Source of the DNA: Macrostomum lignano
Lineage: Eukaryota
DNA: 64,000 nucleotides
Assembly (NCBI GenBank): GCA_002269645.1
Contig: NIVC01001794.1
Span: forward strand, 172,790-236,789
Reading direction: 5' to 3'
The notes beneath the pieces were generated by a model that ran no database searches, was not told the origin of the DNA, and worked only from the letters and a program-made list of their open reading frames with translations. The position numbers were made by a program, and so were the translations under genes. Of this stretch, positions 1 to 64,000 are shown piece after piece. Each line of letters begins with the position of its first letter. The first letter of the stretch is position 1.

Positions 1-561
1 CAAAAAATTCTTTGTCTTATTTTTATCGGGGTACTAACTTATTATATTCGGAATAAAAGCGTAATAGCTGTCAGCTGCAATAATCTGATTTAAAAAGACA
101 AAAATAGTAGGTCCACGCCAAGACTTTCTCACCGCGGTTCATCCCGGCAGGCTGCAGGTTGGTCCAAATTTTAACACCGGAAAATCGAGTTGATGCAAAA
201 AGACAGGACTACGGGATTCTATAAGCAATGCAGATGCGCTTCTCTGTTGAATGCAGAACAGAGACCGGCGGTAAAGTAGCTATTTTGTTTTCCGCTCCAG
301 CTTTATCCCCAATGCCCGCATGATGGATTGGGGTGGAAGCGGCGAGAGGAAGGGGCTGCTAAACCGATCGATGAGGGAAGAATGGGAAGAATGGCTGGGA
401 TTGTTCAATCCTGCAGAGCCTCCAGTCTTGGGGGACGTGGGTCGCGCAATGCGCATCCATATTTACTTGTCCCAAAAAAACTCAGCGCTCAAACCCTCCG
501 TGCAATCGAGGGGCCATGGTGGATGAAAATGCAATTACTCACGGATGCAATTGCCGAGTGA

Positions 562-903
<342 letters not shown>

Positions 904-1542
904 AGAGAATGGACCCAGGGGAGCAATAAAAGCAGACTGGGGGATGGCAGCCAGCTCCATGGATACGAATAGCAACAGAAATTTTCGTCTCTCCCACCAA
1001 GCTCGCATTCCAACCCTAACGACTAATTTTGTTTAAAGGGGGGTTGGCAGAGTGCGCGTCTAAAAAACGAACTGACTATAGGTATTGTTTTATAGAGCTG
1101 CAGGCAGACCATGTGGCGTGACTTTACCTGGCCTAGAGTGCGCAGATGCATGGTGGGATGATTCTGTCAAGCGCACAAATATTTATCCATCCAATTATCT
1201 CGATTAAATATCTTTGCTCAAGAGACGGGCTGAATTTTAAATCACGCAGTAATAATTTTGTGTTTATTGACGACAGTCGCTAACGCATTTTATTGATGCT
1301 ACATCTGCGTGGGGATAGATAATTTTAGAAAATATTCACTGAATAGAATGAGAATATCCTAGAGGTTTTTTGTAGTGAATTTTGTCGAGGTTTAATGAAT
1401 GGTCGAAATCAATGAGATATTCCTTGCATAAAAAACATATTTTTAAGCCTCTGAAAAGTACGATAAAAAGTAAATTTGCCTTTTTTACATTTCTTAATCG
1501 TGATACAGGTCCGTCGATAAGCGTTAAGATTTATTAAAGGAC

Positions 1543-1793
1543 TCAGTGGCGTACACAGAGGGGCCTAATTACCCCATAAAAATAGCGCTTCTTCCAAAGA
1601 CTGAAAGAAGGAGGACACAAGGCCCTATAAATGACATAAGCTTAACTTTTGCCACCTCTTGGACATGGCATGATAATTTCTTATGGGGGCCGCCCACAAT
1701 AAGAGACCCAGAGACAGGGCGCCCCACAACACCAAATATTTGCGCTACTAGGATTTTGGGCCCCCTCGAATTAAAATTCCTGCGCACGCTACT
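1543..1793. mobile_element. possible MITE remnant
   Basis: GC-richer island starting CAGTGGCGTA and ending CACGCTACT (imperfect terminal inverted repeat); no TSD found. Confidence 0.3.
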
Positions 1794-2016
1794 TAACGGA
1801 CCGTCGTTACGACATTTATTAATTAACGGATTGACGAATGATTGACGAATGATTGACGAAAGTTTTTATGGCTTGTTTCTTTTTTTTGTAGGGATTTTTG
1901 TAATTCTCGTAGAGCATTAGAAGGCCAAAAGTAAAAATTCTTTAAATATAACAACTAGCGGCTTTTTTATGTACTTTATTAAAAAGCATGTTACGACAGT
2001 TTTGTTTTAACCCGCT

Positions 2017-2029
2017 GTTGCTAAGCAAT
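2017..2029 (+). promoter_or_regulatory. RFX X-box-like motif upstream of RSPH14
   Basis: GTTGCTAAGCAAT resembles GTTGCCATGGCAAC. It is about 1.1 kb above the ATG, which is preceded by a splice acceptor, implying an upstream UTR exon. Confidence 0.4.
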
Positions 2030-3142
2030 CTATGAAAAAAATATTTTAACTACTCGACACTATTATATTTTATATCTATAGATCACATCATCTTTTAAAG
2101 TTGGTTAAAAAGGTTTTTGCCATTCACTGCTAATATCTCGAAACATCCGCTAATTTTCTGGATTATTTATGGAAAGCTTTTAGTTAAACTAGAACCATAT
2201 CTTTTTCTTGTATAACTACTTTCAAGCTAAGCTTTTTAACTTTCATTTAGCTTGCACTGCTTTATTTTTGGTTTAAATATGCGAGGATTTGACCCCCAAC
2301 TAGCAAAGATGAGAAGTGCATACCCCTTCTGTATTATTTTAGTTTTCATGTACTTCTAAAAAGTACAGTAGTCCTCAAATATTATTTTTTTATTCAGCAT
2401 GAATATGTATTAGCTGCAAATAAATGCTAACACGATTTATACTCTGCTTATGAAATTTTGGAAACCTGTTTTAATAGTTTTACTCACGACTTTATATTCT
2501 TCTAATACATCCAAGGTTAATCAACATTCTTGCTTCTATTTGAAAAGGTACCGCTTCTGAATCAGCTCAATTTAAATATATTTAAAGTCATTCTCGCGTG
2601 GTGCAGATTTTTGCTCACTTTATCTAAGCACAATATTATATCAAACAGGACTGGTTAATCAAATAGAGTACCATATGGCCAAATTCAATTTTTATGAACG
2701 ATCTTAATTCTACACTTTATATTGATACAAAGTTTTTTTGTAAATTGCAAGTATCTTTATGCTTTTAAAAGACAGAAATGCTACTAGTTCTATGCAAATT
2801 CAATAATGAATTTGCAATTTATTCATTGCATAATATGGTGCCATTATAAAATTTTAAGCACAATTTACATGATGTGCCCTAGGCTTTGATATAAAATATA
2901 CTATTGTAGTGCTATTTTTAACGCTTAATAATTTTTTTATAATTTTTAATGTCTTTAGACTAACAATCTATAGTTTAAATTAAGTATTTTGTCAGCACAT
3001 TTCGATCGAAACATATTGCGGATTTAAGAAGAAATCATATTTACAATAATTTATATACTTTAAGATGCCTGGTATTTTTTAAGTAGTCATGAAAAGCAGT
3101 TTACAGCAGAAAATTTGATTCCTGCCTATTTCAGACAGTAAA

Positions 3143-4594
3143 ATGGCTACTTCAGTTATCTCGGCCAATCTGCCACCCAACATTGATCCTACCAAGGCCA
3201 CGATGGCCTACGGAAATGGAGCTCTGCGACGTCTGGTAAGCTGAAATTCCAAGCTAATCTCCTTCTCGTGTCATTGTGCCAAGCAATTTCATTTTTTACT
3301 ACACACTCAAAAACTCTTCAGAATCGAGAGCTGCAGGACACCGAGAACATGCTGACCCGTCAGAAAGCAGTAAAAGCCCTGTGTGATTACCTGCATGACC
3401 ACGAGCACGTAGCCGCTGCTATTCACGAAGGTAGACCTCTGTTTGCCATTATCTTTCTGACTAATAAATAAAAATGAAAAGGGATGCTACTGCATAAGCG
3501 ATTCGATTCCTTTTCAGGCATTGTCGTCTCACTAAAATCTCTTCTGCGGGACACCGATGTCACTTGTCGCCAGCTGTCTACAATGTGCTTCTACGTGATC
3601 TCCCGTAAGTGCAAGGTGGCTTCTAGAGGCGCAGCAAGTAGTTATTTATTGCTGAGGTCTGCAACCTATCGGAATTATCCAATTTTCAGAGCACTCCGTT
3701 GGCAGAGAGGCGATCTTGGACACCGGCACCATTGAGCCGCTGTCAGCCCTCTTTGAAGACGCCGAAGACATCTGCCGACGCAATGCTCACATGGCCATCG
3801 AGATGCTCTCCGAGGTGCCGTTCGGCGCCGATGGCATCGTCCAGGCCGCCCTGGTGCCGAAGCTCATCGAGAAGGTCAAATCAGAGCATGACGAGATCAA
3901 AGAGTACATCCTGGACACGCTGCACTTCTGCCTCATTGTCAACACGCAGGATGCACTGAAGGCCCACGGAATGGAAGTGTTCACCTCTCTGCTGGCCAGC
4001 AACCTCGCCACTATCCGAGCCAAGGCTGCCAGGGATATCATGGATCTGAGGTGAGCTGGGATGCTGCTAATTATTTAGTTCGCTTTTTGGACTTATTAAG
4101 CCATTACCAAACAAGCAGTCCTAAATCATTGTTTCAACTTCCACAGCGTGCCTCTCGACGGCAAGGACAAGGCGGTGGAAGTTGGCACAGTGCCAGCTCT
4201 AATTGGCCTGCTAGGAGACAATGCTAGCGCTGTGAGGGCCAATGCTGCTGGAGCTTTGTCCTTGTAAGTTCAATGCGGTATTTTTGGTCATTGGAACTGA
4301 ATATTCACTCCAACTTGTCTCAACTGCCGCCTCAGCATCGCGGTGACAACGCAGGGCAAGTACACCGCTCTGAACGCCGATTGCGTCAACCCGCTTCTAC
4401 CGCTGGTGAATGATCCCAACAGTGAGGTCCGCGTCAACGCTCTGAAGGTGGTCACTTGCTTAGCCGAGGCCCCCGAGGGTCGCAAAATTCTCACCGGCCA
4501 CGTGGAGCAGATTCGCCAGCTCGAGTCGGACGAGATCACGAATGTTCGCAAGCACGCGGAGATTGCCGTGCGAGTCATCACCTGGAGGCCATGA
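3143..4594 (+). CDS. RSPH14: radial spoke head protein 14 (armadillo-repeat axonemal protein, RTDR1)
   Basis: Six phase-consistent GT-AG exons: 3143-3235, 3322-3430, 3518-3604, 3690-4050, 4147-4263, 4336-4594. Translation MATSVISANLPPNIDPTKATMAYGNGALRRL...RQKAVKALCDYLHD...LAEAPEGRK...IAVRVITWRP follows human RSPH14 (AYGHRAL, RQKALMALCD, LAEAPEGRK, IAISVIEFKP). Confidence 0.93.
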
Positions 4595-4994
4595 GATGCT
4601 AGAGGTGAAGCTAAATCAACAGATACAGCCTCGCAGATTTTTCTTTTAAAAACTCGAATCCTTTCTTCTTTGCGACTTTGTTTAAACGCGTTGGTTATTT
4701 ATTGTAACACAAGCAGATGCAGATGCTGTTCTTGTGAACGTGGGTTGCACTTGTTTATCCTGCCTTAATTTAATATATTTTCCTTTTATTATGTAATAAT
4801 TGCAGCACACATGGTTTAGAATTTAGCCTTTCTATTTATTGGATTTAGTTCATTCAAAACTGAAGAAAGAGTTGGCGATTCACAAGCCTTCGGTACGGCT
4901 TGATTACCGACTGGGACGTTCTTGTCCCCTCATCTCAGCATAAGCCGACATGTAGAAAAACAATAAGCTGTCAAGGGGATACGGTAATTTGTCT

Positions 4995-5515
4995 GCCAGT
5001 GACACTTGACTACCAGTGACACTTGACTGGCAGTGATATTTGACTGGCAGTGACATTTGACTGGCAGTGACATTAGACTGCCAGTGACGTTTGACTGGCA
5101 GTGACATTTGACTGCCAGTGACACTTGACTGCCAGTGACACTTAACTGCCAGTGACACTTGACTGCCAGTGACATTTGACTGGCAGTGACATTTAACTGG
5201 CAGTGACATTTGACTGGCAGTGACACTTGACTGCCAGTGACACTTGACTGCCAGTGACACTTGACTGTCAGTGACACTTGACTGCCAGTGACACTTGACT
5301 GCCAGTGACATTTGACTGGCAGTGACATTTGACTGCCAGTGACGTTTGACTGCCAGTGACGTTTGACTGCCAGTGACATTTGACTGCCAGTGACATTTGA
5401 CTGCCAGCTAGTGACATTTGACTGCCAGTGACATTTGACTGCCAGCTAGTGACATTTGACTGCCAGTGACATTTGACTGCCAGCTAGTGACATTTGACTG
5501 CCAGTGACATTTGAC
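4995..5515. repeat. 20-bp minisatellite (TTGACTG[C/G]CAGTGACA[C/T]T)
   Basis: About 25 tandem copies read directly from the sequence. Confidence 0.97.
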
Positions 5516-5904
5516 TATTTAGATTGTTTGGGTTTTCGTCAGCAGTGAATTTATGGTTCTCAGCGGCAAAACTTCGAGCTTTAAGGCTTCTAATTCTCCT
5601 GTTTCAGCTCGGCTGAGTTGACACTCAGAGCCTGGAAATGACAACGCAGAAAAGTCCCGCTTCTCTGTATGGCAGTTATAAAAACAATTTTGCGTGTTAC
5701 TCAGAAATGTATTTTAGGAATATTATTGTTGGATCAATTCTTACAAAAATAAAAATCTTGTGCAGTTCTTAACAAAATGTAAAAATATTTATGAAACAAT
5801 GTTGTCAGACAAAAAACAGACTGCATGATATTTTGGGAAAGCAAAAAAATTATCCAAAAATCTGTCATCGTAGGTTTATATAGCATCTCTTTGATGGGCT
5901 TAAT

Positions 5905-6230
5905 GATTCAAATCTATAAATCTTTCAGAGTTAGTAAAAATGTCAGTAAAAAACAGGAATATGAGCACCTCATTGATGCGCTCAGTGATTCAAATCTATA
6001 AATCTTTCAGAGTTGGTAAAATGTCAGTAAAAAACAGGAATATGAGCACCTCATTGATGCGCTCAGTGATTCAAATCTATTAATCTTTCAGAGTTAGTAA
6101 CATTTCAGTAAAAAACAGGAATATGAGCATCTTTGATGCGCTCAGTGATTCAAATCTATTAATCTTTCAGAGTTAGTAACATTTCAGTAAAAAACAGGAA
6201 TATGAGCATCTCATTAATGCGCTCAACGGT
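5905..6230. repeat. ~80-bp tandem repeat, about 4 copies
   Basis: GATTCAAATCTAT...AAAAAACAGGAATATGAGCA recurs at about 80-bp spacing. Confidence 0.9.
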
Positions 6231-6557
6231 TCACATCTCATCAATTCAGTTCAATTCTCATCTAAAAAATCTAAAAATCTAGTATTGGTAAAAAACATCT
6301 GAATATAGCAAAACTGGTGCACTAATGGGGAACTAACTTGGCAATAAAGCTTACGACCTAAGAAAATATAAATCTAATGGAACTCTGAAACAGTCTGAAC
6401 AAACAAAACTTTAATCTGAAAAAAATTCACTTTGAAAACCGACAAACTGTCAGTGTAACTTTCAACTGAGTAATGGTCAACTTTTGAAATCAAACACAAA
6501 ACGAAAAATAATTTCTCCAGTTGTGCCTTAGTGACATTTCCAGTGACGGCTTCATCC

Positions 6558-12978
<6,421 letters not shown>

Positions 12979-14149
12979 GAATGGAAGAGGCACAGCGGTG
13001 TATCAGATCCTCAGACAGATGGAAAACTTTGGGAAACTCCTGTGGCTTTAGCCAAGGGAACTCAGCATGGCCTTTTAGGGGGCTGAACTCTGCTCATATT
13101 TATAGAGAAAAATTCAGTCGTTATTCACAGGGATGTGAAAATTCATTTTGTTGAAAAATATGTTTTTAATTAACTATGAAAATGCCTTGTTTTCTTTCAC
13201 AAAGTGCTCAAAACATATTATAGCTTCTAGAATATTATAGTAAATAGTATTTTTTGGACAAGTCCTTTTCGCCAAATATTTTCGTGTTTTCATTGGATAT
13301 TAAAACTCGAAAAACATGGGCGATTGTTTCGATTGTTGCAGCCGAGTTTCTTATACGAGCTACAATAGGCACAGTTGCATCCTTTTTGTATAATTTTCGG
13401 CCTATTTCATAGCAGATAGTTCACTGGTGAACAGTAAATCAAACTACTGTTTGAAATGAATGCATGAAGTCATCAAAACCATCTGCTTTTTTAATTTTTG
13501 CAGCATCCTAAGCATTTTTAAGAATGACGCGTGCGTTTCTTCCAAATGAGTATTTTTAGACGCGAGCCACACTTACTTGCACTCGTGACAAAACATTCAC
13601 TGCTAGAGCCGGTACAGCGAGTTCGGCACTGCTACATTGTTGATACTGAATACACATTGCAGACTGCTGCCCCTGCAGTTCTTGCCTGTTTATGACAACA
13701 AACAGCTAGTCAACATTTTGATATTCACATTCGGTACCAACGCAGTTTCTATGCAGTATTCAGCAGTGTACAAAAGGGGCTTCACATTTTGATGCTATGA
13801 ATGTTAGCTAGCCAACAAATTTAAACAAACCTAAGCTGTAGAAAACCTAAATCGGATTAGCCACTGGGTCAGTTTCAACAAGCGCGACTCCTTTCATTCA
13901 CTCTTAGCCGATGTTGACTATCCTATGGGTCAAAATCGCATGCACGAAACTGGCAGAGTTGGCAAACTGTGAGAAAGATGAATAAAGGAGTGAGTGGGCA
14001 GAAGGCTGGTGGCAGAATTATTTTGCAGTCTTTTCTTGATGGTATCTGTTGACATCAATCTAAAAGTCTAATCATGAGAATATTAATCATGCAAAATACA
14101 TGTAAACTGTACATGTGCCAATGGAGTAGCACGGACGACATGGAGGTAC

Positions 14150-14480
14150 AAGAAGATAGCAATAGCGACGAAGTTCTTCTTCTCCCCGATGCAGCGTTAG
14201 GGGTCGCCGCGGTCGCCGTGCTGCCGTCGATGATGCTGTCCGCAACTGGTTGATAAGGACCTTCCGCTCTGCGGCTACGGCGCTCTGCGGCTACGGCGCT
14301 CTGCCGCTTCAGCGGCGCTGAGGGTCGTCGGGACGTCGACCTGGTCGAGGCAGACGGCGCTGGCGGAACTTGGTCCGCGCGTTCATTCCCGGCGACTCCA
14401 AAGTGCGCAGCGACCCAGATAAACCTGGGTGGGCGCCAGGTGGATAGGGGATGGCGCTCAGACAATGGCGAAGGGCCCGG
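14150..14480 (-). mobile_element. decayed non-LTR retrotransposon fragment with RNase H motif
   Basis: Minus-strand translation IWVAAHFGVAGNERADQ matches the WVxxHxGxxGNExAD RNase H motif, followed in another frame by KVLINQLRT, similar to the LINE QLRTGH motif. Confidence 0.6.
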
Positions 14481-16360
14481 TGTTGTGTTGAGAAAGTCAG
14501 ACTGACGTGAAAGACACGAGCTTAATCTCAATTTGGCATTCAGACTTGCATATTTATACTCCAGCCAGTGACAAATCGATATTGACAAACATATGCACAT
14601 AACTGTGTGTGTATGTACGCATGCAAACGCATAACGCAAGCCATCTACACAACATTCATTCTCCAACTTACAAGGAAAAATTGAAAACGAAAGGCTTGAA
14701 ATTCGAAAGTCCTTTGCAGTCATTACAATCCTTAAGTCACCACATTCCCATATCACTGCGGCGGAGCCCGACTCCTCGCATTCCCTCGAATCGCCGTGGG
14801 TGCTCGTTGATCCGGCAGCAGCTCTTCAGCCGACATCTGAAGGGGGGCCGGCGCGGGCCGCTGCACCCGCACGCAGCTGTCGACGTGCACCCGAAAGTCG
14901 TTGCTGAGGATCACTGTGGTGGCGCTCGCGATTCTCGAGATCTCCAGCGGCTCGGACAGCTAGCTACTCAGCTTGCCACGCGCGAACGGCCGCCTCAAGC
15001 GCACCCAGTCGCCGACCTTGAACGTCAGCGGTGACCTCCTGGTCGAGTTGAGCTTGCTCAAGACTCGCTGCTGCTTCTGCTAGTTTGTGCTGCGATGGCG
15101 TCCTTGGTTGCAGTGCCGTCAGTGGGGTACTGATTTTCCGGCCTGTCATCAGCTCCGCCGGTGACACCCCTGTCAGTGCGTGTGGGGTGGCCCAGCACAG
15201 CAGTGCCCTCACCGCGCCCTCGACTGCAGCGTTGCGTTGCGGTTGGTAGTGCGGTGACTGGCGGATGCCGCAGCGCTGGAGGAAGTCTTTGAAGTCACCG
15301 GACATGAACTGCGAGACGTCGTCCCCAGCGGCTGATCAACGTCGTCAGGGTGTCGATCACATCAGTTGTGGTCACTGTGGACATTCAGGCTGCTTTCGGC
15401 CACTTCGTACAGCACCAGAATGAAGCATCATGAGCTCGGGGCCGAATGCAGCTCCCCGAAGATATCGAGCTGAAGCTCCTTCCAAGGTCGCGTCGTCTGT
15501 CTCGCTGAGCAGGCAGGCCTCGCAGTGCCGCACGAACTCCTCGATTTGGCTGTCGATCTGCGGCCATCAGACCGAGTCCCGGCAGTGATGCTTCATTCTG
15601 TCGATGCAGTGCACCGTTCCTGAGCAGCCGTGCAGAATCTTACGTGGCACCTTCTGGAAGGCTGCCGGAGCGCTGTTGAGACCGAAATAAACCCGCTGGT
15701 ACCGATAGAAACCCTTCTCCGGAGAGCTAGAGCTGCAGATACGATGAGTTCAGATCTAGTTTTAAGAACACCGTCGAGCTCTTGAACTCTGTAGTCAGCT
15801 CCTCGAATGTCGGCAGAGGCTCAGGGACGCATATCAGATTCGAGATCCACTCGGATGCCTGGATCTCCCGTCCGCTAGAAGCTGATCGATCTTAGCTGGG
15901 ACCTTCTCCTTGAGGCTGAGCGGCGTCCGGCGGAGAGGCTGCGCCACTGGAGGCACTGCGGGGCTCACTCGGAGCCGGTGCTCGAACCCCCCCCCCCGAG
16001 TCCTCACGTCAACTGCTCGAAACTTTCTGGCAGCCAGGCCGGAAGCTGCTTGGTCTCATCCACGGCGCGCACCAGGTCGCCGTCCCGGTCCACAATTGGG
16101 AAGTTGAGATGCTGCATCAGATCTGTGCCCATGATGTCGGATCCCTGCTGCACTACTGCGAAGCAAAAGAACAGGATGCCAGGCAAAGCGCCTCATCAGC
16201 CAGCGGCATATCCCAGAATCTACCCGAGGTGGAAACAGACTGCCACTTGATTATTTGCCAGTGCTTGCAGACTGCATGGGCTACGTGAGCTCGGAGCTGT
16301 CCGCAAGTCAACAAAATGAATTCGCAAAGTCCAAAAAATTTTCTCACTGTTATTAGCATT
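14481..16360 (-). mobile_element. degenerate, internally deleted Ty3/Gypsy element with putative 3' LTR (14481-14744)
   Basis: Fragments: RT (PLPTFEELTTEFKSSTVFLKLDLNSSYLQL*), integrase zinc finger (WPQIDSQIEEFVRHCEAC) and core (FKDFLQRCGI...YQPQRNAAVE...TPHALTGVSPAELMTGRK). Purine run GGGAA precedes a TG...CA segment containing TATAAATA. Stops and frameshifts present. Confidence 0.8.
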
Positions 16361-18684
16361 GCCGTCTGTCAATAGATACCGGACATTCCCAGCTCCAATT
16401 GTTTGCTAACCAGCTGGTTGTGTTTGCACTGGAGCGGTCAGCTTGCGTGATCAATTGAGGCCTTCCCTGTCATTAAGCTTAGCCGCTCGAGACGATTAAC
16501 TATAGCCTTGTATAATATTTAACGAGGAACACTTCCAAACCAGCTCATAAAATCTATTAAATTTTAGAAATTGCTTCCATTTCCTACTAGTCACTACTTC
16601 TCTCAGTACTGAACAGAGCGAATTTCTACGAAGCCGTCGAGTTTTTGTCAAGAAGTGTGAAAGAGATCAAAACACAAATACAAGGCAGGCTTCAAGCTGT
16701 AACGCCTGCAGTAAACATGTTCACATAGTTATTCTGGAAATATATGAGATTCGTTTCATAATAATTTTAATATATCAATACAATGCTTTAAATCAAGATG
16801 ACTTCATAGAAAGTTAGAATATGAAGCCTTTTATTTAATCTATTTTCCCACTAAAGATATTGAAAAATACTGAGTAGGTGCACGCCTTACTTTTATAGAA
16901 GCACGCGGTCAAAAAGTCAAGAGCTGGAACTTAAAAGTACAGCTAAGCTGGTGCAGTTGTCGTGTTTGCAGAATCAATATAAACTAAGTCAAGAATCGGC
17001 TCGCAAGATGGAAAGAGTCGTGCAACAATTCAAATATTAGTACAGTAAGTTTCCGGAATCATATGCACTCAAGTTGAAAGAGATTGACTACAAAGTAATG
17101 TTGACTAGAAGAGATCATGCATAATCGATTACCACAGGTTATGCCACACACAGTCGGGGTTCGAAACGGCGTCATCATCTACCGGATTCAGAAATACGAA
17201 CAATATTGCGCTCAAATACAACTTCACAGAAGTTTTAGCGCTTCACGGACTTCGGAAGGCCTGGTGGAGGTTGTCATCAAGGAAGAGTAGATGCACATGC
17301 TAACTGCTGGTGTCAGGTCCAGTCTTTCTTGACTAGTGGAAATGCATGTAAACTTGCTCATTTTTGTGCACGATTTTTTCAAGCGTACTGTAAAACACGT
17401 TCCACAGATTTACTGCAGCAGCAAGCAATCTCAAACACAGTTTTCAGTCCAATTGTTTGGACAGCTTTCATGGCAACAGCACAGGGCGCGGTTCTGGAAC
17501 GCCGGACTCTCAGTTCATTTGATGGAGCCTGCGATGAATTCACATGGCAGTGGTGTAGGGTCCTTGCAACACCAATTAGTAGAACTGCTGGGGTTAGGTT
17601 ACCCACTGAGTACCTGAAGCTCTTGTCCCAATCGCCACTCCAGGGTTTTCTCTGCACTTTCAGAGCTCCTGCAGGCACTCGGGTTCTGCGTTTGTTTAAC
17701 TTGGGATTTTAGCTGAAATCCAAATCAAACAATTTTCAAGTAGCTGCATACGTAATTATGTATTGCAAATTCTACTCAAAATAGGGTTATTCGCAACTCC
17801 AAGACAGCCCTATCGACTATAGGTATCAGGTTCTGCTTTTAATTAAAGTAGCCTAACTGTTGAAGTTTTCGCGAGCACACCAAAAGTATTAAGGCTGGTG
17901 TGCAAATACAGAAGCAAATTTGCTTTCTGGAACTTCTCTCCCTTCTAGCAGCAAGTACGATGTTTCTAAAGTACAAGTTCATAGCCGCCTATCAAAAATC
18001 GGACTTGTTAGCAAACTAAACAAAGAGCTCTGTTAGCTCTTACCTGCCTGAAAATGCTTGCCTGCAATGAAACTAACTGGTTGAGTGCCGATAATTGCAT
18101 AAATATTAACAAATTGTGCACGACTATGCAAAGATTGCTGAGTCCATGCTTACCTCTATGCTCACCTTGTGGGAGCTAAGAGCTAAAGTGTAGAAAATAA
18201 TTTCTGCATTGTTTCAATGGACCATCAATGGAAGAGGGTCTTCTATTGGAACTTCTATTAAAGCTCTGTTTCACTTTGAAAGTCCCTATTCAAGACAGAT
18301 AAGTTTAACTTAGTGACATGTAGTTTGTTCACAGGGCCCTGGACACTGCCGCTATTAAGGCGACAAATTCATCATTCTGCTTGTTTCTGGTCTCCAAAAA
18401 ACTTTTAAAAGCGGCAATTGACAACATTGTAAAAGCAACCAAAGTCGGACCAAAAGCCCAATGCTTTGGGTGCTCTTCGAAGTTGATAAGAGGAGAGAGA
18501 GCATCTCAATAGCAATTTTATTCGCTAAAACTTAGTCCAAAAATACTAACAATGCCTATTAAGCCATTTAAAGCAAGCAGAATTTAGCCTTCAATAAAGT
18601 GTCTGTGATTTTGATGTGCTACGTCCTCTTACATGTATTCAATCTTTATTTTTTGTGTAAATCAATGAGTTTTATATTCATACA

Positions 18685-18907
18685 TTTAGCAGAGTCAACT
18701 ATTGCAATATTTGGCGGACGATAACAAAAACACGAGGGCTCAAAAGCCAGAATCAGTCAATATATATATTTTAATATTAGGCATGCACAAAGTACGTGCG
18801 TACATTACAATCGATAAATTAAAAGGCAACTTGAGCGTGCCCCCAACCCCCCAGCGCAGGCCAACCCCAAAACCGCAAATGCAAACTCTCAATATCAAGT
18901 CATCACA
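18685..18907 (-). repeat. 3' LTR
   Basis: Direct repeat of 22992-23215; preceded on the element strand by AAGTGCGAAGGGA (18908-18920, PPT-like). Confidence 0.97.
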
Positions 18908-19033
18908 TCCCTTCGCACTTAAGTATGAAAGTAAGATTAACAAAAATTAACACTATTAGTAATAATTAAAAAAAATATTGAAGCGAGCAACACAACTAAG
19001 GTACTAAAATCGAGTTCATCAAGAACAGTTACT

Positions 19034-22000
19034 TCAGCTGTAAGTCAGTCGCTCAGGTGCAGCGCACTTCCTCATCGAACGGCGAAGCTGCGGTATGGCG
19101 TCAGGCTCCGCCGCAGCCTCAGTAGCAACGCCGTCAGCAAAAACTTCGGATGCGCCCTTCGGCACCGCATCGCACTGCGGCACCGCTGCCGCTGGTACCG
19201 CTGGCTCGGTCGGAAGCTGACTGACCGCGGCCGGCTTGCGCACCTGGTCCACGTGCCTGTGTGCGTCTCTGCCGTCATCGAACCGGCACGTGAAGTCGGC
19301 CGCACCAGAACTGTCCGTGACTGTCGCCGGTCTCCAGCGTCCGTCTCTCGCGAAGTCTCGCGCCAGCACCGAGTCGCCGACATTAATGCGGCGGTCGTGC
19401 GCGTGGGCATCGTGCTGCTCCTTCTGCAGTGCCTGCTGGACGGCCACCCGGGCGGGCAGGTCAGGGCGGACTCGGTCGAGCAACGATTTCAGCCTCCGCC
19501 CCATCAGCAGCTCGCAGGGAGCCGTCCCGGTAGTCGCATGCGGCGTGACTCGGTACGTCAGGAGGAACCGGGAGACTCGCTCCTCCAGAGAGCCGCTTTG
19601 CTGCTTGGCCAGCGCACGCTTCAGAATCTGAACTGCTCGCTCTGCTTGGCCGTTGGACGCCGGGTGGTACGGAGCCGTGCGCACGTGCCGGATGCCGTTC
19701 TTGCTCAGGAATGTCTCCATCTCCGCGCTGACCAAGTTCGGACCGTTGTCGGAGACGATCACGTCCGGCAGACCGTGAGTTGCAAAGCTCGACCGCAGGT
19801 TCTCGATAGTCGCAGTCGACGACGTCGAAGGCATCACATGCACGTCCATCCACTTGGAGTGAGCGTCCACGACAACCAGCAACATCCGGCCCTGGACTGG
19901 CCCGGCGTAGTCAATGTGCAGGCGCGACCACGGCTTGTCCGGCCACGCCCACGGCTGCAGTGGAAACGGACCTGGCGACTTCTGCATCTCCTGGCACTCG
20001 GTGCACGCGGCGACCAGCCGCTCGATCGCCTCGTCCAGCTTGGGCCACCAGAAAACGCTTCGAGCCAGCGCCTTCATTCTCGTGGCGCCCTGGTGCCCCT
20101 GGTGCAGGCAGTGCAGCAGCGCCTCTCGACCGGCCTCGGGAACTACGACTCGGCAGCCCCAGAGCAGACAGCCGTCTTGGGTGCTCAGCTGGTCGGCTCG
20201 CGTGCAGTACGGCTGCAGCTCAGGCGGCGGCCGCTCTGGCCAGCAGCCGGTCTCAGTGAAACGCAGAACTCGGGACAAGTCCGGGTCTGTCCGAGTCCAC
20301 GTCCGGATGTGCCGAGCCGTCACCGGTCCCTCGTCCAGGAAGTCCATGAGTAGGACGACTTCAGCTGGAGTTGGCGCTTCCTTCGGCTTCTCCGGCAGCG
20401 GCAGCCGACTCAGCGCATCGGCTCGAAGCAGCGACTTGCCCGCTCGGTGGACCATGGAGTACTGGTAGCCGGCCAGGAGCAGCGCCCACCGCTGGATTCT
20501 GCCAGAAGCCAGTGCTGGTATCGGCTTGGACTGGGGCAGCAGACCGAGCAGCGGCTTGTGGTCGCTCACCAGCTTGAAGTCTCGCCCGAACAGGTACATG
20601 TGAAATTTTTTAACTCCGTAAATGACCGCGAGCGCCTCCTTCTTGAGCTGGGAGTATCGGGTCTCTGCTTCATGTAGCGTGCGAGAGGCGAAGGCGATCG
20701 GCCTATCGACTCCGTCGATTCGGTGGCTGATGACGGCGCCGATGCCATAAGGCGAGGCGTCGCACTCGAGCACCAGCGGCTTCTGACGGTCGAAATGCGC
20801 AAGCACCGGTGCCTGGCTGAGTAGCGACTTGCACCTGCGAAACGCCTCGTCCTGCACAGCGTCCCATCGCCAGGGGGCGCCCTTGTTCAGCAGCTGGTTC
20901 AGCGGCGCCAGTTCGGTTGACAGATTGGGCATGAACTTGCCGTAATAATTTACCAGCCCGAGGAAGCTGCGCAGCTGCGTCTGGTCGCGGGGCGGTGGCG
21001 CGTCCTGGATCGCCCGCACCTTGTCCTGGAGAGGGTGCAGCCCTTCGGCGTCGATTCGGTGCCCAAGGTAGCTGATGCTCTGCTGCATAAAGCTGCACTT
21101 ACTCAGGCCGCACCGGAGGCCGCTCTGCTGCAGTCGCCGAAGGACCTGCTCCAGCGTCTTCAGGTGGCTGTCATCATCCACGCCGGTAACCAGCAGGTCG
21201 TCAACAAAGCAGGTGACGTGGGGAATGCCCTGCAGGAGGCAGTCCATCTGGCGCTGGAAAATGCCGACAGCGGGAGCAACTCCGAACGGCAGTCTCGTGT
21301 ACCGCAGCAGCCCCTTGCTGGTGTTGATGGTGCAGAGTTCTTGCGAGGCTTCGTCCAGAGGTAGTTGCGAGTACGCTTGCGACAAGTCAAGCTTAGTGAA
21401 TTTCTTTCCGCCGGCCAGTTTCGCGAAGAGCTCCTCGATTCTCGGCACCGGGTACGTGTCGGGCTCGACGTCGAGGTTCACCGTTTGTTTAAAATCAGCG
21501 CATATGCGGACCGAGCCATCTGTCTTTAAAACGGGTACGATCGGAGACGCGTAGTCCGAGCTGCTCACCGGCTTCAGCACTCCCTGTTCGATCTCTTTTT
21601 CGAGTTGCGCCTCGACCTTCTCCTTCAGCGCAAGCGGGACGTTCCTGGCTTTGAAAAACCTCGGCCGCGCTGAGGCTTTCAGCTGCAGCCGAACCGCGGG
21701 CCCCGTGTACCGACCAAGGCCCGGCTCGAAGACTTCGGCGTACTTGTCCAGCAGGCTCTTGAGTCCTGGTTGCCCTGACGGATGCTGTTGCACCTGCTTG
21801 ATGTCTCGCCAGTCCAGCGGAAGTTCGGCCAGCCAGTCGCGGCCAACCAGATTCGAGCCGGCACCATCGATCACGAGCAGCGGCAGCACCTTGCTGGCGA
21901 TCTCGGTCTGCGCGCGAACTCGAAGTTGGCCGAGAACGGGCACCAGCTCTCCGGAGTACTTCCGCAGCTGCGTGTTGACTCTCTCGAGTCTGGGACGCCC

Positions 22001-22978
22001 TCGTAGTACTTCGTTGTAGGTCTTCGCAGAGATGAGTGACACAGACGCCCCAGTATCGACCTCCATGCAGACTGGCGTGCCGTCGATGTCGATGGTGGTC
22101 TTAATTGGCGGAATCTTGCCGCCTACGGCGGCGGCCATCACGTGCAGCGAGAAAGCCTCCTCATCTGCCTCCTCCGCCTGCAGCTCTTGGACGGTCGAGT
22201 CGATGCGACGATTAGAAGCTCGCTGCGGCCCCGCCGATCTCTCGTCCCGCTGAGCAGGCGGCGCTGCCTTGCACGCAGCAGCGATGTGACCGGTTTTCGA
22301 GCATGCGTAGCACTTACTATTGATGAACGGGAACTTTGCAGCCAGGTGGCGCTGGGACAGGCATCGATAGCAATGCTTCGCTGGCGGCCCGCTGGCCGCC
22401 TCCCGCCGGGCAGAATGGTGAAGAGCGTGCACCATGTCAGAGCCGGCACCTTTAGCCACCAGCAGGTTGCCTTGAGCGGCCGACTCGTGGGCCTGCGCCA
22501 GCGACAGCGCCGTGTCCAGTGAGAGCTCCTTCTCTGTGAAGAGCCTCCGCTGAATGGAATCATCACTGATCCCCAGGACCAGTCGGTCCCTGAGCATGCT
22601 GCTGAGGCCAACGCCGAAATTACAGTCCCGAGCTACTGGTAGCTTACGCAGCTCAGCCAGGAACTCTGCCACCGACTCGCCTGCCTGACGGCTTCTGCTG
22701 TAGAACCTGAATCGCCGTACAATCTCTGGTGGGGTTGGATCAAAATGCTCCTTTAGCTTAGCACAGATGGCGTCGTAGGTCGTGTCCTTCGGCAGAGCCG
22801 GTGACAGCAGGTTTGATATCAGCTGGTAGGTGTCCCTGCCACAGATGCTCAGCAGCACGGCTCGTCTCTTTTCATTGCTGATTTCATTTGCTGTGAAAAA
22901 CTGTTCTAAGCGCTCCTGGTACTGCTGCCAGGTCTCAGTGCCCTCTTCAAAGGGTCCTATTGAGCCTATAAGACTCAT
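19034..22978 (-). CDS. Gag-Pol polyprotein (Gag, CCHC knuckles, protease, RT, RNase H, integrase)
   Basis: Uninterrupted ORF from MSLIGSIGPF. Knuckles CYRC..H and CYACSKTGHIAAAC; protease VDTGASVS; RT FVDD; RNase H LECDASPYGIGAV; integrase HQGHQG...C..C, HIDYAGP, SDNG, SNGQAERAV. Order RT-RH-IN indicates Gypsy. Confidence 0.97.
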   Translation of the reverse strand: MSLIGSIGPFEEGTETWQQYQERLEQFFTANEISNEKRRAVLLSICGRDTYQLISNLLSPALPKDTTYDAICAKLKEHFDPTPPEIVRRFRFYSRSRQAGESVAEFLAELRKLPVARDCNFGVGLSSMLRDRLVLGISDDSIQRRLFTEKELSLDTALSLAQAHESAAQGNLLVAKGAGSDMVHALHHSARREAASGPPAKHCYRCLSQRHLAAKFPFINSKCYACSKTGHIAAACKAAPPAQRDERSAGPQRASNRRIDSTVQELQAEEADEEAFSLHVMAAAVGGKIPPIKTTIDIDGTPVCMEVDTGASVSLISAKTYNEVLRGRPRLERVNTQLRKYSGELVPVLGQLRVRAQTEIASKVLPLLVIDGAGSNLVGRDWLAELPLDWRDIKQVQQHPSGQPGLKSLLDKYAEVFEPGLGRYTGPAVRLQLKASARPRFFKARNVPLALKEKVEAQLEKEIEQGVLKPVSSSDYASPIVPVLKTDGSVRICADFKQTVNLDVEPDTYPVPRIEELFAKLAGGKKFTKLDLSQAYSQLPLDEASQELCTINTSKGLLRYTRLPFGVAPAVGIFQRQMDCLLQGIPHVTCFVDDLLVTGVDDDSHLKTLEQVLRRLQQSGLRCGLSKCSFMQQSISYLGHRIDAEGLHPLQDKVRAIQDAPPPRDQTQLRSFLGLVNYYGKFMPNLSTELAPLNQLLNKGAPWRWDAVQDEAFRRCKSLLSQAPVLAHFDRQKPLVLECDASPYGIGAVISHRIDGVDRPIAFASRTLHEAETRYSQLKKEALAVIYGVKKFHMYLFGRDFKLVSDHKPLLGLLPQSKPIPALASGRIQRWALLLAGYQYSMVHRAGKSLLRADALSRLPLPEKPKEAPTPAEVVLLMDFLDEGPVTARHIRTWTRTDPDLSRVLRFTETGCWPERPPPELQPYCTRADQLSTQDGCLLWGCRVVVPEAGREALLHCLHQGHQGATRMKALARSVFWWPKLDEAIERLVAACTECQEMQKSPGPFPLQPWAWPDKPWSRLHIDYAGPVQGRMLLVVVDAHSKWMDVHVMPSTSSTATIENLRSSFATHGLPDVIVSDNGPNLVSAEMETFLSKNGIRHVRTAPYHPASNGQAERAVQILKRALAKQQSGSLEERVSRFLLTYRVTPHATTGTAPCELLMGRRLKSLLDRVRPDLPARVAVQQALQKEQHDAHAHDRRINVGDSVLARDFARDGRWRPATVTDSSGAADFTCRFDDGRDAHRHVDQVRKPAAVSQLPTEPAVPAAAVPQCDAVPKGASEVFADGVATEAAAEPDAIPQLRRSMRKCAAPERLTYS

Positions 22979-22990
22979 TCCTCGTCGCCA
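22979..22990 (-). other. primer binding site, complementary to the tRNA-Ser(GCU) 3' end
   Basis: TGGCGACGAGGA directly after the 5' LTR and abutting the gag ATG; metazoan tRNA-Ser(GCU) ends ...CCTCGTCGCCA (from memory). Confidence 0.85.
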
Positions 22991-22991
22991 C

Positions 22992-23215
22992 TTTAGCAGA
23001 GTCAACTATTGCAATATTTGGCGGACGATAACAAAAACACGAGGGCTCAAAAGCCAGAATCAGTCGATATATATATTTTAATATTAGGCACGCACAAAGT
23101 ACGTGCGTACATTACAATCGATAAATTAAAAGGCAACTTGAGCGTGCCCCCAACCCCCCCAGCGCAGGCCAACCCCAAAACCGCAAATGCAAACTCTCAA
23201 TATCAACTCATCACA
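22992..23215 (-). repeat. 5' LTR
   Basis: Starts TGTGATGA on the element strand and is followed by the PBS. Confidence 0.97.
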
Positions 23216-23324
23216 ATACATGTATCATTAGGTTTAAGTTTAAGTTTTAGGATTAGGATTAGGATTAGGAAAAGTTTTTAGGATTAAGTTTAAAAAATTG
23301 CTTTTTAATACACCGACGAGCTAA

Positions 23325-24080
23325 TTTCAAGCATGGAGGATATTGTGAGCATGGAGTTCCTCCCGAGAGATGTTCTGAGCATGGAGTTCCTTCTGAGAGG
23401 TGTTCTGAGCATGGAGTTCCTTCTGAGAGGTGTTCTGAGCATGGAGTTCCTTCTGAGAGATGTTCTAAGCATTGAGTTCCTTCTGAGAGATTTTCTGAGC
23501 ATGGAGTTCCTTCTGAGAGATTTTCTGAGCATGGAGTTCCTTCTGAGAGATTTTCTGAGCATGGAGTTTCTCCCGAGGGATGTTCTGAGCATGGAGTTCC
23601 TTCTGAGAGATGTTCTGAGCATGGAGTTTCTCCCGAGGGATGTTCTGAGCATGGAGTTCCTTCTGAGAGATGTTCTGAGCATGGAGTTTCTCCCGAGGGA
23701 TGTTCTGAGCATGGAGTTTCTCCCGAGGGATGTTCTGAGCATGGAGTTTCTCCCGAGGGATGTTCTGAGCATGGAGTTTCTCCCGAGGGATGTTCTGAGC
23801 ATGGAGTTTCTCCCGAGGGATGTTCTGAGCATGGAGTTTCTCCCGAGGGATGTTCTGAGCATGGAGTTTCTCCCGAGGGATGTTCTGAGCATGGAGTTTC
23901 TCCCGAGGGATGTTCTGAGCATGGAGTTTCTCCCGAGGGATGTTCTGAGCATGGAGTTTCTCCCGAGGGATGTTCTGAGCATGGAGTTTCTCCCGAGGGA
24001 TGTTCTGAGCATGGAGTTTCTCCCGAGGGATGTTCTGAGCATGGAGTTTCTCCCGAGGGATGTTCTGAGCATGGAGTTCC
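23325..24080. repeat. 30-bp minisatellite (TGTTCTGAGCATGGAGTTTCTCCCGAGGGA), about 25 copies
   Basis: Direct tandem array, preceded by degenerate TTAGG(A) repeats at ~23229-23290. Confidence 0.98.
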
Positions 24081-24374
24081 TAGCATTTTTGTTTTTCAAT
24101 CAAAACAGCTAAATGAGCCTACGCACGTATAAATGCAACCAACTTCCAAACTGCCATTTACAAATTGCAGGCGAGCCATTTCCTGTTTGAAAATATGGCT
24201 GTAATAATGAGATTTCTTAATTTATTATTTCGCAATAAATTGAAACAAGTCTGTTTTAGATTCCAAGTTATTCCATTCTGTCTGACCATTAGTACTTTTT
24301 AATACGGAAAATTTTAGTGCAATGCTTCATTTTCCGTAGATTAAACTGCATTGATGCCTGCAGACAGAAACTAC

Positions 24375-26178
24375 TTAGAGGAGGCTCCTGCTGCTGCTGC
24401 AGTTGCAGGGAGCGGAGGTCTGAGCCGATGAGGCCATCTGTCTGGTCTGAATTATCAGGACAAAGTAGGTCATGAACAGGCTGGCCATCTGCAAAGTAAG
24501 ACCTGGCGATAGCATACTTGCAGTCCTTAGAAATCGGAACAAACAATTTCATCGGTAAATACTTACGCTGACGAGTAGAGAATAGTCAATGACGAAGAAA
24601 TTCGAGCACGTGAGACCGCACTCATTGTTCGATACGGCATGGAGGAATATCATAATCTGTAAATCAGAGGTGATCTAATAAAGCAATCGACCGACTAACA
24701 TTGCAATAGCAGTTTATTTGGAAAGTTCTAGACACAAGGAAAACAGTCTTCATGGACAGAGAGTCGGGAAAGGTACAGGGGCTCTATATACAGAGCAGAA
24801 GGGAGGGGCGCTGAGGAGTGAGAGCTGGCAAAAAGGGCTGACCAATCAGAGGGGGCGCTGAGGGGTGAGAGCTGGCAAAAAGGGCTGACCAATCAGGAGG
24901 GGCACTGAGGAGTGAGAGCTGGCAGAAAGGGCTGACCAAACAGGGGGGACCGAACGGTGGTTAGAAAAGGACAGCATTCAATCTCATCCATGACATTCCT
25001 ATTATTGCCCATGAACTCACCTCTTTATCATTCTTCGATGTTATTTCCAGCCGATGCAGAATTTCTAGCGGCTTCTTTGCCTGAGGAGAAAAATGCCTGA
25101 TAAAAGAGTGAACATTCCAGGGCTAAATAGACTATGGCGAGTAATGCCGCTGTTCACTTACCAAATTAAGGATGTGGCCACACACGAATACTACCATGCC
25201 TAGGATGAAAAGGCCCGCAACAAACCAGAACATCATGACAACTGCAGCGAGAAGGGACATGGTATTGAAGTCGAGAAGTGCATTCAGAATTAACATCACG
25301 GCGAACAGGACAAATATCAGCGTAATCCCGACGTAGTGCCTGAGCAGCGAGTCCAACCGGCTCACAACCTCCGTAATTTTCAGGTAGTACAGTCGGTACG
25401 CGGCGGCGCAGTCCGCGCTCAGTCCCGAGGACTCTTCGACCTGACTACTCAGCCCTGAGCAGAACCCGGAAAGCAAGTACGCTACGAGAAGACCAAACAC
25501 AACAAAGACGAAGAATCCGAAAATCCACAGAAATGTTTTGAAAATCCAGTAGAGCGCGACCACCACCTGCCAAGCGACTAGAAACCACGGCGCAGAGGTG
25601 ATGGGTGGCAGCGGCTCGGAGCTGCTCCAGCTTCCCACTGCGCTGATTCGGACGCTGAACTTGTAGGGCGGATCGTCCGGGTTTGTCATCACCAGGACGA
25701 TGCACATCGCTCCGTTGCCGACGCAAACCAGAGACACGATGGGGAAGAGACGTCTGAACAGTCGTCGGAATCGACCGAGTCGAGCTCGCAGCGCTCTGGC
25801 AAGAGTTGGTCGACCGGCGCTGCTGATGACAATGTTGTCAATGTCTCGGAGGAAGCTGCTGATCTTCCCGGTGCTTCCCAGAATCAGGTAGGCCGAGTTG
25901 ATGAAGCCGCTGTACAGAAAAAACAAGGCCGATAAGATGAGGAGAGTCGACTCGGCATTCAGATTGACCGGCACCTTCAGAAACAACGGCATGATCACGA
26001 GGCCTTCCATGTAGATTGAAAAATTAATTAGAACAGCCACAGATAGCCAGATAAAGCGTTGCTTTTTGGGAGCTTGAAACCTGGAAAACTCGAATACACT
26101 TAGAGTCCGTTGGGCTGAAACAGTGTGGAACTCGAATTCCTCTGCATCAGCTGGTGCAACTTGAATTTGTTGAGACAT
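24375..26178 (-). CDS. gustatory-receptor-like (Gr/GRL, 7TM ion-channel superfamily) protein, ~426 aa
   Basis: Long hydrophobic exon 26178-25162, then three exons joined by phase-0 introns: 25080-25021 (AKKPLEILHRLEITSKNDKE), 24656-24567 (IMIFLHAVSNNECGLTCSNFFVIDYSLLVS) and 24488-24375 (MASLFMTYFVLIIQT...). The GLTxxxFFxID and TYxxxxxQ signatures and the 3' phase-0 introns are Gr hallmarks. Confidence 0.85.
24804..24945. repeat. ~46-bp repeat, three copies, in a GRL intron
   Basis: GGGGCGCTGAGGAGTGAGAGCTGGCAAAAAGGGCTGACCAATCA repeated three times; the first two copies have CCAATCA, the third CCAAAC. Confidence 0.85.
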
Positions 26179-28021
26179 TGTAGCTGTGATACTTGTAGTT
26201 TCTATAGTTCTTGTAGTGCTTTCCTTCAAATTCCATGTGGTTACTGGAAGGTTTGGTAGGTAGTGTTCAATATATACGATCCACGTCCTCACCCAGAATT
26301 CCTCTGATTTGCTAGCGCTAATCTTCACTTCATGCTGTTTGAAGCTGATTTCATTGGTGAGGAACTGTTTCCATGACATCAATTTCTGTTTGCGAGGAAG
26401 TTTTTCTAGTGGATTGAATTCATTAATCGCCCGGAAGCACTTTATTATTGTTTCGCTAATCCATCAACTTCCTTTTGGTTCTACAGAGCTGCATGCACTG
26501 TAATCAAAGAATTATGTTCTGTTCTCCGTCCCTTTACTCTAATGTCGGAAGAATAAAATACTTCAGAGCATTGTTTGCGCTGACACGCGGCAGCTTCATA
26601 GCAATGGAGGACGACTCTTAGAAATTTCGTAATTCATTTTGTTGTATCTTTCAGTATAGCCGAATGCAATGCAATCATCAATACTGTATCGACATATGAG
26701 ACAATCGTGCGTAGACATCGATAATCAAATCAAGTTAATAAAGGGGATCCCTCAGAAAGAGCGCTTTGCTCTCCGCTATGCCTGTTTGTCTGTCCGTCGG
26801 TCTGAAGGTCGCGTATGTGCGGAGAGCAGACATATATTATACATGTAAAATGTATGCTCCAATGACCACTTGCAGTAAAACAGGACGTAAAACTAAAAGA
26901 TGGTGTAATTTTTGGAGGCAAATTTCCTGGACAGAATACACTGCGGAGATAGGAAAAGTTTTTTTTTCATCGCAAAATCAATGAATCTTGCATTTGATCC
27001 AGGACAGTGAATTGTTTACCATTATTTTAATTTAGCACACACAGCTTGCTGTTGTATTTTATGTTGTATTTAATTGTTTATACAGTGAACTTGTTTCATT
27101 TTCATACTTTTATTTTATTTTATATAAAACGCAAAGTTGTTAATTACTACTAACAAGTGGCATCAGGTGAACTTTTTGTTTTGTTCCTTTAATATATTCA
27201 AGTCAAGTCAAATCAAGGCTAGGGGCCTGCCCAATTATGCCAATTGTGAGCATTTACAAATTTTGGGCTTAAAAGTAATAAGGAATGAAAGTTTTACTGC
27301 ACAACTATATAAAATAAAGTACGTACAACAGAGTAACATGTTCTGCATGCTATAATTAAAAGACTGCATGGTAATCTTCGATATTTTTGAGATGAGGCTG
27401 TTTTCCCATCTCCTTAGAGTATTTTTCAGGAAATTGGCCTCCAAAAATGCACGATCTTTGAGTATACATACATGTACGTCCTGGTTGTCCTATAGTGGTT
27501 CTTGGTATATTCGTGAAGAAACGATAGAAAACTATGTACAACCTTATTAGTTAGAAAACAGCCGAAACAACCATAAGTGCTAGTTATGCACCGTCTGCAA
27601 ACACACTTGGACATCCAACTGTCATCCGGTTTTGGTTAAGCATTGTTTATAGTAGCTCAAGTCATATAATGTACGTATACGTACGTGTACCAGATCTTAA
27701 CAATCGAGCTACCGTTTACTTTTTTATAAAGTTAAAATCCTCTCCCCCGCTTGGTGTTGCAAGTAACGACCTATCTTTTAACTAATTGCAAAAAAAAATA
27801 CCAGGACCACTGCATATAGCAGAACGTAAAACTCATAATGCAGTAAAGTAAGTCCTTGAACAAAGTTATCTGGCAGTGTTGAGTTAACTGCATCGTCTTT
27901 TTTAACCGGCAATGTGTAAAGACAAACAAAGTTGTTTTCCTAAAATTTTCAGAAGTTTAGGTATATAAAATAACTACATCTTTTAGTTGTAAAGTGTATT
28001 TTTTTATACTAAAACTTGAAA

Positions 28022-28061
28022 GTAAACAATTTTTGTGATCTATTTGACGTTGCATAGCAAT
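28022..28061 (+). promoter_or_regulatory. forkhead site plus X-box upstream of IQCA1
   Basis: GTAAACA (28022-28028) and GTTGCATAGCAAT (28049-28061), about 90 bp above the ATG at 28147. Confidence 0.55.
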
Positions 28062-28146
28062 ATTGCTGTGCACAGCTTAGATTTCAAAGAAATCAGAACA
28101 TTTTTTGACGAATTAAGGCCATCGTCCATCGACAGTATTTGCGTCG

Positions 28147-31100
28147 ATGTCTCACATGTAAGTTGTTCTTGAAATTTATTATAAAATTTTCCTAAGATGA
28201 CAGCATTTGTTTTAGATCGCTTATTTTTACAGATAATGTTCTAATATTAACTCAACTACTTAACATGGGCAGCCTAATTTTGTCAGTTTTTACCAAAATC
28301 ATGAGAGGAAATGAAAGATATCACCGAGAATATAATTAAGTTTATTAATTTTTACGTACTTAAGAAACTTAGATAATCATATGATATTTCACTACCTTTT
28401 TTTAGTAATGTTTTTCTCATAGCTATTGTAATTATAATTACTTATTGAAATATTGTGTTTTAATCAAATAATTGGTACCATGATAAAATGATACGAAACT
28501 GATTCTTTAACAAAGGCGTTTTTTTTAATTTAAACTCATTGTCAATCAAGCTAGTAAAACCATGAACTATAATGACTATCACTCATTTCATTTAGAAAAC
28601 TTTTCACTTCAATGACAATTCTTGAACTTTGAAGCAGAATAAAGCACAAGGAGAGCTTAATTTTTGTAACAGACCCGAGTTTTTGTAACAAATCAAACTA
28701 TAATGTTCAAATATTCAGTTAAATATTATACAGTAACTTTATTTGCAGTTGTACATAGGAGATTACTACTTTTCCTAAAAAGGGAATTTTTTGTTATTTT
28801 CATTCATGTTAAATAATTTTGTAAAGAGATGAGGCTCTAAATATATGCAAAAATATTAAATTTTTATTTCACATATTTAGTATTCATTACTAAATATATA
28901 CATCTCAATACTAAAAATATCCATATACTAAAATGGTTTGTATGGTTCTTTAATTTTATATTCAGCATATTCTTCTTCTATTTACATATAAACAGAACCT
29001 ACAATAAGGAGTGGCGGGAGGCCCAGCAGGCCCTCGCTGACCTCTTCGAAAATGAGAAGCCACCGGAAGCTCAAAAACCTGAAAAGGTGAGATGGCACGC
29101 TGAATTTCCTTCTATTATAGTCTAAATAAATCACCAATTCCAATGCTTCTTATTCATATTTTTCTTCAGGACAAAGTGGCGTTCTTCCAGTTCCTCGCCA
29201 CCATGTACATCAAGTACATCCAGATCCTCCGCAAGCTGGAGGCCTGCTACGACCAGATTGTTCATCCGCAGAAGCGCCTGGTGCTGCGAAACGTCCTCGA
29301 CGGTGTCCTTGGCCGACTGCTCGAGCTCAAGCAGGAGATGGTGGACCTCGAGTGCCTGGAGTACCACTTCTTTGACGATATTTTGTCGGACCTGAAGCTA
29401 ACGCCGGTGAGGCTGTTGGGTTTAACGGTTGCAGGCGAAAAATTGGGCTGGTAGCCATTGGGCCGTTTTATTGGTTTCTGAGTTATTAGAACAGCATAAC
29501 CCCAAACTCTCAAAGCTGGTATTTAAAACTGGTATTTAACGTCACTCGTCTTCCAGAATGACGTCGAGATGCCGATTCCAAAGTACTTTGTGCTTGAGCA
29601 GGAGAAGAATCTTCGAGCTCGACAGCAGCTGCTTGGCCAAATTCTGGCCAAGATGGGGCCCAGCGAGAAGGAGGAGAAGGCGGCCGAGGTGAAGATGTCG
29701 CTGGAGGAGGCCATCCGCTTGGTGCAGGTGCACGAGCGCGCCAGGCAGGGCCGGCTGCGCGCCAAGTTCATGCGGGAGATCCGCGAGCAGGAGGAGAAGT
29801 CGCGGCAGGACGCCACCAGAGGCGCGCCGACACTTGACCCCGTGGACGCGGCCGTGCGGATTCAGAAGGTGCGCGGGGTCGGATGGAGCGGGGAGAGGAT
29901 TAATCTGTTATTTACGAGTGTATCAGGTGATGATGGTATCTAACATGTGACACAATCCCGTCTAACAGGTGACACGATCCTGTCTAACAGGTGACAAAAT
30001 CCTGTCTAACAGGTGACACAATCCTGTCTAACAGGTGACAAAATCCTGTTTAACAGGTGACAAAATCCTGTCTAACAGGTGACACAATCCTGGCTAACAG
30101 GTGACAAAATCCTGGCTAACAGGTGACAAAATCCTGTCTAACAGGTGACAAAATCCTGTCTAACAGGTGACACAATCCTGGCTAACAGGTGACAAAATCA
30201 TGTTTAACAGGTGACAAAATCCTGTCTAACAGGTGACAAAATCCTGTTTAACAGGTGACACAATCCTGGCTAACAGGTGACACAATCCTGGCTAACAGGT
30301 GACACAATCCTGGCTAACAGGTATCACAGTCCTGTTCAACAGTCAAAACTCCTCTCTAAGACAATGACACAACCGAATAAAAACGTCTTATATTTCTAAA
30401 AGTGCATGCTAGAGATTAAACAAGCGCTAATATATTTATCCGCCCAATTTTCCCAAAAAAAAATCGAACACCCGATTGCAGCACTGGAAAGGTTTTTGTA
30501 CCAGAAAATTTTCCCGGCGGGAACGCGACGAAGAGATGGTGTTCATCGGCATGGTGAATTCCGGCAGCCTGTTTCTCTAGATGTTGTGTTGTACTTTTAT
30601 TCTTAGTCCATTTTTCACTGCTTGTAGTGTTTTTTATGTTGTGCATCTGTTTTGTTATTATTTCATTTAATTAATGTTGTGCTCCCACTTTACTCAACAC
30701 TGACAGCTGTGGCGCGGAGTGATGATTCGTAGAAAAGTCACTCGACTCCGAGATGACGAATTCGTCTGGCTTGGAATGGTAAAGTATTGGCACGGGACTC
30801 TGATTGAATAGCAGCTTGTTGGCTAAAACTGCGCTTTAATCCGTGGTGATTGATTTTCTAACTGGTCTCCTGATTGCTAGGATTCTGCATGAGTTGCTTA
30901 TGCGGCGCGAACAATAACGCACTATATATATGAAGCGATAACGCGCCTCTCGCTCTCCCCGGTAAAGCATCCGTGTGTGCGTGTGTGTTCTCCGAGGTCA
31001 GCGGAATGGGTCGACTGTCGCCTTACACTCAATTAACGAACTGTAACTTTAATAAACTATTATAAATATTGGTAAAGAACCGCTATAATTTGATACTCAC

Positions 31101-34100
31101 TTCGTAATGAAGGCTCTTAACAGCAACATTCACTCATTGATTGTCAATCTTCATTTAACGCTTTTCCAATACAACTTGTACAGCTTTTCTCAGCCTAAGT
31201 AAAACATCAAAATCTCATCAAACAATGTCACTTTCCCGCAGAACCCACCAGCTCAGTTCCTGACCGCCAAGAAGTCAACAGCACAGGTGCATGCTCTGAA
31301 GGTGCAGGACATGCGCCGGGTCACCCAGTCGATGCACAGGCAGGAGTACGACCAGGCGCTCGTCACCATCAAGGAGAAGCTGCGCGAGACTGAAGGCCCC
31401 GACATGAAGGAGACAATGCAGGACCAGATCCGGCAGTGGTTTCTGGAGTGCCGAGATGCCACGGGCAAATTTCCAGACTACCCTGACGGAGAGGAGGGCA
31501 GCGCGGAGCTGTTCAAGCAGAAGAGCGTGGCGGAGCTGGAGCGCGAGCTCAAGGAGAAGGTGCGGGACTCCGCTTCTGCTGCTTGCTTTTTTGTCCGGGA
31601 AACTTGGCACAGTCTCCTGCTCCTGTTTGATGTTCGATTTAACACTTGTCTCCATTTGTTCTCAATCTAAACCCATTATCAAGGAGGAAGGCGGCGGCAA
31701 AGGCAAGGGCGGCAAGAAAGGCAAAAAGGGCGGAAAAAGCGGCGGCAAGAAGGGCAAAGACGCCAAAGGCAAGAAAGGCGGCAAGGGCAAGAAAGGCAAA
31801 AAGGACGACGTAAGTTTCAGTGGATGTTTTAAATACGAGCGTACTGGAATTTCTATTTTGCTTCCTGTGCTGTTTGGCTTCCCTGTCTGTTAGTCGGTAG
31901 GATTTCTTTGTGTGGCATGTGGGGTGGGGGTTTGTGGGGTAGGGGTTTGTGGGGTAGGGGTTTGTGGGGTAGGGGCTTTTAGAGTGGGGGTTGTGGGGTT
32001 GGGTTTTGTGGGGTGTGGGTTTGTGGGGTGAGGGTTTGTGAGGTGGGGGTTTTTGGGGTGAGGGTTTGTGGGGTGGGGGTTTGTGGGGTGAGGGTTTGTG
32101 GGGTGGGTTTGTGGGGTGTGGGGTTGTGGGGTGAGGATTTGTGGGGTGAGGGTTTGTGGGGTGGGGTTTAGTCTTTAGGTGAGGGTTTGTGGGGTGGGGG
32201 TTTGTGGGGTGGGGGTTTGTAGGGTGAGGGTTTGTGGGGTGAGGGTTTGTGGGGTAGGGGTTTGTGGGGGAAGGCGTTTGTGGGGTAGGGGTTAGTGGGG
32301 TGGGAGTTTGTAGGGTGGTGGTTTGTGGGGCATCGTTTTTGGTCGCAGTTGCTCGTACTTATTCTTAGTTTGTGGGTTGGCTAAGAATATTTGAACTATT
32401 TGACCTTTCTTGCTCATAAAAATCCACAGGACGATGACGAAGGCCTAAAGATGAAGGAGTCGAAATTCACGGGCGATATCGGCAGGGCTATGCAGGAGTA
32501 CGAGAGTAAGTGCATTGGCACTCGCCGATAGAATTCGTTTTTTATAACGCCGTTTTTTATAACAAAAAATCTAAGTTTTTTATTTCAATTCACCACATGC
32601 AGGCATCTGGAAGCTGAGAGACGAGTCGGACAATTTCCAGCAGAAGCACGACTCCGAACTCATCAAGGAGGCCAAGCGGGTTGAGGTTGAACGGGAGATC
32701 CGTCAGCAAGTTGACGAGCTGATGCGCCAGGAGCTGCAGAACCTCAAGGTGGCCATCGACAAGGAGAAAGTTCGCAAAGGCAAAAAGTCCGGCAAGAAGA
32801 AGAAGGGCAAGAAGGGTGAGCGCGAGAAAAGATTTACATTCGCGCCAATTTTCTTTGTTAAAACGGTTCCGTATTTCAGTTTTCTAAGAAAATCTTAGCG
32901 CACTTTTTCGAATTCTGATTCCAGGAAAGAAAGGCAAGAAGGGTAAATGACTGCTCGCTAACAGTTTTGCACTCTGTTGTTAGTCTCATGTACTTTTAGC
33001 CTCTCATACACTTTAAGTGTAAATTACGCGCGGACTTTTCAATTTTCTTAGATATCCAATCAACGGTCAATAAATTTGCATTATTTTCAGGCAAGAAGGG
33101 TAAAAAAGGAAAGAAAGGTACAAATATGTAGACACATGTTCGACTCGTTTTTTTCCGCATTCTGATCACAAAATTTCTGTGTTAGTCTTTAGAAGATATT
33201 TTGAGTCGTAGTATATCTTATCAAAGTGTATTGTTTATGCAATTTAATGCTAAAACATGCTATCTATAGCTTTAGAAGATATCTAACAAAATGTTTATAA
33301 AACACACATGCAGTCAGGATACGCATGCGTTCCAATCAAAGTCAGTAGATGCCGAAACTTTATAAAGCAAGCAAGTTAGAGCTGAAAATTATCAACTTAT
33401 CTAACCGAAATTACCTAAAAATAAAGTTTCCTAGAAAAAAATTGATTTACATGTATTCGAATTTTAAATGATTAACAGGTAAGAAGTCTGGCAAGAAGGG
33501 CAAAAAGGGCAAGAAGGAGAAGGACCTGACACCCGACTCAACTATTGAGGAGCTGTTCGAGGAGCTCGTGATGAATGGCATTATCAAGAAGGTGAGCACC
33601 GAGCTTCTTTTGCCAGTGTTCTGATGTTCATCTTCTTATGTACGCATTTGCATGTAACATTTCCATGTAAAACTAGTGAATTCGTCATTCTCTTCACATT
33701 CTGATGCACTTCCTCGTGTACACATCCTCATGTACACATTATCATGTACCCATCCTCATGTACACATCCTCACGTACACATCATTATGTACCCATCCGCA
33801 TGTACACATCCTCATGTACACATCCTCACGTACACATCCTCACGTACACATCCTCACGTACACATCCTCATGCAGCACGTCCTCATGTACACATCCTCGT
33901 GTACGCATCCTCATTTACACATCATCATGTACCATCCTCATGTACAAATCCTCGTGTACACATCCTCATGTACACATCCTCATGTACACATCCTCACGTA
34001 CACATCCTCATGCAGCACGTCCTCATGTACGCGTCCTCATGTACGCATCCCCATGTACCCATCCTCACGTACACATCTTCATGTATACAAATGTACACAT

Positions 34101-36041
34101 ACTCACGTAGACATTCTAATGTGCTCACTCTCGATGGACTCTGCTTCCCCAGGTGCCCAAGGTCAGCATGGCGGACTACGAAGGCGAGTACAACTACTTG
34201 GGCACCACTCTGAAGCAGGCCAACTTGGAACCGATGCCATCCTTAGCGGACGTGAGGCGCACCGTGTCAGAGCTGGCCTGCCTGCCCATGGGCTCCGAGG
34301 TGGTGCACAAGAGTGCGCCTCTCGTTAAAAGCCTCTTACTCGCTGGGCCGTCCGGTATCGGCAAGAAGATGCTGGTGCACGCCATCTGCACGGAAACCGG
34401 AGCAAATCTGTTCGACCTGTCGGCTACCAACTTGGCGGGAAAATATCCTGGCAAGGACGGCCTGCGGAGGCTGATGCACCTCATCTTCAAGGTAGGCACT
34501 TTTTTAGCTCTCTTCTACTATATTTTATTAAGAACTAATTTGACCGATAAGTATCGAAAACTAATTTGACTAATATGTATCGAAAACTAATTTAACCGAT
34601 ATGTATCAAAAACTAATTTCACCGATATGTATCGAAACTAATTTTGCCGATATGTATCGAAAACTATTTCGACAGATAAGTATTCACAAGTGATAGTGAA
34701 TCAATAATATCTTCAATTCCGACAGGTGGGCCGAGCCTTGCAGCCAAGCGTCTTCCTAATAGACGACTGCGACAAGATGTTCAAGAAGAAGATTCCCAAG
34801 AGCGACACCGTGAGTTTTTTAGTATTTTATTTTTTGCTAAATATTCCGCAAGAAATGCGTCGATTCTACTTAAAGTAAAATGTAAAATATATTATGTAGA
34901 ATTTTACGTTCTCTACACAGGATTCAGAGTCGATAAAAATCCAGTAAAAATATGTACTGCTAATGGCATTTGTGAGGGTATGAACGAATTCCTGGAGCAA
35001 CTTCTCACTTGTCGTCACGGAAAAAAACAAAAAAATATTTTGGCAGATGAAGTCACCAACTGTTTTTACAATTTTTCAATGTCACGTTTCCTAAGAGATG
35101 TTTTATTTGCGCTGCCATTAACTTCGACAATATTCGTAAATTAACCGAAGACTTTCCAATTAATCCTCAGTCCGACCCCAAGCGTCTGAAGAAGGAGCTG
35201 CCGAAGGCCATGAAGAATGTCAAGGTCGACGATCGGCTTCTGCTGGTTGGCTGCTCGCGTTCGCCCTGGGAGGCCGAAGTGAAACCGTTCTGCAGCCTCT
35301 ACCAGCGCATCCTGCTCATCCCCAGGCCGGATTATGCGTCCAGGCACCGTGAGTGCTGCTGGCTGGGGTTTACAGGAGCTTAGAGACACCAACCGGACAT
35401 TGTCGGGATCAGATCTATTAGGAGAGACAACAAACCAGATGAAATTTTTTGGGATGGATCTATGGGAGAGACACCAACCCGGATGTACATTGTCCGGGTG
35501 AGATCTATGGGGAGAGACACCAACCCGGATGTACATTGTCCGGGTGAGATCTATGGGGAGAGACACCAACCCGGATGTACATTGTCGGGATGAGATCTAT
35601 GGGGAGAGATGTAATGCACTGTTGCACCGATTAGAGATTTCGCGCACTCCAAACGCACTCCCCGCAGTGATCTGGCGCCGTCTCCTAGCCAAGCACAATG
35701 GCATCATCACCGGCGCCCTTGATGTGAGCACCCTGGCCAAGGTGACGGACGGCAACACGATGGGGCAGATCAAGCTGTGCTGCGAGGAGATTCTCACCGA
35801 GCGCCGTCTGGCCCAGATGGCCAAGCGGCCGCTGACCACCCAGGAGTTCATCCCGGTCATCGCCCGCCGCGAGTTCGTCCACTCCGAGGAGGAGGAGGCC
35901 TTCAAGAAGTGGTACGACAGGACGCCCCTCGGCAAGAAGCGGGCGAAGGCGATCGCAGCAGACGAGGAGGAGGCCCAGGGCGGCGGCAAGGGCAAGGGAA
36001 AGGGCAAAGGAAAGGGCGGCAAGAAGGGCAAGAAGAAGTGA
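28147..36041 (+). CDS. IQCA1: IQ motif and AAA-domain protein 1 / dynein regulatory complex subunit 11
   Basis: About 17 exons. MSHITYNKEW (28147-28157 + 28996...), [43 protein letters not shown], Walker [11 protein letters not shown], Walker [10 protein letters not shown]-terminal [12 protein letters not shown]...GKKGKKK; collinear with human IQCA1. Confidence 0.96.
29945..30322. repeat. 22-bp intronic minisatellite (TAACAGGTGACA[A/C]AATCCTGTC)
   Basis: About 17 tandem copies. Confidence 0.96.
31915..32325. repeat. G-rich ~15-bp intronic minisatellite (GGGGTGAGGGTTTGT)
   Basis: Degenerate tandem array of G-runs. Confidence 0.93.
33715..34105. repeat. 14-bp intronic minisatellite (TACACATCCTCATG)
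   Basis: Degenerate tandem array; explains the His/Thr-rich ORFs. Confidence 0.93.
35395..35630. repeat. ~46-bp intronic tandem repeat
   Basis: GAGATCTATGGGGAGAGACACCAACCCGGATGTACATTGTCCGGGT, about 4-5 copies. Confidence 0.9.
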
Positions 36042-36379
36042 GCAGAACCGATCCATTGAGAGCCAAGAAAGTCTCACTCAGAGCTCGCTTGCTGAGCAAA
36101 GTTGTACTGAGTACGCCGATTTTTATTACTTCTGCTTGCATGTTTTTGTTTCACTCCGCTATCGTCCATTCGTGTTTTAAATTTATCTGCAACAGCAAAC
36201 AAGCTGGTGACTGTGAGCAAGTTTGTTCGTTTTTAAATTTATTGAAGATTTAATAAAAAATAACAGAAACACGAAAGTTTTTCCGGCTTTCTAATGCGAA
36301 CTATAAACACAATCAATTTGTTTTCTTGTTGCAGACGGCCTTTAAAACTTTTTTACCACCATCCCTAACATTACTAACC

Positions 36380-37118
36380 TAACAGCCCCCTCCCCAACAG
36401 CCCCCTCCTCAACAGCCCCCTCCCCAACAGCCCCCTCCCCAACAGCCCCCTCCTCAACAGCCCCCTCCCCAATAGCCCCCTCCCCAACAGCCCCCTCCTC
36501 AACAGCCCCCTCCCCAACAGCCCCCTCCCCAACAGCCCCCTCCCCAACAGCCCCCTCCCCAACAGCCTCCTCCCCAACAGCCCCCTCCCCATCAGCCCCC
36601 TCCCCAACAGCTCCCTCCCCAACAGCCCCCTCCCCAACAACCTCCTCCCCAACAGCCCCCTCCCCAACAGCCCCTCCCCAACAGCTCCCTCCCCAACAGC
36701 CCCCTCCCCAACAGCCCCCTCCTCAACAGCCCCCTCCCCAACAGCCCCCTCCCCAACAGCCCCCTCCTCAACAGCCCCTCCCCAATAGCCCCCTCCCCAA
36801 CAGCCCCCTCCTCAACAGCCCCCTCCCCAACAGCCCCTCCCCAACAGCCCCTCCCCAACAGCCTCCTCCCCAACAGCCTCCTCCCCAACAGCCCCCTCCC
36901 CATCAGCCCCCTCCCCAACAGCTCCCTCCCCAACAGCCCCCTCCCCAACAACCTCCTCCCCAACAGCCCCTCCCCAACAGCTCCCTCCCCAACAGCCCCC
37001 TCCCCAACAGCCCCTCCCCAACAGCTCCCTCCCCAACAGCCTCCTCCCCAACAGCCTCCTCCCCAACAGCCCCCTCCCCAACAGCCCCCTCCCCAACAAC
37101 CTCCTCCCCAACAACCTC
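36380..37118. repeat. C-rich 15-bp minisatellite (CCCCAACAGCCCCCT)
   Basis: About 50 copies just downstream of the IQCA1 3' end. Confidence 0.97.
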
Positions 37119-37502
37119 CTTAACGGCGTACTTTAAGAGGCCACTAGACGCGTTTAAGACGTCGAAACTGAACGGACGCCAAGAAAAATGGCGGCTTATT
37201 GGGTTACCAAGCGACGCATGAAAACAGATAAACACTACTCTGTACAAAAGCACTATCGTTGAGTGAGTAGCCATAATAATCTCTCACGCGAACAAACTTA
37301 AGACGAAGAAATCTTGTTTCTCTTTAGTCTAGCAGACACCAGAATGGCGCTAGCCCTTGGAAGGCAGCATTCCTGCTCGATACACAGACTACAAAAACTA
37401 TACCATCAGCTCCGCTTATAGGAGAAGCGCCATCTTCTAAGTTTGACTTTGCACTACTCCCCAAACAGACAGGTCTCGAACTTGCAGGCTTACAGGCTTG
37501 TC

Positions 37503-37503
37503 C

Positions 37504-37575
<72 letters not shown>

Positions 37576-37600
37576 TAGTGTCTGTCTGCCTGTCTTTCTT
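37503..37600. repeat. (GTCT)n microsatellite
   Basis: Direct run. Confidence 0.95.
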
Positions 37601-38264
37601 AGTGCCTGATCTGTGTTTCTGTCTGGCTGTTGCGATACAAAGAATTTCTCGATTTTCCAAGCCCTAAACGAGTTTGTGCTTCCTGTTTATTCATCATTTC
37701 TGCTTACATTTTACCCGAACGATTCTAGATTATTTGGACTTTATGACTTTATCACGCTTATGTAAAATTCTAAATTAGAAACGGCGCACACTGATGTCAT
37801 TGCCGTTTTCAGCCACCCATGCGTGAATATTGGCTAGGAAAAGTAAACAAAACCAGCGTCCAGCAATAAACAAAGCGACTGCTGCAAGTCCACCGCAGTA
37901 AACAGGATATGCCGACAACTTGAATACGTATAGGTTTAAAAAATCGGTGAAGATTTTCTGCTTAGCTAGCTGTATACATGTACGATATATTGGAAAAGGA
38001 AAATTATGGCCCTTCTAAATTCGAGAAATATTGATAATACCTTCCTACTGAGGCAGAGATCGGCAAAAGTTATTATCTCAAGGGTCAGGTAAAGAATCCA
38101 GCTCATGGCTGCGGGTATGATGAGAGAGGAAAGGAAAAGGAATAGAGGTGAGAGAAGGGGAAGAAGAAACTGAGAGATAAGAGAAGAGAGAGGCGATAGA
38201 CGAGAAAGGAGAAAAGAGGAGAGAAAAGAGATGAGGGGAGGGAAGAGAGGAAGGAGGGGAGAGA

Positions 38265-38378
38265 AGAGGGTAGAGAAGAGGGTAGAGAAGAGGGTAGAGA
38301 AGAGGGTAGAGAAGAGGGTAGAGAAGAGGGTAGAGAAGAGGGCAGAGAAGAGGGCAGAGAAGAGGGCAGAGAAGAGGG
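38265..38378. repeat. 12-bp repeat (GAGAAGAGGG[T/C]A) in a purine-rich tract
   Basis: About 9 copies. Confidence 0.92.
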
Positions 38379-38711
38379 GAAAGAGGAGGGAAAGAGCTGA
38401 GAAGAGACATGCATTTTGAGCGGGCTGGGTTGCTATTTTGAAGTTGCAAAGTGCTCGAGGGCCGGATAGATAGGCATGTGCCAGGAGATTACCAGCCCCT
38501 GTTTAATATAAAAATCGAATAGGAAATTTAGGTAATTAGGTTGCCGTAATGCTGAGAGCTCGCACAGTCTGTAGCCAGAACACTTTCTGGTCGTTCGACG
38601 AACGCGCAGTTCGTTTTACAACAGCGAGCAGCCGGAACTCCTAAAAAGATGGTTAAAATTCGAAAAACTGGATGCAAACTTGAAGCAGGTACTGAACGTT
38701 TTTTAGAACAG

Positions 38712-39515
38712 TCAAATACAAATGTCGAGACAAAATGCCCAGATCCCTCTTGTGTTATAAATCAAGTCAAGGGGATATAAAATTGGAATTCCTGGAAATG
38801 GAATTTGACTCACTGTCGCCTGGACTGCTCCCGCTGCATCTCCGAGCGGATGGCCATCAGCGGGCTCAGGTAGTTCCTGTTGAGCCAGCCCTGCGTGTAG
38901 GCCATGACCTCGATCAGCTGCTGGCCCCTGCCCGCCTGTCGCTGCAGGGCCATCATCTCGGCGCCGCCAGCTCGAATGCCGAGGGCCGTGACTGTCTCCG
39001 TCAGCGAGGAGAACTTCAAGAATACGTTGCTCTTCCCGTCGGGTAGGCTGGACACGGGGATGAACACCGGCCTGTTGTGTCAAGTTTTTAAAGCTTCGAA
39101 AATGTAAAAAGTGAATGAGCACGCACACTTATACGCACACAGGCGCACATGCTCTCATACGATGTGCAATACAGGCAACTTCATAACAAAATCGTTCTTA
39201 TTACGAGTATTAATGGTCCTTGGCTAGAAATAACAAAACCCAGTGCAGTCACCCCGGTACAGTCTCCACTTACACTTTATCAGGCGTGAGCTCCACGGCT
39301 AGGCCAATAACCAAGAGCCTTTCCCGTTGGGTCAGGCTGCGGTACAGCCTGTAGTTGGTGAAGTTGGCTGGCACGCAGTCGCCCAGCAGGCAGGAGATGC
39401 AGTGCAGGTAGTACATCAGCCTGGCCACATTGTCGTTTGGTACGTCTACCGTAGTGCCAGAGTTTTCAATGCGCAGTCGTTGGTTCTCAAATTGGGCAAG
39501 AGCTAACTGACTCAT
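38712..39515 (-). CDS. uncharacterised ~180-aa family, copy A
   Basis: Exon 1 39515-39274 (MSQLALAQFENQRLRIE...RLMYYLHCISCLLGDC...TPDKV), phase-2 intron, exon 2 39071-38814 (PVFIPVSSLPDGKSNVFLKFSSL...WLNRNYLSPL). The last exon is uncertain (possibly ...GIWAFCLDICI* ending 38712). Confidence 0.8.
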
Positions 39516-39914
39516 GGCGGCTTGTTTGGCAAGTTGACTTGGGCACCTGTAGAGGTTTTTAATCGTTTTTACCTCATTTTACCCGTTTTTATAGGCTAAA
39601 ATGTTTCGCCACTCGAGATTCGATGCTTGGGTGCAAGCAAACCAGTTAATGCATAAATAAACTGCTGTACTAATTAATCATTTTTGTTTTTGTGCGCGAG
39701 GTAAACCGTCTGTTTATTATAGTTTGTGCAATATAAAAATATGAGTACAATCTAGTCTCTAGATCTCTAGAATCTAGAGATGAGGAGGAAAAGAGAGATG
39801 AAAGGAGAGAAGGGGGATGGAGGGAGAGAAGAGAAAGAAAGCGAAGAAGAGACAAACATTGAGCAAGCCGCATTGCTATTGTGAAGTTTCAATCGACCCG
39901 AGGCCGGATAGAGA

Positions 39915-39964
39915 GGCTTTGCGCGCCGCATGCGGTCCGCGGGCCGGGGTTTGCCGACCCCTGG
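39915..39964 (-). mobile_element. single end of a hAT/Charlie-like DNA transposon
   Basis: Reverse complement CAGGGGTCGGCAAACCCCGGCCCGCGGACCGCATGCGGC resembles Charlie/MER58-type termini; the partner end was not found. Confidence 0.5.
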
Positions 39965-40781
39965 TTCAGTACTGTTGCGCCCGGGTGCACTTGCACCGAT
40001 GAGCAATCTCTGGCTCTCGGTCAAGTGTGCCCGACACTGCACTCCCACCCCTCCCGGCCGCTTACCTGCGCCAAGCCCCCCGTTCCGTCTGCGTCAACCC
40101 CCCCCCCAGTTGCACCCACCCCACTGTCTGTTAGGTCAGCCGGTTTTGGCTGGCTGCGGCTCCAGTGCGCCCCCTCAATCGCCCTGCGATTGGCTGGTGG
40201 TCCAGCTAATCGGTTTGTATTCTTTCCCCCTCCAATCGCGACCCCGACTTTGTAACTTTTATAAGACGATCGTAATTTTGGCTAGCTGGGCCTGGGGTAG
40301 CGATACCCCAGGGCTTAACCAGCTAGCGTAAATACAAATGTGTGCAGGAGCGGCGGTAGGGGAGGCATCTTTTTGGTTGAATTGTGCAAGACACAGCCAT
40401 AAGTTCTAGTATTGCAATCAGACCCGAAGTTATACTCGGTTACTCAGAAGTTACCCAGCCAGAACTGAAGAGCGAAGTTGAGAGAAGCCACAGAATATAC
40501 ACAGAATGGTGTTATCAAAAAATACACGTGCAGGCAGCACAAGCTAATCGAAAAGTCTTTTACGCTTATCCTTATCTCTTTACATTGACTTTTAATACAT
40601 ATAGCCTAGGGCGCTTAGCTTAATCTACGTCAATTTAATTGCACTACTTTTCGCCACCTCATCATTAGTAGTCTATGAACATTTTATTCCGATAACTAGT
40701 TTAAGAGCTAATTCACCATTCTGTGTATATTCTGTGTCCCTTACTGCCGTCGCCGCTGCTTCGTGAAGATAAAAGAGTGAG

Positions 40782-41525
<744 letters not shown>

Positions 41526-42214
41526 CAGTTAGCTGGAAATACTCCTAGGGATTAAAGCGGCTCATTTGCTCTCAGCTGTCCCCCACCATATTCCCCACAT
41601 TTACTCACATATCCTCAGATCTATACTTATCTCTATCCAATAATCCTCACTTTTACCCACCAACACCTTTAATCACCCATTCCCACCTCTAATCATGACT
41701 TCTATCCATCCTTACCCACCATTCTCAACCCTCCTAACTGAAACTTCGCTAACAAAGAGCTGTCTGTTCATCCGTTTTAAAACGAACTTCCGGATTCAGG
41801 AGCGTAGGGGCTCACATATTCAAATGGAGGCAAACTGGACCCAGTTTTGGTATTGCAACGAGCGATGTAAAAAGAGCGATGTAAAAAGAGCGATGTAATT
41901 ATTAATTATTACCAAATTCACTTGAAGAAAAGGAGTAAAACAGGATTAACCGAAAGGCAACAATCACCCCAATAACACGAAAATGTTTATTTAATTAAAC
42001 GATACAGAATACAGCAGCAGAATTCAATCAGGCCTTCACCAATCTGCAATAGATTTGCTTTCAGAAAAGTTACATTCCGATCTGTAAGCAGTCATTTCAC
42101 TTTTCAGCCTACAGCAGAGTGCAGCCTGAGCTTGAATTTCTGCAACAAAATATAGGCGGTGAGAGAATCAAGCAATTCCTGCTATTCATTGTCTGTGGCT
42201 CAACAATGAAGTTA

Positions 42215-42490
42215 GAATGTGGTAGCCTAGTGGTCAGAGCATATTGAAGGTCGGGGGTTCGATTCCCGGTTCCACTGGAACAATTTGTGTCCTTGAGCAA
42301 GACACTTAACTCTTCACTGCTTCAGTTCACCCAGCTGTAAAATGGGTGCCAGCATTAGCTGGGGTAATTGAGGGTGTGTGTGGCGACCCCCCAGTCCTTG
42401 GACTGAACAGCCGTACGCAGCCTTCAGATGCGCCGCGCAATAGCTGCGGCTGAGCTGTCGGTTGCACATCTGGCTCCATTGGGGCAGGTG
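42215..42490 (+). mobile_element. tRNA-derived CORE-type SINE, copy 1
   Basis: A box TAGCCTAGTGG, B box GGTTCGATTCC, then GTGTCCTTGAGCAAGACACTTAACT...CTTCAGTTCACCCAGCTGTAAAATGGG resembling the MIR/CORE domain; three copies in the window. Confidence 0.85.
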
Positions 42491-42524
42491 AAATCAATTA
42501 TTGTTTTTATTGTTACTGGTAATA

Positions 42525-42560
<36 letters not shown>

Positions 42561-42824
42561 GTATAGCTTGAAGATGCAGAAGCACGTTTTTACGAGTACC
42601 AGCCAAATCTGTTCAAAATGCTCTTTAAGCTTTAGAATTGAGTCCGTATTGTATGATCCAAATAACTTTCTTGCGATTCTATCGGCTTAAAGTGGGGCAA
42701 CCAAAGTGGAAATTTCGAATTACAACGAATCTTATCTGGATAAGAGATTTTTTGGTAAGTTCAAAATAAAAACTCAGTTTTTCTTTAAAACTAGCTAGCC
42801 GAAAACTAGGAGTTAGCCGAACGC

Positions 42825-43315
42825 GGCCGCAGGAAATTCCGTGGAAATTCCGTGACTAAGTTCACGTACTGGAGAGATAGTTGGCAATGTTAAAGATAGT
42901 AGCGCCAGGGCGGTCAGCCGTGGCTCACTAAAAATAGGATCGAGCGATAAAGTTTTGGGGGAACGGGCAGGGAGAGGGGTGCACAGGTGGCAGCCCTAAT
43001 TGCCTATAACATTTAAATTGCCTAAAACTTTCCTAGCACCTAATTACCTAACCCAATTGCCATTGAGCAGATATGAGATATGAGATGGAAAGACAACTAT
43101 TGAAACTATAGGTTTTATGCAACAATAACTATTCTCAGTACACTGATCGCCCTGATGTTACTATTTTTAACATTGCCATACATCTCTCTAGTACGTAAAC
43201 GGGCACGGACTTTTAGTTTTTTAGTTTAACTGACTTGTAGTTTTGCTAGTCACGGAATTTCCACGGCATTTCCACGGCATTTCCACGGAATTTCTACGGA
43301 ATTTTCTGCAGTGGT
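42825..43315. mobile_element. MITE-like element with ~100-bp inverted arms, copy 1
   Basis: GGAAATTCCGTGG...TGGCAATGTTAAA...CAGGGCG on the left mirrors CGCCCTG...TTTAACATTGCCA...CCACGGAATTT on the right; second copy at ~47755-48115. Confidence 0.7.
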
Positions 43316-43666
43316 GTTTTGCTAACGCCAAACTATCCATTGGTAGGAAAGCTCTGTGTGAGCTTAGATTTCTCAGTAATTTAGACTACTGAGAAAAGTA
43401 GACGAATGAAGATTTGAATCGTAAAATTTTCCACAATGCCAGAAAACTTTCGCCATCACAAAATGAAACTTTTGTGAACAACAACAGTGGTGGGAGAGGA
43501 CGGTGTGTGGCTGACTGACGAAGGAAAACAAGCCCAGGCCCCCACTTTTAGGTTGTCCCACTCTGCGTCTAGACGAGGTTCCTATCGAGGTATTCACTTG
43601 TATTTACTTAGGTATTTACCTGTGCTCGAATTCCTATATACTAAAAAGAAAAATCTAACTAACTGT

Positions 43667-44644
43667 TGTAACCCGGGTCGGTTTGGGTGCCCAGTCCCGA
43701 GTACAATATATATTATACGTAATATACAGGCGTAGTGACGCTCTGTCTGTACTTTTATGAATACGAGCAGGCGTGACGACGCTCTGCGATAACAGTTCGA
43801 TCCCTCTGGTGTTGTGACACTCAGAGTTCACGCTGCGACTTGAGGTGTGGTGACACTCTCGAGTGCTTCTACTCTCAATACTGTAGGTTGTACACACTAT
43901 ATAGAGTACACGGTACAATACTACAAAAAGCTATATGATCTCCCGGCGTTATGACGCTCTGGCAAGAACTCAGCCTAACAAGCTCCCAGAAAAGAACGAA
44001 CTCAAGCAGCAGCGGCTTACCAGTGGCCAAATCGCCGTTCGTACGTTTATTGCTCGTAGGTCTCAAGCGCAGGTTCGCAAGTTTGTTGATTGGCTCTGAG
44101 GTCTCAAGCCGGCTTCTAATTTCTTCTCAATTCTCAGACTCTTTTCAAAGACTGACTTCTCGATTGAGCTCTCGGGTTTCTGTTATCGTAGGTAGCTAAT
44201 GTCGCTGTTCTTACTCAAGTCAAGTCTCGCGCTTGCTATCTCGGAGCCCACAAAAACACAAAAAGAACAAACAGAGCAAACAGAACAAACAGAACAACAC
44301 AGAGCAAACAGAGCAAACAGCGCGAAGGGCGTGAGCAAGGCCCAGAGCCGCATTAAATAATAATCAAACCCTGGGCAGATGGCCCCACCGGCTAAGCCCA
44401 CCCAAACAAGCTACCCCAACAAAATAGAGACTGGCCGCGCCGGCCAGCCAATCAAAACCCCGCCTAGGGGGGGAGGGGCCGCACCCACGCCAAAGCTGGC
44501 CCGGCCGCAGCCAACCAGCCCTGAGCACGGGGCAGGGGCACGGCTGGGGAGGGGCACGCGCAAAGCCCGGCCGGCGGCCAGACCCTGCCACGCCCGCCAA
44601 CCCCCCAACCAGCCCCAAAGTGCAACGCGCCCTGCCAACTGACA
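43667..44644 (-). mobile_element. possible solo LTR inserted in the copy-B intron
   Basis: About 980 bp absent from the paralogous copy-C intron; ends TGTCAG...GTTACA on the minus strand; no clear TSD, PBS or PPT. Confidence 0.45.
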
Positions 44645-45067
44645 AGGGCGCATGCACTACATAACTATCAGCAATAATGAATCAACTTTTTCATACAAAC
44701 TACACTATAGGAGATACGGCTTCTCATTTTTTCCCGTTACTCGACAGTGGGCGTGCTTTGTTCCAGTCGGTGGCCGGGACTGTCCTGCTGTACAAAGCCG
44801 AGGCTCAGACGCTTACTGACTCGCCAGCCTGGGCCGACCAAGTGAGCTGCTGGGTCGTCGGCGACTCCAGCTGGCAGGTCACATCATCCGCGCCGAGTCG
44901 TATTGTCCACAGCCAATACTCCACAGCCGGTGCAGTCAGTGCTGCGATTAATGCTAAAGGCACACTCTCAGCGGACAGACGTGCACCCCGGGTTTGTGGC
45001 GCGCTCCCGGCTTCTACTAATTTGCTAATAAGTCAGTGAATTACATCCCGGATGAGGCTTCACTTAC

Positions 45068-45309
45068 ACTTCGTCGGGCGTGAGCTCCACAGCCAGACGA
45101 ATCATCAGCAGTCTCTCGGAGCTGTCCAGGCTGCGGTACAGCCTGTAGTTGGTGAAGTTGGCTAGCACGCAGTCGTCCAGCAGGCAGGAGATGCAGTGCA
45201 GGTAGTACATCAGCCTGGCCACATTGTCGTTTGGTACGGCTGCCGTAGTGCCAGAGTGTTCAATGCGCAGTCGCTGGTTCTCAAATCGAGCAAGTGCTAA
45301 TTGACTCAT
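45068..45309 (-). pseudogene. uncharacterised family, copy B (exon 1 only; its own exon 2 deleted)
   Basis: Exon 1 is intact with a GTAAGT donor. The flanks of exon 2 align with copy C, but at ~42490-42580 the exon is replaced by about 90 bp of A/T-rich sequence with an (ATT)n run. Confidence 0.7.
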
Positions 45310-46744
45310 TTCTTGTTGTTCGGAAATTTGATTTGCTCACCTGTAGAGGTTTTTTATCGTTTTTGCCTCATTTTATCCGTTTTTATAGGCTAAAATGTTT
45401 TGCCTTTCAAGATAAGACAAGATAAGACAAGAGAAGAGTGGAAGGAAGAGAGATGAGGGGAGAGAAGAGAAATGATGGGAGAGAAGAGAGATGAGGAGAG
45501 AGAAGAAAGATGAGGGGAGACAAGAGAGATGAGTAATATGTGTACCATGTCACTATGTGTACCCAAGGACCACTAGAAGTTAACGTAGTATAACGGTGTA
45601 CAACGTACGACGGTAAAGGTAAGAACTAAATACATGAGTTACTTACCTTGGTTTTTCAACGCGTTTAAACTTGTTGGTTGATACGAAATTGAATTTGCTG
45701 CAGAGTGGATAGAAAATTTTGTCCTTTTATATATTGTTCTAAAAGTGGAAGTTCCTTATTTTAAGATACTAAAGATTAGCTTCAATTCGCCCCCCCCCCC
45801 AGGCCAGGCACCCCTAGCCCGCCCAACCATGCACACTCAGCATTTACGCTCTACATGTATTGCGCTCGGACTTTGAGAGAGTACTAAACCCAATATTCGC
45901 TTTAATTGTCCAGTTTTATACTTCTGCAATGCATCGGAGCGAATCTCTATCCACGGACTACTTAATTTTTACTCTTAGCGATTACCTCCCTCCCACATCT
46001 CCCACAAATCTACCCATCTCTACCACCTATTCTCATGTCTATCCAACTCTCCACACTTTTACCCACCTATCAACACATTTAACCACCCATTTCCACCACT
46101 AGACATGACTTCTATCCACCCTTACCCACCGCGCTCTAACCCTCCGAACTGAAAATTTGCTAACAAAAAATTATCGACTAAATACTGAAAGCTATAGCCG
46201 TCAGTTCATCTGTTTTCAATATTCAGAAGCGTAGGGGCTCACATATACAAAAAATCGTAGAGGCAAACTGAACTAACATACCATTATATAACCAGGCAGT
46301 TTTGGTATTGTAGCTATGGACATTGTGAAGCCTTTATAAAAATTATTGCGGAATTGCAGCTAAAAAAGCGATGTAATTATTAATTATTACCTAATTAACT
46401 GGAACTGAATTATAAAGGACTAAAAGAGGATTGATTGGAAGGCGACAATCACACCATTAACACGCAAATGATTCTTTAATCAAACCATACAAAAATACCG
46501 AAGCAGAAACATTACAGAAAACCGCATCAACTTAAGGTCCGATAAGCAGAACTCAATCAAGGATTCAACAGTCTAAAAAAGATTTGCTTGTAAAAAAGTT
46601 ACATTTCGGTCTTTGAGCAGTCGTTTCACTCTTCAGCCTACAGCAGAGTGCAGCCTGAGCTTGAATTTCTGCAACAAAATATAGGCGGTGAGAGAATCAA
46701 GCAATTCCTGTTTTTCATTGTCTATGGCTTAACGATGACTTTAG

Positions 46745-47036
46745 GGGGTTGTAGCCCAGCCCAGTGGTTAGAGAGTCGGACGAACGACTTGAAGGTCGGG
46801 GGTTCGATTCCCGATACCACTGGAACAATTTGGTGTCCTTGAGCAAGACACTTAACTCTGCATTTGCTTCAGTTCACCCAGCTGTAAAATGGGTGCAGCA
46901 TTAGCTGGGGTAATTGAGGGTGTGTGTGGCGACCCCCCAGTCCTTGGACTGAACAGCCGTACGCAGCCTTCAGATGCGCCGCGCAATTGCTGCGGCTGAG
47001 CTGTCGGTTGCATGTCTGGCCCAATTGAGGCAGGTG
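46745..47036 (+). mobile_element. tRNA-derived CORE-type SINE, copy 2
   Basis: Same head, CORE and tail as 42215-42490; part of the local segmental duplication. Confidence 0.85.
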
Positions 47037-47162
47037 TACGCTCGTTATAAATTTTTATTTCTACATGCACACTCGATTGTGCGGAGCGAAGTGATCGATA
47101 AAGTCTAAAATGCTATACTATTATGCCTTTCGAATAGAAGAATGAATCTGACCAAAGCGTAC

Positions 47163-48948
47163 CTTCGAGCGGTCGCCTGTTCCCGTTGCATCTCCGAGCG
47201 GATTTCCATCAGCGGGTTCAGGTAGTTTCTGTTCAGCCAGCCCTGCGTGTAGGCCATGACCTCGATCAGCTTCTGGCTGCTGCCGACCTGTCGTTGCAGG
47301 GCCATCATGGCGGCGCCGCCAGACTGAATCCCGAGAGCGGTCAGTGTCTCGCTGAGCGACGAGAACTTGAGGAACATGTTGCTTTTGTCTTCTGGGAGGC
47401 GGGACACTGGGATGAACAGTGGCCTGAATTGACAATGTTTGAATATTAGTCATTTATCGCGATAGATTTTTAATGAACGCATTATATGCATAGCTTAAAT
47501 ATGCGGAAGCGTGTTTTTTGTGCTGCAAGCGATATCTAAAACCGTGCTAAATGCTCTTTCAGCTTAAAAAAATAGAATTGAGCAAATAAAGCATTGAACT
47601 ACAACGAATTTTATCTGGACAGAAGTTTTTTGCTTGGTTCAAATTAAAAACTCTACTTTTCCTCATTTGTTTCCTTTGGGAAAGCATTACGACATACACT
47701 TTGGGTAACAAATGATTCTAGATTGTGGATTAGTAGTACGAGTAGCATAAAACGGCTGCAGGAAATTCCGTGGAAATACCGTGACTATTTCGCGTACTAG
47801 AGAGATAGCTGGCAATGTTAAAAATAGTTGCGCCAGGACGATCAGCCGTGGCTGACTGAGAATAGAAGAGATAAAGTTTTGGGGGAAAGCGCAGAAAGAG
47901 GTGTGCACAGGTGGCAGCCCTATAATTGCCTAAGGCTTACAAGCCATTGAGCACCAGATATTGAGCAACTATTGCAACTATAGGTTTTATGCAACTATAA
48001 CCATTTCTCAGTAAGCCACGCCCTGGCAGTACTATCTTAAACATTGCCACGTATCTCTTCAGTAGATAAACTAGTAACGGAATTTCCACGGAATTTCCAT
48101 GGATTTCCCCCAGTTGTGTTCTTCTAACTTCTTCTCTGCTTTGGGTAGGAAAGCTCTGTGTGAGCTTAGATTTCTCAACAATTTAGACTACTGAGAAAGT
48201 AGCCGAATAAGGATTTGAATTGCAAACTTTTACCGCAATGCCTAAAAAATGTCGCCATAAAAAGAAACGTCTGTAAACACTGAGAGTGCAGTGGGAGAGG
48301 ACGGGCGTATGGCTGACTGACGAAGGCAAACAATAAGCTAGAAACCCAGTGTCAGTCTGCCAAAGCGAGGTTGGACCCCCACTTTTAGTGTGTCACACCG
48401 TGTCTAGACAAGGTTTCTATCGAGGTACTTACTCACACTTACTTCGGTTTCTCTCCTGTGTTAGAATTATATTTAACTATCAGTAATAACAAATTGCCTT
48501 TTTCATGCACACTACGGTATGAGATTCGCTTCACATTCTTTTCTCGCTACTCGACAGTAGACGTTCTTTTAATGGTATGGCGGCGTTGTTCCAGTCGTCC
48601 TGCAATACAACGAACGGCTCTACGGCTCACTTTGGTGATGTTGTCATTGATTACTACTAATTTGATTTGAGTCAGTTAACCAAATTCCAGATGAAGCTCC
48701 ACTTACACCTTGTCGGGCGTGAGCTCCAGGGCTAGGCCAATAACCATGAGCCTTTCCCGTTGGGTCAGGCTGCGGTACAGCCTGTAGTTGGTGAGGTTGG
48801 CTGGCACGCAGTCGTCCAGCAGGCAGGAGATGCAGTGCAGGTAGTACATCAGCCTGGCCACATTGTCGTTTGGTAAGTCTACCGTAGTGCCAGAGTTTTC
48901 AATGCGCAGTCGCTGGTTCTCAAATCGGGCAAGAGCTAACTGACTCAT
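47163..48948 (-). CDS. uncharacterised ~180-aa family, copy C
   Basis: Exon 1 48948-48707, phase-2 intron, exon 2 47423-47163 (PLFIPVSRLPEDKSNMFLKFSSL...WLNRNYLNPL); the terminal exon is unresolved. Confidence 0.8.
47755..48115. mobile_element. MITE-like inverted-repeat element, copy 2
   Basis: Homologous to 42825-43315. Confidence 0.65.
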
Positions 48949-50068
48949 TGTCTCGTGTCAGGCTTTGCTGTCGTTCGTTTGCGGACTTTTTGAGCTAAAG
49001 AAATTTGTGTTTAGAATTTGTGTATTTCTTTATATAGGTCTTTTTTGCTACAGATGGCTCATTACTGGCTCGTTTGGAATCTCGAAAGGGTGCACTTTTG
49101 CTTATCAAAGTTTTGTCGAACTGACTGACTTGAGATTCAGATCCAAGCAAGAGCGTAAACAGTTTTAAAATGTTTCTAGCAGCATCCGAAATGCTAGGAG
49201 TTGACATTTAGTTGCGGTCAGACTTGCTTGAGTTTTTGCTTGACTCGCTGTCAAGACGCCAAATAGCTGCAGTGTGATTGTTTTAGTCTCCGTGATATTG
49301 CATATAATTATAAAAAAACTACTCAAAGTATTGAAATTCAAGCTTCTTTTGAATTCGTCACATGAGACATCGAACTGTCACTACAGTGGCAGCAGTGGGC
49401 ACATGGTTATGGTTGGATTGGAAAAAGTTCCGATGTTTGCACATGGTTGTGCAATGTTCATGACCCCAACGCACCACTTCGGTAAGGCAAAATTCGAACT
49501 TGTTATCAAAGTGGAAGGTCTAAGGTTCTGGAACTCGAGCGCTTATCAGGAACTCTAAGCGATTGAGAGTTGCACAAAGCGGTGGGCAATATAAAAAATT
49601 TTATCATTGTTTTCAAAGTCAACGAGCTGTTTTGCTTAAATTTTTCTGGCTTTGGACTCTTCAGCTGGGGCTTATCTTGAGGATGTTGACAAAAAATCAG
49701 AATGACTTTACAGTAAGATAGTGAAAGCAACAAATAATAAAATAACAGCGCTTCAATTAAATTCTCAAAACCATTTTCTCAACGCAAAAAGTATAGGAAA
49801 ATCATTTCCTATCATACTGCAATTCACCCGCCAGCAGGGGAGTCAGGTAGCCCTGGGACAAATGAGGCAGCGCCAACTGCATGTAGAGAGAAATCTACTA
49901 CACCTGCCAATGTGCCAGATGACGACGTTGTACGCCTGATGTACTATTTGAGTTGCATAAGAAATGTACTGCCTGACTGCATGCCAGCCCACCTGACAAA
50001 CTACTCCAACTACAGCAATCTGAGCCACTGGTAATTGAGATCGCCAAGGCGTTCCCGCCGAGCAAAAT

Positions 50069-50950
50069 GTGAGCACCCGCATAGTGGAAAGAGACTTTCG
50101 CGCTGCGACCCCTGGTTCGATTCTGCACGCGGCCACATTCGTTGCTTGTGCATGGAAATTGGCCGAATGGATTATCGAACGATTAACACCCATGGGGGCC
50201 GACACCGAAGGCACATAGAGTGTACATGCATGACGATTAGTACACCCTGTGTGAGCGTGTGTGTGAGTGCGTGCCTGCGTACAGTATTGGCGCGCTTGTA
50301 TGTGCTCAGAAGTCCACAGGGAGAGGTGGGCTAACCCCCCTCGACTTGTGGGCTAACCCCCCCCCCCTTGGCTGTCCCCTGTCCTTCCTCCGCCATGCGC
50401 AGATCCCTGCTTGGACTTAACCGCAGGGACATCAGGGCGGTGACTATGGCTGTTTTGCCAGGCATCGTCACGTCCAGGGAAAATCCGCAGTGAGGATGCC
50501 CCTTCTGCCTTTCCGGTGTCGAGAATGCGGAGTACTTCATCTGTGAGTGCCCCGCCTTTACTCAGGCAGGCTCACCTACCTCAGCCCAAACCCGGACCTC
50601 TCCGACCTTTTCGAGCCCGAGAATCTCTGCCAGCTCGTCCGCTACCTAAGGGCTACCGGGCGAGCGACAGTCCACCTCTTGGACCCTCCGGAGGGGGACC
50701 GCGCTGCGGACACCGGCACCACCGGATCTCCCTGCGCGACACCGCACAACTAGCTGCCCGTGGTCGCCAGGGGTTAGCGAAATGGGCGGCAACGCCTCCT
50801 CGCTGTTTCCGGACGCACGGAGCCCCCTGCAGCTGAGTCAAGTCAAGTGCTCAGGAGTCAGCGGAATGGGCAGAATCGCCTCACAACTGGCTGTGGGACG
50901 ATATCGCTGAGAGTGTTGCGCCAGGTTGCCTCACAACCCTATAGTCGTAA
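50069..50950 (+). mobile_element. second tRNA-derived SINE family, interrupted by a LINE fragment
   Basis: B box GGTTCGATTC at ~50116; the body matches the uninterrupted copy at ~52320-52625 once 50315-50859 is removed. Confidence 0.7.
50315..50846 (+). mobile_element. 5'-truncated LINE 3' end
   Basis: [17 protein letters not shown]...[21 protein letters not shown] (LINE C-terminal CCHC-type motif), (AGTCA)n tail, and a 13-bp TSD GTGCTCAG[A/G]AGTC at 50302-50314 and 50847-50859. Confidence 0.75.
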
Positions 50951-52319
50951 TTATTTATATTCTAGAAATTCATAGAGTTGCCTCACCCCCAGGTGTGCAG
51001 TCAGCAGACTCGATCGATATCACAGTGCTTAGACAGAGGGTGGTTGCGACTCCCACTCTGTACTTTTACGGTAGCGTTGCTGTCTCATAAAAGCTGTGTG
51101 AAATCTTGGAGCTCATGAAGCTTAATTTTCCACTCGCTCCCTGCGGCTGCCTCGAGGGCCGACGCAAGCTTGCAGGTCCCTAACTTGCAGGCGCTGACCC
51201 ACTGAGCAAAGGGTATCCTCCTTTCCTCTCCTTTGCCCTGATCTTTTCAGCCCCCTAGCTCGTATTTATCAAAGTTGAAAATGCCGGCGAACGATGCGGT
51301 GCCTTCCTGAAGTTCACTTCGCTGGAGGAGACGATCAGCGCCCTGGGAATTGAAAGTGACGGAGCCACCGTGATGGCTCTCAGACGGCAGGCGTCATCGG
51401 AGCACCTGCTCGAAGTGTTTGCCTACGAGGAGGCCTGGGCTCGTAGAAACTACTTCGCTGCTCGGCTGAGAAAGATTCTGGAAGAGTAAGTTTTAAAGCC
51501 GCTAAAACACACGAATTTCCATCAATCGCACATTTGTATAGTTATAAAAGATGTTTTGAAATTTGATTATGCCCTATTTTTGTAATCCTAATTTTTAGGA
51601 GCTCAAGCTCTTGCACCGTGCTGTAGACCAAGGTACAATAAGAAAGGCACAACATATCAAAAGATGAACACTGGATCTGCCTCCTATCAAAAGCAATAAC
51701 AATTTTTGTGCTGAAAAAATTAAAACCTCCTATCTCTGTAGTGTCTTTTTCGGCGAAAAGTTGCCTTCAAAACATTTACCATAGATTTCGAGTGTAGCGT
51801 CCTATATATATGTTACTTGAGTAGTCCTTGACTAGAAGTTACCGTTGTATCAGGACGTAACACTCGTAAATATTGCAAAAATTTTTGAAGGCCCGCTTGT
51901 TTGTATATTGGAGCTAATCTTGAAATGCTTGCTCATAACTCTGGATCAGTTGCACTTTTATCATGCAAAGAGATAATTTGTCGCTAGGTTGTTCGAAATT
52001 TTGTACTCTTTAAGACGACACAAAGTTTGGTCCTATCTTCCTACATATACAGGAAGATATATGTAGGAACGGCAGGCGTACAGTGCAGAAATGGCTATAC
52101 GCAATATTTCATAGAAGTCAAAATGAATTAAGTGTTGCAGTCATTTCATGTATTAATCCATAGTCTCGACAAAGTAGCAGACGTCCTGATATAACGGTAA
52201 CTTCTAGCTAGTGGTCCTTGAGTGAGACATTTTTCATAGCTTTCCCTTTCTAACATAACAGGAAGATGTTACAAAAAGGTCTTACCGGCTACCAAATTTC
52301 ACTAACAAGACCAACACAG

Positions 52320-52625
52320 ATCCCGGGTTCGATTCATTTCACATTCATTTGGGGCCTTATGTACACGAAAATTGGCCAGGGGTTGTCGATTCACACCCAC
52401 GAGGGCCAGCCCCCAAAGCACAGAGAGTGTACATGTCTGATGATTAGACGTCAATGGGCTGCTGTACACCCTGTGTGAGCGTGTGTATGAGAGCTTGCCC
52501 GCGTACAGTACTGGCGCTCTTCTATTGGTGCTCAGGAGTCAGCGGAATGGGCAGAACTGCCTCACAAGTGCTGGCTGTGGAATGATGTCGCCGAATGCTT
52601 TGCACCAGGGTGCCCGGAGCCCTCT
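52320..52625 (+). mobile_element. second SINE family, uninterrupted copy
   Basis: CCGGGTTCGATTC B box; body shared with 50069-50950. Confidence 0.65.
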
Positions 52626-53164
52626 TACAAATATCGAATATTTAAATTTTTAATTCATAGGTAATCGTGAACTTACTCTGATGAGTGCACAGCGCCCCTG
52701 ACTGTACCATACCATCGCCATTGAGAAATTAAAAAATTAGTAAACAAAAAAAATTAGTCTGAAGCCCTCACTCATTTTGATACCTTGTAAAAGCAGAGAC
52801 AATGAAGACACCACCCACGAGAAAAGCTGCTTCTTCTGTAAGAATGCAAGTATTTCCAGTTGCAGTGTGGCCATGAGGTACAAAAAAACAATAAAGAGAC
52901 GGGTGAAGAGATTCGTGCCAACAAGCGCTTCGACACTTGACCCCCTCTCCAGTACTACTCGAGTGGGCGTACTCAGGCTGGTCTCATTGAGCAGTTCTTA
53001 ACTTGGGTCTAAAAGGTTTGCACGCAATTCTTAGTGCGAATATCTTTTGCTTGGCTGGAGGGTGGGGTCCTGTCAAATTCCTTGAGTTATTTTATAGAAT
53101 TCCTGTCTAAAAGTTTGTCACCGCTTAAAAAAGCTGTTTATAGATCCGCCTTGCGCTTCTGTGC

Positions 53165-53675
53165 TTCAATCTGTGTTTCTGTGATCTGTGATTCTGCGAG
53201 TCTGTGATTCTGTGATTCTGTGAGTCTGTGAGTCTGTGATTCTGTGATTCTGTGATTCTCTGATGTGATCTGCGATTCTGTGATTCTGTGATTCTGTGAT
53301 CTGTGATTCTGTGATTCTGTGATCTGTGATTTTGTGAACTCTGATCTGTGATTTTCTGATCCGTGATTCTGTGATCTGTGATCTGTGATTCTGTGGTTTT
53401 GTGATTTGTGTATCTGTGATCTGTGATTCTGTGATTCTGTGATTCTCTGATGTGATCTGTGGTTCTGTGATTTGTGATTCTGTGATTCTGTGATTCTGTG
53501 ATTTGTGATTCTGTGATCTGTGATTCTGTGGTTCTGTGATTTGTGATTCTGTGATCTGTGATTCTGTGATTCTGTGATTCTCTGATGTGATCTGTGATTC
53601 TGTGATTCTGTGATTTTGTAATCTGTGATCTGTGATTTTGTGATCTGTGATTCTGTGATTCTGTGATCCGTGATT
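53165..53675. repeat. (TGTGATTC/TGTGATC)n degenerate 7-8-bp repeat
   Basis: Direct tandem array. Confidence 0.95.
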
Positions 53676-54496
53676 TGTTTTTCTTGCTCAGTTTGGCTTA
53701 AGGATTTCTGAGGATCTTCATGCAGGCATATTTTGCCTGCTAAGTTGTATCAAAACGTCTGAGAGAGCCTCTATAACCATGTTTGGCCAACTTGGCTGAA
53801 AGTATTAGCCAGATATACAGGTAGAAAGTGCCAGCAGACGCCTCCGAGTTTATTCGGAGTTCACGTGGAGTTCAACGGTACTTTTGCGTAGCTGCCAGCT
53901 CAGTGCACAGGACTGCAATTTCACCAGGCCGAAACTTCACATTGCAGAAATGGCTTGCACTCTCTTTCGTAACTATCGTAGCTATATTTCGGCAATGTGA
54001 AGTTTCGGCCTGGTGAAAGCGCTCCGTTTTTCTGACGTACTGACAGCGCATTTTGTTGCCATGCCGCGTGTTGCAGCTTGAAATACAGAAACAGCGAGTT
54101 GGCACAGGGTCGATTCTTAAATCTAAAAGAGATTTTTAGATTTCTCTTTAAAGGCGTTGTCGCAGTTGATAACAGCTCAGAATTCGCCTCTTATTGAAGA
54201 AATTGTTGTGCATATTTTTCTAATTCCAAATTCAAGTGCACTTTATTGTACCTGCGCTAAAAAAGTGTTTGGTGAGGATGTCAAGATATTTTTCGTGCAT
54301 TATCTCCAGGATATTCAAATAAGATTTTGTGAAAAGCACCGGGCTAGCAAATTTCTCAGTTTAGCCAATAAGAATGCTGAGGAGTCCAGATTGATTAAAA
54401 TGCATAAATACGCCGGCTCAAAAAGCAGAAATAGCAGATAGAGAAATTTTATCGACTTGCTTAACTCAACAATCTCTTCAACGGCAAGCAGCAGCA

Positions 54497-55346
54497 ATGG
54501 CCGCCCTAGCGCACATGCAGCAGCGCCAGCTGCAGGTTGAGAAAACTGGCAGCCGAACGACCGTCCCCAACCACAGCGTTGGCCGGCTCATGTACTACCT
54601 GAAGTGCATGACGGACGTGCTTGGTGACTGCATTCCAGCACACCTGACCAACTATTCCAATTGCTACGGGCTGAGCTACTCGGACAGGCAGGTGGTCATC
54701 GAGATTGCAAGGGAATATCCGCCAAGCAAGATGTGAGATTTACTGGCTTTGGATTGGGGTGTTCAGCTGCTTCCCGCATGTCCTCTTGCAACATCCGCGT
54801 TGTTGTTACCTGTTACATCCGGGTCATCAAGTATCCCAATTTTACCTGTTACATCCGGGTCATCAAGTATCCCCATTTTACCTGTTATATCCGGGTCATC
54901 AAGTATCCCTATTTTTACCGGCAACCTGCAACCACCCACAGACCGCTCTTCATTCCTGTTGATGACGCTGGAGACAGCAGCAACGACTTCCTGACGTTCA
55001 GCTCCCTGGAGGAAACGATCACAGCGCTGGGCATCCAGGGCGACGGAGAAGCGATGATGGCACTGAGACGTCAGGTGTCCAACCAGCACCTGTTCAAGGT
55101 GATGGTCTACGAGGATGCCTGGGCTCGCAACAACTATTACGGACCACTGAGGGAGATTCAGCGGGAGGAGGAGCAGAGGCGATACCGGCAGCTGCAGGCC
55201 GCTCCCTCGTACGGCAGCAGGAAAAAGTGCGTGAGCTCTCGCGTTAAAAAATGCTGGACTTCCTATTCACCGCTTAGACCAGAGCAATTAAATTCTTAAG
55301 TATCTTATTTTACGCTTTTAGAAGTTCCACCTGTGTCCTGCTGTGA
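54497..55346 (+). CDS. uncharacterised 181-aa family, copy E, intact, with C-terminal CaaX (RKKSSTCVLL*)
   Basis: Exons 54497-54732, 54942-55226 and 55322-55346 (two phase-2 introns) total 546 nt, in frame. The intron has a 36-bp repeat in three copies. Confidence 0.88.
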
Positions 55347-55452
55347 GCTCGCCAACTCTGCCAGCAAGAAGTAACGGATCTGGGTGTTACATCGACAAAT
55401 TATAATAGATTTCGAGTAACGCGTTAAAATAATTTACAAACGAAACAACAAA

Positions 55453-55568
55453 AGGGGTCGTACTATAAAGCCGTCGTAGCGTAAGTTCGATCGTACATCG
55501 GAACTTTTACACTACGAAGATAGGAGCTAAGAACGATCATATCTTACGATGGCTTTATAGAACGGGCC
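55453..55568. mobile_element. short MITE-like element (possibly PIF/Harbinger-type ends)
   Basis: CTATAAAGCCGTCGTAG and TTACGATGGCTTTATAG form an imperfect inverted pair about 100 bp apart. Confidence 0.4.
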
Positions 55569-56404
55569 ATAAACTCTCTATTTCTACAAGGATCACACTC
55601 AAATATTCATTTCAGCGCGTCTTTAAATAGTTTTTACTTTGGTTGGAAATGTTTATTGCTTTTTAGAAATTCCTTCTTCACCTCGTGCTTTGTACTTTAA
55701 TACCTCATTTTCGTTGGCATTTGACCGAGATCATATCATTCCTAAGCAAGTTTTTTTGTATTAAATTTGTACCAGATTAATTTTTAGATAACATGTAGAT
55801 TTTTCTGCATAAATTTTTGTAGCTATGTACAATAGTATTATAGTGTAGTTAGCGGTGTTCGTTTCAAAAGTTTTTTACGTCACATATCGGTGGCTTAAGG
55901 CTAAATTTTCGGAGTCTGAAATGCGAGTAATTGCATAAAACAATGGAATTCCCTTTTGCTTTCTGAGCTTTTGTGTTGTTAAATGTTTTAGGCAGTTGGG
56001 GGCAAACTTTCCGCTTTATGTTTTTTTCTATAAGAACATGAAATTATTTTTGCTAAAAAATAAAGTTTTAACCTGATGGCTTTGGATGGATCCGATTTAA
56101 TGCGATGTTTTGAACAATTGAAATCTGTATGCAGGAGGGGTTGTTTGTCATTTTGCACATTTACTGCAGGTGTAGGCAAGAGTCAGATGGGTAAAAAGCA
56201 TTTGCAAAGTCTAAAGAGATGAAAGAAAAAGAAAGAAAATACTTCTCATTGTTTCGGCTGGGTTCTGTTGCACCGAGATAGAAAGCTCGCAACCCCAACT
56301 TCATGCAAAAGTTGTGGCAATAATATATTGAGTTCGGAATGCGGGGTAATAAATAAACGTAATATTAAAGTGACTATCAACGAATTGAAGGTGCTTTTCA
56401 AGGA

Positions 56405-56575
56405 ATCGAGGGTGATTATCAAGAAATTGAGGGTGATTATCAAGGAATTGAGGGTGATTATCAAGGAATTGAGGGTGATTATCAAGGAATCGAGGGTGAT
56501 TATCAAGAAATTGAGGGTGATTATCAAGGAATTGAGGGTGATTATCAAGGAATTGAGGGTGATTATCAAGGAATC
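56405..56575. repeat. 21-bp minisatellite (GAGGGTGATTATCAAGGAATT), about 8 copies
   Basis: Direct tandem array. Confidence 0.95.
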
Positions 56576-57205
56576 GAACGCAATCGAAAATTAGTTGTCC
56601 AACAAAATTTTATCGCAAATCCAAATGGCCAATAACTTCCATTATGCTTTTATAAAACCTCTGTAACTTAAGAAAAAAGAGCAAATCTTTTGCGCACTCT
56701 CATTTTTCTGATATTTACTTTTGATTAGAAGATTAAACAAAGAAAGAAAACATCTTGATACCATTGAAGTGTCACACTCGAATGCCTAAGGTATAGAATA
56801 TCATCACACTTTGTAATAAATAAACAGTTTATTATATCATCTACAGAGTTGGAAGAATTACAGAACTCAAACAGGATTGCCTGCAATCAAGTTAAAAATG
56901 TTTTTTAAGTGTATCGTTGCTGATTAAACTACTTATAGTATTATTGAGCAAAATTAGTATAGAATGTTTAGAATTCGCAAGATAAAAAGGTTAAATAAAA
57001 AGGTTGTATTTGTTATTTATACCACTTTTACAATTAAATAATCTATATGGATATATAGAATTGTTTTTGCAAACAAAGCATAACAAACTTTCATAAATTT
57101 GATGGAACTCTTTAGAACAACTGATATGTGGAAGACAGAATTGTCTGATTGTTATACCGAAGCAAAAAGCTGATCAACATTTGTACTTTTAGTTGCAGTT
57201 GTACA

Positions 57206-60200
57206 TCAGGCATCGCCGATCAGGGCCAGAAGAATCTTGCGATAATCGCCGCTGGTGTCGTCCTTGATCCATTCGGCGAGGCTCTGCCCGAACTCCTTCT
57301 GGAAGGCGGTCTTGATCTGAACCATGTCCACCTCGCAGCGGCTGATCACGATGCGAAGCAGCGTCTTGTCGTTGGTGCCTGGAGACGAATAGAGGGCGTT
57401 GAATAGAGGATGTGCAACCGACAGCTCAGCCGCAGCTATTGCGCGGCGCATCTGAAGGCTGCTGCGTACGGCTGTTCAGACCAAGGACTGGAGGGTTGCC
57501 ACACGTACCCTCAATTACCCCAGCTAATGCTGGCACCCATTTTACCGCTGGGTGAACTGAAGCAATTCAGAGTTGAGTGTCTCGCTCAAGGACAAATTGT
57601 TCCAGCGGGATCGCGGATCGAACCCCTGACCCCGTTCAGTCGTGAGTTCAACGCTCTAACCACTACGCTACAACCCCATCAGACCAATCAGGAATCCAGA
57701 GTGTCTCACTCGCTGACTGCGGATCGGTTGTCGCCTTGAATAGTTACAACATTAGGACAGATATTTTTGCCATCAACCCCTCCCTTTCACTTAAAGTGAC
57801 ACTTTAAATATAGAAAGTCTGAAAACCTCAAAGTTTTTTTACACAATGCTCAATTTCTTGAAAAATTTTCCCACATTGCTTGTCACGCTCGCTCGATCCT
57901 TTTCTCTCTGATTGAGCATGATTGAGTCACTTACCCAGGCCCTTCATCGCCTTCTGCAGCGACTTAGCAAAATAGGCCGGCTTGTTCTGAATGCAGCGGA
58001 CCAGAGTCAGCATGGCGCGGAGCAGGTCGCCAGACATCTCCGCCTTCAAGGAGTCCTCGAGCGTCTTGCCGGTCAATTTCTCGTATTCGGCAAACAGGGC
58101 GCGCAGGTGGGCGTTGTTGTTGCCGCAGAGGATCTCGTTGAACTTGCTCTCGTCCGTGCCCCACTTGCCGACGCCGGCCTCCTGCAGGGCCTGGGCGTCC
58201 TTCTTCACCTGCTCCGGATCGTAGGAGCTGCCCTCCGGCCGGGCGCCGGTGAGCAGAGACACCAGAATGCGCTTGAAGTGGCCGGATGTGTCCGACATAA
58301 CGTCGTCCTCAAGTTCGCGATTGTAAGCTGAGTTTGGTGTGCGGTATTGGAGTCGAAGAGTTGTTAGAAAGTTCATGACTCATTGGGATGGAATTTTGCA
58401 CGCTGTTTTTAGTTGTTTTCAGTGCGTGGTGTGTTTCGCCTTTCAGGGTCAGAGGGTGAGTTTCGTGAGCCAATAGTTGCTGTGTCTATAGTACGTAGTG
58501 CATTGTGCCCTTCAGGAGTCAGAGAGCTTTTCTGAACAAATCGTTCGGTTCCAGTAGATTAACCATCCATCTGGAATGCTTATTTTGGCCAGGGCATACA
58601 ATATGAATCTGATCACTGAAAGCGGAGCAAACTCACTGGCTTTGTAGATTTTCTTGATCTCCTCGATTTGGGCCTGCGTTCTGGTGCAGATGACCTCAAT
58701 CAGGCAGTCCTCGTCCGTGCCCAGGCCCTTCACCGCCTCGCGAAGCTCTTTAGCGTCGTACTCGGCCGGTCCCAGGCACAGATTCTGGCAGATCTTGTTG
58801 AAATTGCCGCTCAGCTCGCTGTCCAACTCGCGTTTGAGATCTTTGCCGTATTTCATCTTGAAGGTGCGCACAATTTCCATACGCTGGGTGACGGTCCGAT
58901 GGCCGAGCACGTTGATGATGCTCTCTTCGTTGGTGCCCAAACCTTTCATCGCCTTGCGCAGCTGCTCCGCATCGGCCGCAGCGCTGAAGTTCGGATACGG
59001 CTTCAGCGTGCCCTCCTGGACGTACTCCTCCTGCAAGAAGAAGGCCTCCCCGGCCGGCTCTGGTGGCTTTTCCTCCTTCAGCACAATGGCGTCCGCCTTC
59101 TCGTGGTCGGTCTTTTTCACCTGTAGAAAGTGCAATTTTGCAATTTTTGCAATACTTTCTGCTGCAGACACCGATGACTAATAGAGCACACAGATCTAGT
59201 TATTCGCACCTCAGTCTCCACTTTGTGACTTGGCGGCGGCGGCGGCTTCTCCGCCTTCTTGGGCGGCGGCGGCGGGGCGGCGGCGCAGGGTCCCTGCTGG
59301 CACTCTTTGAGGGAGGCATAAACGGCTTCGGTTTTGGATCCGAGCTCCGCTTGTTGATTGACTTTGGCGCGTGCAGCGGCTTCTTGTGCCCCGGCTTGGC
59401 GATGTGGATGGTCAGTAGGAATGAGTCGTCTGACTCGTCAAGTTCAGCTGACAGCACCTGCATCGGCAATGTGGAAAACTTCAAGCTTCTCATCGGCTTT
59501 AGAGTGACAGGCTCGGCGCGAGCAGGATAAAATTTCTTAGAAATTAAGACCAATTTGATTATTTCATGAGTAAGCTTACCTTGCCAAATTTCTGGTCCTC
59601 AATGGCAGCTTGAAATCCTCCATCTTTCCGCGCGAACTGCAGCAAGTGCGCGTAGACGTGCTGCAGCTGAGTTTTAAAGTCGCCGTCGCCCTTGCTGACA
59701 GGCAGGCAGGGCGGATCGGCGACGATCTTCTCAACCTTCTCAGTCTTCTTGGACTCGTCCACTAGGCGCCGGATGTCGTCCAGGGTGCTCTTGCGAGTCT
59801 CGTCCATGCGCTGCGACAGCTGTTGAGTCAGCTGGTTCAGCTGCTGCGGAGTCACGCCCTGTTGTGTGTTTTTTTCGCAACTAGTAAGAAAATGTTGTGC
59901 CAGCACCAACTTTAAGTAGGTTTTTAAGTATGAGCCCCCCGAGGGCCCTGACATTTTCACTCTGCAGTGTCCTCCCTCCCGTCCCGGCAGCATTCTAATC
60001 TAGCCACTCGTACGCTTGTAGCAAGCTTGGTGGCGGCGGGTCACTGCCGGCGTGAGCGCGTCAACTTTTACGATATTAGGGCCAATTTTTTCCTACGATT
60101 AGAAAAACGTAACGCCTAAAGATGAGACAGTTTTTAGCGCACAGATTTCCCAGATCTGCCTTTATGCTCGTATGGGAAAAGTTTTAAAGAAAAGGTCTGA

Positions 60201-61395
60201 AATTTTCGTGTTAGGAAGACACTTGGTGGCAATGACATTTAACTTCAACCGTATCTTAGAGTTATCCAAAAGGTTTTAGCAACAATCTAAATTAGCAACT
60301 AGCGATCGTTGACGATATTTATAGATAAAGGCACTTGTTTAAGCAGGTAAAAATGCCTAAAATCAAAGCATGACAATTTTTGAGCAGCACGTTGAATGGA
60401 GCACTTATTACCTGCAGCGAAGGGTCTGGCAAAGCGGGCACGGCGCTGGGCGGCTGGCCTGGGAAGCCGCCGCGGAAGTTCACATCGTTTGGGGTGCGCA
60501 CCTCCCAGCCGAGGCCCCCGGTGGGACGCCCGCTGCGCCGCCTCCGTACAGGTTGATCTGCGTGCCGGAGTGATTGACAGCTGAAAAGCCCTGGTCAGGC
60601 ACCGACGAAGCTGAGAGATCGTCAGCCGGGTCTGTCCTTTCCCAGGCTTCGTACGGACCGCTGGCAGCTGCGGCAGCCGCCGAGGCACCACCAGCACCGG
60701 AGCGGCGCAGGCGATCGCGGGAGTTGCTGCGTCTGCCGCCGCCGTTGCGCCGTCGCGTCGAAGGCCGTCTCGAGGTCGCTGTCCCAGCTGGAAAGTTCGA
60801 CGGGATTTCGAGGATATGAGGGTTAGGGTTAGGGTGTGTGCACCTGTATATATATATATATGTTCTCAGAGAAACGACCAATGCACTCAACCCATACTTC
60901 AGCAGCTACAACAGCACTAATCGCTCACCCATTAATATCGGAGTTGCTGACGCTGCTCTGATCAAGGCAGTCGTCGATCTCGTTCCAACCGTGCACATCC
61001 TCGCAGTGATAGGTTCGTGAAGTGACGAAACTCTGCTGCTTGGTGACGCGGTGCATGGCAACCGATTTGACAATGCGTTTGCCCGGCTTCAGGCAGAAAG
61101 GAGCCCGGTACTGGAATGTGACCTCGCGACCGTTCAAAAATCGCTTGTTGGGATCCGGTCGCGTGCCGTCGGTTGTGAAGAAAATGTTGCAGTTGTTGCT
61201 CTCTGAAACGTGCAACGGTTGTTTTATAGATAGCCTTCACAATTTAAGTGATTAAATCTAACAAAAATCAAAATCAGTAGCGCACCGGTGGACATTTCAA
61301 TGTAGGTTGAGTGTCGATGCAGGTGCTGGCTTGCCATTCACGTGGCTCCTCAGCGGCGTAACGACTGGGGCTGCAATTCCGCCTGCGGACGGCAT
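57206..61395 (-). CDS. annexin (four-repeat core) with a long N-terminus including a DZANK1-like Fn3-associated/chitobiase-type domain; frameshifts in the N-terminal exons
   Basis: Core motifs KAMKGLGTNE, AVKGLGTDEDCLIE, GKWGTDESKF, GTNDKTLLRIVISRCEVD and DDTSGDYRKILL at 57206-59120. Upstream exons 61395-61286, 61202-60928, 60788-60415, 59880-59580 and ~59535-59209 have canonical splice sites and join in phase if single-base indels are corrected. Confidence is high for the core and lower for the fusion. Confidence 0.8.
57410..57680 (-). mobile_element. tRNA-derived CORE-type SINE, copy 3, in the last annexin intron
   Basis: Reverse complement shows TAGCGTAGTGGTTAGAGCG (A box), GGTTCGATCC (B box), the CORE segment and the same 3' body. 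Confidence 0.85.
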
Positions 61396-62374
61396 CTGAA
61401 ATGTTAAATAATGGTCGGTATATTGAAGAAACAGGACGTTCGTCCTGCATGGATGTAAAATTATAGTTTTAAAATATATTGTTACAAAACTACTGTTGAC
61501 TTAGTATAAAATGTGCATCACAAAATTCATCATAGCTTACTTATTTACTTTTTGTCATAAAAATCATATTAAATTTCAATTTAAGAGGAAGAATTTACGC
61601 TTTGACAATTAAAAATACTAGCTAGTAAACAGAATTCTTCAAGTACATTCAGTTCTATGAATACAATGTCTATATTTTAGCTATTGTTAATGATCTTGGC
61701 TTAAAGCAAGTGATATTAAAAAATACTAAAAAGGAACCATAGACAAATTCCAAAGAGCTGATATTTTACATAATTTGACATTTAAAAGTAGCTGTGTGCA
61801 AATTATGATGATTTTTATAATTCAATATAAAGAATTTGTAAACATCATCATTTAAAGTGATACAAAATAATTCTTTTGCTTTATTTCAAGCTAAATAAGA
61901 AAGTTAGAAAAAGTAAAACACAGTTGAAATATTATTTTAAAAGGACCACCAAGCAACAAAAATTTAAGTTGAGTTAAATGTTAAATCGTTTAATTATATA
62001 AAGTTTAACTTAAAGATTGTTGGTTTATATAGCCTGACATGACACTGTGAAATGCTACAAATAAAAACAGTAAAATACTTTAAAAAAGCGAAATAAAAAC
62101 AAAGTCTATCTTTTCTTGCGTTAATATCAAGGATTTTAAAATTAGAATATAAAGTACTTGTTATTACATTAGCTATCGTAGATATTATACTTTATAGATA
62201 AGAAATTCAGAAACAAAAATGATACCGTACACGCAAGTCAAATTCCCTGCACTACAAAAATACTAAAATTTAATGTACAATTAGTGTGGAAAAATTGTAA
62301 TAAAACTTTAATGTTGTGCTTTTAATCTGAAACTTGAGCTGAAAGCATTTTGTAAGAATTCATTGCATAGAGTT

Positions 62375-62401
62375 TGTTTATATGCATGTTGTCAAGACAA
62401 A
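62375..62401 (+). promoter_or_regulatory. forkhead site plus X-box upstream of CFAP107
   Basis: TGTTTAT (62375-62381) and GTTGTCAAGACAAA (62388-62401), about 110 bp above the ATG. Confidence 0.5.
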
Positions 62402-62507
62402 GTACAAGACAATTTTTAAAAATGAGTTAACAAACATTTATAACTTATCCTATAGATAATTTTGAGTTTTAGAGTTTTCAAGACACTTCTGGTAGTGAAT
62501 GCAATAA

Positions 62508-63138
62508 ATGGACCCTGGAGCATCAAACTGGGACGTTTCAAAACGTTATAAAACAGACGTTCTAGTCGGAAATTGGTTTGAAGAACGACTAGTGTACGAT
62601 AGAAAGAACCATACGCATCCATCGAGCTACAGCATCGACTTTCAACAAAGGGGATACCAGCAGCCAGATGTTGTGCTTCGAAGGAACGGCTGATTCGCTC
62701 TAACGAGTAGGTAAGGAAATACTGCTAGCCCATCACGGCGATGCCTACAAGAAAAACTGGATCACTTGGTACGACGAGGACTTCAACGGTCGAGGCTTGC
62801 CTAGGAACCCCCCGCTGCGCGACTGGCACTCTGGCAACATGGCCTGGAGCCCGGAGCGCTCAGACTTCCCGCGTCCAGGGCAGCCCGACCAACTGGGGCT
62901 TGAAGGAAAGACTAGACAAGCGATGGAATACCAGTCTACAGGAGCGCTCGCCACCACGTCAAAGAATGACTTCAGTACTACGTACAACGCGTCATATCTG
63001 AAGCCGAGAACGGAGGACCTGCTGGCTGCACGACAGCCGAGCTTCCTGCCACCAATCAGCGGGAGGATGCCGGCAAACACCGGCAGTCAGGACAAGTTCG
63101 AGGAGCCGGCCCAGAAGCTGTCGGTCGTGGCCACCTAG
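62508..63138 (+). CDS. CFAP107: cilia- and flagella-associated protein 107 (C1orf158), intronless here, with four apparent frameshifts
   Basis: Segments KRYKTDVLVGNWFEERL, QPDVVLRR, KEILLAHHG...ITWYDEDFN...NPPLRDW...WSPERSDFP, PTNWGL and STTYNASY follow human C1orf158 (KYSTKVLTGNWMEER, PPLRTW, WLPEKSDFP, PTNYGL, STYTSSY) but switch frames. Confidence 0.82.
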
Positions 63139-63504
63139 ACAGCCGCGTTCTTATACTTTAGCTTGTACAATACCGAACAATCAGCAGCCCTTTGCTATTT
63201 GGCCTAATCTTTTTGACAGACTTTTCGCAAATGGATATCGAATTTCTGAACGGCAACAAACAGAGAAAAACGTTTTATTTCACTATTGAACTCTGGCCAT
63301 GCGTGCGAATCAAATTCAGTTCTTTATGTATAGTAGATGGCTAAGTGTGAAACGTCACTGCCAGGACCTAGTGCATGTATACGCTTCAACATGAGAACTT
63401 GTTACTCGTAACAGTTTGTGCGGCACAGATAGCAAATATATATTAAAAAGCTCACTCATGCTGCCTTCCTTAGATTATTTATACGCTCGTATTTTCTTGT
63501 AGCA

Positions 63505-64000
63505 CTTGAAGCAGTGAAATGGATGGATGAAGCACTTGAAGCAGTGATATGGATAGATGAAGCAGTGAAATGGATCGATGAAGCACTGATATGGATGGAT
63601 GAAGCAGTGAAATGGATGGATGAAACAGTGAAATGGATGGATGAAGCAGTGAAATGGATGAATGAAGCAGTGAAATGATGGATGAAGCAGTGAAATGGAT
63701 GGATGAAGCAGTGAAATGGATGGATGAAGCAGTGAAATGGATGGATGAAGCAGTGAAATGGATGAATGAAGCAGTGAAATGGATGGATGAAGCAGTGAAA
63801 TGGATGGATGAAGCAGTGAAATGGATGGATGAAGCAGTGAAATGGATGGATGAAGCAGTGAAATGGATGAATGAAGCAGTGAAATGGATGGAGGAAGCAG
63901 TGAAATGGATGAATGAAGCAGTGAAATGGATGGAGGAAGCAGTGAAATGGATGGATGAAGCAGTGAATGAATGGATGAAGCAGTGATAATGGATGGATGA
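63505..64000. repeat. 21-bp minisatellite (GAAGCAGTGAAATGGATGGAT)
   Basis: Tandem array running off the window end. Confidence 0.97.

Follow-up and report, generated by a model that had tools for sequence, protein, structure and literature searches.

A tandemly duplicated exon at the second IQ motif of DRC11 (IQCA1) in Macrostomum lignano: a candidate splice switch

A DRC11/IQCA1 gene and its tandem exons

The window considered here, a 64,000-nucleotide stretch of the Macrostomum lignano genome, carries on its plus strand the gene Mlig006146g2, an orthologue of DRC11 (IQCA1). Between the exons flanking its second IQ motif lie two homologous short exons, termed A and B, of which B is part of the annotated isoform. 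The features concerned are the following (a slash marks an exon boundary).

28147-36041, plus strand: coding sequence of the DRC11/IQCA1 gene (M. lignano Mlig006146g2), ATG to TGA; its spliced translation is P0241
28147-28157, 28996-29086, 29170-29406 and 29557-29868, plus strand: exons 1-4 of the annotated isoform, from the gene model
30707-30778 (B), 31242-31559, 31684-31809, 32430-32505 and 32603-32815, plus strand: exons 5-9 of the same isoform, from the gene model
33479-33591, 34153-34491, 34726-34809, 35171-35348 and 35668-36041, plus strand: exons 10-14 of the same isoform, from the gene model
29557-29868, plus strand: exon 4, encoding the first IQ-like helix and ending AAVRIQK, the first third of IQ motif 2; donor gtgcgc
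29939-30322, no strand assigned: minisatellite of 17.5 copies of a 22-nt unit, taking up most of the intron 5' of exon A
30482-30553, plus strand: exon A, 72 nt, phase 0-0, ..gattgcag/CAC...ATG/gtgaat; ancestral (non-flatworm) type
30554-30706, plus strand: intron between A and B, 153 nt, 35% GC, GT..AG; longer than the 83-nt and 97-nt introns spliced elsewhere in the gene
30707-30778, plus strand: exon B, 72 nt, phase 0-0, ..ctgacag/CTG...ATG/gtaaag; flatworm type
31242-31559, plus strand: exon 6, whose acceptor is common to either IQ exon, cccgcag/AACCCACC, encoding NPPAQF

Assembled from the sequence with exon B, the gene model opens with a coding exon of 11 nt (28147-28157; ATG TCT CAC AT/gtaagt) and equals P0241 (PAA63993.1, BOX15_Mlig006146g2; 847 aa) residue for residue, an exact match that also backs the junction 30778-31242. 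The first-pass annotation had named the gene IQCA1, and the name is confirmed. The precomputed Pfam domains of P0121, whose 90% cluster includes P0241, are DRC11_N (PF27107) followed by AAA (PF00004); residues 5-347 match the PDB DRC11 chains 9fqr_Ok (E=2e-102), 8j07_11 (1e-100), 8glv_Ea (1e-59) and 8th8_L (1e-45); and the best full-length protein matches are named DRC11/IQCA1 and carry both PF27107 and PF00004.

A near-identical copy of the gene, g1 (P0121; contig NIVC01001456.1, locus L003), is ~99% identical to the window copy, g2; the minisatellite upstream of exon A differs in length between these two copies. The same genome also contains a paralogue, Mlig032994 (P0114, P0122 and P0151; contig NIVC01002018.1, locus L001), which is 68% identical. 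Its IQ exon is single and of A type (hereafter A'; L001 12350-12421, flanked by cag and gta), and it is absent from all database models of that gene.

Exon 4, which ends ...GCGGCCGTGCGGATTCAGAAG/gtgcgc at 29868, is followed by A and B, and the junctions of exon 4, A, B and exon 6 are all of phase 0. Two homologous 72-nt phase-0 exons, each with its own AG and GT, had been described in the first-pass annotation, and coordinates, frame, splice sites and scan scores all agree with that description. A and B are identical at 10 of 24 residues and at 32 of 72 nucleotides (BLOSUM62 score 52). When the 1.4 kb between the flanking exons was scanned in sliding windows of 24 codons against a panel of orthologous segments, the A and B sites scored 136 and 130 and the next best site 8, with a background of at most 29 for the same scan in ~90 kb of four other loci; scores so far above background indicate that the likeness is not due to chance. 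Despite differing at 14 of 24 positions, both copies retain W2, G4, R15, E18, G23 and M24, which are invariant or near-invariant in the family. Selection seems to act on each copy. Their contrasts (A/B) fall at position 6 (K/R), positions 8-10 (FCT/VMI), positions 12-14 (KFS/RKV) and the acidic tail. A and B are true tandem duplicates. The segment is present once in 17 of 17 aligned orthologues and in all of the ~170 distinct segments surveyed, and the single human IQCA1 segment that had been quoted beforehand does match PDB chain 8j07_11.

The acceptor of exon A is preceded by purine-rich sequence (ccaaaaaaaaatcgaacacccgattgcag), and its donor, gtgaat, lacks a G at +5, as does the donor of B. 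Read by eye from the sequence, the likeliest branch site for B lies ~15 nt 5' of its acceptor. The purine-rich flank of A and the two donors without G at +5 would fit regulated exons, and prove nothing.

All three database proteins of the gene (P0121, P0241 and P0242) contain B only, reading ..IQK/LWRG..WLGM/NPP.., such that B is recorded as the default exon and A is unannotated. We take the PAA entries to be GenBank annotation and the other entries to be UniProt records derived from WormBase ParaSite, that is, two efforts on two assemblies. No exact match to an A-only, A+B or skipped isoform was found among ~15 billion proteins, and neither homology searches with the window sequence nor cluster listings returned a transcript, EST or protein fragment with exon A; the collection seems to be free of M. 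lignano RNA-seq assemblies, because even B-containing fragments of such origin are absent from it, so that little weight attaches to the failure to find A. A search of the literature gave nothing relevant on mutually exclusive splicing of IQCA1 or on the Mlig gene identifiers.

Affinities of the two exons and selection on exon A

The two exons resemble different groups of animals. Exon A matches the segments of non-flatworm animals closely (18 of 24 residues in Ciona, 17 of 24 in the snail Candidula), and among 152 non-flatworm segments 113 are nearer A and 14 nearer B. By contrast, the single exon of Clonorchis, LWRGVLARRQVYKLRHEELVWLGM, is identical to B at 16 of 24 residues and to A at 9, the exon on contig L002 is identical to B at 16 of 24 and to A at 7, and all 11 of the 11 trematodes are BLOSUM-closer to B. 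Position 21 separates the two types: of 170 non-flatworm segments, 168 have Phe there and none has Trp, while Trp21 is shared by B and the exons of all trematodes, Echinococcus and contig L002, and A and A' have Phe. With one exon of non-flatworm type and the other of neodermatan type, both types would be old and would have coexisted for long. Although a segment of 24 residues has limited phylogenetic power for such affinities, the duplication is probably ancient, predating the split between Macrostomorpha and Neodermata. The simplest reading would be that the parasites retained B, the M. lignano paralogue retained A, and the window gene retained both.

It had been suggested that the exon pair be sought in related species. 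A second copy was looked for in the introns and whole genes of Clonorchis (L004), Schistosoma rodhaini (L005), Echinococcus granulosus (L006) and the paralogue (L001), none was found, and the three parasite loci are each single-copy. A further protein search returned neodermatan sequences only. Single copies in the paralogue and in all four other loci examined are also what would be expected had B arisen recently from A within the Macrostomum lineage, with its likeness to the neodermatan exon due to convergence and the pair accordingly young, and so short a segment does little to discriminate. We nevertheless regard a young B as rather unlikely. A and B differ at 40 of 72 nucleotides, compared with 17 of 72 between A and A'; the matches of B to the Clonorchis and L002 exons (16 residues each) far exceed the 9 and 7 of A; and the replacement of F by W at position 21 takes two nucleotide changes and occurs in no non-flatworm segment.

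The paralogue provides a measure of constraint on exon A. Of the 24 residues, 18 are identical between A and A', and 7 of these 18 are encoded by a different codon. By the method of Nei and Gojobori (NG86), pN is 0.121 and pS 0.756 for the exon, values close to those of the remaining 714 aligned codons of the two paralogues (pN 0.159, pS 0.645). With silent sites saturated and replacements rare, A-type exons would have been coding in both lineages: exon A appears to be under purifying selection rather than junk, and on these values it must have encoded protein throughout almost its entire past. As a rough estimate, a neutral A lineage would gain ~0.7 substitutions per site, and the observed pN leaves room for neutrality during at most ~10-15% of the time since the paralogues split. 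Use of exon A may thus have been lost recently, within roughly that last 10-15%. At 4 of the 6 residues that differ between A and A', A holds the state commoner among the 170 outgroup segments; for example, Arg15, found in 159 of 170, is kept in A and replaced by Cys in A'.

Comparison of g1 with g2 was considered as a further test of constraint and rejected. The two copies show 0 differences in 72 nt in A and likewise 0 in 72 in B; the comparison says nothing about A, since divergence amounts to only ~0.5% over the entire tract 28000-31045, exons and introns alike. Introns further downstream differ by 4-6%.

Probable alternative use of exon A at the predicted light-chain site

The second IQ motif is split at the exon 4 junction, such that exon 4 supplies IQK and either A or B supplies xW[KR]GxxxR followed by the remaining helix up to F/W-[IL]-G-M, that is, residues 3-26 of the motif (its distal two-thirds). 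The first-pass annotation contrasted a canonical with a variant IQ sequence. The two versions do differ, but that contrast is too strong, since both contexts fit the consensus IQxxx[RK]GxxxR. Candidate sites were identified by the pattern [FILV]Qxxx[RK]Gxxx[RK] and by the Pfam IQ profile PF00612, with a cut-off of 20.3 bits. Taking the motif from sequence alone, B preceded by IQK scores 22.5 and 25.2 bits, above the cut-off, and A is borderline at 18.1 bits in a 94-aa context and 20.7 bits as a 29-aa peptide (overall, 18-21 bits for A against 22-25 for B).

In published structures, calmodulin or DRC8 is located on the IQ motifs of DRC11, and in Chlamydomonas the assembly of DRC8 requires DRC11 (10.1101/684316). 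Exchanging one exon for the other would be expected to alter the face that binds the light chain. Where such an exchange might matter had been proposed to be epidermal cilia versus sperm. This proposal is ruled out: the sperm of Macrostomum are aflagellate (10.1101/2021.03.28.437366) and therefore cannot serve as a contrast to epidermal cilia. The candidate contrasts would instead be among epidermal, protonephridial, sensory or gut cilia.

A and B have the architecture of a mutually exclusive pair, being tandem, adjacent, homologous, of equal length and phase, and provided with their own splice sites; the mechanisms that commonly enforce exclusivity leave no clear trace here. Steric hindrance calls for a donor-to-branch-point distance below ~50 nt, and the A-B intron measures 153 nt in a gene that splices introns of 83 and 97 nt. 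Neither a frame shift nor nonsense-mediated decay would penalize double inclusion or skipping, as each exon is 72 nt long and the A+B and skipped forms are both in frame. An incompatibility of U2 and U12 sites is likewise excluded, the donors (gtgcgc, gtgaat and gtaaag) and the acceptors (all ..cag) being U2-type. Inverted repeats and shuffled duplex energies gave nothing convincing as docking and selector pairing in the flanking introns: the inverted-repeat search returned short arms only, with 72-90% complementarity, and the best inter-intron duplex, between the upstream and downstream introns, reached z=-2.7 (1 of 100 shuffles, in 10 comparisons), in a region where the only other copy is ~99.5% identical.

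With a single recorded isoform, containing B only, and an exon A that has long been coding, alternative use is the natural reading. We infer strongly that A is used alternatively, whether in place of B or as a cassette, and consider this quite probable; strict mutual exclusion would be the more likely of these forms, and the pair is a well-founded candidate switch. Put in full, the explanation we favour, and hold to be modestly probable, is that the 72-nt exon of the second DRC11 (IQCA1) IQ motif was duplicated in tandem long ago and that, of the two M. lignano DRC11 paralogues, one has kept both copies coding. The downstream copy, B, would be the default exon, and the upstream copy, A, would most likely substitute for it, giving IQK/A/NPP instead of IQK/B/NPP in the smaller share of the transcripts or in certain types of ciliated cell. 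Such a swap would change the surface presented to a calmodulin-like light chain (DRC8 or calmodulin) and leave the remainder of the protein unaltered. Three elements of this explanation are inferred: present-day splicing of A into mRNA, its exclusion of B, and an effect of the swap on light-chain or Ca2+ behaviour.

Two other fates of exon A deserve consideration. It may be a recently retired relic, an intact but unused pseudo-exon that has yet to decay, with exon 4 always spliced to B. That A is skipped in every recorded protein of the gene would then be explained, as would its purine-rich acceptor flank and its donor gtgaat without G at +5, and the paralogue with its A-type exon could have made A redundant. 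Yet between A and A' pN is just 0.12, no higher than elsewhere in the gene, although silent sites have saturated. Of the two A-type copies A is the better conserved, and it preserves its reading frame, its two splice sites and every invariant residue; furthermore, if B has the age implied by its flatworm affinities, the very long survival of A beside it requires selection. A retired exon therefore seems improbable to us. A cassette added to B seems more improbable still. Here a minor A+B isoform would carry a helix 24 residues longer with a second IQ-like site for an extra light chain. Double inclusion is in frame, the 153-nt intron is spliceable, the spacing of the two sites would be typical of tandem IQ arrays, and a phmmer search with the A+B peptide returned as best matches multi-IQ proteins with 5-17 matched stretches each. 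The number of DRC8 molecules on the DRC11 helical hairpin also varies, with two in Tetrahymena and one in human (10.1101/2023.05.31.543107). Against such an isoform, no DRC11-like representative spanning both copies was found among 1.84 billion proteins, and each of the ~170 distinct orthologous segments is single-copy. The second motif in the A+B form would begin with IG, Gly replacing the Gln of IQ. Scored over the whole protein, A+B gains little on the Pfam IQ profile, reaching 23.3 bits compared with 18.1 bits for A only, and a single stretch passes. The terminal F/W-[IL]-G-M, which in all orthologues adjoins xPP, has been retained in A and B alike. Inclusion of both exons would place B behind FIGM instead of IQK and deprive it of the IQ core, whereas B is conserved as an IQ-type sequence.

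The substitution of A for B could be carried further back. It is conceivable, if on the unlikely side, that the A/B switch dates from early rhabditophorans, that both exons persisted in Macrostomum whereas B alone was left in trematodes and cestodes, and that the choice is cell-type-specific, for example between epidermal locomotory cilia and protonephridial or sensory cilia. Were this so, it would be the first case on record of an N-DRC subunit tuned by splicing. At the level of annotation, a conserved coding exon is missing from the Mlig006146 models, and the sole IQ exon is missing from all Mlig032994 models; both can now be corrected. The pair also offers an example of duplicate exons apparently retained very long in one lineage and reduced to a single copy in parasitic flatworms. 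Two natural versions of a light-chain-binding helix, in a flatworm amenable to transgenesis and RNAi, would allow a clean test of the role of the IQ site across cilia.

Comparison with known systems

Tandem exon duplication giving rise to mutually exclusive homologous exons is a class reportedly described by Kondrashov and Koonin in 2001 and by Letunic and colleagues in 2002. Exons A and B resemble its members in being adjacent, homologous, 72 nt each, of the same phase and equipped with their own splice sites, and in that orthologues, like the recorded mRNA product, contain a single copy. They differ in that the class is defined by observed exclusive inclusion, whereas A is known from genomic sequence and B from genomic sequence and recorded proteins, and in that none of the steric, NMD, U2/U12 or docking/selector mechanisms is evident for them.

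DRC11 and its light chain DRC8 make up the proximal lobe of the nexin link, touching the neighbouring doublet and the inner-arm dyneins. The M. lignano protein shares with DRC11/IQCA1 of other animals and protists (PDB 8j07 chain 11, 9fqr, 8glv and 8th8) the DRC11_N and AAA domains and two IQ-like helices, with E-values of ~1e-100 to the metazoan chains 8j07_11 and 9fqr_Ok. Elsewhere the protein has one IQ-2 segment, whereas in M. lignano a single gene carries the exon in two versions and a paralogue adds another of the A type only.

The closest parallel in concept is provided by exons 37a and 37b (EFa/EFb) of CaV2.1, which are mutually exclusive, tune Ca2+/calmodulin regulation and have been functionally validated. 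In both systems a short homologous exon would be swapped at a calmodulin-regulatory module, with Ca2+-dependent behaviour altered as a result. CaV2.1, however, is an ion channel and not part of an axonemal complex; its pair lies beside the IQ domain, while A and B lie inside the IQ motif and are known from sequence. A second parallel is the vertebrate pair IQCA1/IQCA1L, which arose by whole-gene duplication and likewise makes two versions of DRC11 available to different cells. M. lignano differs from vertebrates in having a gene duplicate (Mlig032994, of A type only) and, on top of it, an exon duplicate.

Divergence between the two DRC11 gene copies

The DRC11 (IQCA1) gene copy in the window (g2) and its near-identical copy g1, carried by M. 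lignano contig NIVC01001456.1 (L003), differ by about 0.5% over window positions 28000-31045, introns counted; over positions 31046-36100 their introns differ by 4-6%, and an 87-nt indel lies between them at 30967. The step in divergence near 31045 looks like the edge of a tract over which g1 and g2 underwent gene conversion or recombination. Minisatellites, whose repeat unit measures 14-46 nt and recurs as many as 49 times, occupy five introns and the 3' flank of the window gene, their copy number being unequal between g1 and g2:

Window 29939-30322, 31918-32330, 33707-34089, 34533-34683, 35397-35609 and 36381-37113: minisatellites

Candidate splice variants of the window gene

The lysine-rich loop of DRC11 is supposed to contact the adjoining doublet. 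The window gene has three features that could give splice variants:

Window 31682-31686: tandem NAGNAG acceptor (caAGgAG|) where the lysine-rich exon begins
Window 32925-32942: candidate micro-exon, 18 nt, unannotated
Window 33091-33117: candidate micro-exon, 27 nt, unannotated

Splicing to the first AG of the tandem acceptor gives the annotated protein, and use of the second would remove one Glu. Both candidate micro-exons, which encode GKKGKK-type Lys/Gly repeats, are flanked by ag and gt and are in phase 1-1, lie within a single intron (annotated exon end 32815, next annotated start 33479). Each contains one difference between g1 and g2, synonymous in both cases (AAA/AAG), and their Lys/Gly sequences were found in no database protein. 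Their inclusion would lengthen the lysine-rich loop.

IQ exons at other loci

Single IQ exons or segments were also examined at three further loci:

M. lignano NIVC01002018.1 (L001), ~10501-20982: second DRC11 paralogue, Mlig032994, 68% identity; IQ exon 12350-12421
Echinococcus granulosus DRC11 locus (L006), 2725-2798: single IQ exon, followed by a GC donor, not GT
Logan SRR22388065 (L002), 2156 nt: DRC11 genomic contig with ~70-nt introns

The sole IQ exon of Mlig032994 is of the A type (non-flatworm-like), has Cys at the near-invariant Arg15, and is mishandled in all three database models, being skipped in P0151 and run into the intron in P0114 and P0122. The WLGM end of the IQ segment is missing from the annotated E. 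granulosus protein P0244 and present in the E. multilocularis model P0254; its absence is probably an annotation error, and the GC donor is the probable cause. L002 encodes one segment resembling that of the flatworm-like exon B, VWRRFMISRRVTRLREDELMWLGM, which shares 16 of its 24 residues with B and is joined without introns to the adjoining exons.

Follow-up and report, generated by a model that had tools for sequence, protein, structure and literature searches.

Gene organization

The window (the whole stretch of 64,000 nucleotides of DNA analyzed in the current study) carries on its minus strand a gene of eight exons with a conceptual protein of approximately 779 amino acids (Table 1). All eight exons are bounded by GT/AG with mutually consistent phases, and every splice site is intact. 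From the N-terminus onwards, a DZANK1-type beta-sandwich (Fn3_assoc) is followed by a low-complexity region that contains the conserved GTQIN motif, then by a helix and a second DZANK1 module (the mid-domain), and a Pro/Lys linker connects these to a four-repeat annexin core. The peptides quoted by a first-pass annotation of this DNA were all found on the minus strand where it had placed them. Rfam and ARAGORN scans of the region gave no match.

Table 1. Coordinates of the annexin gene, its exons, and the neighboring CFAP107 gene in the window.
Feature	Coordinates	Strand	Content
Gene	57206-61395	-	Eight exons; start ATG at 61395
Exon 1 (E1)	61286-61395	-	Start codon and first strands of the N-terminal domain, MPSAGGIAAPVVTPLR...TYIEMST; two single-base gaps (~61322 and ~61310)
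Exon 2 (E2)	60929-61202	-	Main part of the N-terminal beta-sandwich (Fn3_assoc / CHB_HEX_C_1), ESNNCNIFFTTDGTRPD...SDING; intact
Exon 3 (E3)	60412-60787	-	Low-complexity linker with the conserved block PDQGFSAVNHSGTQINLYGG and WEVRTPNDVNFRGGF; two frame changes (~60747-60726 and ~60545-60513)
GTQIN motif	60552-60566	-	Within exon 3
Exon 4 (E4)	59580-59858	-	Gln-rich helix QQLNQLTQQLSQRMDETRKSTLDDIRRLV and first half of the DZANK1 mid-domain SKGDGDFKTQLQHVYAHLLQFARKDGGFQAAIEDQKFGK; intact
Exon 5 (E5)	59210-59457	-	Mid-domain end (beta-hairpin, VLSAELDESDDSFLLTIHIAKPG) followed by the Pro/Lys-rich linker; single frame change (~59289-59258, within a CCG/CCC run)
Exon 6 (E6)	58637-59120	-	Linker end EAFFLQEEYVQEGTLKPYPNF, annexin repeat 1 and start of repeat 2, KGLGT in each
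Exon 7 (E7)	57935-58327	-	End of annexin repeat 2, repeat 3, start of repeat 4
Exon 8 (E8)	57206-57378	-	Annexin repeat 4 and TGA stop (57208-57206)
CFAP107 (PF22595)	62508-63138	+	Head-to-head with the annexin gene, 1.1 kb from its ATG

The Macrostomum lignano protein PAA61558.1 / A0A267EJ83 (764 aa) is collinear with all eight exons in tblastn and is 76% identical to the conceptual protein over 746 aligned residues. This collinearity extends across the E5/E6 junction, which is matched in the orthologue by ...HKMETE followed by VKQTSHEKADAI. Tblastn with P0018 and P0001 covered all exons in order. Besides, the unrelated metagenomic animal contig L001 contains a single unbroken ORF of 633 codons that runs from an MPSAG start through annexin repeat 2, and it shares the position of the phase-1 intron preceding exon 7. 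No in-frame Met is present in exon 6 upstream of annexin repeat 1. Considering the collinear M. lignano protein, the L001 ORF, and the single predicted proteins of other animals described below, we conclude, highly confident of both identity and architecture, that this is one protein-coding gene, a chimeric annexin with a DZANK1-like head that is orthologous to A0A267EJ83, as the first-pass annotation had proposed when it placed the two parts in one gene.

Domain composition of the head and the annexin core

The Pfam architecture expected from that proposal was recovered: the head scored 30.4 bits with Fn3_assoc (cut-off 23) and 24.1 bits with CHB_HEX_C_1 (cut-off 22), and uncorrected exon 2 by itself reached 27.0 bits with Fn3_assoc. 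In BLASTP, the head was 33% identical to mammal-type DZANK1 (E = 1e-15), and a profile of its N-terminal domain matched DZANK1 in PDB entry 11xu (E = 9e-26). The sequence similarity of the head to DZANK1 is thus far above chance. A structure model predicted the N-terminal domain to be all-beta (pTM 0.70).

The resemblance to DZANK1 had been noticed in the N-terminal domain, where it holds, but a second module, encoded by exons 4-5, had been overlooked. This mid-domain, SxGxGxxxxQxxHxxxHL...MGK, for which Pfam has no model, matched Mya DZANK1 with E = 1e-9 (BLASTP) and is 32% identical to DZANK1; an HMM of it matched all 22 of the fusion proteins (DZANK1-type head plus annexin) and DZANK1 proteins tested. 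It is predicted to fold as a helix-helix-hairpin (pLDDT ~90 in the structure model). Foldseek searches of the N-domain and mid-domain models against the PDB (entries to April 2026, 11xu not being returned) gave nothing significant. According to Pfam, neither a double zinc ribbon (PF12773 DZR) nor a zinc ribbon is present in the head of the window protein or in any fusion protein; DZR was detected in the DZANK1 proteins P0096 and P0086. Likewise, Pfam found no ankyrin repeats in the window protein or the protostome fusions; they were found in DZANK1 and in the fusion of Asterias.

The C-terminal part consists of four tandem annexin repeats of ~70 residues (PF00191; E = 1.2e-94, 310.9 bits, cut-off 25). 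The type II calcium-site motif, KGLGT with D/E ~38 residues downstream, is present in repeats 1, 2, and 4; in repeat 3, the usual variant GKWGT takes its place. Judged by its motifs, the core is a canonical four-repeat annexin in which these three calcium-site motifs are intact. It groups loosely with A4/A7/A11/B12-like annexins (53-57% identity); the homologue search with the core defined no distinct annexin subfamily, and the M. lignano orthologue A0A267EJ83 was not among its matches. Measured against that orthologue, dN/dS amounted to 0.14 in exons 2+4 of the head and to 0.11 in the annexin core, and purifying selection has acted on both alike.

Distribution and origin of the fusion

A homologue search with the whole head was swamped by low-complexity words (one match) and a word search with the N-domain returned fragments only; an exhaustive HMM search was used. 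Single predicted proteins of the same layout occur in flatworms, molluscs, a brachiopod, a nemertean, and a priapulid, including Lingula XP_013392205 and XP_013384296 ('annexin A11'), Tubulanus XP_074652698, Priapulus XP_014664979, Bradybaena BFZ22448, and proteins of Schistosoma rodhaini, Echinostoma, and Anoplocephala. The suggestion that such a protein might exist unannotated in other invertebrates was therefore right as to its existence, but the proteins are annotated under other names, such as 'Annexin', 'annexin A11', 'uncharacterized protein', or 'DZANK1-like'. A0A267EJ83 and the homologues have the same order of N-domain, GTQIN block, helix, mid-domain, Pro/Lys linker, and annexin core. 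With A0A267EJ83, the window copy has exon junctions in common and a core identity of 85-88%, while five frame breaks are found in the window copy alone. The mollusc, priapulid, and L001 fusions have at least eight annexin repeats, in contrast to the four of the window protein.

DZANK1 shares with the fusion the Fn3_assoc-type N-terminal beta-sandwich and the mid-domain (SPGRGYWRKQ..HL...FRALI.EP.MGK) in the same order, and in both a TQ-containing motif and a helix lie between the two modules. On the other hand, DZANK1 has double zinc ribbons and ankyrin repeats, the fusion has neither, and the fusion adds the annexin core. M. lignano and Tubulanus each carry a DZANK1 with DZR and ankyrin repeats besides the fusion and, since true DZANK1 coexists with it in these two animals, the fusion is a DZANK1 paralogue and not DZANK1 itself. 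The phylogeny against true DZANK1 that had been suggested agrees with this: in a tree of the heads, the protostome fusions formed one split in 99/100 bootstrap replicates. Based on these sequence relationships, the fusion is an old DZANK1 paralogue conserved in Platyhelminthes, Mollusca, Brachiopoda, Nemertea, and Priapulida.

A form that retains ankyrin repeats occurs, as read from protein sequences, in Ambulacraria. The Asterias rubens 'DZANK1-like isoform X1' (XP_033629438, 908 aa) and a Saccoglossus protein with ankyrin repeats and annexin have a zinc-ribbon-free DZANK1-type head and a C-terminal four-repeat annexin, but they keep the canonical TQTVGLFYP and have ankyrin repeats between the mid-domain and the annexin, in which they differ from the window gene. 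As to whether this form goes back to the same fusion event, the head tree gave 61/100 support, and the neighbor-joining tree of the annexin cores, with bootstraps of at most 20 at the relevant nodes, was uninformative on a single fusion event.

Among vertebrate annexins, A7 and A11 likewise combine a long, partly Pro-rich, partner-binding N-terminus with a canonical core, but their heads are of low complexity (Gly/Tyr/Pro) without a folded domain, whereas the head of the window protein has DZANK1 modules. Annexin A6 has eight repeats, like the octad members of the fusion family. As the first-pass annotation had noted for the N-terminal domain, no vertebrate annexin among the annexin-core matches has a DZANK1 module. 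No description of a DZANK1/Fn3_assoc head on an annexin was found in the literature, helminth annexin surveys included, and the schistosome miracidium atlas mentions only another, tegumental annexin. The window copy is thus an ordinary member of an overlooked and uncharacterized family that is already in the databases.

The GTQIN block is kept as [NH][YH]SGTQ[IV]N in 8 of the 10 full-length fusion proteins and is absent from the L001 protein. SGTQINLYGG stands at the place equivalent to TQTVGLFYP of DZANK1, which we take to be a TQT-type LC8/DYNLL-binding motif. This alignment is ambiguous, as MAFFT pairs the DZANK1 TQT with another stretch of the fusions, and GTQIN differs from the canonical TQT motif. 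We consider GTQIN a candidate counterpart of TQTVGLFYP, with LC8 as its possible ligand.

Potential function of DZANK1-headed annexins

DZANK1 has been shown to bind DYNLL1/2 and to be located at the ciliary base (PMC4617706), and in a recent preprint (bioRxiv 10.64898/2026.06.11.731632), MAPs on the transition-zone doublet, at its A-tubule, were assigned to a DZANK1 dimer plus an LC8 dimer. By analogy, the head of the fusion might act as the same modules in DZANK1, i.e., form dimers, bring in LC8/DYNLL, and attach to microtubules of the basal body or transition zone, and the annexin core would be expected to bind acidic membranes upon a rise in calcium. The protein would then couple a vesicle or ciliary-base membrane to a microtubule/dynein-light-chain scaffold in a calcium-dependent manner, with the annexin substituting for the zinc-ribbon/ankyrin partner-binding part of DZANK1. 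We propose this ciliary tether tentatively, as a mechanism that may well prove different. The explanation as a whole, which joins one chimeric gene, the conjectured tether, and errors in the assembly, appears to us somewhat probable.

It is also possible, though doubtful, that the gene is real and its head unrelated to cilia, an N-terminus borrowed from a DZANK1 paralogue that would serve dimerization or partner binding and modulate membrane aggregation like the long N-termini of A7/A11. LC8 is a general dimerization hub that is not specific to cilia. The N-terminus is the usual regulatory, partner-binding part of annexins (PMC3795353), and the loose grouping of the core with A7/A11-like annexins points in the same direction. 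The head-to-head arrangement with CFAP107, to which the first-pass annotation had pointed, exists at the window locus, but CFAP107 was found neither within 8 kb of the M. lignano gene (PAA61558.1 locus) nor beside the L001 gene, and no RFX X-box lies between the two start codons; since the adjacency is not conserved and the X-box is lacking, the neighborhood is weak evidence for a ciliary role. Against a non-ciliary head, however, the two DZANK1 modules, possibly with the motif between them, have kept their order over very long evolutionary distances, which suggests that a DZANK1-type interaction has been retained, and the documented sites of action of DZANK1 are only the basal body and the transition zone.

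A wider and rather improbable reading of the ciliary tether is that DZANK1-headed annexins are conserved bilaterian calcium-switched tethers, with the head and LC8 on A-tubules of basal bodies or transition zones, the annexin on the membrane of the ciliary base or of vesicles, and the starfish form as the ancestral one. If so, the starfish head-ankyrin-annexin would mark the ancestral state, and direct membrane attachment would be an ancestral task of the DZANK1 family that was lost in vertebrates. Where, and with whom, an annexin works is set by its head, and little is understood of DZANK1, a protein of the ciliary base with a link to vesicle transport in photoreceptors. The conserved natural fusion hints that the head of DZANK1 may be able to dock as a module by itself, and that some animals may connect it directly to membranes via a calcium switch. 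M. lignano is tractable for transgenesis, so localization and knock-down are feasible.

Integrity of the reading frame

The single-base indels reported in the first-pass annotation are present in the sequence and more numerous than it implied, with five frame changes required in the head (Table 1). As sequenced, the gene cannot encode the full protein, i.e., its reading frame is not intact. Each break is flanked on both sides by homology to the M. lignano orthologue, and aligning E1 with the orthologous exon at the DNA level showed both of its breaks to be gaps of a single base. The neighboring CFAP107 requires two more corrections. All seven breaks lie between 59.26 and 62.72 kb (within 3.5 kb) in two adjacent genes, and six of the seven resemble missing single bases. 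No breaks were found in the 1.05-kb annexin core or in a 3.97-kb retroelement ORF elsewhere in the window, and no substitution-type stop codons were seen. Considering that all seven are confined to 3.5 kb, an assembly fault is likelier than a pseudogene, and we attribute the five breaks, with reasonable confidence, to local errors of the assembly. The gaps in E1 lie outside homopolymer runs and are therefore not the classic homopolymer-type error of long reads. Alternative splicing around the frameshifts in E3 and E5 was ruled out, as conserved peptides sit in the shifted frames.

We consider it unlikely that the copy is a recently inactivated pseudogene or decaying duplicate, in which the frameshifts of the head and of CFAP107 would be real mutations. 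The uncorrected ORF from 61395 ends after 32 codons and meets a further stop in exon 3, the position of the exon 1 gaps outside homopolymers would suit true mutations, and several copies of the gene in M. lignano make redundancy plausible in this lineage. However, the dN/dS of the head is close to that of the core, the lack of substitution stops is accompanied by a lesion-free annexin core and intact splice sites, and the bunching of lesions over two unrelated genes, with a 3.97-kb ORF left unbroken elsewhere, fits a poorly polished patch.

That two genes were wrongly joined, one of them short and DZANK1-like and the other an annexin transcribed from a promoter of its own, is very improbable. 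An alternative first exon could hide in introns 3 and 5-7, and for related flatworms the databases contain many shorter annexin models that lack the head. However, the head and annexin share one uninterrupted ORF in L001, independent pipelines predicted them as single proteins in at least nine taxa, the E5/E6 junction is matched in the orthologue, the exon phases agree, and exon 6 offers no Met ahead of repeat 1. For annotation, proteins of this kind are filed as 'Annexin' or 'uncharacterized', their second DZANK1 module is unmodelled in Pfam, and this stretch of the assembly carries frame errors.

Gene structure and integrity

Three-frame translation of the minus strand between 62500 and 56500 revealed a eukaryotic gene: GC-rich coding blocks with AT-rich introns between them, every block flanked by AG/GT sites and with mutually consistent phases. 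All peptides quoted in the first-pass annotation were located in this translation, and the limits given there, 61395 and 57206, coincide exactly with the start codon and the stop codon. The frame-joined product (about 779 aa, X placed at each break) is 76% identical over 746 aligned residues to its M. lignano orthologue, a 764-aa protein named 'Annexin' (A0A267EJ83/PAA61558.1), and the DNA alignment between the two loci is confined to exons (70-85% identity).

Features of the annexin gene and its neighbour (window coordinates)
Feature	Position	Strand	Remark
E1	61395-61286	-	
E2	61202-60929	-	
E3	60787-60412	-	
E4	59858-59580	-	
E5	59457-59210	-	
E6	59120-58637	-	
E7	58327-57935	-	
E8	57378-57206	-	
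Stop codon of annexin gene	57208-57206	-	
TQ-motif block	60566-60552	-	Shared by fusions
CFAP107 (PF22595)	62508-63138	+	Pfam

The proposed fusion of a DZANK1-like head to an annexin core in one gene is supported by three independent lines of sequence evidence. In L001, a metagenomic animal contig with a homologue, one uninterrupted 633-codon ORF runs from the start MPSAGAVAPP through head and linker to annexin repeat 2; a 54-nt phase-1 intron follows at the same position as intron 6 of the window gene, with repeats 3-4 and a second full annexin tetrad beyond it. The M. lignano protein is collinear with all window exons, including the E5/E6 junction (NHKMETE/VKQTSHEKADAI vs SHKVETE/VKKTDHEKADAI when this protein is aligned to the window). 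Exon 6, the third line, holds no in-frame Met upstream of annexin repeat 1. Transcription of the annexin from an internal, intronic promoter is an improbable alternative.

The frame is not open in the sequence as given, and the ATG at 61395 meets a stop after 32 codons. Conserved peptides are spread over three different frames in exon 1, follow the frame order a, b, a in exon 3 and switch frame once in exon 5, thus requiring five frame changes. The first-pass proviso that indels had to be corrected holds, with five corrections in the head and homology to the M. lignano orthologue before and after each break. When exon 1 is aligned as DNA to its orthologue, the window has two single-base gaps and no others, separated by 12 bases. 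Next door, CFAP107 carries a lesion of the same kind: two more frame changes at ~62690-62720, at most ~30 bases apart and with no intron between them. As a yardstick for frame integrity we used an unbroken ORF of 1323 codons at 19034-23005 (minus strand), which by eye looks like an LTR retroelement gag-protease-RT-RNaseH-integrase polyprotein.

We consider it likely that the breaks are an assembly fault in a poorly polished patch, because all seven are confined to 59.26-62.72 kb, six of them behave like missing single bases, no substitution stops are present, and neither the 1.05-kb annexin core nor the 3.97-kb retroelement ORF is broken. The less likely alternative is that the copy has recently become a pseudogene or is a duplicate in decay; against this stand the lack of such stops, the unbroken core and splice sites that are all intact. 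Relative to M. lignano, dN/dS was 0.14 for head exons 2 and 4 and 0.11 for the annexin exons, both rough values since synonymous sites are near saturation; purifying selection has acted on head and core alike.

Two repeat-like stretches lie in introns on the minus strand. Intron 7 (~57600-57700) contains a tRNA-like stretch with A-box and B-box-like sequences (GTAGCGTAGTGGTTAGAGCG ... GGTTCGATCC), which suggests a tRNA-derived SINE; ARAGORN and Rfam found no match in it. In intron 2 (~60815-60830), a short telomere-type repeat, CCCTAACCCTAACCCT, adjoins a (TA)n run.

The head and its relationship to DZANK1

Pfam placed Fn3_assoc (30.4 bits, cut-off 23) and CHB_HEX_C_1 (24.1 bits, cut-off 22) on the head, and four annexin repeats (E = 1.2e-94) on the core, the architecture anticipated in the first-pass annotation; exon 2 alone, unedited, still reached 27.0 bits for Fn3_assoc. 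The likeness to DZANK1 was borne out by BLASTP against the mammal-type DZANK1 protein P0152 (33% identity, E = 1e-15, from residue 2 of both), and by a profile of the N-domain, the Fn3_assoc-type beta-sandwich, which matched one solved entry among PDB sequences, 11xu chain G1, named DZANK1 (E = 9e-26). The 2026 PDB sequence set includes 11xu with full-length DZANK1 in four chains, and this entry may correspond to the transition-zone doublet described in a 2026 preprint (10.64898/2026.06.11.731632). The predicted N-domain model is all-beta (pTM 0.70). Foldseek against the PDB (library to 2026-04-08, without 11xu) gave no significant match for the N-domain or mid-domain model, and only weak Ig/PKD/FnIII-like matches for the former.

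Exons 4-5 encode a mid-domain (SKGDGDFKTQLQHVYAHLLQFARKDGGFQAAIEDQKFGK/VLSAELDESDDSFLLTIHIAKPG) that matches a DZANK1 stretch (E = 1e-9), is covered by no Pfam model, and was recovered by a small HMM in 22/22 fusion and DZANK1 proteins examined. Its AlphaFold2 model has a long helix leading into a helix-helix-beta-hairpin unit (pLDDT ~90). This mid-domain is a second DZANK1 module, missed by the first-pass annotation. Between the two modules, fusions share the block [NH][YH]SGTQ[IV]N[VL][WY]G; the corresponding position in DZANK1 proteins is occupied by TQTVGLFYP. Compared with DZANK1, the fusion keeps the N-domain, a TQ-motif, a long helix and the mid-domain, and has dropped the zinc ribbons and ankyrin repeats.

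The fusion is a paralogue of true DZANK1 (Fn3_assoc, DZR and Ank), because the two occur together in M. lignano and in Tubulanus. The protostome fusions formed a split in 99/100 replicates of an NJ tree built on the N-domain and mid-domain (180 columns), and the flatworm fusions grouped together in 87/100; window and M. lignano had paired in 200/200 replicates of a first run. Fusions plus two zinc-ribbon-less ambulacrarian proteins separated from DZR-bearing DZANK1 in 61/100. An annexin-core tree did not resolve fusion relationships. A single ancient fusion is plausible.

Distribution among animals

The N-domain profile, run as an exhaustive HMM search, matched 3149 proteins. Among the listed matches with many matched stretches, most were long proteins in which the domain recurs 4 to 41 times in tandem, and which we take to be bacterial. 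Matches with a single N-terminal copy split in two. True DZANK1 was found in Ciona, Mya, Pinctada, Batillaria, Tubulanus, M. lignano and mammal-type sequences. Fn3_assoc plus annexin was found in flatworms (M. lignano, Schistosoma rodhaini, Echinostoma and Anoplocephala; head-bearing fragments only in Mesocestoides and Dibothriocephalus), molluscs (Bradybaena and Candidula; a fragment in Nucella), Lingula (one model named 'annexin A11'), Tubulanus and Priapulus. The L001 homologue (9995-13561, plus strand) is open through its second tetrad without a stop, an eight-repeat protein; Bradybaena (8 repeats) and Priapulus (11 Pfam stretches) also have multiple tetrads, and flatworm proteins have four repeats.

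Set apart from these fusions are an Asterias 'DZANK1-like' protein with Fn3_assoc, TQT motif, mid-domain, Ank and four annexin repeats, and a Saccoglossus model with Ank and annexin; Glandiceps has a DZANK1-like protein with neither zinc ribbon nor annexin. Beyond the first-pass annotation, the analysis thus adds the ankyrin-retaining ambulacrarian form, the second module and the paralogy with true DZANK1.

The earlier guess that other invertebrates carry the fusion was right, but not that it is unannotated, since public databases already list the architecture under automatically assigned names. Full-text searches that paired annexin with DZANK1 or with Fn3_assoc turned up no description of this architecture, and two helminth annexin surveys do not mention it; the window gene thus belongs to a catalogued but unstudied family.

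Predicted function

Annexin repeats 1, 2 and 4 retain KGLGT and the downstream acidic ligand. Cores with such motifs are expected to bind acidic membranes in a calcium-dependent manner, which is therefore the default expectation for the window core. DZANK1 has NINL and the dynein light chains DYNLL1/2 as binding partners and is located at the ciliary base, and zebrafish photoreceptors require it for vesicle transport (PMC4617706). In the bovine transition-zone doublet, one dimer of DZANK1 and one of LC8 have been assigned to the outer face of the A-tubule, with one DZANK1 helix between protofilaments A06 and A07 (10.64898/2026.06.11.731632). Our best, if weak, inference is that the head would still dimerise and dock on LC8 or ciliary-base microtubules, and that the annexin would add direct, calcium-gated attachment to membrane. 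It is weak because GTQIN is non-canonical relative to the TQT motif, is absent from the L001 protein, and aligns ambiguously with the DZANK1 TQT; a non-ciliary role of the head is a serious rival.

Genomic neighbourhood

The head-to-head arrangement with CFAP107 reported in the first-pass annotation is real, with starts 1112 bp apart, but it does not amount to evidence of co-regulation: the M. lignano gene has no CFAP107 within 8 kb, the upstream neighbour in L001 is a PDZ gene, and a scan between the two starts found no RFX X-box.

Elsewhere in the window, a gene over several exons at 6901-11666 (minus strand) is classed as ADAM-like from its Reprolysin (PF01421), Disintegrin (PF00200) and EGF-like pieces. 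A multi-exon gene at 29143-36041 (plus strand), with an AAA ATPase domain (PF00004) and a Lys/Gly-rich tail, resembles by eye another ciliary gene, IQCA1/DRC11. An intronless 416-codon ORF at 25132-26382 (minus strand) encodes several hydrophobic segments and matches nothing in Pfam; its product may be a membrane receptor specific to the lineage. Many micro- and minisatellites yield long spurious ORFs (63514-63986, plus strand; 489-1013, 7516-8031, 23265-24112, 36370-37280 and 40723-41532); their types include a 21-nt unit reading WMDEAVK, (GA)n, (CTGT)n, a 24-nt unit, Pro-rich hexamer-like repeats and (TCTA-type)n.
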